From an uncultured bacterium (lineage in GTDB: Bacteria; Poribacteria; WGA-4E; WGA-3G): a DNA stretch of 64,000 nucleotides. The translations under genes and the position numbers were made by a program. The stretch spans positions 123 through 64,122 of the forward strand of contig CAZGAW010000009.1 of the NCBI GenBank assembly GCA_964523645.1. The letters run 5' to 3'. The notes beneath the pieces were generated by a model. The model saw nothing but the letters and a program-made list of their open reading frames with translations. It ran no database searches and had not been told where the DNA came from. Within the stretch, counting starts at the first letter, position 1, and each line of letters begins with the position of its first letter. Positions 1 to 64,000 of this stretch are shown in pieces.

Positions 1-30
1 TATTTAAATTTTTTTGAAAAGGAGTGCAAG

Positions 31-819
31 ATGGCCCAAGTTGTTCCCTTACGATACGACACCGCTTTTAAGAAAGCGTTCGGTCAACCCGAGATCTTCT
101 GTCAATTTGCCGAAGACGTGTTAGGTATCCAATTCCATACCGATGAGGTGCATCGCGGTTACAAATTCCTCGAACCTATCGGACAGGTTGATATTGAATA
201 TGACCTATTCGCCGAGGATAAGGACTCCCGAATTGTGGTTGAGATACAACACGTCAAAGAACGCCACTTCTACGACCGTTTCCTATATTATCACCTCATC
301 AACCTCGTCGAACAGGTAAAAAACAGCAAAGCATATCAGTTCGATCGGACGGTTTACACGATTGTTGTCTTAACAAGTCCGTATAGTGAGAGCGACATCG
401 ACTTCAGTGTAGCTATCGCGGACTTCAACCCCGTCAACGAATTTAGCCGGAAAGTCAATGTCTATCCGCATCAACTCGTGTTTGTCGTCCCGCGTATGGT
501 CAACGAGAAAACACCGTCGGGTATCAAAACGTGGTTGGAACTCGTTTTGGATTCTCTGGACGGAGAAATAGACGAGCGCGACTATAATTCCCCGATTTTC
601 GAGAGGGTGATTAATGCGGTTAAACTGGACAACATCTCGCCAGCAGAGCGCAGGATCCTTAAGGATGAAGAGTCTTGGGAAGACACCTTAATAGACGTGA
701 AGCAACAGGAAAAGATTGCAATTGCTCGTGCCCTAATTAGTGAAGGCTTAAGCACCGAAGTCATCGCGAGAGCAACGGGCATCCCCGAAACAGACATCGA
801 AAAACTCAGGCAGTCTTAA
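31..819 (+). CDS. Rpn/YhgA-like PD-(D/E)XK nuclease family protein (putative transposase / recombination-promoting nuclease)
   Basis: 262-aa ORF preceded by AAGGAG. It has an N-terminal YDTAFKKAF motif and a DIEYDLF...IVVEIQH core typical of this family. The C-terminus carries an HTH-like IAIARALISEGLSTEVIARATGI. Confidence 0.7.
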   Translation: MAQVVPLRYDTAFKKAFGQPEIFCQFAEDVLGIQFHTDEVHRGYKFLEPIGQVDIEYDLFAEDKDSRIVVEIQHVKERHFYDRFLYYHLINLVEQVKNSKAYQFDRTVYTIVVLTSPYSESDIDFSVAIADFNPVNEFSRKVNVYPHQLVFVVPRMVNEKTPSGIKTWLELVLDSLDGEIDERDYNSPIFERVINAVKLDNISPAERRILKDEESWEDTLIDVKQQEKIAIARALISEGLSTEVIARATGIPETDIEKLRQS

Positions 820-845
820 AAAACAAACACACAGCGAGGTACCCC

Positions 846-2486
846 ATGTTCAACAGACCCCCAACGATCGGTGAATACCTACTCAGGAAACTGGAAGGCT
901 ATGACATCGAACACATCTTCGGTATCCCCGGTGATTACGTGCTGCGATTCTATAACCTCATCGAGCAGAGCGCAATTCAGCATATCGGTATGACCCGTGA
1001 GGACGCAGCGGGCTACGCAGCAGACGCCTACGCACGGATAAAAGGTATGGGTGCCGCTTGTGTCACCTATTGTGTCGGCGGACTATCGATGGTGAACGCC
1101 GTCGCAGGTGCTTACGCCGAGAAATCACCCGTCGTTGTGATTAGCGGCGCACCGGGTATCAGAGAACACGGGAAAGATGCACTCCTTCACCATAAAGTCC
1201 GGGATTTCCATACACAGCAACGTATCTACGATGAAATAACCGTCGCGACCGCTCTGCTCGACGAACCCTTTACCGCCTTCAACGAAATCGACCGTGTGCT
1301 TGATGCCGTCTATCGTTACAAACGTCCGGGCTACATTGAAATCCCGCGTGATATGGTGGATGTTCGCGGCACACTCTATCAACGCCCCTCAACGGGTGGA
1401 CATCTCAGTGAACCGGAAACGTTAGACGCTGCCGTTGAAGATGCAATTGATTTCATCAATCAAAGTAAAAGACCCGTGATCCTTGCAGGCGTAGAACTCC
1501 ATAGATTCGGTTATCAAAACAAACTATTGAGACTCGTGGAAGAAAAACGGATTCCAGTGGTAGCAACGCTCCTCGGAAAATCGGTAATGCCGGAATCACA
1601 TCCGCTCTACTTGGGTATCTATGAAGGGGCAATGGGAAAAAAAGAGGTTAGAGAATTTGTTGAGGACTCGGATTGTGTCATCATCCTCGGTGCATTCATG
1701 ACGGATGTAAACCTTGGAATTTACACCGCAAACCTCGACCGGGCACGCTCTATCTATGCCACTTCAGAAAAAATTACAGTCCGTTACCACAACTACGAAG
1801 AGGTGATGTTTGACGATTTTATTGATGGCATCAATGCGTCAAAACTCCGAAGACGTAGGAAACCGAACTTAGGATGGACACTCTCAGATGCCGAACCGTT
1901 TGCTGTCATACCGAACGCCCGTTTAACAGTGGGCAGACTGTTCCAGCATCTCAATGAATTCATGAGCGATGAATTGACGGTTATCGCCGATGTCGGCGAC
2001 AGCCTCTTCGGTGCCGCGGATTTACGGATTCATCAGCACACCAACTTTATCAGTCCTGCCTACTACACCTCAATGGGATTCGCAGTGCCAGCAGCCGTTG
2101 GCGCGCAGCTGAGTACACCTAATAAGCGGTGCCTTGTTATCGTCGGCGATGGTGCCTTCCAAATGACAGGCACTGAACTCTCAACAATCGCTCGCTACGG
2201 ACTCAATCCTATCGTGCTTGTTTTAAACAACCACGGGTACGGCACGGAGCGACACCTTCTTGAAGGCACTTTCAACGATATAGGTTGCTGGAATTATAGC
2301 AGCATGCCGGCACTCTTCAGTACAGGACGCGGATTTCATGTCCAAACCGAAGGCGAGTTTGACGAAGCCTTCAAATCGGCACTTGCTGAAACGCAACACT
2401 TTACCCTGATTGAGGCAGAACTTGAAAAACTGGATACTTCACCGGCACTCGCTCGATTAGCGGAACGGATGTCTGGTGAAATCTAA
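846..2486 (+). CDS. Thiamine-diphosphate-dependent alpha-keto acid decarboxylase (indolepyruvate/phenylpyruvate/pyruvate decarboxylase family)
   Basis: 546-aa ORF. The N-terminal TIGEYLLRKL...IFGIPGDY and AAGYAADAYAR...VTYCVGGLS match the family, as does the C-terminal TPP-binding GDGAFQMT...NN motif. Confidence 0.8.
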   Translation: MFNRPPTIGEYLLRKLEGYDIEHIFGIPGDYVLRFYNLIEQSAIQHIGMTREDAAGYAADAYARIKGMGAACVTYCVGGLSMVNAVAGAYAEKSPVVVISGAPGIREHGKDALLHHKVRDFHTQQRIYDEITVATALLDEPFTAFNEIDRVLDAVYRYKRPGYIEIPRDMVDVRGTLYQRPSTGGHLSEPETLDAAVEDAIDFINQSKRPVILAGVELHRFGYQNKLLRLVEEKRIPVVATLLGKSVMPESHPLYLGIYEGAMGKKEVREFVEDSDCVIILGAFMTDVNLGIYTANLDRARSIYATSEKITVRYHNYEEVMFDDFIDGINASKLRRRRKPNLGWTLSDAEPFAVIPNARLTVGRLFQHLNEFMSDELTVIADVGDSLFGAADLRIHQHTNFISPAYYTSMGFAVPAAVGAQLSTPNKRCLVIVGDGAFQMTGTELSTIARYGLNPIVLVLNNHGYGTERHLLEGTFNDIGCWNYSSMPALFSTGRGFHVQTEGEFDEAFKSALAETQHFTLIEAELEKLDTSPALARLAERMSGEI

Positions 2487-2492
2487 TAATGG

Positions 2493-2528
2493 CAGTCAGT
2501 AATCAGTAATCAGTAATCAGTAAAGAGG
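2493..2528. repeat. Heptanucleotide tandem array (CAGTCAG TAATCAG x3 TAAAGAG)
   Basis: Read directly between convergent genes. The reverse complement begins CCTCTTTACTGAT..., like the arrays at 61395 and 62159. Confidence 0.85.
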
Positions 2529-2590
2529 TTATAGTTTAACAACATCTCTTCCTGATAGCTGCCCCTGAAAGCGTACTGAACGTTATTCTT

Positions 2591-2615
2591 CCGACCGCCT
2601 GACCGCTGAACGCTA
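2591..2615. repeat. Heptad array (CCGACCG CCTGACC GCTGAAC)
   Basis: Read directly; 7-bp periodic YGA core. Confidence 0.6.
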
Positions 2616-3416
2616 TTCTAAGGCAGCAATTTTCTCCCGCAAAAACCCTGTACAATAAGGCACTTGCTCTTCCGACAACCCGTGCAGTACAACCGCACCG
2701 TCATAGCCATTCTCCTTGAGTAGACCAAGATACCGATCGTAGTCCAGCAAACCGGTTCCAGCAGCGAGATGTCCCGCTTGACCGTCCCGATCTAAGTCTT
2801 TGGCGTGTGCGAGCGCGATATCATCGCCGAGCAGTGCGAACGCCTCATCAAGAATTTCGCGCATTTTTGGCAGTTCACCTTTGTGGAAGATATTCGCACC
2901 GTCCATACAAACCTTTAGATAGGGAGATTGCATCTCATCAAGCAGCCGTCGTGCTTTCTGTGCGGAATCGACGACGTTCGCCACTTCAGGTTCAAATGCG
3001 AGCGTCACTTTATATTCCTCGGCGACCTCCAGTGCCTTTCCCATGGACGCAATAAGATCACGCCACGCTTCCGGTGTATTGTTATCAGGATGGGCGCGCC
3101 ACATGCTGTCCGGATCGCGTGAGCCGGTGCAGATCGTAATTACGGATGTCCCCATCGGCGCGCACTGTTCTGCGACGGAACGCAACCCTTGCAATCCAGC
3201 GTGCCGTTTCTCAACATCCGGATCAATCATGTTGTAGGTACCTCCAAGTGCCGAGATCGTGATCTGTCGGTCGTCTATCTCCTTGCGAACCTCCGCAAGC
3301 GACAGTCCTGCAGGCACATGATATTGTAAATGGCGGACATTGTGTTCTACAATAGCGTCCAAAGTCGCATCGAGCGTTTTCCGCCGAATCGTCCCCGCCA
3401 TAAGTCCAACGTGCAT
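2613..3416 (-). CDS. Sugar phosphate isomerase/epimerase (xylose isomerase-like TIM barrel)
   Basis: 267-aa ORF with an AGGAG RBS. The LAFEPE and HAKD motifs are typical of the AP-endonuclease-2/xylose isomerase-like fold. Confidence 0.7.
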   Translation of the reverse strand: MHVGLMAGTIRRKTLDATLDAIVEHNVRHLQYHVPAGLSLAEVRKEIDDRQITISALGGTYNMIDPDVEKRHAGLQGLRSVAEQCAPMGTSVITICTGSRDPDSMWRAHPDNNTPEAWRDLIASMGKALEVAEEYKVTLAFEPEVANVVDSAQKARRLLDEMQSPYLKVCMDGANIFHKGELPKMREILDEAFALLGDDIALAHAKDLDRDGQAGHLAAGTGLLDYDRYLGLLKENGYDGAVVLHGLSEEQVPYCTGFLREKIAALE

Positions 3417-3635
3417 AAATTTCTCCTATTAAACGGTGGTTTGTTGTCCGGTTCAGTACAAAAATAGGGGTTTAAAAACGTGATGATTATACAACAGAAA
3501 AGATCAGATGGCAAGAAAAATGAATCATAAGACTTTTTGCTCTCAAATCAGCTATTACCATAATATCCGCACTTGACCTTTTAAGACACCCGTGATACCA
3601 TACTCTCCATTCAGCGGAAACGGAGGTCTCGTTTG

Positions 3636-5057
3636 ATGAATCCACAAGCAATTATTACTAAAATATGCGGTGCTATTGATCTGATGATCGAAAGTAGTAG
3701 GGTTTATAAAGGATTGTTTCCGTCCATTCTACATCCACAAACGGGTGAGATGCTCATGGAGAAACCGCCCAAGATTCCGGGGCAACGAAACGGCGACCGG
3801 GCGCATCTCGGTTCTAATTTGATTCACGATGAACCGTTGCTCGCCACGATGAATGCACTCGCTGAAACTGAATCGAAACCCGAATACGTTGAAGCCGTGG
3901 ATCAATACTTGGCGCATTTTGCTCGGAATTGCACGAATACAACAACCGGGTTGTTTCCTTGGGGTGAGCACTCCTTTTGGCAGCTGATAGAGGAACGGGT
4001 CGGATGTTCGCGAAACCCAGCAGGCGGTGCCGCAATCCACGACCATCTGCGTCAGGTCCCGCTATGGCTCTGGCAAAAACTGAATACGTTTAATCCGGCT
4101 TGCGTGCAAAGTTTCGCTGATGGCTTAGATTATCATTGGACAGAAGGTGCCGGTCTTGAATACATCCGCCATGCGAACATCGATACACAGGCACACCTCG
4201 TTCGCGGCGGCAGGGCGTGTGATTTTCCACGGCATTCAGGATTTTACATTTTCGATTTGGTGTTCGCGTATACGCACGCGCAACGTCCTGAAACTCTTCA
4301 ACAAATTCAGAACTATACCGACTACTGGTGGGAGAAACGGGATGTGCGCGGGCTTTTGCGTATTGAGAGTCGCTCACCGAAAGAGGATGAACGGTTTTTT
4401 GAGAATAACGCTCCCACGCAAACGTTCTCATTGGGGGTTAGTCTACTTGAATCCGCAGCATTGATAGAATCGCTTCTACCGGATTTGGCAGACCAGATGC
4501 GACAATACGGCTTGGTTTACATTGACGGGTTTCTTGCTGCACCGCATAATCTTGAAACTCGTGAGTTTGTGAGTCTATGCCAGTGTGAGACGGATCGGAT
4601 TGTTGAACGCATGTCCACTTGGGGAAGCGTCTACGGTGCAGGTACTGTATGTAGTACGGCGGTGCTGTGTCTCGGTGGCTGGCGATTGACACAAAACGAA
4701 GAGCTAATGGAATGGGCGCGCGTGGTTGGTAATACCTATCTCGACGAGAAATTTCCGATTGATCTCGTACAGACAGAAGGGTTTAAGATTCCGGCATCGG
4801 ATGCTGGGCTTACCCTTGAACTCTTTGCGGATCTCTACGACATCACCGGTGAATCGGTGTGGTTGGAAGGCGGGATTGAATTAGCAGAAACGGTGTTGGA
4901 GGTCTATTTTCCAGAAACGCTCCCATTCGGGGCATCTGGGATTGATTGGTATGAATCGCAAACGGGAGCAGCGTACTTGATTCACGGTTTGGCACGGGTG
5001 GCACTCTTATCACTTCACCGAACCTCTCCGCTCGCCCCCAATTACACCGCACGATAG
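3636..5057 (+). CDS. Hypothetical protein (no family recognised; possibly an alpha/alpha-toroid type enzyme)
   Basis: Long uninterrupted ORF (about 473 aa) with a GGAGG RBS. Only shadow ORFs lie antisense to it. No motif I can name. Confidence 0.5.
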   Translation: MNPQAIITKICGAIDLMIESSRVYKGLFPSILHPQTGEMLMEKPPKIPGQRNGDRAHLGSNLIHDEPLLATMNALAETESKPEYVEAVDQYLAHFARNCTNTTTGLFPWGEHSFWQLIEERVGCSRNPAGGAAIHDHLRQVPLWLWQKLNTFNPACVQSFADGLDYHWTEGAGLEYIRHANIDTQAHLVRGGRACDFPRHSGFYIFDLVFAYTHAQRPETLQQIQNYTDYWWEKRDVRGLLRIESRSPKEDERFFENNAPTQTFSLGVSLLESAALIESLLPDLADQMRQYGLVYIDGFLAAPHNLETREFVSLCQCETDRIVERMSTWGSVYGAGTVCSTAVLCLGGWRLTQNEELMEWARVVGNTYLDEKFPIDLVQTEGFKIPASDAGLTLELFADLYDITGESVWLEGGIELAETVLEVYFPETLPFGASGIDWYESQTGAAYLIHGLARVALLSLHRTSPLAPNYTAR

Positions 5058-5123
5058 TTTTCTAATTTACCTTACTGTAGGCTTCACTATACACAAATTT
5101 CCATGAAAAAAGAAAGGAAAATT

Positions 5124-5903
5124 ATGGCAACCAGAGTACCAATTGGTTTAGAATTGTTTTCTGTCCGAAATGAGTTAGCAGAGGATGTCCGCGGCACAAT
5201 AAAAGCGGTCGCTGAGATGGGATATGAAGGCGTTGAATTCGCCGGCCCCCCGCGACACTCCGCAGAAGAATTGAAAGGCTATCTTGACGAGTTCGGGTTA
5301 GTCTGCTGCGGTTGGCACACGCCGTTCAACCTCGTTCAAGAAGATACGATTGATGAAACAATCGAATTCAACAAGGTTCTGGAAAACCCTTATGTCATTG
5401 TTCCGGGTATTCCGGGGGAACTCCGTCAATCGCGAGCGGACTGGCTGAAATTAGCAAATATTTTCAACGGCATCGCCGATAAACTCGCAGCACACGGTAT
5501 GGTGACGGGTTATCATAATCATCACGTCGAATTTTCGCCGCTGGATGGCGAAATCCCTTGGGACACTTTCTTCGGTAACACGAACGAAGGCGTTGTGATG
5601 CAACTGGACATGGGCAATGCGTTATCGGGTGGCGCGGATCTCGTCGGCATTTTGGAGAGATACCCCGGGCGCGCTGGCACCGTCCACCTCAAACCCTACA
5701 CAGAATCACTGGGCGAGGTAGACAGACACGCCGGTTTCCGTCCTGTTATCGGGGAGGACAGCGTGCCGTGGGATGAGATCTTCCGGGTCTGCGAGACCAC
5801 GGGTGGCACGAAATGGTATATCGTCGAATATGAAAGTGATGCCTTTCCGCCGCTTGAGGCTGTCGAACGCTGTTTAAAAGCACTAAAGGCGATGGGTAAA
5901 TAG
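5124..5903 (+). CDS. Sugar phosphate isomerase/epimerase (xylose isomerase-like TIM barrel)
   Basis: The ORF track gives 5103..5903; the ATG at 5124 follows AAAGGAAA. The protein starts IGLELFSVR and contains GYEGVEF and YHNH motifs. Confidence 0.7.
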   Translation: MATRVPIGLELFSVRNELAEDVRGTIKAVAEMGYEGVEFAGPPRHSAEELKGYLDEFGLVCCGWHTPFNLVQEDTIDETIEFNKVLENPYVIVPGIPGELRQSRADWLKLANIFNGIADKLAAHGMVTGYHNHHVEFSPLDGEIPWDTFFGNTNEGVVMQLDMGNALSGGADLVGILERYPGRAGTVHLKPYTESLGEVDRHAGFRPVIGEDSVPWDEIFRVCETTGGTKWYIVEYESDAFPPLEAVERCLKALKAMGK

Positions 5904-5907
5904 CGAA

Positions 5908-5940
5908 CAGCAGTCAGCCTTCGGCAGTCAGAGGTCAGCC
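5908..5940. repeat. Heptad array (AGTCAGC CTTCGGC AGTCAGA GGTCAGC)
   Basis: Read directly downstream of 5903. The reverse complement fits GCYGAMN. Confidence 0.6.
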
Positions 5941-6034
5941 AGAGAATCCTATGGCAGTTACGCACATTTTACATGTCGCACCTTAAAAATTTCTGATCGC
6001 TGAAGGTTCCAACAGCCTGATGTTCACACCGTTG

Positions 6035-6057
6035 CTGGCGAGGTTTGCAACCTCGCC
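6035..6057. repeat. REP-like hairpin CTGGCGAGGTT-tgc-AACCTCGCC
   Basis: Perfect 9-bp stem read directly, in intergenic DNA. Confidence 0.7.
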
Positions 6058-6105
6058 CTATAGTGTCCACGTAATTTTAAAATCCACAATAATTGGAGCA
6101 AATTC

Positions 6106-6864
6106 ATGAGAACCTATTGTGCAAGTACGCTCCCATTCTCCACTTTTCCTTTGACGGAGTTTGCTCGCGAGTTATCCCAAGGAGTCGTATCCGCTATTGA
6201 ACTCGCACAACCTCATTATTCGGACGTAGCAGCCGAAACGATCGCTGAACTTCGGGAAGCGACCGGACTCCATTTCAAATCTATGCTGAGCACGGTGGGA
6301 GTTGACGCACCAGACGGACTAGAAGCGTTAATCGAAATTCTCGACACTGCCCAAAGGCTCTCTATTCCACTGGTCAGCATCGCAAGTGGTGGAAATGAAG
6401 ATGCCACCCCTCGTGAGATTGAAACGATTATTGAGCGTCTCAAAACGGTCACTGAAGAAGCCGCGGCTCGTAATCTAAACCTTATGCTCTACGCGCACGA
6501 GGGGAGTATGGCTTACAACCTTGAACGCACGCAGCAAATCCTCAAGGCAATCCCCGCTGACAACTTCGGTCTTTACTACAGTCCGTTTCACTTTCATCGC
6601 GGCGGAGATGACCCAGTTGTCGCCTTACGAACCTTGTCCGAGCGGTTAACCAGTGTTTATTTCAACTGCGGTGTCGATTCAAAGACAGGCAGCGAGCCGT
6701 TTTGGGCACCAGAGATGGATTTTCACGCCATCTGTCAGGAGATAGATCGTGTCGGCTACACTGATGAGATTATGCTTATCTATCTCGGATTGAAAGCGGA
6801 AACCCCGCAACCGATTATTGAGGGTGTCTCAAATGCGCGAACGAAGTTAGAAACCTATTTTTAA
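6106..6864 (+). CDS. TIM-barrel sugar phosphate isomerase/epimerase-like protein
   Basis: 252-aa ORF with weak similarity in pattern to its neighbours (LMLYAHEGS, FHFHRGG). Confidence 0.45.
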   Translation: MRTYCASTLPFSTFPLTEFARELSQGVVSAIELAQPHYSDVAAETIAELREATGLHFKSMLSTVGVDAPDGLEALIEILDTAQRLSIPLVSIASGGNEDATPREIETIIERLKTVTEEAAARNLNLMLYAHEGSMAYNLERTQQILKAIPADNFGLYYSPFHFHRGGDDPVVALRTLSERLTSVYFNCGVDSKTGSEPFWAPEMDFHAICQEIDRVGYTDEIMLIYLGLKAETPQPIIEGVSNARTKLETYF

Positions 6865-6889
6865 TTGATTCAGCCGCAAATCGTGTTCT

Positions 6890-8131
6890 TTACGAACCTT
6901 TCAATTCCCCTAATAGATTCGTTATCTCCGTGTGAATCTGTGCTTCAACCGCAGGCTCCAACGCTAACCGATAGGGACCACTGAGCGCATGGTTCCGGGG
7001 TCCCGCTTCATAGCCTGCTTTCAGCCCCAACTCGTAAGCCGCTCGGGTCGCAATATAGACCTCACTGCCGTTTGTGTAACCAAAAACGAAGGTGTGTGAG
7101 AACGGCGAGGTTTCGTCAGCAAAGCGTTGGTACTCCGAAAAGAGTTCATGCGATACGGACAGGAAACAGAGTGCATCGCCAACCGCAAACGCGCTTATCG
7201 GGAAGGGTAAAGCGCGCTTCTCGCCGCTCTTAGCGACTTCCAACAGAGCAACATAGCGGTCATCATCGGGGAATTCTTCGATTAACTGCTCGCATTCCGC
7301 GACAGAAGGCGGATCCCGGAACGGCAACTTCACAAGCTTTGAACACGCCTTAAGGGGTGCAACAGGGATATCTTTTGCAGTCTTTAACGCTTGGTGCGTC
7401 GCAAACGCGAGCGTGAATCCAGCGACATCGCACGCATCGAAACCGCCTCGCAACGGATAGCCGTTGATGTCTGCGGCGCAACCTTGCGCGAAGAGCAGAA
7501 CGCTTTTCGGCTTCAGATCCAAGAAATTACGGAGATGTTCAACGGCATAGCCGGGGAAATCCGCCCCCATCTCCTCGCTCGACCAGTGGACAATCACCGG
7601 ATGCGCGGCATGCGAGAACAGTACCGCGATGACCTCTCCATCTATATCGTAAGCCCCTAACACGTCAACCCACGGCACAACGGAACCTTCAGGGTTAGGT
7701 GCCATGACAATATACCCCTCGTCGTTCATTACGCGACGGTTATAACCGATTTGGACAGGGGCACGTCCTGAGCGCAATGTTGCGGGTTCAAGCCCATCTA
7801 CTGCATCCTTCACCAACTCGGCAAGGCACGTCGCCAACCACGCTTCGGATTCCTCAGTTATCCACCGTCCATCAACACCCGGCGCGTTGTGCGTATGGCT
7901 ACAGTTAATGACGACATGCGCTGGCGGTATGCCTGTAGCCTCCTGGATTGCTTCAAGTAGCACTCTGTTGTATTGCAGTGAAAACTGCCCGTAGTCGGCG
8001 GTCACAATAGCGAGTTGTGTTTCACCATCGGCAAGCACCAACGCGCGTGCATACAATTCAGCGTAAACCTCTGGTCTGTCCTTTATGGAGGTAATCACAG
8101 TCTCTGCTGCACCTGCCATGAGGGTATCCAT
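6890..8131 (-). CDS. Neutral/alkaline ceramidase-like N-terminal domain protein
   Basis: ORF 6890..8164; the likely start is MDTLMAG at 8131, after AAGGAG. YARALVLADG...LAIVTAD and CSHTHNAPG resemble the ceramidase N-terminal signature. Confidence 0.45.
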   Translation of the reverse strand: MDTLMAGAAETVITSIKDRPEVYAELYARALVLADGETQLAIVTADYGQFSLQYNRVLLEAIQEATGIPPAHVVINCSHTHNAPGVDGRWITEESEAWLATCLAELVKDAVDGLEPATLRSGRAPVQIGYNRRVMNDEGYIVMAPNPEGSVVPWVDVLGAYDIDGEVIAVLFSHAAHPVIVHWSSEEMGADFPGYAVEHLRNFLDLKPKSVLLFAQGCAADINGYPLRGGFDACDVAGFTLAFATHQALKTAKDIPVAPLKACSKLVKLPFRDPPSVAECEQLIEEFPDDDRYVALLEVAKSGEKRALPFPISAFAVGDALCFLSVSHELFSEYQRFADETSPFSHTFVFGYTNGSEVYIATRAAYELGLKAGYEAGPRNHALSGPYRLALEPAVEAQIHTEITNLLGELKGS

Positions 8132-8188
8132 AAGATTACTCCTTGTCCCCACATTACAACGCACAGTGTGTCGATTACACTTACGTCA

Positions 8189-8298
8189 GTTGCGTAGGTT
8201 GGGTAGAACGGATACTCTCAAAACGCTAAAAAATCATAGAAAGAGCACCTTTCCCGCATAACCCCACCGCAACCAGAAACTGAGTGAAACCCAACATC
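8189..8298. repeat. 110-bp IR element (GTAGGTTGGGT...ACCCAACAT) bracketed by 9-bp direct repeats CTTACGTCA
   Basis: The direct repeats are at 8180..8188 and 8299..8307, and the right one overlaps the LLM stop codon. The internal arms are complementary. Confidence 0.45.
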
Positions 8299-8299
8299 C

Positions 8300-9358
8300 T
8301 TACGTCAAATCCGCCAGTTGCGGCATCACCTCGTTCTTGAGGAGCGTCATGGAGTTCAACCACTGCTCCTTCGGTTCCCACTCATGTCCCATCGCGAGTA
8401 AGACCCCAAAACCGCCGACTTCATCATAAAGCTCACGCAAACGATCGGCAACGTGATCTGGACTCCCGACAATCCACAAGGTATCCAATAAATGTTCAAG
8501 CGTCATGTCTGCGTCGTCCATGTCCGGATCGGGTTTGAAGTTCCCTGGGCTAAACAAGTTAAACCAATAGTCCCGAAAATCACGTCCGAGCGTGCCTTCG
8601 ATCGCCTCTTTCCGCGCCTGTTCGGTGGTATCCGCGACGTAGACCTCACGGGCAATGCGCCACGTTGAACGCGACGGCGATAAGCCCGCCTTTTCCGCGC
8701 CCTCTTCAACAGCGTCCCAGTGTGTCTTGATGGTTGGAACATGTGCGAGATTAATACTCATCGGAATCCAGCCGCGTTCGCCAGCCAGAACAAGGGTGTC
8801 CGATTTAGGCGACGATCCCGCCATTGCGATCGGCGGATGCGGTTTTTGGTAAGGCTTCATGTGGACACTCACAATATTCGGACGATGTTCAGGGATCTTA
8901 AATTCCCAGAAATCGCTTTTGTAATGTCCCGGTTCTGGGTCTGTCCAAATCTTGAGAACTGCTTCAATTCCTTCACGGGTCGACTGCCGTCTGTCCCCGT
9001 CCGCCATGAACATCTCCGCGTCGCTCGGCGTGGAACTTGAACCAACCCCCCAATGAAAACGTCCGTGCGTTTGATGATCGAGTTGCGCGATGCGATGCGC
9101 GACAACCGCAGGATTGTGGATCGGCATACACGTAATACCCGTGCCGAAAACGATATTCTCTGTCATCGCAGCCGCTTTTGCAATAAAAAGATCAGGGGAC
9201 GGAATATTCTCCCATGTAAACGTAAAATGCTCACCAACATACGCTTCTTTATAACCCAACTCATCGAGGACCACCATCTGCTCAATATCATGATCAAGCG
9301 TCTTAGTGGTATCACTGCCGGGTGGATGCAAAGGCATTGTGAAAAAACCGAGTTCCAT
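8300..9358 (-). CDS. LLM-class flavin-dependent oxidoreductase (luciferase-like monooxygenase)
   Basis: ORF 8300..9412; the likely start is MELGFFTMPLH at 9358, after AAGGAG. It has the luciferase-like pattern GYKEAYVGEHF. Confidence 0.75.
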   Translation of the reverse strand: MELGFFTMPLHPPGSDTTKTLDHDIEQMVVLDELGYKEAYVGEHFTFTWENIPSPDLFIAKAAAMTENIVFGTGITCMPIHNPAVVAHRIAQLDHQTHGRFHWGVGSSSTPSDAEMFMADGDRRQSTREGIEAVLKIWTDPEPGHYKSDFWEFKIPEHRPNIVSVHMKPYQKPHPPIAMAGSSPKSDTLVLAGERGWIPMSINLAHVPTIKTHWDAVEEGAEKAGLSPSRSTWRIAREVYVADTTEQARKEAIEGTLGRDFRDYWFNLFSPGNFKPDPDMDDADMTLEHLLDTLWIVGSPDHVADRLRELYDEVGGFGVLLAMGHEWEPKEQWLNSMTLLKNEVMPQLADLT

Positions 9359-9604
9359 AAAAAGGCTCCTTTGTGTATTCCAAATTTCCAAACGACTGGA
9401 TGCTTGCTTCATTTTCCGTTGTGCAGAACAAATTTTTGATAAGTGCCAACGCGTGTGGTACGGATCACGCCTATTGACGTGTGATATGTATTATGGAAAA
9501 GGCAGTTTGTAGGTGTGTTTCAATTTTTGTATAGCAACTAATGTAAAGCAAAGACACATTTAGCCGCTTACGCGCTAAATTTGGTTTGCAAGCTGCACCA
9601 AAAT

Positions 9605-9633
9605 TTGACAAAATCAGTAACGTCTGTTATTGT
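9605..9633 (+). promoter_or_regulatory. Candidate sigma70-type promoter (TTGACA-17-TATTGT)
   Basis: Hexamers read directly, about 80 nt upstream of the 9715 start. Confidence 0.3.
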
Positions 9634-9714
9634 GTTTGTTAGGTAAAAGGTTACCACAAATCTAAATATTTTTCAAATATATTCTATCTTCTGCGAAAAG
9701 GAGAACGCTACATT

Positions 9715-10908
9715 ATGCGTGTGAGAATTTTCATTTTTACCTCAGTTATTCTATCCGCGCTGCTAAGTATCTACCTCTTAGGGTGCGAACGTATCAGCGA
9801 TATAGTTCAATCCGATGCGACAACAACTATGACCGAAACGACCTTAAAAATCGGCGTAATTCAACCGTCAAACACCTTCACCACTTTTAGTCAAGGTGCT
9901 GAAACCGCCCGTGCTCAAATTAACAACGGTGGTGGCGTGCTCGGTATGCAGGTAGAATTCATCAGTCGCAATAATCAACCCGTGGCAACTGAACCGCCAA
10001 CACCGGCAGCGAGTATGAATGCTGCGAATGAACTCATTGAGATGGAGAACGTTTTCGCACTACTGGGTCCCGTTTACTCCAGTAACTCCGTTGAGGTCGG
10101 TCCGATAGCACAACAGGCACAACGGCTCATGCTTCCCGGTTCCAGTGGCGCAAATGTACCAGCAGCGGGAGATTACATCTTTCTCATCACCGTCCCAAAC
10201 CCATTTCAAGGAAAAGTGATGGCGGGTTTCGCCATGAATCCCGATGAACTCGGTGCCACAACAGCGGCGACAATTATCGAGGAAGGCGATGTCTACACCA
10301 CCGATCTCGTACAGGCGTTTGAGGCAGCTTTTCAGGAAATCGGCGGGGAAATTGTCTACAGCGGTGCCTATACCGTAGGTGACACCGCCTTTACTGCACT
10401 GCTCACAGAGATCCACAACGTTCAACCCGATGTCATCTTCTGTCCCGGCTTTCAGCCAGAAGTGCCCTCGTTGATAAGTGAAGCACGCAAAATCGGTATC
10501 ACAGGCACCTTTCTCGGTGGCAGTGCATGGGATGATCGGGAACGCTTTCTCAGCATCTTAGATGATAATACCGTATTGGACGGCAGTTATTATCCGACGA
10601 ATTTCTCTGTAGCCACACAGGACGCAGACGTTCAAGAATTTGTAGGAAGTTACACGACGTTGTTCGGAACTCCACCAGATGGTATCGCTGCGTCGGGTTA
10701 CGATGCGATGCGACTCTTGGCACGTGCCATAGAGAAAGCGGGTTCGCTCGACCCCATTGGAGTCCGCGACGCATTCGCAGCGGTCAGCGGTTACAAAGGT
10801 GCCACAACCATCTCGCACTACGACGAAAACCGGCATCCTGTCAAAAGCCTCACGATTCAAACAATCAGCGGCGGGCAGGTGGAACACTACAAAGTTATAG
10901 AACCGTAA
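9715..10908 (+). CDS. ABC transporter substrate-binding lipoprotein (type-1 periplasmic binding protein, LivK-like)
   Basis: 397 aa with a signal peptide and lipobox LLGC. IGVIQP...LGPVYS has the pattern of the branched-chain amino acid binding family. Confidence 0.7.
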   Translation: MRVRIFIFTSVILSALLSIYLLGCERISDIVQSDATTTMTETTLKIGVIQPSNTFTTFSQGAETARAQINNGGGVLGMQVEFISRNNQPVATEPPTPAASMNAANELIEMENVFALLGPVYSSNSVEVGPIAQQAQRLMLPGSSGANVPAAGDYIFLITVPNPFQGKVMAGFAMNPDELGATTAATIIEEGDVYTTDLVQAFEAAFQEIGGEIVYSGAYTVGDTAFTALLTEIHNVQPDVIFCPGFQPEVPSLISEARKIGITGTFLGGSAWDDRERFLSILDDNTVLDGSYYPTNFSVATQDADVQEFVGSYTTLFGTPPDGIAASGYDAMRLLARAIEKAGSLDPIGVRDAFAAVSGYKGATTISHYDENRHPVKSLTIQTISGGQVEHYKVIEP

Positions 10909-10911
10909 CGT

Positions 10912-11703
10912 ATGACGGATACAACACAGCAGCTAAACCCAACGCGTCCCAAGGCTTTCCTGATTGACCTCGATGGGACGCTCTACTTTAAAGGTGAACC
11001 TTGCCCAGGCGCAATCGAAACCGTCAATTATTTGCGTCAAGAGAAGTATCAACTCCGATTTCTGACGAACACAACTGCCAAAACGCCGAAGATGCTTCAC
11101 GAACAGATGCAAACGTTGGGCTTTGAGGTTTATGCGGATGAGATTTTTAATGCGACTTACGCCTGTCTTCTCTATTTACGCGCACGCCCTGGGGCGAGTT
11201 GCCACTTTATGGTTGACGATGCCGTCAAAACGTTTTTCAAGGAAATACCCACAGACGACCATGCTCCCAATTTTGTGGTTGTTGGGGATTACGGTGAAGG
11301 GTTTGACTTTTACGCTTTAAATCATGCGTTTCGCCTGCTGATGGACGGTGCCGAACTCATTGCTTTACAAAACGGACGCTACTGGTTTTCTCCCGAAGGG
11401 ATACGCCTGGACTGTGGCGCGTTCGTGGTGCTTTTAGAAACTGCCGCAGACAAAACAGCGACGGTCATGGGGAAGCCGAGTAAGACGTTCTTCAAAACTG
11501 TGCTTGATGATCTTCAGGTCGCGCCAAAGGATACTATTGTAATTGGTGACGACATCACTTCCGATATAGCTGGGGCGGAAAGAATGAAAATGCGGAGTAT
11601 CCTCGTCAGGACGGGAAAATTTAAACCGAATCAATTGGAAAACCCTGTTGCGAAACCGACATGGGTGCTTAACAGTATCTCAGCGTTACCGCAACTTTTT
11701 TAA
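10912..11703 (+). CDS. HAD-IIA family hydrolase (NagD-like phosphatase)
   Basis: 263 aa with FLIDLDGTLY (motif I), FLTNT (motif II) and GDDITSDI (motif IV). Confidence 0.75.
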   Translation: MTDTTQQLNPTRPKAFLIDLDGTLYFKGEPCPGAIETVNYLRQEKYQLRFLTNTTAKTPKMLHEQMQTLGFEVYADEIFNATYACLLYLRARPGASCHFMVDDAVKTFFKEIPTDDHAPNFVVVGDYGEGFDFYALNHAFRLLMDGAELIALQNGRYWFSPEGIRLDCGAFVVLLETAADKTATVMGKPSKTFFKTVLDDLQVAPKDTIVIGDDITSDIAGAERMKMRSILVRTGKFKPNQLENPVAKPTWVLNSISALPQLF

Positions 11704-11730
11704 ACACAATGTTTCACATTTCTTCATATA

Positions 11731-11896
11731 GGACTTACGCAGTCTGCTCATTTGAGCATCTGACTTTATAGTTTGTATCTCTTTGTATCTCTTTGTAGCA
11801 CAAACTTTCCAGTTTGTGTCATGTGAGAAAAACGTCTGTATTCTGGAGAGAGTTCCCATCTCACAGGACGTGCTACAACTACAATTGCGTAAGTCC
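11731..11896. mobile_element. MITE-like inverted-repeat element, copy A (166 bp)
   Basis: Termini are GGACTTACGCA and TGCGTAAGTCC, perfect reverse complements. An internal hairpin CACAAACT-ttcc-AGTTTGTG lies at 11799..11818. It carries an internal tandem duplication (tttgtatctc x2) absent from copy B. Confidence 0.65.
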
Positions 11897-11923
11897 TGTC
11901 ACAGAAGTATTGGAGGGACACCC

Positions 11924-12964
11924 ATGGCAAACGCACTCACGCAACTCGGTGTCGTCGGATGCGGATGGGCGGGCCGTCAAGCGATCCAAGCCGCCAACGC
12001 CACCTCTCGCCTGAATGTTATTGCAATCGCTGAACGCGACCCAACGCGCCTCACAGAGGCAGGCGATGAAAGTGCAGTACCACACCGCTATGCCGACTAT
12101 CGCGAACTCCTTGACAACCCCTACGTTGAAGCCGTCTATCTCGCAACATCCCCAGATGGTAGGCTGCAGCAAGTTCTGGACACGCTCAATGCCGGTAAGC
12201 ATGTCTTGGTGCAAAAACCGCACGCAATCCGCGCTCCCGAAATTTTGGAGATGGAAGCGGCAGCACAAGCAGCCGGGAAAACGCTCCAATTCTGTTACTT
12301 TATGCGCCATTTCCCCAACAACCGAAAGATTCGGCGTGCTGTGCTGAACGGCGCAATCGGAGACCTCTTTCACGCCCGTGTCTTCGGAAAATATAACTTC
12401 ATTCCAGACTTTGATGTCAACAGTCGTTGGCTCCACGTCTACGGACAAAAGGGCGGTTCGTTAGGACAACACTATTCGCACGAACTCAATCTCACGTGGT
12501 GGTGGATGGGATGCCCGAAACCGATATGGGCGTTTGCTGCGAAGCATGTGCTTTATCCGCAATACGAAGGACCGGAGGGAGCGGCAGAGGACTATTTCAC
12601 CGGTATCCTCGGATGCGAAGGCGGGAAAACGATTCAGATCGATTGTTCCCGGATGAGCCATTCCGATTCCGCCAGTGTCGTAGAACTTTACGGAACGACA
12701 GGCGCAATTACGAACGGTGGCATCGCGCGATTCAAAGACGGTGAATTCGTCCGAGAAACCGTTGAGGCACCACTCGACATCGATCACGGTGAACTCCCTG
12801 AAGAGGTGCACGTCTTCTACTACGAACTCAACCACTTCGGCATGGCAATCACGGGTGAGGTGGCACCCGATGTCTCTGCACCCGATGCCTACACCTTCAT
12901 GCAAATTTTGGACGCACTCTACGACAGCGCAAAGAGTGGCGAGAAAGTTTATATCTCCGCATAG
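11924..12964 (+). CDS. Gfo/Idh/MocA family oxidoreductase
   Basis: The track ORF starts at 11783 inside the MITE. The real start is probably MANALTQLGVVGCGWAGRQ at 11924 (Rossmann GxGxxG), followed by a VLVQKP motif. Confidence 0.75.
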   Translation: MANALTQLGVVGCGWAGRQAIQAANATSRLNVIAIAERDPTRLTEAGDESAVPHRYADYRELLDNPYVEAVYLATSPDGRLQQVLDTLNAGKHVLVQKPHAIRAPEILEMEAAAQAAGKTLQFCYFMRHFPNNRKIRRAVLNGAIGDLFHARVFGKYNFIPDFDVNSRWLHVYGQKGGSLGQHYSHELNLTWWWMGCPKPIWAFAAKHVLYPQYEGPEGAAEDYFTGILGCEGGKTIQIDCSRMSHSDSASVVELYGTTGAITNGGIARFKDGEFVRETVEAPLDIDHGELPEEVHVFYYELNHFGMAITGEVAPDVSAPDAYTFMQILDALYDSAKSGEKVYISA

Positions 12965-12985
12965 CAGCGAACCCTGAAATAACCT

Positions 12986-13014
12986 TTGACAAAAACTTTC
13001 TCTGCTGTTAATCT
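12986..13014 (+). promoter_or_regulatory. Candidate promoter (TTGACA-17-TAATCT)
   Basis: Read directly upstream of the first tandem paralog. Confidence 0.3.
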
Positions 13015-13086
13015 GATACAGGCTGTACTGATTTTTCAGCCTACAGCTTCGACCTTTCCTATCAAAAACACTTGGGAGACTGTTCC

Positions 13087-14133
13087 ATGTATAAAACTGC
13101 GATGTTGGGATGTGGGGGGCGCGCCCGTGGACATGCAGATGCGTATCGCTTCGTCAAACGCGGGAAACTCGCCGCAATCTGCGATATGAACGAAGAACGA
13201 CTTAACAACTTCGGGGATGAATTCGGAATCCCCTCCCGTTACACCGACTTGGGCGAGATGCTTGAAAAAGAGAAACCCGACCTCCTCCACATCGTCACAA
13301 GTCCCGTAGTTCCGAATAGCAACGAACAGATCCGTTACCCCTTGATGAAACAGGCATCCGACCACGGTGTGCCAGCGGCAATTGTTGAGAAACCGATCGC
13401 TATTGAAGCCGAAGACTGGAAACAGATTAGGGGGTTAGCAGCGGAAACCAAAACGAAATTCGTCGTCAATACACAACTCGACTTCCACCCGAAAAATCTG
13501 GAACTCAAAAGAGATGTCGCAGAAGGACGGATCGGCGAGATTCGGTTTATTGATGCCAGTACGCGGAGTAGGCCCTCCGAGCAGGGAGGACATGTACTAC
13601 AGTTGGTGTCCTCTTACATTGACAACGCGCCTCCAGTGCGGGTGCTTGGACAAATCTCTGGAAAACAGGATTTAAATGCTGCGCCCGGGGGACATCCGTC
13701 TCCGACGCATGCGGTCGCTCACGTTTTGCATGAAAATGGTGTCCACGTCTCTCTCGCATTTGGAACAGAGATGGCACAAAAGGCATTTGAGGACGCCAAC
13801 ATCTACAGGCACAAACGTGTTTTTGTGGTTGGGACGAAGGGCTTCGTGCATTGGCGATTCAGCAGCTGGGAACGCTCAACATTAGATGGCGGCTATGAGG
13901 GCGGGCCGCTGAACTATGAAGAACAGGATGTCGTTGCACAGGGTAACTTCACGGAAGCCATTTTTGATTGGTTAGACGATGAAAGCAACGTGCATCCAAC
14001 GCATCTCAAGCAATCGCTCATTGAGAATAACATCATCTTAGGGATGTACTACAGCGGGATAACAAATGAGATTATCGAACTTCCATTTGAACCCCCCGAT
14101 GGACTCATGGACATGCTCCGAGAAAAGTTGTAA
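13087..14133 (+). CDS. Gfo/Idh/MocA-like oxidoreductase, tandem paralog 1
   Basis: Starts MYKTAMLGCGGRARGHADAYRF and contains IVEKP. It aligns along its full length with the next two genes. Confidence 0.7.
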   Translation: MYKTAMLGCGGRARGHADAYRFVKRGKLAAICDMNEERLNNFGDEFGIPSRYTDLGEMLEKEKPDLLHIVTSPVVPNSNEQIRYPLMKQASDHGVPAAIVEKPIAIEAEDWKQIRGLAAETKTKFVVNTQLDFHPKNLELKRDVAEGRIGEIRFIDASTRSRPSEQGGHVLQLVSSYIDNAPPVRVLGQISGKQDLNAAPGGHPSPTHAVAHVLHENGVHVSLAFGTEMAQKAFEDANIYRHKRVFVVGTKGFVHWRFSSWERSTLDGGYEGGPLNYEEQDVVAQGNFTEAIFDWLDDESNVHPTHLKQSLIENNIILGMYYSGITNEIIELPFEPPDGLMDMLREKL

Positions 14134-14240
14134 CTTGGAATAAATCTGTGTTGTGGGATGAGAGGTCTGCGTACCTTCGTCCTGCGCTACGTTTTGGTGC
14201 GCTGCTGGCGTGCCATTTTAACATTAGAGGAGAGAACCTC

Positions 14241-15278
14241 ATGTATAAAACTGCGTTCTTAGGGTGTGGCGGTCGCGCTCGCGCCCATGCAAGCGCCTAT
14301 CGGTTCGTCAAACGCGGCAACATCGCCGCAATCTGCGATATGAATGAAGAACTACTCAACAGTTTTGGAGACGATTTTGGGGTTTCATCACGCTACACCG
14401 ACCTTGATGAGATGCTTGAGAAAGAAAAACCGGATGTCCTTCACATCGTCACCGCACCCGTGCTGCGTGGGACGAATCAACGCATCCGATATTCGTTGAT
14501 GAAACAGGCATCTGACCACGGCGTGCCAGCGGCAATCGTCGAAAAACCGATTGCCGTTGAAAGCGAAGATTGGAAACAGATTGCCGGATTGGCGGAAGAA
14601 ACGCAAACGAAATTCGTCGTCAATACGCAACTCAACTTCCATCCACAAAACTTGGAACTCAAACGGGATGTCGCAGAAGGGCGTATTGGTGAGATTAAGT
14701 TCATTGATGCCAGTGCGCGCAGCACCCCAGTTGACCAAGCACCGCATGTGCTACAGTTAGTATCCTCCTATATTGACAACTCACGCCCGGTCGGTGTGCT
14801 GGGTCAAATCTCAGGGAGAGAACAGTTAGACTCTGCACAGCCGTCTCCGATGCATGCCGCGGGGCAAGCCATATATGAGAACGGTCTCCATGTATCGCTT
14901 GCGTTTGGGACTGGTATGGGAACGTTAGCATCAGATAGCGAGAGCACTGTTGCGCATAAACGTGTTTTTGTCGTCGGCACGAAAGGTTTTGTGCATTGGC
15001 GGTTCAGCAGTTGGGAACGCGCGACCCCAGAAGATGGATACGAAGGCGGTCCACTGAACTATGGCGAACAAGACATCGCTGCACAAGGCAACCTCACGGA
15101 GGCTGTCTTTGATTGGCTCGACGATGAGAACAACGTACACCCGACGCATCTCAAGCAATCACTCGCGGAGTTCAATCTTCTTCTCGGTCTTTATTACAGC
15201 GGAATAACAAACGAGATTATTGACCTACCGTTTGAACCGCCCGACGGATTGATGGACTCGCTCCGAGAGAAATTGTAA
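14241..15278 (+). CDS. Gfo/Idh/MocA-like oxidoreductase, tandem paralog 2
   Basis: The track ORF starts at 14148. The ATG at 14241 follows AGAGGAGAG and gives MYKTAFLGCGGRARAHASAYRF, co-linear with paralogs 1 and 3. Confidence 0.7.
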   Translation: MYKTAFLGCGGRARAHASAYRFVKRGNIAAICDMNEELLNSFGDDFGVSSRYTDLDEMLEKEKPDVLHIVTAPVLRGTNQRIRYSLMKQASDHGVPAAIVEKPIAVESEDWKQIAGLAEETQTKFVVNTQLNFHPQNLELKRDVAEGRIGEIKFIDASARSTPVDQAPHVLQLVSSYIDNSRPVGVLGQISGREQLDSAQPSPMHAAGQAIYENGLHVSLAFGTGMGTLASDSESTVAHKRVFVVGTKGFVHWRFSSWERATPEDGYEGGPLNYGEQDIAAQGNLTEAVFDWLDDENNVHPTHLKQSLAEFNLLLGLYYSGITNEIIDLPFEPPDGLMDSLREKL

Positions 15279-15334
15279 ACCAGTAAGCGTAACGGCAGGT
15301 GAGACATCAGCCTGCCGTACATTACCTCAAAAGA

Positions 15335-15364
15335 TTGACATACCTCCCCAATCTGTGCTATAAT
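15335..15364 (+). promoter_or_regulatory. Near-consensus promoter (TTGACA-18-TATAAT)
   Basis: Read directly, 40 nt upstream of the Rpn-like gene remnant. Confidence 0.45.
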
Positions 15365-15403
15365 TTCCAAAAAGAGACACGCTAAAACTATAAAAGGAAT
15401 GAA

Positions 15404-15816
15404 ATGGCAAGTTTTGATACTGCCTCTAAGCCAACAAGCCAGAGTATCTTGGAAGTCTTGCAGTCTTAGGGAATTTAATCTACGATGCGCAAACGATTTT
15501 AGAGATTATTTCGGAGGAAACCATGCAACAATCTTCTATCGCTGAATACTTAGCACCAGAAGCACGTGAACAAGGAATCCAACAAGGAATCCAACAAGGA
15601 ATCCAACAAGGAATCCAACGGGGTGTGAGAGAGAGCACTCGTGAGAACATCCTTGAAATTCTAGCGATCCGTTTACAACCCGATACAGCGGAAACCTTCA
15701 AACCGACGCTGGAAGCGATCGATGATCTGCAACGTCTCAAGCAGTTGCATCGCGCCGCGATACTTGCAGAAAGTCCAGAAGATTTTACGCAAGCGTTGAA
15801 CGAAAAAAACAAATGA
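15404..15816 (+). pseudogene. Remnant of an Rpn/DUF4351-type gene (C-terminal part only, frame-broken)
   Basis: A 21-codon ORF runs 15404..15469. From 15430 a second frame reads ...LAVLGNLIYDAQTILEIISEETMQQSSIAEYLAPEAREQGIQQGIQQGIQQGIQRG.... This matches the C-terminal half of Rpn/DUF4351-type proteins. No nuclease core is present. Confidence 0.5.
15571..15618 (+). repeat. Perfect 12-bp tandem repeat x4 (caaggaatccaa), encoding (QGIQ)4
   Basis: Read directly. It lies in frame within the Rpn-like remnant. The antisense frame produces the WIPC repeat of the shadow ORF 15480..15812. Confidence 0.9.
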
Positions 15817-15877
15817 ACCTACTGGCATTTCCACAAATTATTTTGCTTAACATTAGAATATTAAAGGAGACATATCT

Positions 15878-16915
15878 GTGTATAAAACCGCAATGTTAGG
15901 GTGCGGTGGTCGCGCCCGTGCACACGCTGATGCGTATCGCTTCGTCAAAAACGGTAAACTCGCCGCAATCTGTGACATGAACACTGAACTACTCAATAGT
16001 TTCGGAGACGACTTCGGCATATCCTCCCGTTACACCGACTTGGATGAAATGCTTGAAAAAGAGAAACCCGATGTCCTCCATATCGTCACCGCACCCGTGC
16101 TGCGCGGTAGCAACGAACGGATCCGCTACCCGTTGATGAAACAAGCCTCGGATGCCGGGGTGCCAGCGGCGATTGTGGAAAAACCGATTGCCGTTGAAAG
16201 CGAGGACTGGAAGCAAATTTCGGGACTTTCCAAAGAGACAAAAACGAAGTTCGTCGTCAACACACAACTCAACTTCCATCCACAAAATCTGGAATTGAAA
16301 GCAGATGTGGCGGCAGGACGTATCGGCGAGATTAAGTTTATTGACGCGAGTGCACGCAGCACGCCGGTTGACCAAGGTCCGCATGTCCTTCAGTTGGTAT
16401 CCTCCTACATTGACAACTCCCGCCCAGTGCGAGTACTCGGTCAAATCTCTGGTGCCGAACACTTAGATTCAGCACAACCCTCTCCGCAATATGCGAGTGC
16501 GCGCGTCCAGTATGAGAATGGACTTCATGTCTCTGTTGCATTCGGCACAGCCATCGCACCGACTGCGTCCGATGACCCAGTCGTCTTTTTCCACAAACGC
16601 GTTTTCGTCATTGGAACCGACGGGTTTGTGCATTGGCGGTTCAGTAGTTGGGAACGCTCAACTCGAGAGAACGGTTATGAGGGCGGTCCACTCAGCTACG
16701 GAGAACAGGATGTCGCCGCGCAAGGTAATCTCACGGAGGCAGTCTTTGATTGGCTCGACGACGAAAGCAAGGTACATCCCACCCATCTTGAACAATCGCT
16801 TGCAGAGTTTAATCTACTCTTGGGAATTTACTATAGCGGTATCACGAACGAGGTAATTGAACTTCCTTTTAATCCACCAGATGGTCTGATGGATCAATTG
16901 AGAGCCAAACTATAG
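15878..16915 (+). CDS. Gfo/Idh/MocA-like oxidoreductase, tandem paralog 3
   Basis: GTG start after AAAGGAG. The protein starts MYKTAMLGCGGRARAHADAYRF and is co-linear with paralogs 1 and 2. Confidence 0.7.
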   Translation: MYKTAMLGCGGRARAHADAYRFVKNGKLAAICDMNTELLNSFGDDFGISSRYTDLDEMLEKEKPDVLHIVTAPVLRGSNERIRYPLMKQASDAGVPAAIVEKPIAVESEDWKQISGLSKETKTKFVVNTQLNFHPQNLELKADVAAGRIGEIKFIDASARSTPVDQGPHVLQLVSSYIDNSRPVRVLGQISGAEHLDSAQPSPQYASARVQYENGLHVSVAFGTAIAPTASDDPVVFFHKRVFVIGTDGFVHWRFSSWERSTRENGYEGGPLSYGEQDVAAQGNLTEAVFDWLDDESKVHPTHLEQSLAEFNLLLGIYYSGITNEVIELPFNPPDGLMDQLRAKL

Positions 16916-16961
16916 GGGCTGTGTCCCCTCTTTACACCGTATTCCGCTTTCATCAACCTAA

Positions 16962-16981
16962 GGCGAGGCTTCTGCCTCGCC
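16962..16981. repeat. REP-like GC hairpin (GGCGAGGC-ttct-GCCTCGCC), variant of the GGCGAGGTT family
   Basis: Perfect 8-bp palindrome read directly, just downstream of paralog 3. Confidence 0.6.
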
Positions 16982-17015
16982 AACCTCCGCCAACCCCGAC
17001 ATTCACACCTTAGAA

Positions 17016-17261
17016 ATGAAAAAGGGCGATCTACTCGTTTTTAACAATTTGGTATTCCACCGATCATTAGTTAATAACAGCAATAGCATCCGTTGGTCGG
17101 TGGACTTTCGGTTCAGTCCAACGGGTACCTCGTTAAACAGACTCTGGCACGAAGCGATTGCATGTCCTGCTCGCGCGAACGCAAATCAACAGCGTCCGAC
17201 ATCATGGCAAACATGGCACGCTCAATGGGAAGCCAGCCCCCACAAAAACAGATTTGTTTAA
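17016..17261 (+). pseudogene. 5'-truncated phytanoyl-CoA dioxygenase (PhyH) family fragment
   Basis: The 81-aa ORF begins KGDLLVFNNLVFHRSLVNNSNSIRWSVDFRF. This aligns with GDALVFHNLTLHRSLPHTTSEIVRWAIDIRY of the intact PhyH at 51117..51974. The N-terminal roughly 200 aa are absent. Confidence 0.55.
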
Positions 17262-17295
17262 TCCATTCGCTAAAATTTCCAGTCTTAAAGAGTAG

Positions 17296-17324
17296 TTGTA
17301 TTTCCACGTTCTGTATGCTATGAT
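17296..17324 (+). promoter_or_regulatory. Candidate promoter (TTGTAT-17-TATGAT)
   Basis: Read directly, about 90 nt upstream of the first LamG gene. Confidence 0.3.
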
Positions 17325-17414
17325 TTGCAAGTATACACAACTCAGAATTGCTTCAGAAGAATTGGGGAAAGTCCAAAGTTTGTCGGTTCTTCTAACAACC
17401 TATAGGAGATTATC

Positions 17415-18173
17415 TTGTTAAACTCAAGAATTATCACATTTATCCTTAGTGCGCTGCTCATATTGGGTGGTAGTCTGCTCAGCTCCGCAGAAATCACTGA
17501 AGACATGATTACGGCAGCATGGCTGTTTGATGGCGATGCCGCAGATGTATCTGGAAACGGATTTGATGGTGAGTTAGAAGGAGGTAAATTTGTTGGCGGT
17601 CAATTTGGAGACGCACTCGAATTGAACGGTAAAAGCGAGTGGGTCGAAATTCCGAAAAGGATCGGCGAATTTGAAGAAATTACCTTCGCACACTGGGTCA
17701 AATCCACAGGACGCGAAGGCGCGTGGCGCGTTTTCTTCAATGTCAACGGTTGGAAAGCCGGGGACATCCATTACCAGATGCACCCGAACAATAAAGTCGA
17801 GTTCTCCATTCACAGTAATCCGGGTGGAAACGACACTTTTGCGAACTATATGTTGGCAGGCGATGAAATGGATAAATGGGTCCATATCGCGACCGCCTAC
17901 AGTGCCAAGGAGAAGAAGATTCGCTTTTTCGTTAACGGCGAACTTGATATCGAAAACGATTGGGGTGGAAATCCTGGTGTCCTTGATCCGGCTCGGATTG
18001 GCGACTGGAACCAAAGCAGACAATGGGAAGGACTGATTGACGAGTTCATCATCTTCAACACTTTCCTTGATGAAGATGACGTACAAGCGGTTATGAATGA
18101 CGGTTTCGAGACGACACTCGCCGTGGACGCAAAACAGAAGCTGGCTGTCACGTGGGGTAGTCTAAAAAAATAA
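17415..18173 (+). CDS. Secreted LamG (Laminin_G_3 / ConA-like) domain protein with conserved C-terminal tail
   Basis: TTG start after AGGAG, then a signal peptide. LamG_3 pattern: WLFDGDA.D.SGNG..G...GGKFV.G.FGDALELNG...WVHIA...FFVNGEL...IDEFIIFN. The tail is LAVDAKQKLAVTWGSLKK. Confidence 0.75.
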   Translation: MLNSRIITFILSALLILGGSLLSSAEITEDMITAAWLFDGDAADVSGNGFDGELEGGKFVGGQFGDALELNGKSEWVEIPKRIGEFEEITFAHWVKSTGREGAWRVFFNVNGWKAGDIHYQMHPNNKVEFSIHSNPGGNDTFANYMLAGDEMDKWVHIATAYSAKEKKIRFFVNGELDIENDWGGNPGVLDPARIGDWNQSRQWEGLIDEFIIFNTFLDEDDVQAVMNDGFETTLAVDAKQKLAVTWGSLKK

Positions 18174-18181
18174 AAAAAATA

Positions 18182-18304
18182 GGACTTACGCAGTCTGCTT
18201 ATTTGTAGCACAAACTTTCCAGTTTGTGTCAGAAGAACCTGTGTATTTTTGCAAGAGTTCCCATCTCACAGGACGTGCTATGGAAACCACAATTGCGTAA
18301 GGCC
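18182..18304. mobile_element. MITE-like inverted-repeat element, copy B (123 bp)
   Basis: Same termini as copy A (GGACTTACGCAG and TGCGTAAGgCC). It shares the hairpin (18208..18229) and the GAGTTCCCATCTCACAGGACGTGCTA core. Confidence 0.65.
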
Positions 18305-18347
18305 TGAAAGAAACGATTATCAAATCGTTTTTAAAAGAGGAGATAAT

Positions 18348-19190
18348 ATGCTTTTGGCAAAACGCTATCTGAATTATACATTCACTGCAATTATTGTCAC
18401 TGCACTCAGCTTGGCGATGATAACCGTAAGCCGTGCGGCATTTGACGAAGGAGACATTGCAGGGATGTGGACCTTTGAAGAAGGTAAAGGTAAAGAGGTA
18501 AAGGATCTTTCCGGTAACGACACCCACGGCGAATTTGTCGGCGACCTGAAATGGGTGGAAGGCAAATTCGGCGGCGGATTAGAGTTTAACGGGAATGACA
18601 CTTGGGTCAAACTCGGCACTAAAGGCGAAGATAAAACGTTAGCCGCCTTGGACTTTAAGGAATCTAAAGGTTTTTCAATCCACTCTTGGGTTTACGCAGC
18701 AGAGGACCCAACCGGTAAATGTGTGATATGGAAAGGACTCGGGTGCTCAACTTGGTCTCAGTTTTTACTTGGCACAGGTGCACACGAAAACGGCGAAAAC
18801 AGCACACAGGCAGCGTTTCACATCCGCATTGCCAACGGCGGCGCGAAACTTGAAGTCCTCGGCGATAAACTTCAAGGTAGAGAGTGGATCCACCTTGTAG
18901 GCACATGGGACGGCTCCCAACTTCATGTCTATGTTAACGGCAAACTACAGAACTCCGAAGATGCGAAGGGCCCGCCGTGGGCATCTCCCGAAGAGGTTTA
19001 CATCGGCGCAGATCCAGGTTGCGGCAAACGTTGTCAGTGGAACGGTATCATCGATGAAGTCGTTGTCTTCGACACGGTGCTTTCCGATGATGATGTCGTA
19101 AAACTCGGTGAAGGCATTGAAGGCGCGTTAGCTGTTGATGCTGCCGGGAAAATAGCGACCACTTGGGGCTCGCTTAAGTCTTCTCAATAG
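18348..19190 (+). CDS. Secreted LamG domain protein with conserved C-terminal tail
   Basis: The track ORF starts at 18249 inside the MITE. The ATG at 18348 follows AAGAGGAG and is followed by a signal peptide. LamG_3 pattern: WTFEEGKG..VKDLSGN...GKFGGGLEFNG...IDEVVVFD. The tail is LAVDAAGKIATTWGSLKSSQ. Confidence 0.75.
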   Translation: MLLAKRYLNYTFTAIIVTALSLAMITVSRAAFDEGDIAGMWTFEEGKGKEVKDLSGNDTHGEFVGDLKWVEGKFGGGLEFNGNDTWVKLGTKGEDKTLAALDFKESKGFSIHSWVYAAEDPTGKCVIWKGLGCSTWSQFLLGTGAHENGENSTQAAFHIRIANGGAKLEVLGDKLQGREWIHLVGTWDGSQLHVYVNGKLQNSEDAKGPPWASPEEVYIGADPGCGKRCQWNGIIDEVVVFDTVLSDDDVVKLGEGIEGALAVDAAGKIATTWGSLKSSQ

Positions 19191-19230
19191 ATGTGCATCA
19201 AAACACACGCTATACATAGCATATTGAAAA

Positions 19231-19263
19231 GGAGATTTCCACCGAACTCAGGTGGACATCTCC
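19231..19263 (+). other. Intergenic hairpin (GGAGATtTCCACC-gaactca-GGTGGAcATCTCC), possible terminator/attenuator
   Basis: 13-bp stem with one mismatch, read directly. There is no strong T tract, so a terminator role is uncertain. Confidence 0.3.
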
Positions 19264-19282
19264 TTCATTACCTCTACTTAAA

Positions 19283-19993
19283 ATGAAAACCCTAAAACTG
19301 TGTGCTGTCAGTTTCTGTATTATCTCGCTGTTGTTTGGAAACGCAATGGCAGAAACGCTGTATTTTGATGATTTTGAGGGAAATTCTGAACTCAAATGGC
19401 CCGATGTACCAGCGATAAAAATTGAAAAAGACCCAAGCAATCCCGATAATACCGTTCTCATCTTTGACACAAAGAACGATCAGACCCATGCCGATGCCCT
19501 TTTCCTTGAAGGATTCGAGGATTTAACGGATTACACAATGCGGGCAAAATTCAACATTGTTGGTGAAACAGCGGAATTTGCCGCAATCGGTTTGATTGTG
19601 CGGGCGCAGTCAGTGACCGAATATATGCTCGTTGAACCGGCAAGAAAACGGTTGTGTTGTGGTGATCCAAGAGAAAATATTCTCAACGTCTTTGAGCGGG
19701 GTGCCGCCGGCTGGCCCATCGTCGCCAAAGCAGACATCGATATCGAACTCGACGAATGGTATGAACTGTCAGTCACTGTAGAAAACACGAAACTAACCGT
19801 CTCGCTCGATGGTAAACAGATTGCCGAATACGGTAAAGTTCCTTATCCAAAAGGTGGATTCGGTATCCGCGAGTGGAAATCTGAAACCCTCATTGACGAC
19901 GTAGAGGTATTCGATAAAGGCGGTTCAAGCCTCGCCGTCGAATCACGCAACAAACTTACCGTCACATGGGGAATGCTGAAAGCGGGACAGTAG
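19283..19993 (+). CDS. Secreted ConA-like jelly-roll protein (DUF1080/LamG-like) with conserved C-terminal tail
   Basis: Signal peptide, then LYFDDFEG...YTMRAKF...GLIVRAQ...GGFGIREW...IDDVEVFD. The tail is LAVESRNKLTVTWGMLKAGQ. Confidence 0.6.
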   Translation: MKTLKLCAVSFCIISLLFGNAMAETLYFDDFEGNSELKWPDVPAIKIEKDPSNPDNTVLIFDTKNDQTHADALFLEGFEDLTDYTMRAKFNIVGETAEFAAIGLIVRAQSVTEYMLVEPARKRLCCGDPRENILNVFERGAAGWPIVAKADIDIELDEWYELSVTVENTKLTVSLDGKQIAEYGKVPYPKGGFGIREWKSETLIDDVEVFDKGGSSLAVESRNKLTVTWGMLKAGQ

Positions 19994-20014
19994 ATTCCCG
20001 TAACCCATTAAGAA

Positions 20015-20168
20015 AACCTAAGTTGCCACTTGTAGCACAAACTTTCCAGTTTGTGCCTGTAAATGCGCAAACTAAAAGTTTACGGTACGAGATCTTTGCG
20101 GCTCCTGAACGCTTTTCACCGAAAAACAGGGCTGCCTACGCGAAATCTTATAAGTAGCAACTTGCGTT
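20015..20168. mobile_element. MITE-like element, diverged copy C (154 bp)
   Basis: Imperfect inverted termini AACCTAAGTTGCCACTT and AAGTAGCAACTTGCGTT (14/17). It carries the same hairpin as copies A and B, GCACAAACT-ttcc-AGTTTGTGC, at 20035..20056. Confidence 0.55.
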
Positions 20169-20203
20169 AAGAAACCAGAAACAGCGTAAAGGATGCAAAA
20201 TAC

Positions 20204-20992
20204 ATGGACTTAGGATTGAGTGGAAAACGTGCAATTGTTACCGGCGGTAGCCGAGGTATCGGTAGGCAGTGCGCGCTTGCACTCGCACGAGAAGGTGCGC
20301 ATGTCTGCATTGCTGCCCGAACACAAGACACACTCAATCAAGTCCTTTCGGAACTTGAACAAACCGGAGCCAAAGGACACGCCGTTGCAGTCAATCTAAA
20401 TGTCCAAGCGAATTGTGAAAAGGTGGTACAGGAGACCGTTGACCACTTCGGTGGTGTCGACATCCTCGTCAACAATGTCGGGGCGGCCCGGAATGCCGAT
20501 ATTTTAGAGTTGTCGCCAGAATTCATTACGGACGCGCTCGGTTTGAAAACCTATAGTTACCTCCGAATGTCGCAACTGGTTATCCCGTATATGCGGGAGA
20601 ATCAGTGGGGACGAATCATTAATATCGCAGGTTCAGCCGGCACAAGCCCCACCCGTGGCAACATACCAACAGGGGCTGCTAATATTACGATTCTTAACAT
20701 TACACGAGCACTCTCCGACGCTGTCGCAAATGATGGAATTTTGGTAAACACCGTATGCCCTGGATTGACGAACACCGGTCGAGCGCGCACACAACAAGGT
20801 GCGAGAGCCAAACGGGAAGGACGCGATGTCGAAACGTTGCTGCGAGAACTTGGACAGGAACTCCCAGCAGGTCGTATCGCGGAGCCGGAAGAGGTCGCGA
20901 ATGTGGTAACATTCTTAGCCTCTGAAGCTTGCTCCTATATGTTTGGGAGTGCAATCTATATGGATGGCGGCAAAAGACGCGCAACGCCATAA
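20204..20992 (+). CDS. SDR family oxidoreductase
   Basis: 262 aa with TGGSRGIG (cofactor motif), NNVG, and S...Y...K-type spacing. Confidence 0.75.
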   Translation: MDLGLSGKRAIVTGGSRGIGRQCALALAREGAHVCIAARTQDTLNQVLSELEQTGAKGHAVAVNLNVQANCEKVVQETVDHFGGVDILVNNVGAARNADILELSPEFITDALGLKTYSYLRMSQLVIPYMRENQWGRIINIAGSAGTSPTRGNIPTGAANITILNITRALSDAVANDGILVNTVCPGLTNTGRARTQQGARAKREGRDVETLLRELGQELPAGRIAEPEEVANVVTFLASEACSYMFGSAIYMDGGKRRATP

Positions 20993-21037
20993 GAGCCGTA
21001 AGTTCGTAAGGACGAGATCCCCTTAAGCCATATTAAG

Positions 21038-21186
21038 TTAACCTAAGTTGCCACCTTATAGAAAATAAACAAGAATTGTTGGGACAGGACTTAACAGAAC
21101 ACCAGAATTAGGGAAAATTCTTTGTGTTTTCAATCAAAAAGGGTGTATGTCTGTCTAAAACGTTGTAAGTCGAAACTTGGGTTAAG
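21038..21186. mobile_element. MITE-like element, diverged copy D (about 149 bp, no central hairpin)
   Basis: The left arm TTAACCTAAGTTGCCACCTTA is nearly identical to the left arm of copy C. The right arm GTAAGTCGAAACTTGGGTTAAG is its imperfect complement (about 15/21). Confidence 0.4.
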
Positions 21187-21226
21187 TTAAATCAAAAAAG
21201 AACTGATTTAAAGGAGGATTATTCCA

Positions 21227-22000
21227 ATGACGATTGCTAAGACTCTATCAACCCACAAATATCTCATCTTCTCGCTGGTGTCCGCTGCGCTTTTGGTCTG
21301 CGCTCCGATCGGCTTCAGCGAGGTTTTATACCTCGACGATTTTGAAGATGGGAAAATTGACGGCGATTATGAATTCAAGAACCATGACGGCGATTGGGTA
21401 GAAAAGGGGGGTGTTATCAGTCAAACCCACGAAGCACCCGGTGATCACACCTATCTCGTTCTTGATGGCGGGTTTCCAGAGCCCCATACAGGCTTAGTGA
21501 TGATTCGCGTCGATGACTGGGGAGACGGTGACCTTGCACGGTGCGGACTCGGATTTCGTCTCGATCCAGGCGATGCATCCGGCTACGCCTTCCTGATCCA
21601 CCATTTCCTCAACAACATGGAGTTCCTCAACGACCATCGCGCTTGGAAACAGAACGATACCGAACCCCCTTTCGGAGAGGTAGAACTCGGTACCTGGTAC
21701 TGGATGAAAGCCGAAATATCCGACGATGGGTTTACCGGCAAAATCTGGGAAGATGGTAAAGATGAACCCAAAGACTGGCTTCTTGAAAGTAAACTCGACT
21801 TCGGGGGGCCCAGACCTGAGAGCGGACAAGTCGGACTTAACGGCGGTTCCAGTCGGGGCGCGCCTGCGCTAACCATTGTCTCATTTGACAATTGGGCTAT
21901 CTGTGAAACGGCTGATGAGTGCACACCCGATGAAATCCTTGCTGTTCAGGCAACTGACAAACTTCCAAGTGTTTGGGGCGCACTCAAAGCACGCTACTAA
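21227..22000 (+). CDS. Secreted ConA-like jelly-roll protein with conserved C-terminal tail
   Basis: AAAGGAGG RBS and a signal peptide, then LYLDDFEDG...GLGFRLD...GYAFLIHH...GTWYWMKAE...GQVGLNG. The tail is LAVQATDKLPSVWGALKARY. Confidence 0.6.
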   Translation: MTIAKTLSTHKYLIFSLVSAALLVCAPIGFSEVLYLDDFEDGKIDGDYEFKNHDGDWVEKGGVISQTHEAPGDHTYLVLDGGFPEPHTGLVMIRVDDWGDGDLARCGLGFRLDPGDASGYAFLIHHFLNNMEFLNDHRAWKQNDTEPPFGEVELGTWYWMKAEISDDGFTGKIWEDGKDEPKDWLLESKLDFGGPRPESGQVGLNGGSSRGAPALTIVSFDNWAICETADECTPDEILAVQATDKLPSVWGALKARY

Positions 22001-22047
22001 ACAACCCCTCCTAACAAGCGATGGGGTTGATTATGAATGACAGCAAT

Positions 22048-22185
22048 GGGCGCGCTTATAGTAAAGTTGAAAAATAAGTTTACATTTCAGCAATGGCAGC
22101 CGCATCTATCACTGCTGGCGAGGTTTCTAACCTCGCCAATCTTTGAGTGTATAATTAATTGTGGACTTTACTATAAAAGCGCGCC
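22048..22185. mobile_element. Inverted-repeat element enclosing a REP-like hairpin (138 bp)
   Basis: The arms GGGCGCGCTTATAGTAAAGT (22048..22067) and ACTTTACTATAAAAGCGCGCC (22165..22185) are near-perfect complements. The CTGGCGAGGTT-tct-AACCTCGCC hairpin sits inside at 22115..22137. Confidence 0.55.
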
Positions 22186-22234
22186 TATCCACAAGTTGTA
22201 ATACGTGGATCAATATCCACATAAATATTAATGT

Positions 22235-22402
22235 ATGGGAACAATTTTACTCGTCATTTTCGGGATCATCGTTTTTGTTGTAGGGATCCTGATTATCTTC
22301 CAAATTTTGCAAGCAATTTTCGCCTTCCTATTCTCCGTTGCCTTGTTCATTGTCGTCGTTGGCGGCGCGTTCCTGATTCTCAGGAAAATTTTCAGAGAAT
22401 AG
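22235..22402 (+). CDS. Candidate small (55 aa) two-helix membrane protein, absent from the ORF track
   Basis: Manual translation gives MGTILLVIFGIIVFVVGILIIFQILQAIFAFLFSVALFIVVVGGAFLILRKIFRE. That is two hydrophobic helices and a basic C-terminus. No clear SD. It competes with the implausible Arg/Cys-rich track ORF 22231..22419. Confidence 0.35.
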   Translation: MGTILLVIFGIIVFVVGILIIFQILQAIFAFLFSVALFIVVVGGAFLILRKIFRE

Positions 22403-22469
22403 AAGGTACCAACATGTAAGACTTGGTTGGCACGTTTCCCATATACAAAAAATTAAAGGAAATTCTCTC

Positions 22470-23264
22470 ATGCTGCGAAAAGCTAATTTTGTGCTACTAA
22501 TTCTCGCCATAAGTTTAATCACAACCAATCTTCCTGCTCAAATCGTCGAAGATGGACTGGTTAGTTACTGGAGTTTCGATGCTAACAATGTTGACGGCAA
22601 AACCGTTAAGGACGGCACCGGCAATTACAACGGTACTATCAACGGCAATCTTAAAAAAGTGGCGGGCAAAATCGGTGATGCCTTGGAATTTGATGGAGAC
22701 GAGACAAACTTCGTCGAAATCGATAGTCCCGAAGATTTTGACTTCAACGCCGATTTCACCTGGTCGGCGTGGATTAAAACCGACTCTTCCGGTCCAGGCG
22801 TAATCTTCGCGAAAACGGGTGGTCCAGGGACTGATGATAAAGGCCCCAAAACTTTGTGGGTTCGCAACAGCGTCCTTAACCTCGACACCGGCTGGGTAGG
22901 CAATGTCGAAGATGCGGGCAACAACATTGACGACAATAAATGGCACCACATTGCTGTCGCAGGTACGCCAGAAGATAGTAAGGTCCAATTTTTCGTTGAT
23001 GGCGAAGCAACGGCTGAGGGCGTGCTGAATCTTGCCCAATTCCCTGAAGATGATTGGGCAAGTATCCACATGTTTATCGGTTTAGATGGTAGAGCCGACG
23101 GCGAATTCGGTGTTTTCACCGGTATCATCGACGAGTTTAGCCTCTACGATCGAGTGCTTGACGAAGCCGAAGTCGATCAGAACTTCAAGTCTGACACGGG
23201 ACTCGCCGTTGAGCCTAACGGCAAACTCGCAGTGACATGGGGTCAGATCAAAGCACATCGATAA
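22470..23264 (+). CDS. Secreted LamG domain protein with conserved C-terminal tail
   Basis: Signal peptide, then the LamG_3 pattern YWSFDANN.DGKTVKDGTGN...GKIGDALEFDG...WHHIAV...FFVDGE...IDEFSLYD. The tail is LAVEPNGKLAVTWGQIKAHR. Confidence 0.75.
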   Translation: MLRKANFVLLILAISLITTNLPAQIVEDGLVSYWSFDANNVDGKTVKDGTGNYNGTINGNLKKVAGKIGDALEFDGDETNFVEIDSPEDFDFNADFTWSAWIKTDSSGPGVIFAKTGGPGTDDKGPKTLWVRNSVLNLDTGWVGNVEDAGNNIDDNKWHHIAVAGTPEDSKVQFFVDGEATAEGVLNLAQFPEDDWASIHMFIGLDGRADGEFGVFTGIIDEFSLYDRVLDEAEVDQNFKSDTGLAVEPNGKLAVTWGQIKAHR

Positions 23265-23325
23265 GACGCTACATATTTCGTAGGCACGCCTTCAAACGTG
23301 CCTACACAACACCACAGGCAATAAA

Positions 23326-24699
23326 ATGAAGGTCAAGAACCGAACCATTTTTGAAGGCGACAATCTGCATGTGCTTCGCGGTCTTGACCCTGATACCATT
23401 GATTTAATCTATCTGGACCCACCTTTCAACTCCAACCGCACCTTTGAGGCACAGATAGAGAGTGAAGCAGCCGGTGCAGCATTCAAAGATTCCTGGACAC
23501 CAAATGATTTAGATACCACGTGGCACGGCGAACTATCAGAGAAAACACCCGAGCTTTATCATGCCATCAGTACCGCTGAGTTCAGTCATGGGAAGTCCAT
23601 GAAAGCCTATCTCATCATGATAGCTATCCGGATGCTGGAGATGTATCGCATCCTGAAACCGACGGGTACCATCTACCTCCACTGCGATGATAACGCAAGC
23701 CACTACCTCAAAATGATGATGGATGGCATTTTCGGGAAAGATAATTTTAGGAATGAGATTGTTTGGCAAAGGGCTGTAACGAACAAAGGAAATCTCAAAA
23801 AAGGACTGGCACGAGATTCCGATCTCATCTTTCGGTATTCAAAAAGCAACGATTTCGTATGGCATCCTGATGCCGTCACGATTCCCTACGATATGGCGGA
23901 TCTCGACGAAAAGACCAAACGTCAATATTATTACGTTGAACCCGGCACTCGACGTCTCGTTTCGCATACCTCTATAACTGCTCAGACTCAGGACCCCGAT
24001 TCTCATCTCACTTATGAGGTAATGGGTGTCACCAGAACATGGCGATGGGCGAAATCTCGGATGTTGAAGGAGATTGAAGCCGGACGCGTTGTGCAAACAA
24101 ACCCCGGCAACGTTCCGCGATATAAACGGTATCTCGACGAGCAGAAAGGCAAAACACTGAACAACATCTGGTTGGATATTCCCAACTTAACCGCTCGCAA
24201 TAAAGAACGCATTGGGTACCCCACACAGAAGCCGATTGCCTTATTAGAGCGAATTATTCAAGCGAGCAGCAATTGGGGGGATGTGGTGCTTGACCCTTTC
24301 TGTGGGTGTGCCACTACATGCGTCGCGGCGGAACGCCTACAACGTCAATGGATCGGTATTGATTTAAGCCCTAAATCTTTCAAATTGGCAAAGCTGCGTC
24401 TTGAACAGCACGGTATCACCAAGACGGTTATCCATCGAAAGCCGAATCCTAAACTTTACCAGCAGCATCGAACCCATAAATATACGCTATTTGGACTGCA
24501 GGAAGGCAGATGCAATGGTTGTCAAATGTTAGCACCATTTCGTAAGATGACCGTCGATTACATTGTCGCGAAAGCCCAAGGTGGGACTGATACGCCTGAT
24601 AATCGGCAGTTGTTGTGTGGTGCGTGTAAATTGCTGAAAGAAAACGGTACACACGAACAACTGATTCAGACATTAAAAAACGGAGGAATTCTGGAATGA
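23326..24699 (+). CDS. Beta-class N6/N4 DNA methyltransferase fused to a C-terminal HNH-like domain
   Basis: 457 aa. Motif IV DPPFNS is near the N-terminus and motif I VLDPFCGCATT is near aa 320 (PF01555-type order). The C-terminal 64 aa read CNGC...VDYIVAKAQGG...DNRQLLCGAC, an HNH zinc-finger architecture with Tyr where the catalytic His is expected. Confidence 0.75.
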   Translation: MKVKNRTIFEGDNLHVLRGLDPDTIDLIYLDPPFNSNRTFEAQIESEAAGAAFKDSWTPNDLDTTWHGELSEKTPELYHAISTAEFSHGKSMKAYLIMIAIRMLEMYRILKPTGTIYLHCDDNASHYLKMMMDGIFGKDNFRNEIVWQRAVTNKGNLKKGLARDSDLIFRYSKSNDFVWHPDAVTIPYDMADLDEKTKRQYYYVEPGTRRLVSHTSITAQTQDPDSHLTYEVMGVTRTWRWAKSRMLKEIEAGRVVQTNPGNVPRYKRYLDEQKGKTLNNIWLDIPNLTARNKERIGYPTQKPIALLERIIQASSNWGDVVLDPFCGCATTCVAAERLQRQWIGIDLSPKSFKLAKLRLEQHGITKTVIHRKPNPKLYQQHRTHKYTLFGLQEGRCNGCQMLAPFRKMTVDYIVAKAQGGTDTPDNRQLLCGACKLLKENGTHEQLIQTLKNGGILE

Positions 24700-25478
24700 A
24701 AAAGTTTATGAAGTCTCTTAAGGTCACAGCCAAAATGATAACAGGAGTTGTCCTGATATCCTTTGTAACACACCCAACCGCGCTTGCGAAGCGCGATAAA
24801 CAGTACGTTGCCAAACAGATTACGAACCTCAAGATAGACGGCGATCTCAGCGAATGGAAACGCGCCGAAATCGTCGCCTTTGACGAATTGAAAGACGTGG
24901 GTGATGGAGAGCCGAAAGCCAGCGACTTTACCGGACAAGGTCGAGTGGCATGGACTGCCAAAGACCCAACCCGTATCTATTTTGCCGTTGAAATCACAGA
25001 CGATAAACTCCAAGATATTAACCCGCCTGATGCCAGATGGTGGGAAGATGACAGCGTTGAATTCATGTTCGATTTCGCCAACGGCATGGTCCGAGATACC
25101 CTCGTTCAGTGGACACTGGGTGCCAACGGCAAAGACTTATCCGCCGCTGCATCCAAGGAAAACACAGAATGGGTGCTGATTAAGAACGGCAATGACTACA
25201 TTTACGAAGTCGCTATCGATCCTACAAAACCGCGGGGCAACCCTCAGTTCGCGAATCCCGGAGAAGGGGACAAGTTCAAAGCAGAAGATGGACTCCTTAT
25301 CGGACTGAGTTTCCACGCCAACGATTGTGAAGGCGGGGGCCGCCAACATCAGATTGGATGGATGCCAGGCGGTGCCTGGGATGGTCTCTCTTACGGAGAC
25401 CTTATTTTTGACGATGAGATATTAGCCGTAGAACCTTCAGGCAAACTTGCTTTGACATGGGGCACCTTGAAAAAGTAA
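24696..25478 (+). CDS. Secreted CBM9/DOMON-like carbohydrate-binding protein with conserved C-terminal tail
   Basis: The ATG overlaps the MTase stop (ATGA), and GGAGGA lies 8 nt upstream. Signal peptide, then IDGDLSEWKRAE...RIYFAVEITDD...WWEDDSVEFMFD. The tail is LAVEPSGKLALTWGTLKK. Confidence 0.65.
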   Translation: MKKFMKSLKVTAKMITGVVLISFVTHPTALAKRDKQYVAKQITNLKIDGDLSEWKRAEIVAFDELKDVGDGEPKASDFTGQGRVAWTAKDPTRIYFAVEITDDKLQDINPPDARWWEDDSVEFMFDFANGMVRDTLVQWTLGANGKDLSAAASKENTEWVLIKNGNDYIYEVAIDPTKPRGNPQFANPGEGDKFKAEDGLLIGLSFHANDCEGGGRQHQIGWMPGGAWDGLSYGDLIFDDEILAVEPSGKLALTWGTLKK

Positions 25479-25584
25479 AGAAGTTGTCAACTGTCAGCAA
25501 TTGGCATCAGTAGTTGAAGACCGGCAAGGTCAACCGAACCTGTTAGCAGCCTTCGTTTAACGATGGACTTTGATAGTTATCTTT

Positions 25585-25615
25585 GCCGACTGCTGAATGC
25601 CGAAAGCCGACCGCC
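25585..25615. repeat. Heptad array (GCCGACT GCTGAAT GCCGAAA GCCGACC)
   Basis: Read directly. It overlaps the first candidate ATG of the 651-aa membrane protein. Confidence 0.65.
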
Positions 25616-27552
25616 ATTTAAAAATGCCAAAACCTCACGATTCCTTTACATCTGGAATTACCGTTCGATCCCTCCTCATTGGGACACTCCTCGTTATCGG
25701 GAATGCCTACTGGCTCGCCTATGCGGCTGAGATGATTCAGCCGCAATTTCTTCTTAACTTCGTTTCGCTCTTTTTTAATGCAGTTTTTACCCTCTTTGCC
25801 GTTATCGGTTTCAACCTCGCTTGGAAAAAACTCTCACCCCGTACCGCGCTGACCGCACAGGAACTCCTTGTTATCTATATCATGGTCGTCATGGTCTCCA
25901 CCATCGGCGGTCACTCCATGATGACGTTCCTGATCGGTACGCTGGCACACCCCTTTCGGTTCGCCACCATCGAAAATGAATGGGCATCCCTCTTCTGGCG
26001 TTACATTCCGACGTGGTTTGTACCCGAGGACTATGCCTTGGACGCTTACTTTAAGGGCGGCTTGAGCTTCTACCTCCCAAAACATTTACGGGGCTGGATG
26101 GTGCCGATTCTTGTCTGGACAGGGTTTGTCGCGCTCCTCTGGTTTACACTGATATGTCTCAATAGCATCATCCGCGTTCAGTGGACGGAACGTGAAAAGT
26201 TGGCATATCCGATCATCCAACTCCCGCTGCAGATGGCGCAAGGACGGAAAAGTTTTTACAGAAACGGCACAATGTGGGTAGGCTTTTCGGTGGCTGCGGG
26301 GATTGAAACGCTCGCAGGTTTGAGCCATCTATTCCCGCAAGTCCCGGCTATCCAGCTGAGTTCCTATTCTATTACGCATCTGTTCACGGACAAGCCGTGG
26401 AACGCCGTCGGATGGGTACCTTTATCTATCTACCCATTTATTATAGGCCTCACATTTTTTGTCCCGTTGGACATCTCGATGTCTGCGTGGTTCTTCTATA
26501 TCTTTGGTAAAGCGGAACGGGTGGTTCGTACGGGGATGTTAGGTGAAGGTGAACTCTATTTTGCGGAACGTGCTGGCGGCGCATGGCTCGCTGTCGGTAT
26601 CTTGGCGTTGTGGGGCACCCGAAGACATCTTCGTGACGTTATCCTGAATTGCTTGAGGACCCAAAAAGCCTATGATGATTCAAATGAACCGATGCCTTAC
26701 CGTGTTGCAGTCGCCGGACTCATCCTCGGGAGTATCGGACTTACCCTATTCTCGATACAAGCAGGGATGACCTTGGGCGGTGTACTCGGCTTTATTGTCA
26801 TTTTCACCTTAATGGCACTCGGCGTTACACGCGTGCGTGCCGAATTCGGTCCACCCTCACACGAAATCCTCGCCCTCGACCCGGCACGGTTGATGGTCGT
26901 CACTTTCGGCGCACGCTTCGTCGGGACCGGGAATCTCACAATCATCTCCTTCTATTACTGGCTCAATCGACTCAATGTTTCGCATCCGATGCCGAACCAA
27001 TTGGAAGGCTTCAAACTCGCAGAACGGGCAGGCATAAATAGCCGTAGACTCGTCTGGGTGATGATGTTCGCAATTGTCATCGGTACCCTTGCCTCATTTT
27101 GGGCGTTCCTCTATCTCCTTTATGAAACAGGTGCCTTCGCCGTACACGGATACATCCTCGGTATCGGTGAGGAGGTTTTCGGTAGACGTTTAGAACGGTG
27201 GCTTAACAATCCCACCGGCCCGAATTGGGACGGCACACAATCCATGGGGATCGGTGCAGGAATGACATGGATCCTCTACTTCCTGCGGCATAAATTTATC
27301 TGGTGGCCCTTCCATCCGATCGGATACGTGATGACGGCTGCAACCTGGGGCGGTCTCGCCGATTTCTGGTTCTCTGTTTATATCGGCTGGATGATAAAGG
27401 TGATTATCGTCTCAGTCTTCGGTCTACGCGCACACCAACGCGCAATTCCATTCTTCTTAGGCTTGGTGATGGGCGATTATGTGTTCGTAGGGGGCTGGGC
27501 ACTCATCGGCACGCTGTTCGATATGCCAACATACGTACTCTGGTCGCCTTAG
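25597..27552 (+). CDS. Large polytopic membrane protein of unknown function (about 14 predicted hydrophobic segments)
   Basis: 651-aa ORF, very hydrophobic throughout. The start is uncertain (25597 or 25624) because a heptad array overlaps the first ATG. I loosely recall DUF6785/DUF6784-type proteins, but this is unverified. Confidence 0.6.
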   Translation: MPKADRHLKMPKPHDSFTSGITVRSLLIGTLLVIGNAYWLAYAAEMIQPQFLLNFVSLFFNAVFTLFAVIGFNLAWKKLSPRTALTAQELLVIYIMVVMVSTIGGHSMMTFLIGTLAHPFRFATIENEWASLFWRYIPTWFVPEDYALDAYFKGGLSFYLPKHLRGWMVPILVWTGFVALLWFTLICLNSIIRVQWTEREKLAYPIIQLPLQMAQGRKSFYRNGTMWVGFSVAAGIETLAGLSHLFPQVPAIQLSSYSITHLFTDKPWNAVGWVPLSIYPFIIGLTFFVPLDISMSAWFFYIFGKAERVVRTGMLGEGELYFAERAGGAWLAVGILALWGTRRHLRDVILNCLRTQKAYDDSNEPMPYRVAVAGLILGSIGLTLFSIQAGMTLGGVLGFIVIFTLMALGVTRVRAEFGPPSHEILALDPARLMVVTFGARFVGTGNLTIISFYYWLNRLNVSHPMPNQLEGFKLAERAGINSRRLVWVMMFAIVIGTLASFWAFLYLLYETGAFAVHGYILGIGEEVFGRRLERWLNNPTGPNWDGTQSMGIGAGMTWILYFLRHKFIWWPFHPIGYVMTAATWGGLADFWFSVYIGWMIKVIIVSVFGLRAHQRAIPFFLGLVMGDYVFVGGWALIGTLFDMPTYVLWSP

Positions 27553-27568
27553 CCATCAGCATTTCTTT

Positions 27569-27594
27569 TTGTAGCATAACCTGTTAGGTTGTGC
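27569..27594. repeat. Hairpin related to the MITE core hairpin (TTGTAGCATAACCT-gtt-AGGTTGTGC)
   Basis: It has the same TTGTAGCA lead-in and 9-bp stem architecture as GCACAAACT/AGTTTGTGC. The stem bases differ in a pairing-preserving way. Confidence 0.4.
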
Positions 27595-27609
27595 ATCTTC
27601 GTTGGATAA

Positions 27610-30600
27610 TTATAGGGTGGGTAATCCGGCAACGATCTCCACCGTCTTTAGACTGATATTAATGACACGCCCAATTAAATCTACAATATACTGCGGTTGG
27701 TCGACACGATTCGGATCGTTTTTAATGCCGCTCCGCCTATCCACCTTCACACGATACTGATCCACCACCCACTCCAATGCCGAACGCGTGCCTAACCGAT
27801 ACGCAAACACTTCGGCAGGAATACCGTCCAATATAAGGTAGTCGTTGTAGCGGATCTGTGTTTTGTCTTTAGAGAATTTCATCCGTTCCACACGCCAATC
27901 CACCTGCATATTCGGCGTTTCCTGAAGCACCAGTTTTTCATACTTCGGATAGGATTCATAGTTGAGATGGAGGTCCGCCAACTGCGCACCCGCTTCAGTA
28001 AATCCCCAGAAGTCTTCGGCAAAGGGGATATGGGGTAGATCTCGCTTGAGGTTCATCTCATATTTTTCGCGATAGGCGGGATGGTGCAGGAGACCGTAGG
28101 TATAGTGAAAGATGTCCCACTTGGTGAGGGTCTCGTCGCCGTAGTGGGTTCGGAATTCCGCCAATGCCCAATCGGTGATGTTTTCCTGTCGGTTTGTGCC
28201 GTCCTCATCGTAGGTGTAGAGGGGGAAGCATTGAAAACTGTCACTTGATGCGAGTGTATGAAGATCAGGAATTAGGTTCGTCATCAGGGTATTAAAACCT
28301 GAGCGGAAGCCATGATCACTGACGATTATCACCCGATTTTCTGCTTCGGTCCCTGGTGTGGGAAAAAATCGATGTTGTTGATAACGCTCCTCATTCCAAA
28401 AATTATCAAAGTAGAGATATTTTTGACAGAAGGGCCGATACAACGCCGTGCGGAAGTGGGTATCTTCATAGGTACTTAACTCCAGTTTTTTCAGTGATGC
28501 CTTAACTTGACGACTCCACTTGATCCGCGGGTCGTTTGTATCAATGAAATCCTCAACAGGAGTTTTAAGGTTGTGTCTTCTCTTTCTGTCAACAGCGGTA
28601 TTGTATATTTCAATAAAGGTGCGAACCCGTTCTTGTAGCAGAACGAGATCAAAGCCGTATGCTAAATTATCTCTGCTGGTAACAACGCCGTAAGAGTAGA
28701 GGCTAAAAATCGTTTCTCCATTTTCATTTTTCGTACTTTTTGATGCCTTATTTCCCATCGAAATAAAGGTTTCAAATTCGGGATTAAGCCCTTCGGTCAA
28801 CCACGTATGTCGGCTATCCGGTTGAATGGATTTCCACTCAATACTGTCAATGTGTTGGCACGCATTCAGAAAGTCAAATTTCTGTTGTCTGTTCCACAAC
28901 TCATCGGTACGATAGTAAAATATCTGGGATTTCTTTAATGATTTTTCCGGTTTCTTTTTTACAAACAAGTTGATGCTCACACCAACCCGAATCCCGAACA
29001 CATTTGCATCCGAGACCTTCAACCCCTTCCTTGCGTTTCCACCTAAATCCAGAGTATAGATTGAGTCGAAATCAGCTGCAAGGTGTTTCCGCATCCCGTC
29101 AAATGCGACACTATCAACAAAACTGTTGTTTGTTACGAAAGCAATAACTCCTTCTTTGCCAATCCGATCTGCTGCCCACCGTATTGCTTTCACGTATGGG
29201 TCGTAGAGTTTATTTCTAAGGGTTGCTTTGGAGTCTTTTACGTACGTCTCAGCAACCCGTTCATCCATCGTCTCATATTTCCGATTTTTGTTGTTGTCGT
29301 TTTCGTTAATCTGCCCCATGTTGTAAGGTGGATTGCCGATGACGACGAACATATCCGTAGCCTTCTGTTTCTCTACGCGTTCCGTGTTTTCACGTGTGAA
29401 GAGTTCGCCTTGCTGTTGTTCCAGCAGCTCAAACGTATCGGCAAGCACTATTCCCTCAAACGGTAGATACGTCCCTATGCGTTGGAAGAACTCCTGTTCG
29501 ATGTTCAAACTGGCGATGTAGTAGGGCAGGAGCATCACTTCGTTGCAATGGAGTTCGTGACGGTATTTCGCTTCCAATGCGGTGCCTTGGATGTCCTGCA
29601 TCAAACGGACGATAAAGTTGCCCGTCCCGACGAACGGGTCGATGATATGCACCCCCGTATCCGAGAGCGAGCGACCAAACTCGGTTTCTAAGATGTGCGA
29701 CACGCTGTTCACCATGAAATCAACGATCGGTTGCGGTGTGTAGACGATACCGTGTGTATCCGCCACGTCTTCAGAGAATCCCTGAAAAAATTTCTCATAA
29801 AAGGTGTTGAGGAAATGCTGTTTTTGGGAGAAGTCCTTGCAGAGTGCCGCTGCCTGCTCTATAGCAACGTAAAACCGGTCTAAGGGTTCCAGAAACACGT
29901 CCCGACTCACTTCATGCCGCATGAGTATGTAACTGACATTTTCAATCTCGCGGGCGATAATGTTTCGGAGCGTAAAGTCTGATCTATTGAAAACGGTTCG
30001 GAAAATTCGCTCGGTGAGGATATGTTGGATGAGCATCTCTTCAACGGCATCACGTGAGAGTTCCGGGTTAATGGAGGTGCGGCAGATTTCATAAAAATCA
30101 GTGAACGCCGCCTTGAACGCCGGATCGGTTTCGTGGCGTTGATCGATGAGTGTCTTCAACGCGTTCGCGAGGTCAGGTACATATTCTCTGAAATCGGAGA
30201 CAGCCGTTTGCCAATTGTCGAGCGCGGGCGGGACGTAAGAAAATAGATATTGAAGTGCAGCAATCAGGCGTGCCGGCTCGGTGATGTCCACGTCTAAGGC
30301 GTTCTGTCCGTTTTGATATAAAATGGCGCGTTGCGGTGTTTGGAAAAGGATATTGTCGAGTGGGTAACCCGCATCACATTTGTCTTGGACGGCTTTGACG
30401 AGATCATCGTCAATATCTTTCGCTTCCCAGTAGGCGAACGGGAGTCCGTATTCGTCGAGGACCACGCCATCAATCACAATACGGTTTCCTTCTGGACTAC
30501 GCATCGCATATTGGGGAATGAGCGTGGCGTTGAATTGTTTTGCACACGTATCCAGTAAAAAGGCAAAAGGATTGCTGACGGCGCCTTCGTGTGTGGCATT

Positions 30601-30678
30601 GTGCCGGTCATATTGCTGGAGCGTGGCGTAGTAGTCTCGAATCGGTTTGTGGGTGGGCTTTAGGTTCAGCTTCGGCAT
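27610..30678 (-). CDS. Type IIG (single-polypeptide) restriction-modification enzyme: N-terminal PD-ExK nuclease + gamma-class N6-adenine methyltransferase + C-terminal specificity region
   Basis: 1022 aa with D70...E85-A-K87 (IVIDG...YWEAKD), motif I IIDPFVGTGNF, and motif IV GNPPY. The long C-terminal region is of the kind found in Type ISP/IIG enzymes. There is no helicase domain. Confidence 0.7.
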   Translation of the reverse strand: MPKLNLKPTHKPIRDYYATLQQYDRHNATHEGAVSNPFAFLLDTCAKQFNATLIPQYAMRSPEGNRIVIDGVVLDEYGLPFAYWEAKDIDDDLVKAVQDKCDAGYPLDNILFQTPQRAILYQNGQNALDVDITEPARLIAALQYLFSYVPPALDNWQTAVSDFREYVPDLANALKTLIDQRHETDPAFKAAFTDFYEICRTSINPELSRDAVEEMLIQHILTERIFRTVFNRSDFTLRNIIAREIENVSYILMRHEVSRDVFLEPLDRFYVAIEQAAALCKDFSQKQHFLNTFYEKFFQGFSEDVADTHGIVYTPQPIVDFMVNSVSHILETEFGRSLSDTGVHIIDPFVGTGNFIVRLMQDIQGTALEAKYRHELHCNEVMLLPYYIASLNIEQEFFQRIGTYLPFEGIVLADTFELLEQQQGELFTRENTERVEKQKATDMFVVIGNPPYNMGQINENDNNKNRKYETMDERVAETYVKDSKATLRNKLYDPYVKAIRWAADRIGKEGVIAFVTNNSFVDSVAFDGMRKHLAADFDSIYTLDLGGNARKGLKVSDANVFGIRVGVSINLFVKKKPEKSLKKSQIFYYRTDELWNRQQKFDFLNACQHIDSIEWKSIQPDSRHTWLTEGLNPEFETFISMGNKASKSTKNENGETIFSLYSYGVVTSRDNLAYGFDLVLLQERVRTFIEIYNTAVDRKRRHNLKTPVEDFIDTNDPRIKWSRQVKASLKKLELSTYEDTHFRTALYRPFCQKYLYFDNFWNEERYQQHRFFPTPGTEAENRVIIVSDHGFRSGFNTLMTNLIPDLHTLASSDSFQCFPLYTYDEDGTNRQENITDWALAEFRTHYGDETLTKWDIFHYTYGLLHHPAYREKYEMNLKRDLPHIPFAEDFWGFTEAGAQLADLHLNYESYPKYEKLVLQETPNMQVDWRVERMKFSKDKTQIRYNDYLILDGIPAEVFAYRLGTRSALEWVVDQYRVKVDRRSGIKNDPNRVDQPQYIVDLIGRVINISLKTVEIVAGLPTL

Positions 30679-30764
30679 GCAGATATGATAACAGGTTTAG
30701 CGTTAGAAGGCAAACGAAAATTATATCTTGGCCGTGCCCAGAGTCGCGTTTGTAGTCGTGCGAT

Positions 30765-31070
30765 TCATCGCACGTCAGGGACGCGATGTTTGTAACAGCA
30801 CATTTCTTTGCGTGCTTCGGCAATTGCCTGTTCAATATCGTCTTGTGCTTCTTCTTCACTCACACCTAGCACTTTTTCCCATATTCTGTCCAATACCGAA
30901 AAAACTTGCTCTCGCTGTTGAAGCATCTCTTGATACGCGTCAATTGGAACAATCGCGGCGAGGGGTGTGTTGGCACGTTTGACGATCAGCCGATCCCCGT
31001 TTCGGTAAACCCCATCGAGCAATTCACTAAGCTTCTGATGTAACTCCGTTGTTGAAATTTCTTTCCTCAT
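30765..31070 (-). CDS. Phd/YefM family antitoxin (no cognate toxin gene adjacent)
   Basis: 101 aa with the classic Phd N-terminal pattern ISTTELHQKLSELLDGV...GDRLIVKRANTPLAAIVPIDAYQEM. Only 86 bp separate it from the next gene. Confidence 0.65.
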   Translation of the reverse strand: MRKEISTTELHQKLSELLDGVYRNGDRLIVKRANTPLAAIVPIDAYQEMLQQREQVFSVLDRIWEKVLGVSEEEAQDDIEQAIAEARKEMCCYKHRVPDVR

Positions 31071-31170
31071 TGTTTTCTCAGATTCGTGTTTTTAGTGTAC
31101 AAAATGTGAAGCATGATACTAAAGTATACCATAAATCCAGCGAAAAATCAAAGATGCCTGACTCGCCAAT

Positions 31171-31199
31171 TTGACATCTGCCTGAGAATCTGCTATACT
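31171..31199 (+). promoter_or_regulatory. Near-consensus promoter (TTGACA-17-TATACT)
   Basis: Read directly, about 150 nt upstream of the SDR gene at 31347. Confidence 0.45.
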
Positions 31200-31264
31200 C
31201 TGCATAATTCAATAGATACCGCGGATTGTGATAAATCTCACAATTGACGGGTCAGTGTAAAGGA

Positions 31265-31287
31265 GCGAGGTTAGGAAACCTCGCCAG
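31265..31287. repeat. REP-like hairpin (GCGAGGTT-agga-AACCTCGC CAG), inverted orientation
   Basis: Read directly. It is the reverse complement of the CTGGCGAGGTT...AACCTCGC family. Confidence 0.6.
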
Positions 31288-31346
31288 CGGTGCAGTATAG
31301 GACCGTATGTGTAAGCAGTGATGCAGTTCAAAGGAATTATATCTGA

Positions 31347-32183
31347 ATGTACAACTTAAATGGAAAAGTCGCCTTAGTAACAGGCGCGGGCGGCAAAAAC
31401 GGCATCGGTCGTGCGATTGCAACCCGATTGGCGAAAGAGGGTGCCGATGTCGCTGTTAACGATATTACCGAACGACCCTACACCGCTGATCAAGGGAACT
31501 GGCAAGGACTGCCCGATCTCGTCCGTGAAATTGAGGCGATGGGACGACGCGCCATCAGCGTCGTCGCAGATGTTGCGGACGTGGAACAGGTGAAAAATAT
31601 GGTGGACCAGACCGTCGCCCATTTCGGTAAAATCGACATCCTCGTCAACAATGCCGGAACAATGGCTGGCAAAGATCGTGTGCCTGTCGTAGATTTGGCT
31701 GAAGAGGATTGGGACAGAGTACAGCGGGTCAATGTGAAAGGCGTATTCCTCTGTTCACAAGCCGTGGCACGTCATCTCATCGCACAGGGAACCGGCGGCA
31801 AAATTATCAATATGTCTTCTGTTACTGGGAAACGGGGATCGGCGCGCTTCGCTGCATACAGTGCCTCGAAATTCGCTGTGATTGGCTTCACACAATCGCT
31901 GGCATGTGAACTCGCACCCTATCAGGTCAACGTAAACGCTATTTGCCCTGGACTTGTGGAGACAGAACGCTTTGGACACCTTGCCTCTGTGCTAATGCCC
32001 GATAATCTCTCCGCTGACGAACAAATCGCGGAATATGAACGCCGTTCCACAGCAGCCGTCCCCATCGGGCGACTCGCTGACGGCGCAGATGTCGCCAAGA
32101 TGGCTGCGTTCCTCGCTTCAGACGAAGCCGCCTATCTATCAGGGGTCTCCATCACTGTCTCAGGCGGTACAGTGATGGACTAA
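31347..32183 (+). CDS. SDR family oxidoreductase (FabG-like)
   Basis: 278 aa with TGAGGKNGIG, NNAG and YSASK motifs. Confidence 0.75.
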   Translation: MYNLNGKVALVTGAGGKNGIGRAIATRLAKEGADVAVNDITERPYTADQGNWQGLPDLVREIEAMGRRAISVVADVADVEQVKNMVDQTVAHFGKIDILVNNAGTMAGKDRVPVVDLAEEDWDRVQRVNVKGVFLCSQAVARHLIAQGTGGKIINMSSVTGKRGSARFAAYSASKFAVIGFTQSLACELAPYQVNVNAICPGLVETERFGHLASVLMPDNLSADEQIAEYERRSTAAVPIGRLADGADVAKMAAFLASDEAAYLSGVSITVSGGTVMD

Positions 32184-32186
32184 AAA

Positions 32187-33035
32187 TTAACGCAAGATGC
32201 GTTGATCGCTGAGGTCTTTTCCGCCAACAGTCTTGACGATAGATGCACCACGCCATTCCTTAACTTCCAGTTCGTGGAAGGCGTTGACAATGTTGTACTG
32301 TGTCGGTAGGTCTTCCCAACGCGCTTTGTGGAATTCGACCGTCCCCTCGCCGCGCCAATGCTCCTGCACAACCCGATTCGGCGTATGCGATGGCGTTAGT
32401 ACGGCATAGGCAATATCCTCGGTGCCCCATACCCCAGTTCTCGGCATGTATTTATAATGGAGCGTGCCAGTGAGCGGTTGCTCGTCGCTCGACTGCTGCG
32501 CGGAAGCGGAGGGGGTTGGTATGGGAACCTGCTCTGTGGCTCTTACGCGCATATCCATGAACTTGAAACCGAGCCAACTGGCGGTGCAATGCGTTTCACC
32601 GTTAAAAGTAAGTGGATCTGGAAGTGCACAATAGATTTTAGAGAACCCCAATTCCTCGCGTCCCGTCAAAATTGGATCCGTCAGATTTTCCCACAGCACC
32701 GTCAACAGCGAACCGGTTGCTCGGTCCACTTCACCCTCGTAAACCACTGGAAAACTCACGCCGAGCGTATTGTAACCGCGTCCTGCGAGCCACTCAATTT
32801 CTTTCATATAGCCCCCAGACACAGACACAACCGGCTCGCCGTTGAGCGAAAAGCCCGGCGGCAAAAAAGCCTCAAGTTGTTCGCTGTTTGTCAAGAAACT
32901 CACTGAAACTGACGTTGATTTTGGATTATCTTTACACTCAAATTTTCTACCGTCGGGTCCGTATCTCGGTCCCGTTCTGGGGCCAAAATGCGTTGGCATC
33001 CGATACATCGCATTTGGATCGAGTTTGTATCCCAT
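32187..33035 (-). CDS. Acetoacetate decarboxylase (ADC) family protein
   Basis: ORF 32187..33101; the likely start is MGYKLDP at 33035, after GGAGGG. It has MPTHFGP and the GREELGFSK pattern (GRE.xG.PK) of the ADC family. Confidence 0.55.
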   Translation of the reverse strand: MGYKLDPNAMYRMPTHFGPRTGPRYGPDGRKFECKDNPKSTSVSVSFLTNSEQLEAFLPPGFSLNGEPVVSVSGGYMKEIEWLAGRGYNTLGVSFPVVYEGEVDRATGSLLTVLWENLTDPILTGREELGFSKIYCALPDPLTFNGETHCTASWLGFKFMDMRVRATEQVPIPTPSASAQQSSDEQPLTGTLHYKYMPRTGVWGTEDIAYAVLTPSHTPNRVVQEHWRGEGTVEFHKARWEDLPTQYNIVNAFHELEVKEWRGASIVKTVGGKDLSDQRILR

Positions 33036-33326
33036 CTCATTCCCTCCGTGTCTTGGGTAATATGTCCCTATTGTATCAATATAGGGTGGAAAGTCAAGCA
33101 CTAATCAGAACCATTCAATTCTCGCGAAACGCTTTTGTGAAGCACTTTATAAGATTCGATTTATATCCCAACTTCCAAAAATCCTGATTTAGACAATCAA
33201 AAACGCAATTTCCTTATCTCGTAGGCAGATTTGATTGGATTTACTCATCCTCAAATATGGTATAATATATTTTCAAAATGGAAGCAGTAAAGTTATATAC
33301 CTTCCAAAAAATAAGAAAGGACATTC

Positions 33327-34499
33327 ATGAAAGTAAAAATGAAAGCGTGGGTTGCCATCCTTATACTTTTCTGCTGCGGAAGCACTATAGATGTGTTCGC
33401 GAATGGAACGCACGCGCCATCGGAAAAAGAATCCACTAATCAAACAACGTCTACTCGCCCGGATAGCCATGCCCCGCTGGGTGTTATGGCGGATCATGCC
33501 CATGGTGCAGGAGAACTGATGCTCTCCTATCGTTTTATGGGAATGACGATGGATGGGCTCCGAGATGGAACCACTCGCATTTCACCTGAAGAAGCATTGT
33601 ACGACTATGCAATGGTACCAATGACCATGCAGATGCAGATGCACATGTTCGGTGCCATGTTTGCACCACATGACAACGTCACCTTTATGGCAATGACGAG
33701 TTATCGAAGCAATCTCATGAAAATGAAAGGCGCACATACACACACTACCGGCGGACACGACCACCCCGTAGGCGACTACGAGATGGAAAGTGCCGGACTC
33801 GGCGACTTTAGACTCTCAGCACTCATTCCACTTCTCAACACATCAAACGCCGACCTTATCCTCAATGCCGGGGTCTCTATACCGACAGGTGCAATTGACG
33901 TAGAAGGCGCACACGGCGGAAGTGAGTTAACCGTTCTGCCCTATCCAATGCAGTTGGGATCCGGCTCTTTTGAACTGAGACCCGGGGCGACTTTCGCAGC
34001 GATACACGGATCTTGGTCTTACGGTTTACAAGCACGTGCCACAATCCCACTGAATAATAATAGTCGAGACTACAGATTAGCCCCTACCGTCGGTTCAACA
34101 TTTTGGGGTGCGCGTAAACTTAACGACTGGATTAGCATTTCTCTCCGCGGTTCATTTGAAAATTCGGGCAATATAACGGTGTCTGCCGAACACACAGAAA
34201 TGGAAGCCTCCGCAGATGAACACGATCACGGCGCACACGACAGCCACGCCTCACCAGCCGCACCTACACAAACCACCTATATGTCACCGACGATGGATCC
34301 GAATCTCCAGGGGGGCACGCGCGGCAGTTTGGCAGCAGGTGTGAACCTTATTTTTCCTGACAGGCTTGACGGAATTTTGGCAGGGCAACGGCTCGCTGTT
34401 GAATTTCAGATGCCTATCTACCAGAACCTGGATGGACCACAGATGGCGTTAGAATGGACAATCGTTGCAGGTTGGCAATACGCCTTTGGACTGTGGTAA
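33327..34499 (+). CDS. Outer-membrane beta-barrel protein of the MetA/phenol-degradation-like 'transporter' family, His/Met-rich
   Basis: Signal peptide, then HAPLGVMADHAHGAGELMLSYRFMGM. It has the Met-rich MVPMTMQMQMHMFGAM and the His-rich HTEMEASADEHDHGAHDSH. The C-terminal aromatic-rich strand is WQYAFGLW. Confidence 0.5.
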   Translation: MKVKMKAWVAILILFCCGSTIDVFANGTHAPSEKESTNQTTSTRPDSHAPLGVMADHAHGAGELMLSYRFMGMTMDGLRDGTTRISPEEALYDYAMVPMTMQMQMHMFGAMFAPHDNVTFMAMTSYRSNLMKMKGAHTHTTGGHDHPVGDYEMESAGLGDFRLSALIPLLNTSNADLILNAGVSIPTGAIDVEGAHGGSELTVLPYPMQLGSGSFELRPGATFAAIHGSWSYGLQARATIPLNNNSRDYRLAPTVGSTFWGARKLNDWISISLRGSFENSGNITVSAEHTEMEASADEHDHGAHDSHASPAAPTQTTYMSPTMDPNLQGGTRGSLAAGVNLIFPDRLDGILAGQRLAVEFQMPIYQNLDGPQMALEWTIVAGWQYAFGLW

Positions 34500-34511
34500 A
34501 TGACTCAGTTG

Positions 34512-34592
34512 TTACGCAGGTTCCATTACTGGCGAGGTTTAGCAACCTCGTCAGTGATACAATACGGGACATTTCATAGAAAAACTGCGTAA
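34512..34592. mobile_element. Small IR element (81 bp) with TTACGCAG/CTGCGTAA termini enclosing a REP-like hairpin
   Basis: Termini at 34512..34519 and 34585..34592 are perfect complements and share TTACGCAG with MITE copies A and B. The hairpin CTGGCGAGGTT-tagc-AACCTCGtCAG is at 34529..34554. Confidence 0.5.
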
Positions 34593-34646
34593 ATTCTATA
34601 TTTTTTGAACCGAAGCATAAAACTGAAAGGAGCGATTTATTTGTCT

Positions 34647-35360
34647 ATGCATGTTAGATACAACACCTTCGCAGCATTAATAACCTTCATTATCACGGCA
34701 TGTCTCGTGAGTGGTTGTGAAAGAATCCCGACACAGGTCATCACCGAGAAACCTATCGAAAAAGTCGCAGTTGCTACCATTACTGAAATAGATGGAAGTG
34801 GTCTGACAGGCACGGCGACATTCACGGAAATAGACGAGATGATTCACGTTGTAATCGAAGTTCAGAACGCCACCTCGGGTTTACACGCAATGCATCTCCA
34901 TACCGGCAGCAGCTGCGCCGACGCGGGACCGCACTGGCACCCTATGGGGGTTCCAGCAGGGACACCCGGTATACCTGTCGTCCAAGCGACGCTGGATACA
35001 CCACCTATCGGCATAGGTGAAATCGGCAATATCTCAGTTGGCGAAGAGGGTACGGGAGTCTTAGAATTTATGACCCCGTTCTGGTCTCTCGGCGGAGACC
35101 CAAACACTGATGTTCTCGGTAAACTCATCATGATTCACGAGGCAGGGGACACCTTCCTAACCAATCCACACGCGCATCAGACGAACGCGCAGATGGATAT
35201 GAATATGGAAGCAGACACGAATATGGAAACAATCCCACCACACTTCCATCCACCGGGGACACTCCCACATTCCCACGCCAACACGCAGATGAATTTGCCT
35301 GCCATCCAGCCGGGCGGTGGTGCCAGAATCGGTTGTGGCTTAATAGAAGTGATGGAATAA
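34647..35360 (+). CDS. Cu/Zn superoxide dismutase (SodC)-like lipoprotein with His/Met-rich insertion
   Basis: Lipobox LVSGC. GLHAMHLHTGSSC, GPHWHP, LIMIHEAGD and the C-terminal GGGARIGCGLIE match the SodC framework. The start could be 34605, 34641 or 34647. Confidence 0.6.
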   Translation: MHVRYNTFAALITFIITACLVSGCERIPTQVITEKPIEKVAVATITEIDGSGLTGTATFTEIDEMIHVVIEVQNATSGLHAMHLHTGSSCADAGPHWHPMGVPAGTPGIPVVQATLDTPPIGIGEIGNISVGEEGTGVLEFMTPFWSLGGDPNTDVLGKLIMIHEAGDTFLTNPHAHQTNAQMDMNMEADTNMETIPPHFHPPGTLPHSHANTQMNLPAIQPGGGARIGCGLIEVME

Positions 35361-35452
35361 ACGCATTAATCACGATGTCTCAATGGGTTATCCCAACTGG
35401 TAAGTGGGGTTTGTAACTACACCCATAGCGCGGTCTCTAACTGCCCTGTTTA

Positions 35453-35940
35453 CTACACTTCACCTGCTTCTCTTAACGCGTAAGCAATAAGCGATTCGTC
35501 CAGATACATCCGTTTTTCTTGCAATAGAATTAAAAGCGGCTTGATTGCATCAATCAAGCCGTTTTCTTTTCCTTCTAACAAAATACCAACTGTGCCTTTG
35601 AATAATAATCCCATTTTTGAGGCTACTTGTCGCGCCTTTTTTCATCAATAATGACGAGACATGCCTCGTGTTCCTTTGCGAGTGCTAACACAGCGGCTTC
35701 GCCAGAATCGAGTCTATCGTCAGCCAATACGCTTTCTGGATCTGGCACATCAATAACTTTAATCCACGGTGCATTGTCGAGGGCATCTCGGCGAGATTTC
35801 TTTTCGATTCCCAAAAACTCCTTTTCGACCTCTCGTGGAATCCACACCTCCGTATAGAGATCACGCAACAGAGAAAGGAGGTCCAAGTGCCAAAGGTAAA
35901 CGAGTGGACTGTTATTACTGATGACGGGTCTTTCGGGCAT
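35453..35940 (-). pseudogene. DUF3368 (PIN-like) toxin gene interrupted by a frameshift in an A6 run
   Basis: Frame 1 reads ...SPLVYLWHLDLLSLLRDLY...AAVLALAKEHEACLVIIDEK and stops at 35623. The adjacent frame continues KARQVASKMGLLFKGTVGILLEGKENGLIDAIKPLL...REAGEV to 35453. The switch lies at the T6 run at 35637..35642 (plus strand). Confidence 0.65.
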
Positions 35941-37339
35941 TCTCAAGTTCCTCTTGGAGATCTTCAGCTGTACCAAAGAGAGAAAGCCCGTAATCCCCCA
36001 TCAGATACCAGAACTCTTCGCGCGACACACCGGCAAGACGGGCAGCAAGGCCACTGCTCAATTCTTCATTTTCGTAATACTTCATCGCCAGCGCGACACG
36101 CGTTTCCTTATCAATTTCAAACGGTTCTTGCTGTGGAGTCAACAGATCTACAATGTCTTCTGGCAATTTGACACTTGTTTTCTGTTCAAACACCTCGATA
36201 CTATCGTATGTATTATGAAACACCTCAGCGATATTCATGCCTTGGAGTATAGCAGCAATCAAATCCCGTTGTGCTTCCTCCCATTTTCCGATGCGCAGCC
36301 ACGCTTCACCCCGCGTATAGTAAAATTCAACGACTTTTGGCTTCAGGATTATTGATTCAGTATAATCAGCAATTGCCTTATCCATTTCGCCTTTGTAGCG
36401 ATACGCGGTGCCACGGCTGGCATAAGCCTCGGCAAAATCGGATTTAAATTCTATCGCTTTAGTATAATCTGCAATAGCAAGTTCATAGTCCCCCATTGTG
36501 CCATAAGTAGCACCTCGATTGCTATATGCTTCAGTATAATCAGGTTTGAGTTCTATTGCTCTGTTATAGTTTTTGATGGCGCGGTTAAACTCACCTTTGC
36601 CATTGTAAGCGTTACCTCGATTGCTGTATGCCTCGGCAAAATCGGGTTTAAGGAGTATCGCTTTAGTACAGTCCTCAATAGCATAGTTAACTTCGCCTTT
36701 ATTCTCGTAAGCTACACTGCGATTGTGATAGACTTCAGCAAGATTTGGGTTCAGTTCAATCGCCCTGTTATAGTCTTCGATAGCACGATCAACCGCGCCT
36801 TTTTGGCTGTAAACCACACCGCGATTGTTATAAGCTTCAGCATAATTAGGTTTGAGTTCTATTGCTTTGGTATAGTTTTTAATGGAATTTTCAAAGTTTC
36901 CTTGCTCACTATAAACAATACCCCGATTGTAGTAAGGCTCGGCATAGTTATTATTGAGTTGTATCGCCCTATTAAAGTCATTGATAGCACGACCGAAATC
37001 AACTTCGTTCTTGTAGGCTACACCACGATTGTTATAGCCCTCAGCAAGATTTGGGTTCAGTTCAATTGCTTTGGTATAATCTTTGATGGCACTGCTATAT
37101 TTCCCTTTACTATGGTAGACAATTCCGCGATTGTAATAGGTGCTGGCATAATCCGGAGCCAGTTCAATTGCCCTGCTAAAGTTGTCAATAGCAGAACCGT
37201 ACTCGCTGTTTTTAGCATAAGCGATGCCTCGGGTGTTGTGTACGTCGGCACTATCTGGTTCGGCGGATAATGCTTTGTCGGCGTAATCGAAACTGAAGAT
37301 ATAAGGGGCATGAGCGATCCCTTGATTCAACGCTTGCAT
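35915..37339 (-). CDS. TPR-repeat protein (about 10 x 34-aa repeats) fused to a C-terminal UPF0175-family antitoxin-like domain
   Basis: Repeats follow A.A/EAYxNRGxxYxxxGxxxxAIxDYxKAIELxP. The last 70 aa or so, ETRVALAMKYYENEELSSGLAARLAGVSREEFWYLMGDYGLSLF, match the UPF0175 pattern. The gene overlaps the DUF3368 start by about 26 nt. Confidence 0.65.
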   Translation of the reverse strand: MQALNQGIAHAPYIFSFDYADKALSAEPDSADVHNTRGIAYAKNSEYGSAIDNFSRAIELAPDYASTYYNRGIVYHSKGKYSSAIKDYTKAIELNPNLAEGYNNRGVAYKNEVDFGRAINDFNRAIQLNNNYAEPYYNRGIVYSEQGNFENSIKNYTKAIELKPNYAEAYNNRGVVYSQKGAVDRAIEDYNRAIELNPNLAEVYHNRSVAYENKGEVNYAIEDCTKAILLKPDFAEAYSNRGNAYNGKGEFNRAIKNYNRAIELKPDYTEAYSNRGATYGTMGDYELAIADYTKAIEFKSDFAEAYASRGTAYRYKGEMDKAIADYTESIILKPKVVEFYYTRGEAWLRIGKWEEAQRDLIAAILQGMNIAEVFHNTYDSIEVFEQKTSVKLPEDIVDLLTPQQEPFEIDKETRVALAMKYYENEELSSGLAARLAGVSREEFWYLMGDYGLSLFGTAEDLQEELENARKTRHQ

Positions 37340-37450
37340 CACTTTCTCCTCCACAACGCGGGTTACTTGAGGGTAATGATAACATGTTCAATTAGTAGAT
37401 GTCAAGCAAAAAGCCGAAAACGAAATAATCCAAATCACTCGCAAAATCCG

Positions 37451-37479
37451 TTGAATTAAGTAATGAGTTATGGTATCAT
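37451..37479 (+). promoter_or_regulatory. Candidate promoter (TTGAAT-17-TATCAT with TGn extended -10)
   Basis: Read directly, 28 nt upstream of the 37507 start. Confidence 0.4.
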
Positions 37480-37506
37480 GCGGCAAACCATAAACGGAGC
37501 AAACCG

Positions 37507-38679
37507 ATGAAAATCAAAGATATACAGACAGTCCGAATCAACGTGCCACAACGCGATATCAAGCGCACAGAACCTCGTCGCGAACCGTGGAATGTCCACG
37601 CTGAAGTCGCAAATCCGATGTCGCGCTACCCGCAATATAAACGCCACCGTTCCAGTTGGATGCCGAAGACGTGGGACCAGGTCTACGTTAAAGTCACCGC
37701 TGAAGACGGCACTTGGGGGATAGGCGAAACCTCTTTCGGCACCCCCGTCGCAGCAATCATTGATGAACACTTCGCACCGATGCTGATCGGTGAAAACTGC
37801 TTCGCCGTCGAGAAGATTTGGGATATGATGTTCCGTATGTCCAAACCCTATGGCTCACAAGGCTTAACGAGCTGTGCGATGAGCGGGATTGACATCGCCT
37901 TGTGGGATCTGAACGGGAAAATCAAAAATCAACCCGTCTATGAATTGCTCGGTGGTCCCTTGCGTGAGAAGATGTTCGCCTATGCCACTGGTAACGATAC
38001 CGACTGGCAGTTAGAACTCGGATTCAAAGCCGTGAAATTGGCATGTCCGTATGGACCGGTGGACGGCGAATGGGGCTTGAAAGAAAACGAAAAACTCGTG
38101 GCAAAGACCAGAGAAACCGTCGGTGATGACGTTGAAATTATGCTCGACTGCTATATGGCTTTCGATGTCGATTATACCATCCGATTGGCACATCGTCTCC
38201 GTCCGTATCGTCTCAAGTGGATCGAAGAATTCCTTATTCCGGAAGATATTGATGGTTTAGTGAAAGTCAGAGAAGCAGTAGATTGGGTAAGTTTGGCGAG
38301 TGGTGAGCATCATTACACCCGCTTCCCATTTCAGCAGATTATCGAAAAACGGTGCTTGGACATCCTGCAACCCGATACCTTCTGGGTGGGCGGGATCACT
38401 GAATGCGTCAAAATCTGTCATCTTGCAGATGCTGCTGGACTTACTGTAATCTTCCACGGCGGTGGACTCCGACAATCCGGACTCCATCTTTCCGCCGCCA
38501 TGCCGAATACCCCTTGGGTAGAGTACTATCTCGGTACCCCGCCGGGTGTGCCGTTAGAGGAGACGAAACGGTTTGAAGGTGAGTCTCTCCCGACGGATAG
38601 TTACATCTCTCCAAACGACGGGCCCGGGCTGGGTTTGCACATCGAAGAGGCGTGGCTAACGCCGAGGAATCCGCGGTAA
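37507..38679 (+). CDS. Enolase-superfamily dehydratase, L-rhamnonate dehydratase-like
   Basis: 390 aa. ANPMSRYPQYKRHRSSW and IMLDCYMAFDVDYTIRLAHRLRPYRLKWIEEFL closely parallel E. coli RhmD as I recall it. SGEH and LQPD are metal and active-site motifs. Confidence 0.65.
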   Translation: MKIKDIQTVRINVPQRDIKRTEPRREPWNVHAEVANPMSRYPQYKRHRSSWMPKTWDQVYVKVTAEDGTWGIGETSFGTPVAAIIDEHFAPMLIGENCFAVEKIWDMMFRMSKPYGSQGLTSCAMSGIDIALWDLNGKIKNQPVYELLGGPLREKMFAYATGNDTDWQLELGFKAVKLACPYGPVDGEWGLKENEKLVAKTRETVGDDVEIMLDCYMAFDVDYTIRLAHRLRPYRLKWIEEFLIPEDIDGLVKVREAVDWVSLASGEHHYTRFPFQQIIEKRCLDILQPDTFWVGGITECVKICHLADAAGLTVIFHGGGLRQSGLHLSAAMPNTPWVEYYLGTPPGVPLEETKRFEGESLPTDSYISPNDGPGLGLHIEEAWLTPRNPR

Positions 38680-38680
38680 T

Positions 38681-39652
38681 ATGATACGCTACATCCCCTT
38701 TCTGATTCTACTCTGTATCGGTGGTAACGCATACACCCAAACGCTCATTGATTCTATCGTTGCAGTTGTCAACGAGGATCCTATCACACGCAGCGAACTC
38801 GAAGATGAAATTCGTATTACGAAACTTATGGGGATACGTGCCGAAATGACACTGACTCCTGCCGAGAAACGCGTAGTACTCAATACTATTATCAACCGCA
38901 AATTCGTTTTACAAGAAGCTGAAAGACTTGGTATTGTTGTAACCGAACGTGATACACAGGTAGCCGCAAAGATAGCAGAAATCTCTACCAAATATGCTTC
39001 AGATATAGCATTTCAAAGCGTTTTGCAGCAGTACCAGTTAGAAACAGAAGCGATAGAAGCGCGGGTGTATGATCAGTTAATTTATGATGAATTCTTTCGC
39101 CGGATATTCTTCAATGCCATTAACACCGAAGAGGTCGCGAAGTTAGCGAAATCATATTACAATACCAATAGCACCGAGTTTATTGTGCCACCCACTGTCA
39201 CCTTCAAATCATTATCTATCGTCATGCCGACGGATGGATCTGCGACAGAAAAGCAAACTGTTGAAGAACAGGTGTCAAAACTCAATGAACATCTACAGCA
39301 AGGCGAAACATTTCAGGCAGTCTATGAAACTTACAAAACACAGTTAGAACTCAAGTTTGAGGTACTGACGGTTGAAGTAGACACACCGACAGGGGCTATT
39401 GTAACTGAATTGCAAGTTTCCGAACGGAGCGCGCCGCTTTCCGTTTCGGGGGGGTACCAGATCGTCGAACGCATCCGGAATGATCCATCGTACCAAAGAA
39501 CGTATGAAGAAGTTCGTGAGGAGCTCACAGAACGGATTCGACAAGAACTGGCAAAAGAGCAGTTTGAAGTGTGGTTAACCAGACGAAAAGAAGCGGAAAT
39601 CTGGCATATTTTGGATGATGAACTTGCTGAAAAAGAAAATGAGGAAAAGTAA
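38681..39652 (+). CDS. SurA N-terminal domain-like periplasmic chaperone
   Basis: Signal peptide, then IVAVVNEDPITRSELEDEI, typical of the SurA_N family. I recognised no parvulin motif. Confidence 0.4.
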   Translation: MIRYIPFLILLCIGGNAYTQTLIDSIVAVVNEDPITRSELEDEIRITKLMGIRAEMTLTPAEKRVVLNTIINRKFVLQEAERLGIVVTERDTQVAAKIAEISTKYASDIAFQSVLQQYQLETEAIEARVYDQLIYDEFFRRIFFNAINTEEVAKLAKSYYNTNSTEFIVPPTVTFKSLSIVMPTDGSATEKQTVEEQVSKLNEHLQQGETFQAVYETYKTQLELKFEVLTVEVDTPTGAIVTELQVSERSAPLSVSGGYQIVERIRNDPSYQRTYEEVREELTERIRQELAKEQFEVWLTRRKEAEIWHILDDELAEKENEEK

Positions 39653-39704
39653 ACGGATGCAGCATAATCAGTTTCAAAGGCGTGCTACAAACAGGCAGAC
39701 TCCG

Positions 39705-41069
39705 ATGAGATGGAAACATTTCGTCGTCGCCATGTTTCTGTCTACCTTTGTTGCCCTGGTTTCTGGAAACGATATAACGGACTATCCGAAAGCATTCCAG
39801 AAGCAGCTGAAAGACGCACAGCGCGCTTTTCAAGCGGAAGAGTGGCACGAAGCACTCCGTTTATACCAAACCCTCGCCAAAGAAACTCCAGAATTTTCTA
39901 TTGTCTATATCGGCGAAGGAGATGCCGCCGCAAAACTGAAGGACTACCCAACAGCTATTACTGCCTTCCAACGTGCCTTGCAACGTCTTTCAACACAACC
40001 ACAAGGTGATATTACAAGAACTCGCCTACAGGTTATGGTACAAGCCAAGCTCGCTGCTGCGTATCACCGGAACAAGCAACTTGACGAAGCCGATATGTGG
40101 TTTCAAAAAGCCATCAAAGGGGCGGGTGAAGATGCGCCAGTGGCGTGGTATGTCGCTTTGGGGCAGATTGAAACCGAGCGTGGGAACTTAGAGCAGGCGC
40201 GCAGGTACTATATTGTCGCTGTGCAACTCAATCCAGATACGACCGCTGCCTACAACAACCTCGGACACGTTCTACTCAAACTTAATCGTCTCGACGAAGC
40301 GGATGCCGTTTTTCGGGAAGCACTTACGCAAAACAGGACACTTGCGAGTGCTGCCTTTGGGCGCGGTGAAGTTGGCGCGAAACGTGGTCAACTTGCTGTC
40401 GCCCAGCACTTTTATGAACGTGCCATCCAACATGCGCCAAAAGAACCGATCTTCCATAAATCGCTCACAGATGTCCTTCGTAAATTGGGCAACAACGCGG
40501 AAGCCGAAGCTGCCGAGGTGCGTTACCATCGAACACTGGCGGAACGCTACCGTCGTCAAGCACACTGGTTCATTGAAAACGGACAACCACAGAACGCTTT
40601 AACAGTTCTGAAAAGAGCCCTTGAAGTAGATGAAACCTTTATTCCAGCGTTAAAAGATTATGCCTACATCCAGATGCAACTCGGCAAATTAGCAGACGCA
40701 AAGCAATCATATCAACGTGTACTCACGATAGAGCCTACTTCACGTCAGGCACTTTTGCATCTCGGTATGATAGAAGCTAAACTCGGAAACCAAACGGCAG
40801 CAGTAGCACACCATCTTACGCTTATCCAACATGAACCCGACTATATGGACACCTATGTTCAACTTGCGAACCTGTATGAAAGGGCTGGAAACTTGGAAGC
40901 TGCCGAACATGCACTAACCATGGGAATACAACACGAACCGACATGGGCACCCGGCTATTTGTGGCGTGGAAAAATTTATCGGAAACAGAAGCAGCCCAAT
41001 CAGGCAGAAACCGATTTTCGCCGTGCAATCCAACTCGCACCAGATGTCCCCTTTCCGATGAAAATTTAA
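39705..41069 (+). CDS. TPR-repeat protein with N-terminal signal/anchor
   Basis: The track ORF starts at 39615, overlapping the previous gene. MRWKHFVVAMFLSTFVALVSG at 39705 looks like a signal peptide. Multiple TPR units are present (AYNNLGHVLLKLNRLDEA...). The start is uncertain. Confidence 0.6.
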   Translation: MRWKHFVVAMFLSTFVALVSGNDITDYPKAFQKQLKDAQRAFQAEEWHEALRLYQTLAKETPEFSIVYIGEGDAAAKLKDYPTAITAFQRALQRLSTQPQGDITRTRLQVMVQAKLAAAYHRNKQLDEADMWFQKAIKGAGEDAPVAWYVALGQIETERGNLEQARRYYIVAVQLNPDTTAAYNNLGHVLLKLNRLDEADAVFREALTQNRTLASAAFGRGEVGAKRGQLAVAQHFYERAIQHAPKEPIFHKSLTDVLRKLGNNAEAEAAEVRYHRTLAERYRRQAHWFIENGQPQNALTVLKRALEVDETFIPALKDYAYIQMQLGKLADAKQSYQRVLTIEPTSRQALLHLGMIEAKLGNQTAAVAHHLTLIQHEPDYMDTYVQLANLYERAGNLEAAEHALTMGIQHEPTWAPGYLWRGKIYRKQKQPNQAETDFRRAIQLAPDVPFPMKI

Positions 41070-41207
41070 AGCAAAATATCGTATCATTTAAAGTGAAGTT
41101 GTGTAGTCGTTGAATTTGAAGAGGGACACAACAGTATGGATGGGCTTTGTCGCTTTAAAGCCTGCAGCTCTTCGTCAACTTCTACCTTACAAAAAGGAGC
41201 ACTAATA

Positions 41208-42260
41208 ATGTTAAAATTTCAGATCGCTTTGATTGCGATCTTAATCGCTTGTGTCACCTTCGTATCCTGTGAAAGAGGACAGCAAATGTTAGATCCGGTT
41301 GCCGATGACATGATGGCAGCTGACGATATGATGGATATGATGGACCCAACAATGTATATGTCGTGGGCAAGCGTTTCACTTCCAGCACCCGAACAAACCT
41401 TAGAGGAAGCTATTGCAGCCATGAATCCTGGGGGAACCGGTGCAGCACACGGCGAAGGTACTCGCACCGCCTATATCAACGATATCGGTGTCATGGCGAA
41501 CATAGAAGGCACAGCTTATCCGGCAGGAACCACGATTGTCAAAACAATCATGGATGATGCCAACACATTTGTCGAAAAGAAAGCATTGATGACGAAAACC
41601 GACGATCCGATGTACGCCGATCATAATGGTTGGATGTACGTCAAGTATGCTCGCGCGTCCGAAGCGGACGAATACATGATGGTCGGCGGTGGTAGCTTAG
41701 AGAATAGCATGGGATGCCACGGATGTCACGCCAAAGCCGAAAACGACAGTGTCTTCGTCTCACTCGCTACGGATGATATGGAAGGTACAGACGACATGAT
41801 GATGGATATGGAAAGCCACACATCATGGGCACATGTCACACTTCCAGAGCCTGTCGGAACGGGGGCAGCTCACGGCACGGGTTCCCGTACTGTATATTTC
41901 AACGAAGCCGGTGCTATGGCAAACATGTCAGAAACAGCTTATCCCGCAGAGACGGTGATTGTCAAGGAATCCATGGATGCTACCAACACATTTGTTATGT
42001 CAGTCGTAACGATGACGAAAACCGACGATCCGATGTACGCTGAGCATAACGGTTGGATCTACGGCGCGACGCAGCGTCAATCAGCAGCAGATGAGTTAAT
42101 GATGCCACACCAACTGAGTGTGGAGATGGCAACGGGCTGCCACGGTTGCCATGTAAAAGCACCTAATGACAGCGTCTTCGTCTCACTCCCGATGGACGAC
42201 ATGATGGACGCGGATATGGGCAACAACGGCATGGATGGCAATGGTGCCGATGTCCAATAA
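41208..42260 (+). CDS. Lipoprotein with two tandem cytochrome P460-like haem-binding domains and Met/Asp-rich linkers
   Basis: The ATG at 41208 follows AAGGAG, and the lipobox is FVSC. Two about 130-aa repeats each end in GCHGCH.KA.NDSVFVSL (CXXCH at 41715..41729 and 42138..42152). Each also carries YPAGT.IVK and HNGW.Y motifs. Confidence 0.55.
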   Translation: MLKFQIALIAILIACVTFVSCERGQQMLDPVADDMMAADDMMDMMDPTMYMSWASVSLPAPEQTLEEAIAAMNPGGTGAAHGEGTRTAYINDIGVMANIEGTAYPAGTTIVKTIMDDANTFVEKKALMTKTDDPMYADHNGWMYVKYARASEADEYMMVGGGSLENSMGCHGCHAKAENDSVFVSLATDDMEGTDDMMMDMESHTSWAHVTLPEPVGTGAAHGTGSRTVYFNEAGAMANMSETAYPAETVIVKESMDATNTFVMSVVTMTKTDDPMYAEHNGWIYGATQRQSAADELMMPHQLSVEMATGCHGCHVKAPNDSVFVSLPMDDMMDADMGNNGMDGNGADVQ

Positions 42261-42285
42261 TTCTATCTTATCATACCTATAAAAA

Positions 42286-42332
42286 GGGGACCGAGAACAG
42301 CATTCCGTAGTTGTCGGTCCCCTCTTCTTTTT
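42286..42332. terminator. Bidirectional rho-independent terminator
   Basis: GGGGACCGA-(19 nt)-TCGGTCCCC is flanked by AAAAA upstream and TCTTCTTTTT downstream. It lies between convergent genes. Confidence 0.6.
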
Positions 42333-42343
42333 CATCTTATACT

Positions 42344-44104
42344 TTAGGCAACAAACGCCCCACTCTGTGGTGGCAGTGAAATACTTATGGATTCCCCTGA
42401 TATTGTCACTGCGCTTCCATTCAGCAAATCTCTCACAGAAGTTTGTAGCAACGAAATCGGGACATCAATTGTTTGAGAACGGCGACTCGTATTTAAGGCA
42501 ATTAGAACAGAATGCGTCTCTGAAATGCGTAGATATGCGTAGGTCCCATTTTGAACGTTTAGATGAACAATTTTTCGGCCACCGGAAGTAAGTACCGAAA
42601 ATTGCTTCCGTAACGTTCCCAACCGTTGGAAATAATCTAACAAGTCTTTGTCCGCTTCATTTCCCCACGGTATTGGTAACCGCGCCTCCTCGAAACGTCC
42701 AAGTGGATTCCGCTGTGAAACCCCCACTTCAGTCCCGTTGTAGATCACAGGTGGCGCAGAGAGTGTAAACAATACAAGTGCCACCAACCGGACCTTCGCC
42801 TTATCCTCTTTTGCCAAGTAGAGGATGCGGGTCATATCGTGATTATCGAGAAACGCTGGAAGTGAAAAGTCCTTTGGGAAATATGCCTCATGCGATGCCA
42901 AAAAACTCTCAAATTCCAGCAGTGTCAAAGTTTCGAGGACAAAGGTCCGTCGGAGCGCATCCGCAAGCAAAAAATCGAGACATCCATCAAAATGCGGGAT
43001 GTAGGACGCGATTCCTTCCGAATGGCTCACAACCTCTCCGAACAAAAAAGCGTCAGGGTTCACAGTTTTACATGCTCGTCGGAAATCTGCCCAAAAAGTA
43101 TGCGGTGGACCTGGCGCATAGTCCAGTCGATAACCATCAACGCCGTTACGGAGCCAATGTTGCGCACACTGTAGCAGATAATCACTCGCCGGCTTGTGTT
43201 TCAAGTTCAGCTGCGGCATCCCCTTCACACCGAAAAAACTTGTGTATTCGTCGGGCCATCGCTGCCATGTGTACCACGCTCGATACTTGCTGTCTGGATC
43301 ACGCTGTGCTGCTTGAAATGTCGGATGCTGGTTTGACCAATGGTTGGCAACAAAATCAAGAATAACCCGCATACCGCGCTGATGCGCTTTCTCAATAAAT
43401 TCTATCAGCTCAGCGTTTGTTCCAAACCGAGGCTCAACAGTGTAGTAATCCGTCGCATCGTAGCCGTGATGCGTTGGGCTTGCGAAAAGCGGTGAAAGCC
43501 AAACGGCACTGCAGCCGAGTGATTGAATGTAGTCCAGTTTCTGGATGGCACCACGGAGTGTCCCACCGAAAAACCCAGAGAGGTTTGTCGGTTTTTTCCA
43601 TGCCCCACCGTCTCCCGGATAGAACCGATCAAGGAAAATATGATAGATAACAGCATCATGTACCCATTTCGGCACGTCGTAATTGTCAATTGAAATAGCG
43701 AATTCGGTTGCTTCGGATAACACTCGCGCTTGGTTGTCTGCAAAGATCCATCTATCCGAACCCATAATACGCCCACCCATTCGGTAGCGTACTACTGTGC
43801 CATTCGGTTGTGGTGGAATCTGTCCGTGCCAGTGGTGCACATATCGCCATTCAAGTGCGTTCCATACCGATCCACCTGACACAAGTTCAAACGTGGTTTC
43901 TTCACCATCTACTACCATCCAACAACGAACCAAATCGTAGGCAATACCGCCGGACGTGGTTACGTGAACGCTAATTGGTTGATTCGGCTGTGGTCGCGAT
44001 AGGTTTGAAAGTGGCGGTTTTAATCGGTGAAGATGCTTGATGCCCACTAAATTGCTTTGGTACTCAGCGATACGGTTCTCAAAATCTCTTTGCGTCCCAA
44101 ACAT
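42344..44104 (-). CDS. GH13 alpha-amylase family glycoside hydrolase
   Basis: 586 aa with the four GH13 regions: DFVANH, GYRLDYAPG, FGEVV and FLDNHD. It also has YIQSLGCSAVWLSPLF. Confidence 0.8.
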   Translation of the reverse strand: MFGTQRDFENRIAEYQSNLVGIKHLHRLKPPLSNLSRPQPNQPISVHVTTSGGIAYDLVRCWMVVDGEETTFELVSGGSVWNALEWRYVHHWHGQIPPQPNGTVVRYRMGGRIMGSDRWIFADNQARVLSEATEFAISIDNYDVPKWVHDAVIYHIFLDRFYPGDGGAWKKPTNLSGFFGGTLRGAIQKLDYIQSLGCSAVWLSPLFASPTHHGYDATDYYTVEPRFGTNAELIEFIEKAHQRGMRVILDFVANHWSNQHPTFQAAQRDPDSKYRAWYTWQRWPDEYTSFFGVKGMPQLNLKHKPASDYLLQCAQHWLRNGVDGYRLDYAPGPPHTFWADFRRACKTVNPDAFLFGEVVSHSEGIASYIPHFDGCLDFLLADALRRTFVLETLTLLEFESFLASHEAYFPKDFSLPAFLDNHDMTRILYLAKEDKAKVRLVALVLFTLSAPPVIYNGTEVGVSQRNPLGRFEEARLPIPWGNEADKDLLDYFQRLGTLRKQFSVLTSGGRKIVHLNVQNGTYAYLRISETHSVLIALNTSRRSQTIDVPISLLQTSVRDLLNGSAVTISGESISISLPPQSGAFVA

Positions 44105-44123
44105 AATTTCCTCTTTTGAGAAA

Positions 44124-44157
44124 CAAAAAAGCCGTGTAGCAGGTACACGGCTTTTTG
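44124..44157 (-). terminator. Rho-independent terminator (also T-rich on the plus strand)
   Basis: AGCCGTGTA-gcagg-TACACGGCT has an A6 run on one side and a T5 run on the other. It lies immediately downstream of the lipoprotein gene, which ends at 44177. Confidence 0.6.
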
Positions 44158-44176
44158 ATATTTCTTATGAATTTGC

Positions 44177-45103
44177 CTACTTATCGCCCCAAGCACGTCC
44201 GCGTGGAATCAATAACAACTGTCCCACACTCAGTCTGGTCCGGTCAAAGATGTAATCATCTTGGTTGGCGGCGACTAACCGTTTCCACATCTCAGCGTCA
44301 TCGAAAATTTCAGGACGTGCAGCGATGCGTTTGAGTGCGGCCTCTCCGTTTTGCTCCTGAATATCCGCTTCCTTTACATGGTATTTATAAAGCACCTCAG
44401 GACTGGTGATGCTGAAGCTGAAACTGTGCGAACTTTCAAGGGCATTGCCTGCCATATCAGTAGCACCGGAGACGGTGACAGTGTACATACGTCCTGCGCG
44501 CATCGGCATATCGGATGTAAACGTTACGGAATCGCCGCTACCGCTCACGGTCCCTGATAGCGTCGCATTCATCGGTTCACTCATCGAATCTTCCGTTTTT
44601 GTCACGGCGACATCCACGGAAACACTATCGCTATCAACCGGTTCACTGAATGAAACCGTCAGACTATTCATCACATTCAGAGAATCTTCATACTCAGAGA
44701 TAACTGTGCCATCTGCGGGTTCGTTCATTGTCACGGTCGGTGGGGTCGCGTCGGTGTAAGTAAATTTCTGTGAAAGCGTGACCGGTACTTCGGGTTTCCC
44801 TTTATTCGTAACGACGACAGACACAGTTTCTCCCGCCATACCACCTGGCGTCACTGCCGTAATTTGCGTTTCACTTGGAACGGTTACACTTTGGGCATTT
44901 TTTCCACCGAACGTCACGGTTACGCCGTTTTTCATATCAAATTTTTCGCCAGTAATCTGGACAGTCGTCCCACCGGTTTCAGGTCCCTGCGTAGGACTCA
45001 TCCCGCTGGGTACCGGTTCTGGATTACAGCCAGCACATCCTGCCATCCACGCACAGACAATCGCAAGGACAGCCAGCACGGCTATATTTCTGGGTTTCTT
45101 CAT
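44177..45103 (-). CDS. Lipoprotein with IPT/TIG domain, Ig-like domain and LysM-like C-terminus
   Basis: Lipobox MAGC. The IPT/TIG pattern is GPETGGTTVQITGEKF...VTFGG. An SbsA-Ig-like segment reads TVTMNEPADG...SFSEPVD. The C-terminal YHVKEAD...LSVGQLLLIP resembles LysM. Confidence 0.5.
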   Translation of the reverse strand: MKKPRNIAVLAVLAIVCAWMAGCAGCNPEPVPSGMSPTQGPETGGTTVQITGEKFDMKNGVTVTFGGKNAQSVTVPSETQITAVTPGGMAGETVSVVVTNKGKPEVPVTLSQKFTYTDATPPTVTMNEPADGTVISEYEDSLNVMNSLTVSFSEPVDSDSVSVDVAVTKTEDSMSEPMNATLSGTVSGSGDSVTFTSDMPMRAGRMYTVTVSGATDMAGNALESSHSFSFSITSPEVLYKYHVKEADIQEQNGEAALKRIAARPEIFDDAEMWKRLVAANQDDYIFDRTRLSVGQLLLIPRGRAWGDK

Positions 45104-45309
45104 TAATTTAGTCTCCTTATGCTCAGAAGGGTCGCATTTCAGACCGCGGTTTTGGCGCAGCTTGTCATCTAAAACTTGCTATTAAAAAAAGGATTTCGTG
45201 GATTAGAGGGGCCCCCTAAATTACACCTTAAATTATTATACACATAAATTGATAGCGTTGTCAACACTTTTTTACGGAGCCTGGATGCAAAACTTCTGCC
45301 ACGAATATC

Positions 45310-46158
45310 CTAACCGCGCCAAGTTGTCCGCTTTAACGGATCACTGACACTGACAGTTAACTCCGGGCCGAAACCTTCAATTGATAACCTGACCGTGTCT
45401 CCATCACCAATTGCGGTAAGTGCTTCATGATGTGTTCCTGTCGATACGACATCACCAGGCTCTAATGTTAGCACATTGGTCACCTCAGCGAGCAATTCGG
45501 GAATAAAGCGCGCCATAGAATTGGTAGAGAAGTCGTGTTGCAGTCCGTCATTAATCCAGAGTTGCACACCGAGTGCGTTTGCATCGCCTACTTCATCAGC
45601 AGTAACGATCGCTGGACCCATCGGCGCAAACGTGTGCCAACTTTTTCCTAAGAAGAAACCGCCGGGCAACCCACGCGCTGATACATCAATAAATTGGGTG
45701 TAGCCAAACACGCAATCCAGCGCGTTGTCTTCGGATAGATGCTTCGCCGTTTTACCAATCACAATCGCTAATTCCGGTTCAAAGTGGAACACAGTTACGT
45801 CCGCTTCTGGAAGTTCCACCGTGTCCTTCGTAGCAATGATGCCAGTCGGCGATTTCAGAAAGGCGTTGAAATCTCCACGGGACGGACTATCGGGTTCAAT
45901 GTAATTCCCCGCAAGGCAGACAAGTTGACCAGGGCTCGGAACTGACGCTTTAAAACTAACGCTATCTAAGGCAATAGCTGCACCGTTTTCAGCTGCATCC
46001 GCTATTGTTGAACCAAGGCTATCAAAATTCTCAATCACTGTCCGTATCAGTTCTTGAGGTGTATGATACGAAATCCCGCTCAGCGCGTCGCCGAGATCAA
46101 CGATTCCCTCATCCGTTATCACACCGAATTGATAATCATTAAAGAAGGCAAGTTTCAT
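45310..46158 (-). CDS. Fumarylacetoacetate hydrolase (FAH) family protein
   Basis: 282 aa with FEPELAIVIGK and GDVVSTGT motifs. Confidence 0.75.
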   Translation of the reverse strand: MKLAFFNDYQFGVITDEGIVDLGDALSGISYHTPQELIRTVIENFDSLGSTIADAAENGAAIALDSVSFKASVPSPGQLVCLAGNYIEPDSPSRGDFNAFLKSPTGIIATKDTVELPEADVTVFHFEPELAIVIGKTAKHLSEDNALDCVFGYTQFIDVSARGLPGGFFLGKSWHTFAPMGPAIVTADEVGDANALGVQLWINDGLQHDFSTNSMARFIPELLAEVTNVLTLEPGDVVSTGTHHEALTAIGDGDTVRLSIEGFGPELTVSVSDPLKRTTWRG

Positions 46159-47283
46159 TTAATTTTCCGCTCCTCTGTTAAGACGTTTCGCAAGCGGATG
46201 ACTCCGCTCCGCTAACGGCAGTTGCACCTTTCGCCCGCTGAAGTGTGAAACGTAGGTTGCGCTGACACATTCAAGGGAAGTCAGGGCGTTGCGTCCACCG
46301 AGCTCTGGTTGATTTTTATTAAGAATCGCATCTCGTATATTTTTCGCACTCCAGATAGTGTGGCGCGACTGCCACGCCTTCCCAGAGATTTGAAAAGCTG
46401 ATGCGTCAAGTTCTATTCGCTCCCACGCGGGTGTATGCGAAGCGAAAGAAACATCAAACGGACAGAACCACATTTCGTCTACACCGGTATCCGGGTGCGG
46501 TTTTATCATCAACTGCCCCTCCGAACCGAGTAGATGCGGCCCCATCATCCATCCGTGTCGTGGCTCTCGGCAATAGAGTTCCATAATACCGTAGGCACTG
46601 TTCCCACCCCCGATATGCACGAGCATCGTATCTCCTGCCACAATACCGTTGTCGCGTCGGTCGGTTTTGCATAACTCGCTGCTGTGCATAATGTCCGCCG
46701 CGCTCACATCCTGTCCCTGATATGTGATATGTGCTTGGATCCAAGAAATACCATCTAAGAAGAAATCCATCTCATCAAAATAGTGCACACCCATCTCCAT
46801 CAACTCGAATCCTGCTTCGCGTCCCTTGCCAACCTCGCGAATTGAACGGAGTTCACCGATTTTACCCGCATCGATTAAGGATTTCGCGTGCCGAAAAAGA
46901 GGGGTAAACCGAAATTGATGACTGACCGCTAAGTGTACACCTGCCTCACGGCACGCCGCAAACATCTGATCCGCGGTTTCCAAATCAACGGACAACGGTT
47001 TTTCACACAAAACGTGAACGCCGGCTTTTGCAGCGGCAATCGCAACTGGGGCGTGCAAAGGGGCGTGCGTACACACACTCACGATATCAAGTGCTTCACG
47101 TGCGAACATCTCTTCATAATCGGTGTATCGGTTCGAGACACCATATTCATCGGCCCGGTTATTGAGCGCATCGGGATTGATGTCACACATTGCAACAAGA
47201 TCAACTTCCTCCAAGTTCGCGTGCGCGCCAGCATGACTCCGACTAATCCCGCCACAACCGACAATCCCTGCCCGTAATGCCAT
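46159..47283 (-). CDS. Gfo/Idh/MocA family oxidoreductase
   Basis: 374 aa with AGIVGCGGISRSH (Rossmann) and VLCEKP. It abuts the FAH gene, suggesting an operon. Confidence 0.75.
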   Translation of the reverse strand: MALRAGIVGCGGISRSHAGAHANLEEVDLVAMCDINPDALNNRADEYGVSNRYTDYEEMFAREALDIVSVCTHAPLHAPVAIAAAKAGVHVLCEKPLSVDLETADQMFAACREAGVHLAVSHQFRFTPLFRHAKSLIDAGKIGELRSIREVGKGREAGFELMEMGVHYFDEMDFFLDGISWIQAHITYQGQDVSAADIMHSSELCKTDRRDNGIVAGDTMLVHIGGGNSAYGIMELYCREPRHGWMMGPHLLGSEGQLMIKPHPDTGVDEMWFCPFDVSFASHTPAWERIELDASAFQISGKAWQSRHTIWSAKNIRDAILNKNQPELGGRNALTSLECVSATYVSHFSGRKVQLPLAERSHPLAKRLNRGAEN

Positions 47284-47487
47284 GAGTTGTCTCCTGAATT
47301 CAGTTTATATTGATGATTTAGGCACGACCTTTCAGATTTCGCCTTAAGATGTATTATACGTTGATAGAAAAAGAGTGCAAGCCAATTTTCTAATTTTCCT
47401 TGCGGTTCGTTTAGATGGTTTGTCTATGAACATCCGTTTGCGTATATCCGCTTGCCATTTCGTTCCAAACCACACCCCGGGCTAACT

Positions 47488-48498
47488 TTAAGAAATGCTC
47501 ATCTCTAACAACGCCTGCCACTGTGTTTCATCCACGAGAACACCCTTCTCAAGACTCTCCTGTCGTGTCCGCAACATGCCTTCCCCCGGATACCTTACAC
47601 TTTCGTTTTCATCTAAGGGTGTTGCTGTATGGAAGTCGTCGACAATCGCTGCCACCGTTTCATCCAATGCCGCTTGCCCCATCATCCCTGTCGCATTTAT
47701 CGCAATATAGACTTGAGAAACTGCGTATTCAGAGCCTTGTTTCCCGATTTCATGCGTCGCTTGACCGCCTGAGATAACGGATGCCATTGTGTCAAGCACC
47801 AAAGCCAACCCGGACCCCTTCCAGTAACCGATAGGGAGTGCCCTTGCAGAATCAAGAATCTCTCCCGGTTCAATTGTTAACGCACCCTTCGTATCATATC
47901 CACCCGGTAGCGGTAATTGTTTCCCTTGGAGCTTCAAAACTTCTAACTTCCCATTTGAATACTGGCTCATCGCCATATCCAGTAGAATATGTCCTTCCGC
48001 TCTCGGCACCGCCATCGCCATCGGATTGTTCCCGATCTTTTTCTCAGCGGAACCCCACGGCGGCATGAGTCGGGTCGTATTGGTCCAACATATCCCGATG
48101 TACCCCGCTTCCGCGGCTTGCAGAGCATAGGCACCACCACGCATCCAATGATTTGTCTTTGAAAGTCCAACACACCCAATACCGTGGACATCAGCAAGTT
48201 CCGTTGCCCGTTGCATACAGAAATGGGCATTGACAAGCCCGACTCCCATCTTGCCATCCCACCGTTCCAACGCACCGAAGCTCTCAATCTTCTCTGGTTG
48301 TGCACGAAAATCAATCTGTCTGCTCTCCAGCCCAGCAACGAATCCAGGGAAACGATTAAGTCCATGTGAGTACACACCGTCGCGTTGATTTTCAGCAAAC
48401 AGGCGCGCACATAACATTCCTCGCTCGTCGTCAAACCCGATTGCTGCGAGCACACGATAAAATTCATCACGTAAAGTTTGGAAAGGCACACGTTTCAT
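47488..48498 (-). CDS. dlgD: Ldh_2 family dehydrogenase, 2,3-diketo-L-gulonate reductase (DlgD/YiaK)-like
   Basis: 336 aa. GVYSHGLNRFPGFV, HWMRGGAY, AGYIGICWTN, LMPPWG and GNNP parallel E. coli YiaK as I recall it. The orthology is not verified. Confidence 0.55.
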   Translation of the reverse strand: MKRVPFQTLRDEFYRVLAAIGFDDERGMLCARLFAENQRDGVYSHGLNRFPGFVAGLESRQIDFRAQPEKIESFGALERWDGKMGVGLVNAHFCMQRATELADVHGIGCVGLSKTNHWMRGGAYALQAAEAGYIGICWTNTTRLMPPWGSAEKKIGNNPMAMAVPRAEGHILLDMAMSQYSNGKLEVLKLQGKQLPLPGGYDTKGALTIEPGEILDSARALPIGYWKGSGLALVLDTMASVISGGQATHEIGKQGSEYAVSQVYIAINATGMMGQAALDETVAAIVDDFHTATPLDENESVRYPGEGMLRTRQESLEKGVLVDETQWQALLEMSIS

Positions 48499-48722
48499 AT
48501 AATTTTGTCCTCATCGGTTTATTGAACACCATTATGCCTAATGTCTGAGAAAAAAGCAAGATATTTTGTATTCGTTTCAGAGGCTTTCGTTATCCGCAAG
48601 CGGCTTTGATTTTCCTTGCGTGAAAGCGTCTTATAATATATCATAGATACTCACAGACTCGGTTTTTTAAAGCATTTTATTTCCTTTCTCAACTCTCAAC
48701 GTCCCCCAAAGAGGAGGAAGCA

Positions 48723-51092
48723 ATGGCATTCTCAAACGATGTATTCAGAGTTTTCAACTGTATGCTTATTGGATGGCTTCTACTCGTCTTCGGGAATACT
48801 GTGACGAATTCCGAGGAAGAGCCGCTAAAAATGGAACCGATCGAGGTAATCGGCGTGACCCCCCTCCACGGCGTGGGACTCCCCAAAAATAAGGTTCCGA
48901 CGAATATCCAAACGGCAACTCACACCGAAGTTGACGCTGCCCAAAGCTTAAACCTCGCCGAATTCATCAATCTTAATCTCGGCAGTGTGCATGTTAATGA
49001 GGCACAGAACAACCCTTTCCAACCCGACATCCGTTTCCGTGGTTTCACGGCTTCCCCGCTGCTCGGGTTGCCGCAGGGATTAGCCACCTATCAGGACGGT
49101 ATTCGTGTTAACGAACCCTTCGGTGACACGGTGCACTGGGATGTCATTCCCCAATCCGCAATCGCCAGTATTAATTTGATGCCTGGTTCAAATCCACTTT
49201 TCGGCTTGAATACGCTCGGCGGTGCCCTCTCGCTGAGGACTAAAACAGGTTTCACGCACCCTGGTCACGACATAAAACTCTACGGCGGTTCCTTCGTTCG
49301 CAGAGCAATCGAATTTTCCAGTGGTGGTCACAATCAAAGGTTGAGTTATTTCCTCAGCGGAAATCTCTTTAGGGAAGACGGCTGGCGCGATTTCTCTCCG
49401 TCGGATGTCAGGCAGCTGTTTGGCAACGTCGGTTGGGAGCAAGACGCGACCACGCTGAACCTAAGTCTAACTTTGGCAGATAATGAACTCTTAGGCAACG
49501 GCGCGCTCCCTGTTCAACTCCTTGAGACAGAACGCAGTTCTGTGTTTACACACCCAGACATGACCGCAAACAACATGCTTCTTGCCAATTTACGGAGCAG
49601 TCACGCATGGTCAGATAACCTTATGTTGGCGAGTACCCTCTACTTTCGGCGTAACAATATTGAGACTTTCAATGGAGACGACACAGATTTTGAACCGTGC
49701 GAAGATCCTGAAAACGCAGGTTTTCTGTGCACTGAAGAAGAAGCAGACGAGGAACGCGTGAGAGACCAGTTCGGAAATGATGTCCGTCTCACTGCGTATA
49801 CGTCTGATGACGATGATGATGAGCGCGACATTGATGGCAACGACGATGACGATGAAGGTGAATTCGACGCCACAAACAATACCAGTCAGACTCGTCAAGG
49901 CAGCTACGGCGCGACCTTACAGGCAACCTTCACCAATCCTCTCATCAACCGCGAAAACCAATTTATCATTGGTGCGAGTTTCGACAGCGGCGGTGCCTTG
50001 TTCAACTCTGAAACGGAACTCGCAAGTCTAACACCGGATCGAGGAACCGTTGGTAGCGGTATTTTTGAAAGCGAATCTTTTGTGGATGTTGAGGCTGCTG
50101 TTCAGAATATAGGCATCTATGCAACGAACACTTTTTCCATCACACCGCAGCTCGGGCTCACGCTATCTGGACGCTATAATAGAACCGAGATTGAATTGCG
50201 GGACCAGATAGGTGTCGAACTCAACGGAGACCATGCTTTCAACCGTTTCAACCCGGCAGTGGGATTAACCTATCAACTCTATAGCGGACTTTCACTTTAC
50301 GGGAGTTATAGTGAGTCTTCACGTGTACCTACACCTGTGGAACTCACTTGTGCCGATCCCGAGGCACCATGCAAATTGCCTAACGCATTCATTGCAGATC
50401 CGCCGTTGGATCAAGTAGTAACAAAAACTTTTGAGATAGGGTTGCGGGGTGAATTAGGCAAAATCAGCTGGAATGCCGATCTTTTTCAAGGAACGAGCTT
50501 TGACGATCTCATTTTTGTGAGTAGTGGTGTGCTAACGAATGAAGGCTATTTCCAAAACGTCGCCCAAACCCTTCGTCAAGGTATTGAACTTAGTATCGGT
50601 GGCAGTTTTTTTAACCGATTGCACGGTCTGCTCAATTATACTTTCATTTCAGCGACTTTCGAGACCGATTTGACAGTCAGCAGTCCAAACCATCCCGAAG
50701 CGAGAGGCGGCGAGATTGATGTGGAGAGAGGCGACCTTATACCGGGTGTTCCACAACATAACCTCAAGGCAGATATTACATTTGTTGTAACCGACGCGCT
50801 GTCCCTGGGAACGAATATCCTTATCAATTCCAGTCAGGTCTTCCGTGGTGATGAGGGTAACCTAATCGACCAGATACCAGGCTACAGTATCGTTAACCTA
50901 CGCGCCAGATATACGTTATGGAATAATCTTTCCATCTTTGCTAAGGTGAACAATCTTTTCGATGAAGCGTATGAAACCTTTGGTCTGTTCGGGGAAGCGG
51001 ACGAAGTCTTAGGAGATGAATTCGAGGATTCACGTTTTCTTTCTCCGGGTGCCCCCCGCGCTGCCTGGATTGGGATTGAGGCAGCTTTTTAA
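48723..51092 (+). CDS. TonB-dependent outer-membrane receptor
   Basis: 789 aa with a signal peptide and a plug region (IEVIGVTP...GLPQGLATYQDGIRVNEPFGD). It has a long beta-barrel and a terminal ...GIEAAF aromatic residue. Confidence 0.8.
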   Translation: MAFSNDVFRVFNCMLIGWLLLVFGNTVTNSEEEPLKMEPIEVIGVTPLHGVGLPKNKVPTNIQTATHTEVDAAQSLNLAEFINLNLGSVHVNEAQNNPFQPDIRFRGFTASPLLGLPQGLATYQDGIRVNEPFGDTVHWDVIPQSAIASINLMPGSNPLFGLNTLGGALSLRTKTGFTHPGHDIKLYGGSFVRRAIEFSSGGHNQRLSYFLSGNLFREDGWRDFSPSDVRQLFGNVGWEQDATTLNLSLTLADNELLGNGALPVQLLETERSSVFTHPDMTANNMLLANLRSSHAWSDNLMLASTLYFRRNNIETFNGDDTDFEPCEDPENAGFLCTEEEADEERVRDQFGNDVRLTAYTSDDDDDERDIDGNDDDDEGEFDATNNTSQTRQGSYGATLQATFTNPLINRENQFIIGASFDSGGALFNSETELASLTPDRGTVGSGIFESESFVDVEAAVQNIGIYATNTFSITPQLGLTLSGRYNRTEIELRDQIGVELNGDHAFNRFNPAVGLTYQLYSGLSLYGSYSESSRVPTPVELTCADPEAPCKLPNAFIADPPLDQVVTKTFEIGLRGELGKISWNADLFQGTSFDDLIFVSSGVLTNEGYFQNVAQTLRQGIELSIGGSFFNRLHGLLNYTFISATFETDLTVSSPNHPEARGGEIDVERGDLIPGVPQHNLKADITFVVTDALSLGTNILINSSQVFRGDEGNLIDQIPGYSIVNLRARYTLWNNLSIFAKVNNLFDEAYETFGLFGEADEVLGDEFEDSRFLSPGAPRAAWIGIEAAF

Positions 51093-51116
51093 GTCTCGCC
51101 AATCGTTGTGTTCCTA

Positions 51117-51974
51117 TTACCACATTTTGACCCATTGTGAAAAGGGTGTCACAGGCTGCGTTTCGCTACGGATGACCCACTTGAAATCGGGATCCTGCCA
51201 GTAAATTGTGCCTGGATGATCCCCATCCCGGAGATAACGGATGTCAATTGCCCAACGGACAATCTCGCTGGTCGTATGGGGCAGCGATCGGTGGAGCGTC
51301 AGGTTGTGGAATACTAAGGCATCCCCTAATTTCATCGGACACGTCACGATACGGGAGTCCTCTATAAGCTCATCCATCACCTCAAGAAATTTACCTTCCC
51401 GTTCTTCTGTATGGTGATTAACCACGCCTAACCGATGTGAACCTGCGGCGACTTGTAAGCAGCCGTTGGTCTCATCGACCGGTACCAACGGTATCCAGGC
51501 AGTCGGGATGAGTGAAGTTTCGCTGACTGTCCCAAAATAACCGCTGTCCTGATGCCACGGGACGACAGTCAACTGCTGACCGGGAAGTTTCGGACGTGCA
51601 TTGAAAACAGGATGTCCGATAACATCTGTACCTGTGAGTTGACCGATTGCCTCCACAAGGCGTGGTGCATGGTGCAGCTCGAAAACCTCAGGAGTCGCAA
51701 CTTGGTTGCGCCAAGAACGACCGAAGCGATTGGCGTGTTCACCAGCGACCTGCGCGAATCGTGTTTCAAAAGGGAGTGCCGCCCCTTCATCCTCAATAAT
51801 TCCGTCCGCTTTCAACTCGCGAATTATACCGTCCACGACACCGGCAAAACTGTCCCGCACACCATTGATGGCGGATACAGGAATAACGTTTTTCAGTAGC
51901 AAATACCCATCGTTTTCCCACTGATCCATTTGTTCAGGTGACAGCGGTGTTGTCTGTTTCTGATTCATGTTCAT
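51117..51974 (-). CDS. Phytanoyl-CoA dioxygenase (PhyH) family Fe(II)/2-oxoglutarate oxygenase
   Basis: 285 aa with WHQDSGY (HxD) and H...R near GDALVFHNLTLHRS. Confidence 0.75.
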   Translation of the reverse strand: MNMNQKQTTPLSPEQMDQWENDGYLLLKNVIPVSAINGVRDSFAGVVDGIIRELKADGIIEDEGAALPFETRFAQVAGEHANRFGRSWRNQVATPEVFELHHAPRLVEAIGQLTGTDVIGHPVFNARPKLPGQQLTVVPWHQDSGYFGTVSETSLIPTAWIPLVPVDETNGCLQVAAGSHRLGVVNHHTEEREGKFLEVMDELIEDSRIVTCPMKLGDALVFHNLTLHRSLPHTTSEIVRWAIDIRYLRDGDHPGTIYWQDPDFKWVIRSETQPVTPFSQWVKMW

Positions 51975-52086
51975 TTTTTATTTAATTCCAAGGTTTACGC
52001 AATTTTGAAAATTAAGATGACATAGAGGAAAAAGATTGTAAAAATCATAACACACCTGACGAAAAAAGTCAAAAAACAGAATCTTA

Positions 52087-52116
52087 GTAGGTTGGTTGAA
52101 CGTGTAAAACCCAACA
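52087..52116. repeat. GTAGGTTGGT...ACCCAACA inverted repeat (short copy of the 8189..8298 element)
   Basis: GTAGGTTGGTTGAACGTGTAAAACCCAACA compares with GTAGGTTGGGTAGAACG...GTGAAACCCAACA at 8194..8296. Confidence 0.45.
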
Positions 52117-52119
52117 AGT

Positions 52120-52147
52120 AACTGACAACTGACAACCGATAACTAAG
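52120..52147. repeat. Heptad array (AACTGAC AACTGAC AACCGAT AACTAAG) abutting a TTGACA box
   Basis: Read directly. TTGACA at 52151..52156 follows 3 nt later. Confidence 0.8.
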
Positions 52148-52201
52148 AAATTGACATTTCGTCCAGAAAATGCTACCCTACACATCAAAGGAGGAGGCAC
52201 A

Positions 52202-53575
52202 ATGGCAACTTTAACGCAAACCGAGAACCGAATCAGACCGCTGTATATTGACGGATACACCGACCACCTTAGCTACGTCCCTGGTGAAGAAATTGCGTTT
52301 CATATCTCAACGAGTGCGGAGAACTACTCGCTTGAGATTGCCCGTATCGGTGCGACCCGCGAGGTCGTCTGGCATCAAACCGAGCTTCCCGGTGAAGCAC
52401 AACCGATACCTTCAGATGCATCATCGCAGGGATGCGGATGGTCCCCTATCTTCACGCTCGAAGTCCCCGAAACGTGGCAGAGCGGTTATTATGAAGGCAC
52501 CCTCCGGGCAACCGATGGCGGTGGTGGTCACATCTATCGGAATCAGCGCTCGGCTGAAAGTACGCTCTTCTTCATTGTCCGTCCCGCGAAACCGGGAGCG
52601 AACACGCCTATTCTGCTACAACTCTCTACCAACACCTATAACGCCTATAATAATTGGGGAGGCTTTAGCCTATACGGGTATCACGGGGCAAGCAAAATAC
52701 AGGGAAACCGCGTCTCATTCGACCGACCGACTCGCGGCATTTTCAGTAACTGGGAGGCGGCTTTTGTTGTCTGGGCGGAACAGAACGGATATACGCTCGA
52801 TTACGCCGCGAACTCCGACTTGGAATTTCACCCTGAAATGCTGGAGCATTACAAACTCGTGTTGAGTGTCGGGCACGATGAATACTGGTCTGCCCCCATG
52901 CGTGACAATCTTGAGGCATTCATCGCCAACGGCGGAAACGCTGCCTTCTTTAGCGGGAATTCCGTCTGCTGGCAGGTCCGCTCCGAAGATGACGGCAGAG
53001 CCCTCGTCTGCTGGAAGCAAACCTACAATCAGGACCCGGTTTATAAGACTGATGACCACAGCACCCTCAGTACGCTATGGAGCCACTATCTCGTAGGTCG
53101 TCCTGAAAACGAGCTGACCGGTGTCGGTTTTCTGCAAGGAGGTTATCACCTGAGTCACGGTCAATTTATGGATGGCCCCGGGGAATATACCGCCCACCGT
53201 CCAGAGCATTGGGTGTTTGAAGGCACGAATCTCGCTAAAGATGATACTTTCGGTGGTGAAAATACCATTGTGGGTTACGAATGCGACGGATGCGAGTGGA
53301 CCCTTGAGAACGGTTTGCCGGTTCCAACCTACCGTGACGGCACACCTGAAGGGTTCACAATCCTCGCAACGGCACCTGTCCGTTGGCATCCCGATGACTG
53401 TGAATGGTACGAACGCTGGGAAAGAGGAAGAACCGGTGCCGCAACGATGGGCATCTATACAAAAGGCGGGACGGTCTTTACCGCTGCCACAACCGATTGG
53501 TCACACGGGCTAGCGGGTGGCGATGCGATGGTTGAACGCATCACGCACAACGTTCTGCGCAGACTTTCAGGATAA
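52202..53575 (+). CDS. N,N-dimethylformamidase beta-subunit-like family protein
   Basis: The ATG at 52202 follows AAAGGAGGAGG; the track start at 52151 is a TTGACA box. STNTYNAYNNWGGFSLYG resembles the T.QAYN.WGG.SLY signature I associate with this family. Confidence 0.45.
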   Translation: MATLTQTENRIRPLYIDGYTDHLSYVPGEEIAFHISTSAENYSLEIARIGATREVVWHQTELPGEAQPIPSDASSQGCGWSPIFTLEVPETWQSGYYEGTLRATDGGGGHIYRNQRSAESTLFFIVRPAKPGANTPILLQLSTNTYNAYNNWGGFSLYGYHGASKIQGNRVSFDRPTRGIFSNWEAAFVVWAEQNGYTLDYAANSDLEFHPEMLEHYKLVLSVGHDEYWSAPMRDNLEAFIANGGNAAFFSGNSVCWQVRSEDDGRALVCWKQTYNQDPVYKTDDHSTLSTLWSHYLVGRPENELTGVGFLQGGYHLSHGQFMDGPGEYTAHRPEHWVFEGTNLAKDDTFGGENTIVGYECDGCEWTLENGLPVPTYRDGTPEGFTILATAPVRWHPDDCEWYERWERGRTGAATMGIYTKGGTVFTAATTDWSHGLAGGDAMVERITHNVLRRLSG

Positions 53576-53585
53576 ACATACGCGA

Positions 53586-55034
53586 TTATATCTCTTTGCG
53601 CTGGAATGCGACGTGTGCCGTCAGAAATAGCAGGATAAAAAAGAGCAACAATAGTGCTACGTCCAGAATTGCGCCTTTGAATGCCTCCTCTAAACGCACC
53701 CGGTCCTGAAATTTGGGAATGCTTTCAAAGGAGACGGGTTTATCAGACATACCTTCTCTAACGAAAGGAACGTGTGGACTGTCTGGATCGGCGCGGTCGG
53801 CAGCAATGAGGAAATCGTTGAATTCATCAGCATAACGCTCTGCGTTTTTCAAGAAATTCAGATGTCTTTGAAACCCCGTCCCGGCGAGAGATTCAATTGC
53901 GTATTGCACAATTGCTGTCGGTGAGATACGATTGAACTCTCTCGCAATCTGAATCTGGTTGATTTGTGCGTTTAAGTAGGCTCTCTGCAATCTTGTGCCT
54001 TCTCTCGCCTCCTCATTGAGAAACTCAGCCCAGAGCAGTGTTGCGGGTGTTGGTGGACGCGTGCGCGTCGGGGCTTCCTCCTCTAAGCCGCGTGCTAAGT
54101 AGCGTTCCTCGAGTCCATTATGACTGAAATGTATCGGACTGGGACCTCGACGGATTGATGGCTGGTTCAATCCACTCATAATTGTCCCAAGCATTGATGG
54201 CACAAGGATAACCCAAATTACCCATATAAGCAGCAGGATGACAAGGCTTGTTGAGGCGTTGTTAGTGAGCGTGGATATAAGGATTCCTAAGGCGATAAAG
54301 ACAGATATATATATCAAGCCGACGACGAAAACACCACCGATTCTACTCCATTCTTGTGCAGTGAGTTGGAGAGTGCCAGAGAGATAGAGTAACAGGAGAT
54401 TAACCAACGCGCCGCTCACAAAAACAGCACTGAGACTGATAAAGACGCTTAAGAATTTACCAGTGAGCACTGTTCGACGCGCAACGGCATTCGATAACGT
54501 CAATCGCAGTGTTCCACGCTCCACTTCGCCAGAAATCGCGTCGAATGTAAAGACAAGTGCGAGGAAACTGAGGATACTGGAAATGATGAGGATCCAATCG
54601 ATTTTTAAGAATGTTGGAAAAATATCTTTCGCTTTTATTGATGGAAATCCACTATATTTCAGTCGCCATATACCAGAGAAATTATAGTTTTCTCCATCTA
54701 TGGAAGCGTTCGATCCCCATCCCGCACTCCATCCTAACACAAATTTCGGTAGATAGTTTTCACTGCCATGCGCGCAGAAAGAGAGTGGCGATGGCTTCTT
54801 CTGAAGGGCACCGGGACCTCGTACAACAAAATTGTAAAGATTGCTGCTATCTTCTTCCAGCCCTGCCAAATACGCTGATACCTCCCGCCTATATTCTGAT
54901 TGCCGTGTTTTATATGCTTCAATATGGCCCAAGGCATTGACAATCATCAAAAAAACAGTGAGCAACAGAGCGAGCGCGAAACGGAGGCTACTCATCTGTT
55001 CAAATAATTCTCGTTTCACAATATGCCACAGCAT
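53586..55034 (-). CDS. ABC-2 type transporter permease with large extracytoplasmic insertions
   Basis: 482 aa. The N-terminal MLWHIVKRELFEQMSSLRF helix is followed by a loop, a 5-TM block, a second soluble region and a terminal TM. It is a paralog of the next gene. Confidence 0.55.
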   Translation of the reverse strand: MLWHIVKRELFEQMSSLRFALALLLTVFLMIVNALGHIEAYKTRQSEYRREVSAYLAGLEEDSSNLYNFVVRGPGALQKKPSPLSFCAHGSENYLPKFVLGWSAGWGSNASIDGENYNFSGIWRLKYSGFPSIKAKDIFPTFLKIDWILIISSILSFLALVFTFDAISGEVERGTLRLTLSNAVARRTVLTGKFLSVFISLSAVFVSGALVNLLLLYLSGTLQLTAQEWSRIGGVFVVGLIYISVFIALGILISTLTNNASTSLVILLLIWVIWVILVPSMLGTIMSGLNQPSIRRGPSPIHFSHNGLEERYLARGLEEEAPTRTRPPTPATLLWAEFLNEEAREGTRLQRAYLNAQINQIQIAREFNRISPTAIVQYAIESLAGTGFQRHLNFLKNAERYADEFNDFLIAADRADPDSPHVPFVREGMSDKPVSFESIPKFQDRVRLEEAFKGAILDVALLLLFFILLFLTAHVAFQRKEI

Positions 55035-55035
55035 T

Positions 55036-56511
55036 TCAGATCTCCTGCCGAGTGAAGATAGCGAAGGTAACCATAAGGAATATCGGATTTAGAAAGAAAA
55101 GTAGAAGTAGATCCAGGAATGCGAAGTTACTGGCATCTTCCCATACACTCGGCGGATGATAAGAGAACCGTGGTGCATCGTCCCACAAGACGGCTCCTTT
55201 ATCACTTGCAAACCATTGGCGTGAACTGAATGCCTTTTTATCATGGAAATAGTCCAATACCGTTTCTCTATATTGGCGTCCTGCTTTGAAAAAATCTTGC
55301 ATTCTCGCGAGACCTGTCCCTGCCCACCCTTCTGTTGAGAGGTAATATAAACCTGTCGGTGAAAATCGGAGCGCGTTTTGGGCAATACTTGATTTACGAA
55401 TGTAGGTCTCAGAAAAGGCGTTCTCTCGTATCCGCCAAGTCGATTTCGCCGCATCCATCTGCAGAGATGTTAATGCTTGATAGTAGGTAATAGCATTAGG
55501 GATATGGATTTCCAATTCTTCCGGAATATATGACGTATTTTTGCCTTGATGGATATAACCTCTTGAACTGCCACGTCCGGAATACCTCAGTAGCAGAGAT
55601 GGATTTTCAAATGGATTGCTGAGTTTGTCTTTCTGTCGATAGAATCGGTCCGAAATCTGGTCAATTTCTCGATTCACCTGTTCCATCTTCTCTTCTGTAT
55701 CAATGAAACGATTCACAAGGAACAGACTCACGTTCGGATAGAGCAACGTCAAAACGACCCAAATAAACATTGAAAAAATTAGCGATGTCGCCGTGCGGTG
55801 AAATATGCTGGAGATAAGTAATCCGATGAGGTAGAACGTGGAGGTATAGATGACTGTTGTGAAAAAGATGCTTCCGATTCGGAAAAAGTCATCAGCACTA
55901 TAATGGATCGCTGGAGATTGAAGTTGTAGCAGCAGTGCCAGTAGAAAACTCATCAGCAGTGGTAGCGTAAGGCATAACATGGCCCCTAAATACTTTGACA
56001 ATACAATCAGCCCGCGTCCAACAGGATTGACAAGGATTAGGCGTAATGTGCCATTCTCTCGGTCACCTGCTATCGCATCATAAGCAAAGATTAGCGCGAG
56101 GAGACTTAAAAGGATTTGGAAGATGGATACCAGATCTATATCGGCGAGTAGGTGTCGGAAAGGATTACTGAAACCGGTATTACGGTGGACATCATCCCAC
56201 AAAAAAGGGACCTCTCCAATGTGGATTTGGATAGAGTTCTTTGCTCGCTTGTCAAGTCCTTGATTAAAAAGGCGCAACGGATTCGGATTTCTATCAAGAT
56301 ATGGGCTGAAATATGAGTAAGTTTCGGCACTAAAGGTCTGTTCCTGATGTGTTTGAAACTCTGCAGTGTAACTCGCGAGTCGCCGCTCATAATTGTCCCT
56401 TAAGACAATGCTCCCCGCAAGTACAAGTGACATAGACGCAATAACAGCAACCAAAAATCGGAACGTCATTAAATTGGTTAAAAGTTCATGTCGAATCAGC
56501 GTCCAAAGCAT
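55036..56511 (-). CDS. ABC-2 type transporter permease, paralog
   Basis: 491 aa, starting MLWTLIRHELLTNLMTFRF, with the same architecture. It is separated by 1 nt from the downstream paralog. Confidence 0.55.
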   Translation of the reverse strand: MLWTLIRHELLTNLMTFRFLVAVIASMSLVLAGSIVLRDNYERRLASYTAEFQTHQEQTFSAETYSYFSPYLDRNPNPLRLFNQGLDKRAKNSIQIHIGEVPFLWDDVHRNTGFSNPFRHLLADIDLVSIFQILLSLLALIFAYDAIAGDRENGTLRLILVNPVGRGLIVLSKYLGAMLCLTLPLLMSFLLALLLQLQSPAIHYSADDFFRIGSIFFTTVIYTSTFYLIGLLISSIFHRTATSLIFSMFIWVVLTLLYPNVSLFLVNRFIDTEEKMEQVNREIDQISDRFYRQKDKLSNPFENPSLLLRYSGRGSSRGYIHQGKNTSYIPEELEIHIPNAITYYQALTSLQMDAAKSTWRIRENAFSETYIRKSSIAQNALRFSPTGLYYLSTEGWAGTGLARMQDFFKAGRQYRETVLDYFHDKKAFSSRQWFASDKGAVLWDDAPRFSYHPPSVWEDASNFAFLDLLLLFFLNPIFLMVTFAIFTRQEI

Positions 56512-56664
56512 TGCGGCATATTCTCCTTTGACCTAACTTTCATCTATACACCGGTTTGGATGCACTTTTCAGGATACAGTTAGGATGAAGCGATGTTTCG
56601 GAATTTGGAGATCCTTCCCACAAATGTGTTGCTAATTGTGTGATGACGTGTTATTCTATTGAAT

Positions 56665-58068
56665 ATGAAAACGGAAACGCGGATCCCCTCAGCGATGCAC
56701 GCCCCCGGTGCAGTTCTTTTGATCTCTTGCTACGAGCTTGGGCACCGACCGATCGGGCTCACGCGTCCGCTTCACGCCTTTGAAGCCGCAGGATTCATGC
56801 CTGATGTAATCGATATTGCTGTCGAACCGTTGGATACTGAGAAGGTTGCGCGCGCAAAATTTATCGGTATCTCCGTTCCGATGCACACTGCTTTGCGACT
56901 TGGTGTTCATCTCTTACATCGCATTCAAGAAATCAACCCAGAAGCCTCTATCTGCATGTACGGGCTTTATGCCATACTCAACGCTGACTACCTACTTTCG
57001 CACGGTGTCGATTTTTGCATCAGCGGCACAACGTCAACACAACTCGTCGAGTTGATGCAATCCCTCGCGAAGGAAGAACAGTCTGAAACACAAGAAACAG
57101 GTCTCCCTATTGCGGAGCTGCCGCCGCTGGAGATGTACGCACACTTTGAAGACAAAGATGAGGTGCGAACCGTCGGTTATACCGAGACGACGCACGGGTG
57201 CAAGCATCTCTGCACACACTGTCCCATCCCGCCGGTCTATAACGGCAAATTTTCCGTTGTGCAACGTGATAGGGTACTCGCTGAAATAGAAGAGCAGGTG
57301 CTGGAAGGTGCGACGCATATTACTTTCGGCGATCCTGATTTCCTCAACGGGCCGACGCACGGACTCCGTATTCTCCGCGCAATGCACGAAACTTTTCCGA
57401 GTCTTACCTTCGATTTCACGACTAAGGTTGAGCATATCCTGAAAAACAGGGAATACTTCCCAGAATTCGCGCAACTCGGATGCAGGTTCGTCATCTCTGC
57501 CGTTGAAACCCTGAACGAAAGGGTACTAACGATCTTAGAAAAACATCACACACGCGCCGATGTAGCGGAAGCTATTGACATCGTTCACGGAGCAGGCATC
57601 GCGCTGCGTCCGACGTGGGTACCGTTTACACCGTGGACAACTTTAGACGATTATCTCGACCTCCTCAAGTTTGTTGATACGCATCGCCTTATCTATCACG
57701 TGGATCCGGTGCAGTACGCCGTTCGGTTGCTAATTCCCCCAGGTTCATATTTGCTCAATCGTCCCGAAACGCAAAAACTGTCACTTGTCCTTGACGAAGC
57801 CGCCTTCAGTTATACATGGACACACCCGGATGCACGAATGGATGAGCTTCACAAAACGGTCAATGCCCTCGTTGAAAATGACGCACGCGCCGGTGTTGAC
57901 GCGTTAGAAACCTTTTATCGGATATGGGCGCTCGCTGCCGACATGCGAGGACAGCCCCCACCGAAACGGAGGAAAGGAGTACATCCACAGGCACCACGAC
58001 TCACCGAAGCGTGGTTCTGCTGAGCGGAACCCACCGAAGGGCAGTTTGCCCCAATCCATTTTTTTTAA
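56665..58068 (+). CDS. B12-binding-domain-like radical SAM protein, candidate CUAEP-tail selenoprotein (in-frame TGA at 58021..58023 read as Sec)
   Basis: It has CKHLCTHC (CX3CX2C). The annotated ORF ends ...EAWFC-TGA and the same frame continues AEPTEGQFAPIHFF-TAA. This gives C-U-A-E-P, the tail I recall naming a radical SAM family. A hairpin follows the TGA. Confidence 0.55.
58024..58060 (+). promoter_or_regulatory. Candidate bacterial SECIS element
   Basis: A GGGCA-guu-UGCCC stem-loop starts 15 nt after the UGA, with possible outer pairing GGA/UCC. The loop contains GU. The structure was not computed. Confidence 0.3.
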
Positions 58069-58166
58069 ATATTGGGTTTCAGATAGATTTTTAGTATTTT
58101 TTAACTTATGAAGTTTCCTCCGAGTTCTTTCCTTGTCAAAACCCTTTAGATTATAAAGGAGAAAAT

Positions 58167-58853
58167 ATGTCAAAACAAATTCAAGAACTACTCAATTTAG
58201 AAACCGCTCCTGTTGCCGTAACATTTCATGATGTCCAACCTGATGGCATCTCCCGCACGGAAAAGTCTGAAGCCTCAGGCTGTACCTATTGGCGACGCGC
58301 AGCGGAAGGCAAGACCTTTTACACCGAAGCCTCCGACCACTATAACTGCCCGATAGGCTGCTACACGCATAACGTTGAATTACCAGATGCACAGATGGAG
58401 GAACTCGAAAATACACTCGGACTGATGGGTGAACTCGGCTACATCGCTATGGAAGAGGTCCCCGGTATTCCAACACGGGAAACGCCCTTTAAAAGTGCAG
58501 TCTACGCGCCTCTATCAGATGCAATTGAGACACCTGATGTTGTCATCATCTCCGGTACGCCGAGACAGATGATGCTCTTGATGGAAGCCGCAACCGCTGC
58601 TGGAATCGGTTCAGAAAACGGAATTATGGGACGACCAACGTGTGCAGCGATTCCTGCTGTCATCCAAAGCGAACGGAGTGTTAGCAGCTTAGGATGTATC
58701 GGCAACCGTGTGTATACCGCTCTCTCTGACGATGACTTCTACTTCGCTTTCCCCGGCAAACACATCGATGTGCTTATTGAAAAGTTAGAAACGATTGTGA
58801 ATGCGAATCAGGCATTGGAAGAGTATCACCAGCAACGGCAAGCGGAGCTTTGA
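58167..58853 (+). CDS. DUF169 domain protein
   Basis: 228 aa after AAAGGAG. APVAVTF...GCTYWRRAAEGKTFYT...HYNCPIGCY and the GRPTCA pattern are as in DUF169. Confidence 0.6.
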   Translation: MSKQIQELLNLETAPVAVTFHDVQPDGISRTEKSEASGCTYWRRAAEGKTFYTEASDHYNCPIGCYTHNVELPDAQMEELENTLGLMGELGYIAMEEVPGIPTRETPFKSAVYAPLSDAIETPDVVIISGTPRQMMLLMEAATAAGIGSENGIMGRPTCAAIPAVIQSERSVSSLGCIGNRVYTALSDDDFYFAFPGKHIDVLIEKLETIVNANQALEEYHQQRQAEL

Positions 58854-58858
58854 ACGTC

Positions 58859-59668
58859 ATGCAAAAAGTTGCAGTTATTACAGGGGCGGCAAGCGGCATC
58901 GGACGAGGATTAGCAGAACGGTTCGCAACGGAAGGTATGAAAGTCGTTCTTGCTGACGTTGAAGAACAACCGTTAGCCGAACTTGAAGCAGACTTAAACG
59001 CGAAAGGCGCAACGGTTCTCACCGTCAAAACAGATGTCTCAAATGCCGAAGAGGTCGAAAACCTTGCGAAGCAAACGCTGGACGCTTTTGGGGCGGTGCA
59101 TATCCTCTGCAACAACGCAGGAGTCGTTTGTAGTCGTCCCGTCTGGGAGCATCCCCTCGCTGATTGGGAATGGGTGTTAGGCGTTAATCTGTGGGGCGTG
59201 ATCCACGGCATCCGATCATTTGTGCCACGTATGCTCGCGCAAGGTGACGAATGTCATATTGTGAATACCGCTTCTATCTTGGGTTTGGTGGGCGGCAGTG
59301 GTGAAGGTATCTATAAGGTGAGCAAACACGGGGTCGTTGCGCTTTCCGAAACCCTCGCCGCCGAATTGGCACAGAAAGATGCTAATATTCAAGTGCATGT
59401 GCTGTGCCCCGGATGGGTTCGCACAGGGATTTTGGATTCCGCCCGAAACCGTCCGGACGCATTGCAAAATCCGGCGGAGATAGAGCGTCCACAGGAAATA
59501 ATCATTGGCGGTTCACGGAATAGCCGTGCTGAGATGGAGGCTGGACTATCACCTACGGAAGTAGCAGAACATGTCCATAACGCGATCCAGAACGGCACCT
59601 TCTATATCCATACACATCCTGAGCACAAGGCGTGGATTCTTGAGCGTATGGAACGTATCCTCGAATAA
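58859..59668 (+). CDS. SDR family oxidoreductase
   Basis: Starts MQKVAVITGAASGIG and contains NNAG and YKVSK motifs. Confidence 0.75.
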   Translation: MQKVAVITGAASGIGRGLAERFATEGMKVVLADVEEQPLAELEADLNAKGATVLTVKTDVSNAEEVENLAKQTLDAFGAVHILCNNAGVVCSRPVWEHPLADWEWVLGVNLWGVIHGIRSFVPRMLAQGDECHIVNTASILGLVGGSGEGIYKVSKHGVVALSETLAAELAQKDANIQVHVLCPGWVRTGILDSARNRPDALQNPAEIERPQEIIIGGSRNSRAEMEAGLSPTEVAEHVHNAIQNGTFYIHTHPEHKAWILERMERILE

Positions 59669-59917
59669 TTACTCTATTTCAACAGGTAGGTCAGTATACT
59701 CATATACCGGCGTTTGGATGGTGCGAACAGGCTGACACTGTTCCCATACTGCTTGATGTAAGCGTTCGACGGTTTCTGGAGAAAAAAGCTGTTCTCCCGT
59801 TTCAACATTGACTCGAGCAGGAACGTTTTCAATCAGAAAGAACTTTCCATTCAGTTCAATGGAGTACGTCACATTTTTCTCAATTAGGTTTTCGTTCCAG
59901 ACGGCATTGTTAGACAT
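59669..59917 (-). CDS. Hypothetical small protein, YgiT/MqsA-N-like beta-ribbon lacking the zinc cysteines
   Basis: VTYSIELNGKFFLIENVPARVNVETGEQLFSPETVERL parallels the YgiT-type pattern (VPA.vC..CGE.yfs) but has no Cys. The start is uncertain (59917 or 60025). Confidence 0.3.
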   Translation of the reverse strand: MSNNAVWNENLIEKNVTYSIELNGKFFLIENVPARVNVETGEQLFSPETVERLHQAVWEQCQPVRTIQTPVYEYTDLPVEIE

Positions 59918-60021
59918 ATGTTCTATATGTTTTGAAGTATCGTAAAGCCTGCGATTATTGCAATACGCTCTGTATTCACAACGGGCGATAAATCGCCCTA
60001 CTACCTGTTGGTATGAACACG

Positions 60022-61104
60022 TCAAGTCAAATCAAGCACACTCCGGGCGACCTCGCCTCTTGCCAATGCCTCAAATGCATCGTTAATCCCTTCCAATGGA
60101 TAGGTGCGCGTGACGAGTTCGTCCAACTTAAGTTGCCCTGCTTTATAGAGCGAAACCAACCGCGGAAAATCTACGTGCGGGCGCGCAGTCCCATACATCG
60201 AACCGATAACCATTTTCTCTGGCATCAGCATCCGTGCATCGAATTCGACGGCAGTGTTCTCGGGTGCGTGTCCGACGAAAACCGTCACACCTCTGCTCCG
60301 CGTACACAAAATCGCTTGCCGAAACGTTTCACCGATTAACCCGATCGCCTCAAAGGCATAGTGGACACCGCGTCCGTTGGTAATCTCTCTAATCTGTTCA
60401 ACGGGATCAACTTCTGAGGCGTTGACAGTGTGTGTGGCACCGAACTGCTTACCGAGTTCAAGTTTGTTGTCGAGTACATCAACGGCAATGATCGGTTCGC
60501 CACCAGAGATCGCTGCACCTTGAATACAATTGAGTCCGACCCCACCGCATCCAAAGACAGCGACTGAACTGCCGGGGGCAACTTCTGCTGTATTGATAGC
60601 GGCACCGACACCTGTCATCACACCACATCCGATGAGCGCGGCTTGTGCAAACGGCATGTCCTTATCAATGGGAACAACTGCGTCCTGTGGAACGAGCGTC
60701 TCAGTGCCGAATGTTCCCAACCCCGACATCTGGTCAATCTCTCGTCCACTTGATCTTATAGCAGGTCTACCTGACCCATCGGCGGGAAGCGCACACAAAT
60801 TCGGAAACCCTTTCTGGCACATTTCACAGAATCCACAGTTCCGCTTCCATGAAAGAATCACATGGTCGCCGACCTGGACTTGGGTTACATCGCTTCCGAT
60901 CTCTTCAATGACACCAGCCCCCTCATGCCCAAGGATGACAGGTAACCTAACAAAGGGCCAATCGCCCTTAACAACGTGCCAATCGGAGTGGCAGACACCG
61001 CTGGCGACCAATCGCACCCGTACCTGATTCGGATTTGGGCGCGGTAGGTCGAATTCTTCAATCTTTAAGTGTGTATCCGTTTCATACAATACTGCAGCTT
61101 TCAT
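60022..61104 (-). CDS. Zinc-dependent alcohol dehydrogenase (MDR family)
   Basis: 360 aa after AGGAGG, with GVCHSDWH, GHEGAGVIEEIG and the GCGGVG Rossmann motif. Confidence 0.8.
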   Translation of the reverse strand: MKAAVLYETDTHLKIEEFDLPRPNPNQVRVRLVASGVCHSDWHVVKGDWPFVRLPVILGHEGAGVIEEIGSDVTQVQVGDHVILSWKRNCGFCEMCQKGFPNLCALPADGSGRPAIRSSGREIDQMSGLGTFGTETLVPQDAVVPIDKDMPFAQAALIGCGVMTGVGAAINTAEVAPGSSVAVFGCGGVGLNCIQGAAISGGEPIIAVDVLDNKLELGKQFGATHTVNASEVDPVEQIREITNGRGVHYAFEAIGLIGETFRQAILCTRSRGVTVFVGHAPENTAVEFDARMLMPEKMVIGSMYGTARPHVDFPRLVSLYKAGQLKLDELVTRTYPLEGINDAFEALARGEVARSVLDLT

Positions 61105-61401
61105 GGGGTTCCTCCTAAATCCAGTCTACTTTTGCTGAAAATAGAGATTGTCTTGAAGAAAGGGAATTAAAGCGAGTGTTATTGCTGTGTGTAATTCTGC
61201 AGTCTATCTATTTCTCCGTTTGTCAAAAATCCACTGGCACTCTCAATTTTTACGCTGTTCTTTGAACCGATTAAGACTTTAGTAGGAGTCATAACCATCA
61301 TTATATCATCTTTTGAGAAAGATGCAAGATAGGTTTTTCAATATCCTTCAGTGACTGGTTAGCGGTTACATAATGTTCTTGGCATCATCAGAATCCTCTT
61401 T

Positions 61402-61436
61402 AACCGATGACTGATAACCGACAACCGACAACTTTT
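61402..61436. repeat. Heptad array (AACCGAT GACTGAT AACCGAC AACCGAC AACTTTT) abutting a consensus promoter
   Basis: Read directly. It is preceded by CCTCTTTA and followed 4 nt later by the TTGACA at 61441. Confidence 0.8.
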
Positions 61437-61440
61437 AAGA

Positions 61441-61470
61441 TTGACATCCACCGGTTAAAAAAGATATAAT
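61441..61470 (+). promoter_or_regulatory. Consensus sigma70 promoter (TTGACA-18-TATAAT)
   Basis: Both hexamers are perfect. It lies directly downstream of a heptad array and 70 nt upstream of the 61539 GTG start. Confidence 0.5.
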
Positions 61471-61538
61471 AGATTGAAATGAACTTCTATGAAAAGCCTG
61501 TCAACTGCCCTTAAAAAACACAAAAGAGGAGGATTGAT

Positions 61539-62057
61539 GTGTTTCGTTTTAACTTGCCCCATAAACTTATATTAAAGAATCGGAGCGTCTTGCTCATCGG
61601 TATCTGCGTTCTTGCTACACTTTCGTGTGGAAGCGGGGTAATTCAGAATTTTGAGGGCATCCAAATCCAATCGGATCCGCGAGTCACCAGGATCGATTTG
61701 CGAATTTATCTGGTAGATAGAAACGGCATCCCGTTGATTTGGAATCAGAGTATTCTCAGTCCAAGCGTCGGGGTGAGCACTGTCTCTGAGGCAGACTTCA
61801 CCACGAACGTCAAAGTTTACTCTATGCGCAATGGGAAACAACACAAGAAGGTCTACGATGGACGACTGCTTGACCTCCGTTGGTCGCAGGAACTCAACAG
61901 GCTGGATCGACTCATGACTGCGGAAATTCCGCGTTCTTTCATTGAAGAGGATCCAGAACGCGATACGCACTTAGGCATCATTACCGTTGAAATCCAGACG
62001 GAAAAACAGGGTCCGTTCTCGGATACTTTAGAGAGAACCGCCATCTACAAGTATTGA
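61539..62057 (+). CDS. Hypothetical lipoprotein
   Basis: 172 aa with a GTG start after AAGAGGAGG and the lipobox-like LATLSCGS. No family recognised. Confidence 0.5.
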   Translation: MFRFNLPHKLILKNRSVLLIGICVLATLSCGSGVIQNFEGIQIQSDPRVTRIDLRIYLVDRNGIPLIWNQSILSPSVGVSTVSEADFTTNVKVYSMRNGKQHKKVYDGRLLDLRWSQELNRLDRLMTAEIPRSFIEEDPERDTHLGIITVEIQTEKQGPFSDTLERTAIYKY

Positions 62058-62164
62058 ACTGGCTGTCAGTTTGCCTCGCAGTGAGAGTTAAAAAGGAGAC
62101 TGGTAACAATCTTCGCAAACTTGGAATATTCCAGGGAGGGGTGAATTGTTACAGAGCACCTCTT

Positions 62165-62199
62165 AACTGAAAACCGATAACCCATAACTGAAAACTACT
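62165..62199. repeat. Heptad array (AACTGAA AACCGAT AACCCAT AACTGAA AACTACT)
   Basis: Read directly. It is preceded by CCTCTTA and ends 7 nt before the 62207 start codon. Confidence 0.8.
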
Positions 62200-62206
62200 A
62201 AAAAAT

Positions 62207-63073
62207 ATGCCCATTCACACACAGGACTATCGACACTGGGAAGGCACCCTGAATTCCCACCCTTATACACGGTGGTGGATTATCGCAAAGGCGGAGTTAA
62301 AACTGCTGGCACAACGCAAAATCGTCCGATTAATTGTTGCTATCCCCCCTTTAATCTACATTTTAGTTCACGCGATGCTTATTTTCATCTTTAATCAGGT
62401 ACCGGTAGGGGAGTTCCCATTTGACTTTGATATTGACAATGAGTTCTTTCAGAAATTTCTATTCCGAATCACACCGATTCCTTCCACATTTTTCATCGCG
62501 CTGATTGCTATTTTCGGGGGTTCTGGATTAATTGCCACCGATCTGAAGAACAACGCGCTCTCACTCTACCTCTCTAAACCCATTTCATGGATAGATTACC
62601 TGATCGGAAAATTTGCTGTCATGGGTATCCTGATCGGTTGCCTTACACTGGCTCCTGGGCTGTTGCTGTTTCTTGAACACGTGCTGTTCACTGATACGTC
62701 CTTTTTTAAAGAGAACTATTGGATTCCCCTTTCGATTATTGCCTACTCGGTGCTTATTACAGTCTCCTCCAGTCTATTGATGTTATTGTTCTCATCGCTT
62801 ACCTCAAATCCTCGCTATGCCATCATCGGTTTTTGTGCTGTTTGGTTTGGTTCGCCCGTTATCTATGAAGTGCTCAAAGCGATTACCCGCACCAGTAAAA
62901 TGGCTTTAGTTTCCATTTGGGCAAGCTACGACATTCTCGGTACATTACTATTCGCCGGTTCACAGGACTATGCCGTGCATTGGGTTTGGGCACTCCTCGC
63001 CCAGATTGGACTGATAGCCGTCTGCCTCTTCGTGCTACACCGTCGGATTCGTGCAGTTGAGATTGTCAAGTAA
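62207..63073 (+). CDS. Polytopic membrane protein, ABC-2 permease-like
   Basis: 288 aa with about 6 hydrophobic segments. The N-terminal WWIIAKAELKLL amphipathic lead-in is typical of ABC-2 permeases. Confidence 0.45.
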   Translation: MPIHTQDYRHWEGTLNSHPYTRWWIIAKAELKLLAQRKIVRLIVAIPPLIYILVHAMLIFIFNQVPVGEFPFDFDIDNEFFQKFLFRITPIPSTFFIALIAIFGGSGLIATDLKNNALSLYLSKPISWIDYLIGKFAVMGILIGCLTLAPGLLLFLEHVLFTDTSFFKENYWIPLSIIAYSVLITVSSSLLMLLFSSLTSNPRYAIIGFCAVWFGSPVIYEVLKAITRTSKMALVSIWASYDILGTLLFAGSQDYAVHWVWALLAQIGLIAVCLFVLHRRIRAVEIVK

Positions 63074-63108
63074 CCATTGACGCATAATCGAGAAATCAAT
63101 TTTTTCGA

Positions 63109-63969
63109 TCAGCGTAGTCTTGCACCATTCGCATCCCACATCTCAGACTCCGAATAAACCTGTGGCGGTGCTATTGAGGTCAGCGTCGGTAACCAATCTT
63201 CACGGAATTGCTGAACCAACCGTACAGCGTTCTGATAGGCAATCCGTTCCTTCGTTTCATCATCAATTTCTGCGGCTTCAATCTGCGCTTGCACCAAGCG
63301 AAAATCGTAGTACGGTAGATCGCTTCCAAACATAATTCTGTCGTTACCGAGATTATTGACGAGGTGTACGAGGTCCCAACTTGCATCCGCGCCTTCCGGC
63401 TTTTGTGCCACGTCAAACCAGACATTCTCGCATTTTCCACACTGCGCAATCGCATCGAGATGTCCAACTTTGTTCATCGAAACATGCCCGATGATAAACG
63501 TTATAGAGGGAAATCGTCGGGCATAAGCAGCTATATTTTGGGTAGAGCCTGCCTGATGGAGTAGACACAACCCGTCGTGCATTGCGACCACTTCCAAGAA
63601 TGTGTAGAGTTCACCGCCGAGGGAATGTCCAGACAAACCCGGATGGCACATAAACCCGACCAAACCATCATCCTGCATTGCTCTATCCAATTCATCGGCA
63701 CCGGCTTGCTCGTGCCGGACTTCCGCGATGCCGAGTCCGATTGGGAAACGTTCTGGATACAGTTTGCATGCGTTGGCGATTGTTTCGTGCTGTGTGCGTG
63801 TGTCCAGCACCCCGCGCGCCTGTGGGCTACCCCCTGTTGGACACGGAATCGCCCCGATGACACCTGCTGAAGCCATTCGCGCCAGACATCTGCCAACACT
63901 TTGTCCAACAGTCGGCGCGCGTGATACTGTCATACCGATGTGACAATGTACATCAAAATAGGGATGCAT
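63109..63969 (-). CDS. Amidohydrolase-2 family metal-dependent hydrolase
   Basis: 286 aa after AAGGAG. It has an N-terminal DVHCHIG (HxH) motif, internal H residues and a FGSDLPY (D) motif. Confidence 0.7.
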   Translation of the reverse strand: MHPYFDVHCHIGMTVSRAPTVGQSVGRCLARMASAGVIGAIPCPTGGSPQARGVLDTRTQHETIANACKLYPERFPIGLGIAEVRHEQAGADELDRAMQDDGLVGFMCHPGLSGHSLGGELYTFLEVVAMHDGLCLLHQAGSTQNIAAYARRFPSITFIIGHVSMNKVGHLDAIAQCGKCENVWFDVAQKPEGADASWDLVHLVNNLGNDRIMFGSDLPYYDFRLVQAQIEAAEIDDETKERIAYQNAVRLVQQFREDWLPTLTSIAPPQVYSESEMWDANGARLR

Positions 63970-64000
63970 AATTTCTCCTTTTCGTCTTTCTGTGAGATGC

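Follow-up and report, generated by a model that had tools for sequence, protein, structure and literature searches.

Organization of the Cassette

The window, i.e., the whole stretch of 64,000 nt that was analyzed, belongs to a MAG of a sponge-symbiont member of the Poribacteria (169 contigs, 85% complete). A cassette of two overlapping genes is found on its minus strand: the first encodes an array of TPR units that ends in a UPF0175 antitoxin-type domain, and the second a PIN toxin whose reading frame is broken at a run of six A. The features, in the direction of transcription, are the following:

37376..37405, minus strand: candidate sigma-70-like promoter, TTGACA-18-TATCAT with a TG extension (11/12 positions; consensus match only)
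35915..37339, minus strand: gene of the TPR-UPF0175 fusion, encoding 474 aa, and its stop; start codon ATG 37339, preceded by GGAGGAG as Shine-Dalgarno sequence
36332..37249, minus strand: nine canonical 34-residue TPR units (Pfam TPR_1, 285 bits, nine stretches; 34-aa register; 102-nt DNA period)
36230..36331, minus strand: divergent tenth TPR unit, or "cap" (from the family-wide alignment and the register layout)
36164..36229, minus strand: three-helix linker after the cap unit (structure model with a pLDDT of about 79-94 across cap and linker)
35939..36163, minus strand: UPF0175 (COG2886) antitoxin-type domain (PF03683, 60.8-63.3 bits; also small-partner models of PADLOC PDC-S70)
running to 35918, minus strand: C-terminal helix after the UPF0175 domain
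35623..35940, minus strand: toxin 5′ piece, ATG at 35940, 105 codons plus TAG at 35623..35625; residues 1-101 homologous to the PIN core (strands 1-4)
35808..35828, minus strand: 21 nt flanked by 8-nt direct repeats (TCGAAAAG); two other strains lack these 21 nt and hence EFLGIEK, which contains the invariant E41 and F42
35644..35646, minus strand: codon for Asp99 of the IIDE motif, an invariant residue; encodes Asn in one other strain (L141)
35637..35642, minus strand: A6 run (T6 on the plus strand), point of the frame break; A7 or A8 in other strains
35453..35641, minus strand, -1 frame: toxin 3′ piece, homologous to residues 102-162 (DUF3368 region); stop at 35453..35455
35537..35561, minus strand: hairpin within the toxin 3′ piece, with a perfect 11-bp stem and CTTTTAATT after it; resembles an intrinsic terminator

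The fusion had been given as 475 aa in the preliminary description, which is off by one. Its 474-aa product was found on contigs located via the toxin 5′ piece and is also what independent gene calls on identical contigs give, and exact look-ups of versions starting at GTG 37342 (475 aa) or GTG 37354 (479 aa) returned no match. The call of a C-terminal UPF0175 domain holds: PF03683 matches the fusion with 60.8 bits (cut-off 27.9), covering positions 2-75 of the 75-position profile, and 63.3 bits are reached when the C-terminal 149 aa are searched alone. Instead of standing alone at the ~80-110 aa expected for UPF0175, the domain occupies the last ~75-80 residues of the protein, where none of 34 conserved columns is violated. 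Compared with solved structures, the C-terminal profile of the fusion recovers TPR proteins only, and the C-terminal structure model gives no significant fold match. The array had been counted as about ten TPR units, which is right, since nine canonical units are followed by the divergent cap. The cap-linker module (36164..36331) is kept across the family, W, D, F, FE, and P being invariant in the alignment, and five further cap-bearing TPR proteins are encoded in the genome.

Regarding transcription, the candidate promoter ends 37 nt upstream of the fusion start codon; sigma-70-like sites in the region are no more numerous than expected from shuffled sequence, and no inverted repeat (operator) was found in the promoter region. 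The stem sequence of the terminator-like hairpin recurs in most of 21 relatives.

The Toxin Gene and Its Frame Break

The toxin ATG precedes the end of the fusion gene on the same strand, which gives the overlap of about 26 nt reported earlier a length of exactly 26 nt. The split of the toxin at the A6 run was also located correctly, as both frames meet there: the last four residues encoded by the 5′ piece are out of frame, and the 61 homologous codons of the 3′ piece (35456..35638) lie in the -1 frame. The DUF3368 identity of the split ORF is confirmed by PF11848 (46.9 bits for the 3′ piece, cut-off 27.3). On the PADLOC PDC-S70 toxin model PDLC05071 the 5′ piece scores 84 bits, and for the toxin of an intact relative the PDC-S70 models give 153 bits. 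In all 21 related loci the two pieces form one continuous ORF of 162-165 aa; the window gene lacks such an uninterrupted frame of ~160 aa and its product has 105 aa.

The consequences for the protein can be read from the toxin of an intact relative (77% identical to that of the window), which is modeled as a PIN fold with a pLDDT of 92.5. Foldseek assigns this model a probability of 1.0 to VapC4 (5h4g), VapC20, and VapBC15, with TM up to 0.70, and also to other PIN chains; by sequence, the toxin profile finds no match among solved structures. The strands of the model comprise residues 6-8, 32-35, 60-63, 95-97, and 114-115. Truncated after residue ~101, the window product ends just past the fourth β-strand, without strand 5 and the four C-terminal helices. 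E41, E81, and D99 are invariant across the toxin family, as is the pair E41/F42, while the position of the first catalytic Asp of PIN domains is Asn in the window toxin and in most family members, Asp being found only in a divergent clade.

The window toxin shows no decay other than the frameshift. The conserved residues are retained in the 3′ piece and the frame downstream of the break is undamaged. Three columns conserved at ≥90% are violated, the family mean being 2.3 ± 1.9, and toxin identity set against partner identity lies only 0.5-1.3 SD below the family trend. Neither of these two tests gives a detectable signal of relaxed selection, which indicates that the break is recent; an undecayed toxin would likewise be compatible with low-level slippage that keeps the gene useful.

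Toxin Alleles in Other Samples

Alleles were read from assembled contigs, and the exact toxin and fusion products were looked up in independent assemblies. The exact 105-aa toxin product is found on six contigs (Logan SRR8304783, SRR8304770, and SRR22586457; ENA ERZ23495034). A6 is present in all four contigs retrieved, one of them from a strain whose SodC allele is different. The run of six recurs in five assemblies from different pipelines and at least three accession series, one diverged strain included, although one identical Logan run may be the data of the MAG itself, so that truly independent observations of A6 number at least three rather than five. An exact DNA pattern across the run, with A6 or one extra base, had no match in JGI metagenome contigs.

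Other samples carry different lesions. In Logan SRR8304769 the run is A8, and this is the sole difference from the window across 2040 nt. In ERZ23495175 an A7 run is accompanied by the 21-nt deletion, and ERZ23491266 combines this deletion with D99N and A6. At least four different knock-out lesions of the toxin (A6, A8, the 21-nt deletion, and D99N) thus occur across strains of the lineage, and no fully intact allele was seen among its contigs, though in-frame alleles could exist as minorities within a sample. All population contigs of full length carry an intact TPR-UPF0175 gene.

The codons at the run site are GAA AAG AAR in relatives, 20 of 21 of which interrupt the run. In a sister lineage with 94% nucleotide identity, the site reads GAA AAG AAA and the toxin is intact. 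The window run is a lineage-specific accident, and not a conserved slippery or contingency site, because the two closest intact relatives interrupt it (GAA AAG AAA/AAG). An ancestral A7 arose from a lineage-specific synonymous change of AAG to AAA, and one A was then lost. The A8 allele, the 21-nt deletion of E41/F42, and D99N are independent knock-outs in sister strains. The PIN gene is dead in this lineage, and its lesion is real and inherited.

The Family in Poribacteria

A survey of homologs, proposed in the preliminary description, returned 81 further distinct TPR-UPF0175 genes in Poribacteria, with products of 111-1346 aa, and all 78 genome loci found belong to this phylum. The fusion had been described as unusual. 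This is correct for UPF0175 in general: in a library of 1.84 billion proteins, matches outside the close family are mostly of 65-160 aa, with a few longer ones (up to 365 aa). It does not apply to the Poribacteria, where fusion to TPR is the rule; the closest library matches are mostly longer and have the UPF0175 domain at their C-terminus. A TIR domain is present at the N-terminus of 8 of the 81 proteins and FRG in 2 of them; the domains of these paralogues are TIR_2 and FRG, and one protein carries two copies of TIR_2.

The fusion lies directly upstream of the toxin, on the same strand, in 21 of 21 related loci, with spacings between an 11-nt gap and a 29-nt overlap and one outlier of 130 nt, and the identities of the antitoxin end and the toxin rise together across 63 pairs. 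Of the 81 cassettes, 60 have an intact toxin, 11 a broken one, and 10 none. The toxin has been lost in the same way as in the window in about a quarter of the cassettes of the phylum, and the antitoxin end is equally conserved whether the toxin is intact, broken, or absent, in a census whose loci were found via conserved C-terminal motifs and which would therefore miss decayed antitoxin genes. Stop counts from the phylum-wide toxin search were left out of the census, since internal and terminal stops are not separable.

Relation to Known Systems

UPF0175 has been reported only beside COG2405, and both the toxicity of COG2405 and its neutralization by UPF0175 are predictions (PMC5499597). Protection against phage is likewise only predicted in the literature searched. 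The pair of UPF0175 (COG2886, PF03683) and DUF3368 (COG2405 PIN, PF11848), a predicted type II TA pair, corresponds to PDC-S70, an unvalidated PADLOC candidate defense system (PMC12988326). Both domains score above the curated cut-offs in the window, and the gene order (antitoxin-type gene first), the common strand, and the translationally coupling overlap are the same. The canonical antitoxin, however, is a free protein of ~85 aa, while here it forms the end of a 474-aa TPR protein; moreover, Poribacteria paralogues sometimes add TIR or FRG, and the PIN gene of the window is broken.

A second likeness is to the TPR-GreA/B-C-PIN conflict system, which has a variable N-terminal effector (PF20698; Kaur, Iyer, Burroughs, and Aravind, 2021, eLife, PMC8195603), evolves rapidly, and shows enrichment in bacteria whose lifestyle is complex (PMC8195603). 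Both share a grammar of an optional N-terminal effector (TIR included), a TPR array, a small adaptor domain, and a PIN nuclease. The N-terminal part of the toxin matches PF20698 weakly, with 25.7 and 22.4 bits, under the cut-off of 27.8. The fusion has no GreA/B-C match and carries UPF0175 in that place, and the PIN domain, which is of the COG2405 clade, has an overlapping gene to itself. Given the lack of GreA/B-C, the separate PIN gene, and the sub-threshold PF20698 match, the cassette should be regarded as an analogue and not as a member of this system.

With the VapBC type II TA systems the cassette shares the PIN fold, common to VapC and the modeled intact relative, as well as an upstream partner gene that overlaps the toxin gene. 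It differs in that the toxin family has no sequence match to solved structures, the first catalytic Asp is replaced by Asn in most members, and the partner is UPF0175 fused to TPR instead of a VapB-type RHH or AbrB protein. Finally, the run resembles homopolymer contingency loci and -1 sites of the dnaX/IS type (A AAA AAG): a strain-variable A-run decides the frame, and a -1 slip would bring back the protein in its ancestral form. It is, by contrast, short (6-8), lineage-specific, off the register of a slippery heptamer, without a stimulator, and accompanied by other knock-outs.

Origin of the Frame Break

The interpretation that we favor, with a probability of about 0.72, is that toxin inactivation is real, recent, and repeated, and that the TPR-antitoxin has been retained, in a Poribacteria-specific cassette built on a UPF0175/COG2405-PIN chassis. 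It corresponds to one of the readings proposed earlier, a decaying toxin that leaves a TPR-antitoxin behind, and is supported by the occurrence of several knock-outs on one background with the fusion intact throughout.

An alternative is that the run acts as a phase-variable switch, in which replication slippage toggles A7 (in frame, ON) against A6 and A8 (OFF) and the population keeps both states. Three run lengths are indeed found on near-identical backgrounds, with at least three changes of length; the run is the only homopolymer of at least six in the operon and its only indel-variable site besides the 21-nt deletion, and the frame 3′ of it is undamaged. As in contingency loci, tract length varies between strains and sets the frame, with A6, A7, and A8 in different samples. 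What is missing is a long, maintained tract with a functional ON product: a stretch of six to eight A is shorter than would be expected of a contingency tract, 20 of 21 relatives and both closest intact ones lack the run, and no allele seen on the undeleted haplotype (6-7 contigs) is in frame. Since the sole A7 allele lacks the invariant E41/F42 and another allele adds D99N, the variation looks like an accumulation of knock-outs. The earlier proposal of a slippage-controlled toxin thus stands insofar as the run is length-polymorphic in nature, but no evolved switch or programmed frameshift is indicated, the only in-frame allele carrying a disabling deletion. We consider such a switch unlikely.

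Programmed recoding could instead yield a little full-length toxin, either by a -1 slip of tRNA-Lys on A-AAA before a rare AGG or by slippage of the RNA polymerase, in which case the gene would be functional and attenuated. The -1 slip re-pairs perfectly and gives the exact family consensus DEKKARQ, AGG is the rarest Arg codon of the genome (3.9 per 1000, 6.8% of Arg codons), and the 3′ frame of the toxin is fully preserved. Nevertheless, the 0 frame reads GAA AAA AGG, without an in-frame X XXY YYZ heptamer, and there is no stimulatory structure downstream (fold z = -0.14). Runs known to give efficient transcriptional slippage are longer than A6. None of the relatives relies on a frameshift at the run, the toxin being continuous in the 21 related loci and intact in 60 of the 81 census cassettes, and neither A8 nor the further lesions of the sister strains could be rescued by recoding, so that this explanation is very unlikely.

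Least credible of all is an artifact of sequencing or assembly in a gene that is intact in the organism: despite the fragmented, incomplete MAG and a break that falls exactly in a homopolymer with the remaining gene undamaged, this earlier reading is refuted as far as contigs show, since A6 recurs across assemblies, different, non-homopolymer lesions hit the same gene in other samples, and frame breaks at homopolymers show no general excess in the genome (0.83% vs. 0.71% at control positions).

Proposed Mechanism and Implications

Retention of the TPR-antitoxin after repeated loss of the toxin can be set in the following scheme. The product of the first gene is a cytoplasmic protein consisting of the TPR array, the conserved cap-linker module, and the C-terminal UPF0175 domain, and the second gene encodes, in relatives, a 162-aa PIN-fold nuclease. 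In intact cassettes, the UPF0175 domain and the C-terminal helix probably hold the PIN protein inactive, the TPR array serving as a putative protein-binding sensor or scaffold; in some paralogues this array would also carry a TIR or FRG effector. At the window locus only the sensor/antitoxin half would be left, either with a toxin-independent role or with its own decay yet to come.

A broader and rather doubtful proposal is that the TPR-cap-UPF0175 proteins of Poribacteria are immune or conflict sensors without an NTPase, in which the TPR array reads a phage or sponge-host ligand and gates the PIN nuclease (plus TIR or FRG in some paralogues), that loss of PIN has been repeatedly selected, and that the sensor half has a function of its own. 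If this were so, selection might act against PIN, for example, because its trigger is ever-present in the host, and the sensor half that remains could work as a regulator or a decoy or provide an antidote to incoming cassettes. Such selection would have left its footprint in the four independent lesions and in the lack of neutral change in the toxin gene of the lineage.

No description of the TPR-UPF0175/PIN arrangement was found in the searchable literature. An antitoxin welded to a large, fast-changing protein-binding array would offer a simple and testable route for a ligand to switch a nuclease on. The lineage also represents a natural experiment, with several independent toxin knock-outs in wild strains and none in the fusion partner. 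From this, and from the quarter of related cassettes that are alike, it follows that the TPR-UPF0175 half can outlive its toxin, which is relevant to the question of independent functions of such "antitoxins". As the break is real, the toxin copy of the window should be called a pseudogene and not silently repaired in annotation.

Genomic Context

The incompleteness of the MAG makes it possible that an intact cognate toxin exists elsewhere in the genome. A second UPF0175/toxin pair (C45) is encoded, the toxin of which is 30% identical to that of the window; its UPF0175 is not detectable with the UPF0175 domain of the window fusion. On these grounds, cross-protection by the second pair is unlikely.

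The cassette adjoins an enolase-family gene. A hypervariable cassette at the DNA level was considered and rejected, given that its DNA identity to orthologous loci is 74-78% vs. 79-84% for the flanks. The contrast between cassette and flank is found at the protein level, with a dN/dS of ~0.2 for the cassette vs. 0.018 for the enolase-family neighbor.

Structure of the fusion gene and its toxin partner

The preliminary description of a TPR array fused to a UPF0175 antitoxin domain, and overlapped by a DUF3368 (COG2405) PIN toxin gene split at an A6 run, was borne out by the Pfam matches and by the two toxin frames, which meet at the run itself (35637..35642). The elements of this cassette are the following.

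Features of the fusion gene and the toxin gene
37405..37376, minus strand: sigma-70-like promoter, 11/12 consensus match
35915..37339, minus strand: TPR-UPF0175 fusion gene, a single ORF with an ATG start and a GGAGGAG ribosome-binding site
ATG at 35940, stop at 35623..35625, minus strand: toxin 5′ piece, 105 codons, with a coupling overlap (start 26 nt ahead of the stop of the fusion gene)
Down to 35456, minus strand: toxin 3′ piece, the remaining 61 homologous codons, −1 frame, DUF3368 match

The fusion protein has 474 aa, as in the gene calls on identical contigs, and not the 475 first reported. In a 34-residue register it comprises a 30-residue head, in which no signal-peptide character was found, nine canonical TPR units (nine TPR_1 stretches in Pfam), a tenth divergent unit or cap, a short helical linker, and a C-terminal UPF0175 domain with a final helix (60.8 bits; cut-off 27.9). 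The 3′ piece of the toxin matches DUF3368 with 46.9 bits (cut-off 27.3) and lacks a ribosome-binding site of its own. The fold is that of a PIN domain: the model of an intact relative (77% identical; pLDDT 92.5) matches VapC-type and other PIN structures with a probability of 1.0, its sheet strands being residues 6-8, 32-35, 60-63, 95-97, and 114-115. The truncated toxin stops past the IIDE motif, around residue 101, and is thus left without strand 5 and four helices. Apart from the shift, the toxin is no more degraded than its relatives (three conserved-column violations against a family mean of 2.3 ± 1.9), which points to a recent lesion.

A perfect 11-bp hairpin (35537..35561, minus strand) lies within the 3′ part of the toxin and is followed by CTTTTAATT. 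Most of the 21 relatives, at about 25% DNA divergence, nevertheless have the same stem sequence, which is lost in a distant clade with no compensatory changes. No terminator-like site was found after the toxin's stop on the minus strand; the hairpin may be the true terminator of the operon, or else an attenuator.

Toxin alleles in other assemblies

The exact truncated product was found on six contigs by look-up in independent assemblies. Logan assemblies SRR8304783, SRR8304770, and SRR22586457 match the window with 100% identity across 2-4.8 kb, while ENA assembly ERZ23495034 is 97.4% identical overall, with a different SodC 3′ allele; the run is A6 in all four contigs. A search with the 5′ piece also yielded near-identical toxin proteins of odd lengths, whose contigs were then compared. 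In Logan SRR8304769 the run is A8, and the 2040 nt compared show no other difference from the window. ENA ERZ23495175 has an in-frame A7 and has lost 21 nt flanked by 8-nt direct repeats, and with them EFLGIEK, to which the family-invariant residues E41 and F42 belong. ENA ERZ23491266 combines the same deletion with A6 and a GAT to AAT change at the invariant Asp99. Among these near-identical contigs there are no other substitutions in the toxin gene, and no fully intact toxin allele was seen. The fusion gene, on the other hand, is intact in every full-length copy, with K333K, D379G, S389R, and G448R as the only differences.

The lesions are thus real and multiple. We conclude from these alleles that the ancestral run was A7, that its length has changed on at least three occasions, and that the toxin was knocked out independently more than once, in several events. 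The reading that we favor, with a probability of roughly 0.7, is that the toxin has been recently and repeatedly inactivated in this lineage while the TPR-antitoxin fusion was kept.

The preliminary description had also suggested a slippage-controlled toxin. Run length does vary (A6, A7, and A8), as that idea holds, but the run is not conserved among relatives and nothing specific favors an evolved adaptive switch, which we consider unlikely. At this site 20 of 21 relatives read GAR AAG AAG or similar, and the two closest intact ones, one of them from a syntenic sister lineage (94% nucleotide identity) in a sample that also yielded an A6 contig, read GAA AAG AAA and GAA AAG AAG. The run is a fragile site specific to this lineage, and its polymorphism is what a hot spot in a gene no longer protected by selection should show. 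Recoding, in which a −1 slip on the run restores the full-length toxin, is more doubtful still: a tRNA-Lys slip would give back the consensus, and no Arg codon is rarer than AGG, but a slippery heptamer in register and a downstream structure (z = −0.14) are both absent and none of the relatives depends on a shift. To the extent that contigs can decide the matter, a sequencing or assembly artefact is refuted, and it is hardly credible given the same A6 on independent assemblies, the other lesions on near-identical contigs, and frame-break signatures that are not in excess genome-wide at A/T runs of 6 or more (0.83% versus 0.71% at control positions).

The sponge sample ERZ23495034 holds both the broken A6 allele (L138) and the syntenic sister with an intact toxin (L142; 94% DNA identity), so that related strains coexist, some having a working toxin and some not.

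The family in Candidatus Poribacteria

The 78 genome loci found to share the cap-plus-UPF0175 end all belong to the sponge symbionts Candidatus Poribacteria. In each of the 21 related loci first examined, the toxin is a continuous frame of 162-165 aa and its partner a large protein of about 262 to 1301 aa that has UPF0175 at its end. Outside the close family, UPF0175 matches in a library of 1.84 billion proteins are mostly of 65-160 aa, with a few longer; the fusion, earlier described as unusual, is so for UPF0175 in general and normal for this phylum. Synteny of the locus extends over many species of the genus; it is flanked by an enolase-superfamily gene (96-99% protein identity) and a SodC-like gene, with a TPR gene product of about 215 to 1005 aa at this position. 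In the family pairs compared, toxins are 62-78% identical to the window copy, and antitoxin end and toxin diverge jointly. Against a same-length orthologue, the cassette has a dN/dS of about 0.2 and the enolase-type neighbor one of 0.018.

Of the 81 distinct TPR-UPF0175 genes collected from species-representative genomes, 60 have an intact toxin partner, 11 a broken one (internal deletions, truncations, a frameshift, and in-frame stops are among the lesions), and 10 none. The 34 conserved columns of the cap-linker-UPF0175 end are kept equally well in the three classes, the loci having been found via those very motifs, and the window copy violates none of them. Some paralogues carry an N-terminal TIR_2 (twice in one) or FRG domain (TIR in 8 and FRG in 2 of the 81); all ten have intact toxins, these genes not being phylogenetically independent.

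Within the source genome, a metagenome-assembled genome of 169 contigs and 85% completeness, the TPR-UPF0175 half is left alone. A canonical small UPF0175 plus DUF3368 pair on another contig (C45:7858..8579) is too distant to be its partner. A third UPF0175-like frame is found at C10:13516..13641, and five further TPR proteins (contigs C53, C26, C5, C18, and C4) share the cap module, with 33-47% identity and no UPF0175.

Putative mechanism and related systems

The cassette is built on the predicted COG2886-COG2405 pair (PMC5499597), listed in PADLOC as candidate PDC-S70, which is experimentally unvalidated (PMC12988326). By type II logic and the grammar of the family, the UPF0175 domain and terminal helix would keep the PIN inactive, the TPR array may bind a protein and work as sensor or scaffold, and TIR or FRG could be extra effectors in some paralogues. 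Of the architectures described so far, the TPR-GreA/B-C-PIN system, whose N-terminal effectors vary (PMC8195603), comes closest and has the same grammar. However, the window PIN falls short of the PF20698 cut-off and is encoded by a gene of its own, and a GreA/B-C domain is missing; the cassette is therefore an analogue and not a member of that system. Full-text literature searches turned up no account of a TPR-UPF0175 fusion. The cassette represents a known kind of toxin-antitoxin pair in a Poribacteria-wide variant that has so far gone undescribed, and of which the window copy is a degenerate member; the population-level pattern of toxin knock-outs is new and testable.

Additional observations

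When the window (35456..36331) is compared with the related locus L123, the cap-UPF0175 end and the toxin have diverged far less at synonymous sites (dS 0.42-0.65) than the TPR array (1.65) or the enolase-type neighbor (1.10); more recent exchange between lineages or synonymous-site constraint are possible explanations. In the toxin genes of loci L085 and L107 (both about 6435..6923), paralogues with 64% identity (73% at the DNA level) and otherwise intact frames, TGA occupies the invariant Trp33 codon (GAG GTG TGA ATT CCA), which could be coincidence, a parallel knock-out, or a leaky UGA read as Trp. At the syntenic locus of another species (L065 / L037), the upstream gene has an open frame of 483 codons, of which the first ATG leaves only 111 aa, indicating either an alternative start codon or a damaged 5′ end. 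In the related protein P0017 (589 aa, ENA), an apparent frame change inside the UPF0175 domain makes translation continue in the frame of the toxin, so that a single TPR...PIN polypeptide results whose toxin part is intact, a mirror image of the window case. Finally, the cap-plus-linker module (AWLR..W..A..D...FH..Y.S...FE....LP.DI..LLT) occurs mid-protein in L041, L043, L045, and P0001, with another TPR array behind it; tandem duplication of entire 'array plus cap' blocks seems to have taken place in these upstream proteins.

Follow-up and report, generated by a model that had tools for sequence, protein, structure and literature searches.

The stretch of DNA analysed here (64 kb in length, hereafter the window) carries on its forward strand a gene for a radical SAM protein in which a UGA codon lies in frame shortly before the 3' end. 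This end reads ...EAWFC-UGA-AEPTEGQFAPIHFF-TAA, the UGC-UGA pair at 58018-58023 being followed in the same frame by GCG GAA CCC and the rest of the extension up to a TAA at 58066-58068. Standard gene calls end at 58023 (residue 452), with the consequence that the last 15 residues are lost. The start of the gene was placed at the ATG at 56665, an in-frame TTG at 56659 representing the mechanical start of the open reading frame. Genes for a DUF169 protein and for a short-chain oxidoreductase (SDR) follow downstream on the same strand, and two ABC-2 permease genes diverge upstream. The features considered in this study are the following:

56665..58068, forward strand: coding sequence of the predicted selenoprotein (radical SAM, CUAEP tail), 467 residues with Sec453 counted, then TAA
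56719..57051, forward strand: N-terminal Rossmann-like (B12-binding-like) domain, residues 19-129, from a sub-threshold PF02310 match and a fold match
57199..57222, forward strand: CX3CX2C (CKHLCTHC), radical SAM [4Fe-4S] ligand motif, residues 179-186
58015..58029, forward strand: possible mini-hairpin UUCUGC-UGA-GCGGAA, its triloop formed by the UGA, 6 pairs in RNAalifold
58018..58023, forward strand: UGC-UGA, predicted vicinal Cys452-Sec453 dyad with the recoded UGA at 58021-58023; TGA in 144 loci, TGC or TGT in 14
58024..58065, forward strand: C-terminal extension AEPTEGQFAPIHFF, 14 codons conserved in frame, translated only upon UGA decoding
58039..58051, forward strand: putative SECIS core hairpin GGGCA-GUU-UGCCC, a 4-bp core of invariant geometry plus an A-U closing pair, loop G at 58044
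58066..58068, forward strand: true stop TAA, from the reading frame
58167..58853, forward strand: DUF169 protein, 228 aa, Pfam PF02596, 107.8 bits
58850..59668, forward strand: SDR oxidoreductase, Pfam adh_short, 171.8 bits, its start overlapping the DUF169 stop

The radical SAM protein was assigned to the NCBIfam equivalog family NF040546 (rSAM_CUAEP, "CUAEP/CCAEP-tail radical SAM (seleno)protein") at 632 bits and E = 5e-190, the cutoff being 500 bits, when U was entered as C in the query, and the alignment spans model positions 1-467 of 468, that is, across the UGA. This is the CUAEP/CCAEP family that the initial annotation had named on the strength of the tail. The C-[U/C]-A-E-P tail motif is encoded by UGC UGA GCG GAA CCC at 58018-58032, and the protein shares with the family both the CX3CX2C motif and the W-F-C-U-A-E-P-T tail, showing no difference from it and being a member. 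In NCBI, the name of this family is already attached to Poribacteria orthologs that are about 80-83% identical, and the exact protein of the window was found only in three 1.5-kb Logan contigs without genomic context. The family has been listed as an uncharacterised CU-motif selenoprotein (Haft, bioRxiv preprint 10.1101/2022.07.06.499078) and is absent from the table of a 2026 selenoproteome review. The selenoprotein family is therefore already known, and the present work is a confirmation of it and not a discovery; what is new is the covariation of its SECIS and its set of conserved partner genes.

The radical SAM core matched the Pfam Radical_SAM model at residues 174-313 (52 bits against a cutoff of 29.5). 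The CX3CX2C motif read earlier as CKHLCTHC was confirmed at residues 179-186, its three cysteines being invariant in homolog alignments A2 and A3. The B12-binding-like region that had also been proposed for the N-terminus fared less evenly: the Pfam match to PF02310 reached 24.2 bits, below the gathering score of 32.1, but the AlphaFold2 (AF2) model of a Cys-form homolog did support such a region by its fold. This model resembles AprD4, OxsB and TsrM (TM 0.68-0.72 to AprD4, E = 3e-19), and its matches comprise AprD4 (6fd2), OxsB (5ul3), TsrM (6wte) and MgmA (9ccb), class-B-like radical SAM enzymes that have an N-terminal Rossmann domain, as well as MiaB (7mjx) and LipA. Sequence identity to AprD4, OxsB, TsrM, MgmA and MiaB is just 14-19%, and none of these has a C-terminal Cys-Sec tail. 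The resemblance to OxsB and TsrM is equalled by that to AprD4, an enzyme not known to use cobalamin. Sequence searches of the PDB returned no match for either the radical SAM protein or DUF169.

The comparison of homologous loci strongly favours translation of the UGA. The codon at the Sec column is TGA in all 144 TGA-form loci, belonging to at least six phyla, and TGC or TGT (Cys) in 14 others, whose products read ...WFCCAEPT... and align at the same column; the 144 loci are phylogenetically related and hence not independent observations, and the Cys-form controls number 14. Every locus, Sec and Cys forms alike, keeps the AEPT..Q sequence in frame, and 79 of 79 genome loci from Poribacteria, Gemmataceae and Rokubacteria/Methylomirabilota show the TGA followed by in-frame AEPT. 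Across loci the extension is 10-35 residues long (median 14). The true terminators of the 144 TGA-form genes are distributed among TAA (49), TAG (48) and TGA (47). As had been anticipated in reading the TGA as selenocysteine, with a C-U-A-E-P tail, alignment of homologs thus places either TGA or a Cys codon in this column with a conserved AEPT..Q behind it, and the prediction that gene callers would truncate the gene holds for the 120 closest homologs, every one of which ends at ...WFC in database gene calls. Because TGA is the ordinary stop of neighbouring genes such as DUF169, genome-wide reassignment of this codon does not apply. Other genes of the window with in-frame TGA codons were considered as Sec candidates and rejected, none having a Cys or redox context or a conserved extension.

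The GGGCA-GUU-UGCCC hairpin begins exactly 15 nt past the UGA, and its proposed identity as a SECIS was sustained by its position, its loop, its covariation and its absence from Cys forms. It was recovered in 142 of the 144 TGA forms and in none of the 14 Cys forms (Fisher p = 3e-18). The loop G (58044; +23) is present in 144/144 TGA forms compared with 9/14 Cys forms, and the next base is U or, in a few lineages, G. Pairs 18:30 and 19:29 of the stem occur as GC, GU or AU, and pair 20:28 as GC, GU, AU, UA or CG, with many compensatory changes; none of 500 shuffles reached the observed covariation score, and sliding the register lowers pairing from 91% to 64% or less. At the protein level, the 5' arm coincides with a Gly codon in 109/144 TGA forms as opposed to 1/14 Cys forms. 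RNAalifold also proposed the mini-hairpin around the UGA (58015-58029), whose 6 pairs show only one-sided wobble changes. At the wobble base of the Ala codon (58026), 137/144 TGA forms have a purine, versus 7/14 Cys forms (p = 2e-5).

The published model of bacterial SECIS elements specifies an upper stem of 4-16 bp capped by a loop of 3-9 nt, a G at loop position 1 or 2 that is usually followed by G or U, an apical loop separated from the UGA by 16-37 nt, and a minimum free energy (MFE) of -7.5 kcal/mol or lower (PMC13188914). The hairpin of the window fits three of these four criteria, the fourth (energy) being borderline. It can be drawn as a 5-bp stem with a GUU loop or as a 4-bp core with a 5-nt AGUUU loop, its loop lies 19-20 nt past the UGA, and the spacing is fixed without indels in all loci; its 22-nt region folds at -7.2 kcal/mol, against a mean of -9.1 among TGA forms, many of which reach -10 to -16. 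Single-sequence folding of the UGA region, which says little about an element this short, did not differ significantly from shuffles (z = -0.58 to -1.49), with the hairpin missing from the MFE structure, and Rfam, whose models do not extend to this element, gave no SECIS match in the whole window at the gathering threshold or in 57980-58120 at a permissive threshold. Compared with bacterial SECIS elements, of which that of E. coli fdhF is the archetype, the hairpin shares the placement of a stem-loop in frame immediately 3' of the UGA and a small apical loop with a G then a U, but differs in being very short, with an upper stem of 4-5 bp and no obvious lower stem, and in the possible second mini-hairpin that encloses the UGA itself.

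As for the machinery required for selenocysteine insertion, a published COG table records SelA, SelB and SelD in Candidatus Poribacteria WGA-3G, a related Poribacteria genome one of whose loci (L031) carries a TGA-form gene, and other Sec proteins have been reported from Poribacteria metagenome-assembled genomes. ARAGORN detected no tRNA, and hence no tRNA-Sec, within the window. Similarly, tblastn searches with E. coli SelA, SelB and SelD gave no match in the window plus 2.24 Mb of fetched loci, as is to be expected when local neighbourhoods are searched, and absence of the genes from the genomes does not follow.

Two other readings of the UGA were weighed. The UGA might be recoded with the help of the SECIS and SelB while cysteine is inserted by a tRNA of the tRNA(ReC)/selC* type, yielding a CCAEP protein, an idea to which the clearly functional Cys forms of the family lend some plausibility; it is nevertheless very improbable, in view of the Sec-synthesis proteins SelA and SelD, and not SelB alone, in the WGA-3G genome, and of the long retention in 144 loci of a UGA with its SECIS rather than a simple UGC, which points to selection for selenium. 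The alternative of a genuine stop at the UGA, with the AEP following in frame by coincidence and the hairpin working as an intrinsic terminator or attenuator, is in effect refuted by the comparison of loci: a G+C-rich hairpin with a run of eight T 7 nt later in the window, a single-sequence fold no better than shuffles and database gene calls that all end there speak for it, but the terminator scan does not call the hairpin, the T-run is not conserved at other loci, TGA would have to be kept in 144/144 loci in a family whose real stops split one third each, AEPT..Q stays in frame across phyla and is read through in the Cys-form proteins, the hairpin is missing exactly where the codon is Cys, and the curated HMM extends through the site.

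Our results thus support the reading of 56665-58068 as a gene for a 467-residue radical SAM enzyme of the NF040546 family in which selenocysteine is incorporated at the UGA (58021-58023), with a probability that we put at about 95%. We propose that the hairpin at 58039-58051 would act as a bacterial SECIS that recruits SelB with Sec-tRNA(Sec) to the ribosome, and that after Sec insertion translation would run for 14 more codons to the TAA. As the hairpin lies inside the coding sequence, its stem would constrain the peptide, the Gly codon serving as the 5' arm and the next-but-two residue varying among Ala, Val, Gly and Asp in such a way that base pairing would be kept. The product would bear the vicinal Cys452-Sec453 dyad in its C-terminal tail, a segment that the AF2 model of the Cys-form homolog shows as ordered (block pLDDT 78-89). 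Taken as a whole, recoding together with the workings proposed here is very likely the best explanation of the locus, the chemistry of the enzyme carrying its own, lower grade.

The neighbourhood of the gene was compared among loci in search of functional partners. The DUF169 gene, preceded by an AAGGAG ribosome-binding site, codes for a protein with four invariant cysteines plus an Asp-His; it lies downstream of the family gene in 57 of 64 Poribacteria loci (within 500 nt in 46 of them) and also near the family gene in Gemmataceae, Methylomirabilis, Acidobacteriota, Chloroflexota and others. The SDR is likewise present in 57/64 Poribacteria loci and is unlinked in other phyla, which makes it a Poribacteria-specific partner. 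All the neighbours named in the initial annotation were found where it had placed them, and DUF169 proved to be conserved across phyla, but the ABC-2 permeases, found in only 21/64 Poribacteria loci and never in other phyla, were rejected as functional partners. Nfu/NfuA genes are directly adjacent in 18 of 50 well-flanked loci outside Poribacteria. In 13 loci the gene immediately upstream is of the YggX ("oxidative damage protection") type, IscA and Mrp are encoded in the same operon at one locus (L085), and an ATP-grasp ligase resembling L-amino-acid ligases is a recurrent partner; in the high-G+C Rokubacteria loci, the Nfu and ATP-grasp genes were located by tblastn, ORF clustering being obscured there by spurious antisense ORFs. 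About half of the non-Poribacteria loci have no partner genes nearby, and no Nfu genes were found near Poribacteria loci, the window included. NCBIfam contains no model for the DUF169 partner, and mentions of DUF169 in the literature are incidental (beside hgcAB in Nitrospina, in a list of YedE associations and in a Desulfovibrio fitness table). The association with DUF169, with the Nfu/NfuA/YggX carriers and with the ATP-grasp ligase suggests a small pathway in need of Fe-S resupply, whose product may perhaps be amino-acid-like.

The closest characterised relative is ArsL, the enzyme forming the C-As bond of arsinothricin, whose model NF040542 (RCCLKC-tail) gave the second-best HMM match at 322.5 bits, under its cutoff of 450. 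ArsL cleaves SAM to MTA and a 3-amino-3-carboxypropyl species; its tail cysteines bind As(III), and it transfers ACP from SAM. Both proteins have the same domain order, and MAFFT aligns the Cys-Cys pair of ArsL with the C-U dyad of the window protein. They differ in the tail, which in the window protein is WFCUAEP with two thiol(ate)s, as compared with three in the RCCLKC of ArsL, and follows a linker of about 45 residues missing from ArsL; in the context of the cluster motif, CxHxCxHCPIPPVY in the CUAEP family and CHHxCTYCSVF in ArsL; and in the genes nearby, for the CUAEP family DUF169, Nfu and the ATP-grasp ligase and no arsM or ars genes. Indeed, no arsenic genes (arsM, ars) were found among the scanned window ORFs of at least 150 aa, nor in the annotated cluster representatives and neighbours of related loci.

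Tentatively, and by analogy with this nearest relative, we suggest that the enzyme may work like ArsL. Cleavage of SAM by the CX3CX2C [4Fe-4S] cluster, possibly at S-C(gamma), would give a 3-amino-3-carboxypropyl species, and the Cys-Sec dyad would hold or deliver the soft atom (a metalloid, a metal or a chalcogen) that receives the 3-amino-3-carboxypropyl group. A vicinal Cys-Sec dipeptide, rare among selenoproteins, is also shared with the SAO-locus proteins and with variants of HgcA and MerT, and such CU motifs have been associated with heavy-atom binding (Haft, 10.1101/2022.07.06.499078). The folds and genomic contexts of those CU proteins and of thioredoxin reductase are unrelated to those described here, and no mercury, arsenic or thioredoxin-system genes occur in this neighbourhood. 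In mammalian thioredoxin reductase, the C-terminal Gly-Cys-Sec-Gly (GCUG) forms a redox-active selenenylsulfide.

This last arrangement, a vicinal C-U at the C-terminus, raises the possibility that the dyad is itself a redox-active selenenylsulfide tail that binds no heteroatom substrate and supplies a canonical 5'-deoxyadenosyl-radical site with electrons or a hydrogen atom, in keeping with best fold matches to the canonical 5'-dA enzymes AprD4, OxsB, TsrM and MiaB, with a score under the ArsL cutoff and the missing third tail cysteine, and with a context devoid of metalloid resistance. We consider it rather unlikely, since ArsL is by far the closest characterised sequence relative and has its Cys pair aligned to the dyad, the survey of CU motifs ties them to heavy-atom binding (Haft, 10.1101/2022.07.06.499078), and a simple redox tail leaves the Fe-S carriers and the four-Cys DUF169 partners unexplained. 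A further scheme, to which we attach still less weight, would have sulfur or selenium inserted in the manner of LipA, BioB or MiaB at the expense of an auxiliary Fe-S(e) cluster or of a persulfide or selenosulfide on the dyad, with Nfu, NfuA or YggX rebuilding the cluster. NfuA regenerates the auxiliary cluster of LipA, and the adjacent Nfu/NfuA genes, the YggX-type genes, the IscA and Mrp of the L085 operon, the MiaB and LipA fold matches and weak MiaB/RimO HMM matches would all agree with such a role; against it, the invariant cysteines are limited to the CX3CX2C triad and the dyad Cys, with no extra set for an auxiliary cluster, the Poribacteria loci lack Nfu genes nearby, and the carriers might just supply Fe-S to the radical SAM cluster or to the DUF169 partner.

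Returning to the ArsL-like mechanism, its extension to the family as a whole is more speculative. Members of the CUAEP/CCAEP family are known from sponge symbionts, Acidobacteriota, Rokubacteria/Methylomirabilota, Chloroflexota and Planctomycetota. The family might conceivably constitute a second, widespread line of non-canonical radical SAM chemistry of the ArsL type, in which the dyad, together with a four-cysteine DUF169 protein and dedicated Nfu/NfuA/YggX carriers, would hold a soft atom that is not arsenic, for instance selenium, another metalloid, or sulfur supplied by an Fe-S donor. This atom would attack the SAM-derived 3-amino-3-carboxypropyl group or be attacked by it, and the ATP-grasp enzyme would go on to join the resulting unusual amino acid into a small metabolite.

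Few radical SAM enzymes are selenoproteins and few proteins contain a Cys-Sec dipeptide; the family belongs to both groups, and its nearest relative performs the unusual formation of a carbon-arsenic bond. Essentially all deposited sequences are devoid of the Sec, which is probably important for catalysis, and of the conserved AEPT tail, and structural or biochemical work based on them would study a crippled enzyme. The partner set of four-Cys DUF169 proteins, Fe-S carriers and ATP-grasp ligase provides handles on function. Besides that, the contrast between TGA with a SECIS and TGC without one offers an unusually clean natural case in which the structure of an RNA dictates the overlapping protein sequence.

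Read conventionally, the radical SAM gene ends at an in-frame UGA, past which the frame continues (GCG GAA CCC ACC GAA GGG CAG UUU GCC CCA AUC CAU UUU UUU) to a TAA. With the UGA decoded, the protein would end in ...LTEAWFC-U-AEPTEGQFAPIHFF. The features of the locus are as follows:

56665, + strand: ATG start of the radical SAM ORF (homologs begin MKTE or METE)
Residues 179-186 of the radical SAM protein: CKHLCTHC (CX3CX2C)
58018-58023, + strand: UGC-UGA, in-frame, at the end of the conventional radical SAM ORF
58039-58051, + strand: hairpin GGGCA-GUU-UGCCC, after a 15-nt spacer from the UGA
58066-58068, + strand: true stop TAA, same frame past the UGA
58167-58853, + strand: DUF169 gene with an AAGGAG ribosome-binding site
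58850-59668, + strand: SDR gene, its start overlapping the DUF169 stop
Upstream of the radical SAM gene, divergent: two ABC-2 permease genes

The coordinates, the C-TGA-A-E-P tail, the CX3CX2C motif, the hairpin 15 nt past the UGA, the DUF169 and SDR genes on the same strand and the divergent permeases were all found in the window sequence as the initial annotation had described them; the mechanical ORF list places the start at an in-frame TTG (56659). The protein carries a Radical_SAM domain (Pfam, 52 bits), and the N-terminal B12-binding-like region that had also been claimed corresponds to a match that is present but sub-threshold (24.2 bits, below the Pfam gathering score of 32.1).

The expectation that gene callers would cut the protein at the TGA was borne out by the best 120 database proteins (79-94% identical, Candidatus Poribacteria where named), all of which terminate in ...W(F/V)C. 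At the DNA level, among 80 genome loci of relatives, the 79 that reach the UGA site all have TGA as the next codon, followed in-frame by AEPT(E/D/Q/K)GQ(F/L), and these include loci of Gemmataceae and Rokubacteria/Methylomirabilota whose proteins share only 48-55% identity. In the wider family, two forms alternate at this column, namely calls ending in ...W(F/Y)C and full-length proteins reading ...W(F/Y)CCAEPT.... With 80 further loci from a metagenome scan, and counting here and below all loci with a readable site, the column holds TGA in 144 and TGC or TGT in 14. Sec/Cys alternation of this kind at one column is what typically identifies a genuine selenoprotein. Genes of the TGA form actually terminate at TAA (49), TAG (48) or TGA (47), and the exclusive internal TGA is therefore not a codon-usage effect. 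Genome-wide reassignment of TGA was rejected, as TGA ends neighbouring window genes, such as DUF169, normally. These comparisons support the earlier interpretation, in that the window UGA is well explained as Sec recoding.

With the U of the UGA taken as position 0, the alignment is gap-free from the UGA to +33 across all loci. Positions 18-21 pair with 27-30 (with 26-29 instead in one Rokubacteria-type register), and a pair 22:26 is possible in the window hairpin. Pair 20:28 occurs as G-C, G-U, A-U, U-A and C-G, pairs 18:30 and 19:29 as G-C, G-U and A-U, and pair 21:27 is an invariant C-G. In the 80-sequence alignment, the observed covariation score was equalled by none of 500 column shuffles, and sliding the 3' arm by 1 to 3 columns reduced pairing from 91% to 64% or less. 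TGA and Cys forms compare as follows:

Hairpin properties of TGA and Cys forms
Full 4-bp hairpin at the same offset: TGA forms 142/144; Cys forms 0/14 (p = 3e-18)
Loop G at +23: TGA forms 144/144; Cys forms 9/14
Mean folding energy of the 22-nt segment: TGA forms -9.1 kcal/mol; TGC -1.8 and TGT -4.2 kcal/mol

Both exceptions among the TGA forms still reach four pairs via 22:26. Measured against the bacterial SECIS model (summarised in PMC13188914), the window hairpin agrees in loop (3-9 nt) and stem (at least 4 bp), in having G at the first or second loop position with G or U next, and in UGA-to-loop distance (19-20 nt, for a range of 16-37 nt). The proposal of a bacterial SECIS fits in structure, spacing and distribution, its energy of -7.2 kcal/mol being borderline for a limit of -7.5 kcal/mol or lower. 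The window hairpin by itself gives no statistically remarkable signal and no Rfam model matches it; the case for a SECIS rests on comparison.

A Gly codon forms the 5' arm in 109/144 TGA forms vs 1/14 Cys forms, and a change in the arm is matched by a change in the residue three positions on: GGG...GCC (Gly/Ala), GGA...GUC (Gly/Val), GGC...GGC (Gly/Gly), GGU...GAC (Gly/Asp), GAC...GGU (Asp/Gly) and AGC...GGC-U (Ser/Gly-Ser). Judged from these codons, the hairpin RNA constrains the peptide that it encodes. Outside the main hairpin, Sec-form-specific wobble biases were observed in a purine-ending Ala codon after the UGA (137/144 TGA forms, only 7/14 Cys forms) and a pyrimidine-ending Thr codon at +12 (126/144 vs 2/14). 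Separately, UUCUGC-UGA-GCGGAA (58015-58029) can fold into a hairpin of 6 bp that leaves the UGA as triloop.

No Sec machinery was found within the 64-kb window or the fetched loci, which are local neighbourhoods and not whole genomes. The evidence for such machinery is indirect: Ca. Poribacteria WGA-3G, one contig of which (locus L031) carries a TGA form, is listed with SelA (2), SelB (1) and SelD (1) (Table S4, PMC5649159), and SelA and SelB are reported to co-occur in most sponge-symbiont bins (PMC5649159). Sec-type hydrogenases are reported from Poribacteria, Methylomirabilota, Acidobacteriota and Chloroflexota MAGs (PMC13582414), the same phyla in which TGA forms occur here.

The CUAEP/CCAEP-tail radical SAM family named in the initial annotation does exist: with U written as C, the window protein matches NCBIfam NF040546, "CUAEP/CCAEP-tail radical SAM (seleno)protein", an equivalog model, at 632 bits (cutoff 500) over positions 1-467 of 468, so that both UGA and tail are spanned. 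Poribacteria orthologs already bear this name at NCBI, so that what has been rediscovered, correctly, is a curated but little-studied selenoprotein family. Its structure and function are described as not well known (Haft, bioRxiv 10.1101/2022.07.06.499078), and it has no entry in the 2026 selenoproteome review.

In Poribacteria the gene order is radical SAM, DUF169, then SDR; DUF169 follows in 57/64 loci, always co-oriented and within 500 nt in 46, and ABC-2 permeases lie nearby in only 21/64. Beyond Poribacteria, the DUF169 link is seen again, whether the form is Sec or Cys, in Gemmataceae, Methylomirabilis, Acidobacteriota and Chloroflexota, and also in unnamed metagenome contigs. The linked subfamily, which has no PDB sequence match and no NCBIfam model, carries four invariant cysteines (GC-x-YW, DH-x-x-C, RPTC, GCIGNR), conserved over at least five phyla (the window and loci L063, L064, L067, L084-L086, L088, L091, L093, L097, L107 and L129), and an invariant Asp-His, which together suggest a metal or Fe-S site. 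Among 50 well-flanked non-Poribacteria loci, 18 have a small Nfu or NfuA-type (Fe-S_biosyn + NifU) neighbour and 18 an ATP-grasp gene whose product carries the L-amino-acid-ligase domain at its C-terminus and weakly resembles BacD and DdaF. A YggX-type Fe(2+)-trafficking/oxidative-damage-protection gene lies directly upstream in 13 non-Poribacteria loci, and IscA, Mrp/ApbC and DUF971 genes share one Acidobacteriota operon with the radical SAM gene. About half of the non-Poribacteria loci have none of these partner genes nearby. Overall, Nfu, NfuA, IscA, Mrp/ApbC, YggX and ATP-grasp genes recur directly beside the family in loci L066-L080, L084-L086 and L094-L167; Fe-S carrier and ATP-grasp genes are absent near the gene in the window and Poribacteria loci, except that L070, a divergent Poribacteria locus, has an NfuA-type gene immediately upstream. 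One Poribacteria MAG, Plut_88888, holds a TGA-form copy on each of two contigs (L022 and L023), each with 80% identity to the window protein and in differing contexts, which may reflect a paralog or strain heterogeneity.

Elsewhere in the window, a 1022-aa ORF (27610-30678, -) combines a Type ISP coupler, an N6 methyltransferase and C-terminal specificity domains with no nuclease or helicase domain match, and is possibly a Type ISP relative that is truncated or methylase-only; in a 457-aa ORF (23326-24699, +), an N6/N4 DNA methylase domain is joined to an HNH endonuclease domain at the C-terminus. Four GFO/IDH/MocA oxidoreductase genes in tandem, with three Laminin_G_3 (concanavalin-like) paralogs after them (11783-16915 and 17415-23264), and three xylose-isomerase-like TIM-barrel genes (2613-6864) form a carbohydrate-processing set of a kind typical of Poribacteria. 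A cytochrome P460-domain protein at 41136-42260, in which two stretches match the domain, and a homolog of Cu/Zn superoxide dismutase at 34605-35360 are not linked to the radical SAM finding.

The nearest characterised enzyme is ArsL, which binds As(III) by three tail cysteines and moves the 3-amino-3-carboxypropyl group of SAM onto arsenic via an Fe-C organometallic intermediate. ArsL (NF040542, RCCLKC-tail) is also the second-best model for the window protein (322 bits, below the cutoff of 450), and its Cys-Cys pair aligns (MAFFT) onto the C-U dyad, although ArsL lacks the ~45-residue linker preceding the dyad in the window protein. A Cys-form homolog gives a confident AlphaFold2 model (pLDDT 93.4, pTM 0.92) with an ordered PRLTExWFCC segment; the solved structures closest to the model in fold are AprD4, OxsB, TsrM, MgmA and MiaB, and the PDB holds no ArsL-like structure. 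By analogy, we tentatively propose, at roughly three chances in ten, that the enzyme acts in an ArsL-like way: its Cys-Sec dyad would present a soft atom to a species derived from SAM, assisted by Fe-S support proteins. ArsL membership failed on score, tail and context, and we accordingly word the proposal as "works like" ArsL, not "is". A TrxR-like redox tail as the role of the dyad and LipA/MiaB-like sacrificial insertion as the chemistry both remain live alternatives to this ArsL-like mechanism.

Our analyses confirm that the feature is real and its Sec recoding well explained, in a family already known. Their worth lies in the correction of a truncated annotation and in the new documentation of SECIS covariation and partner genes, which open the function of the enzyme to experiment.
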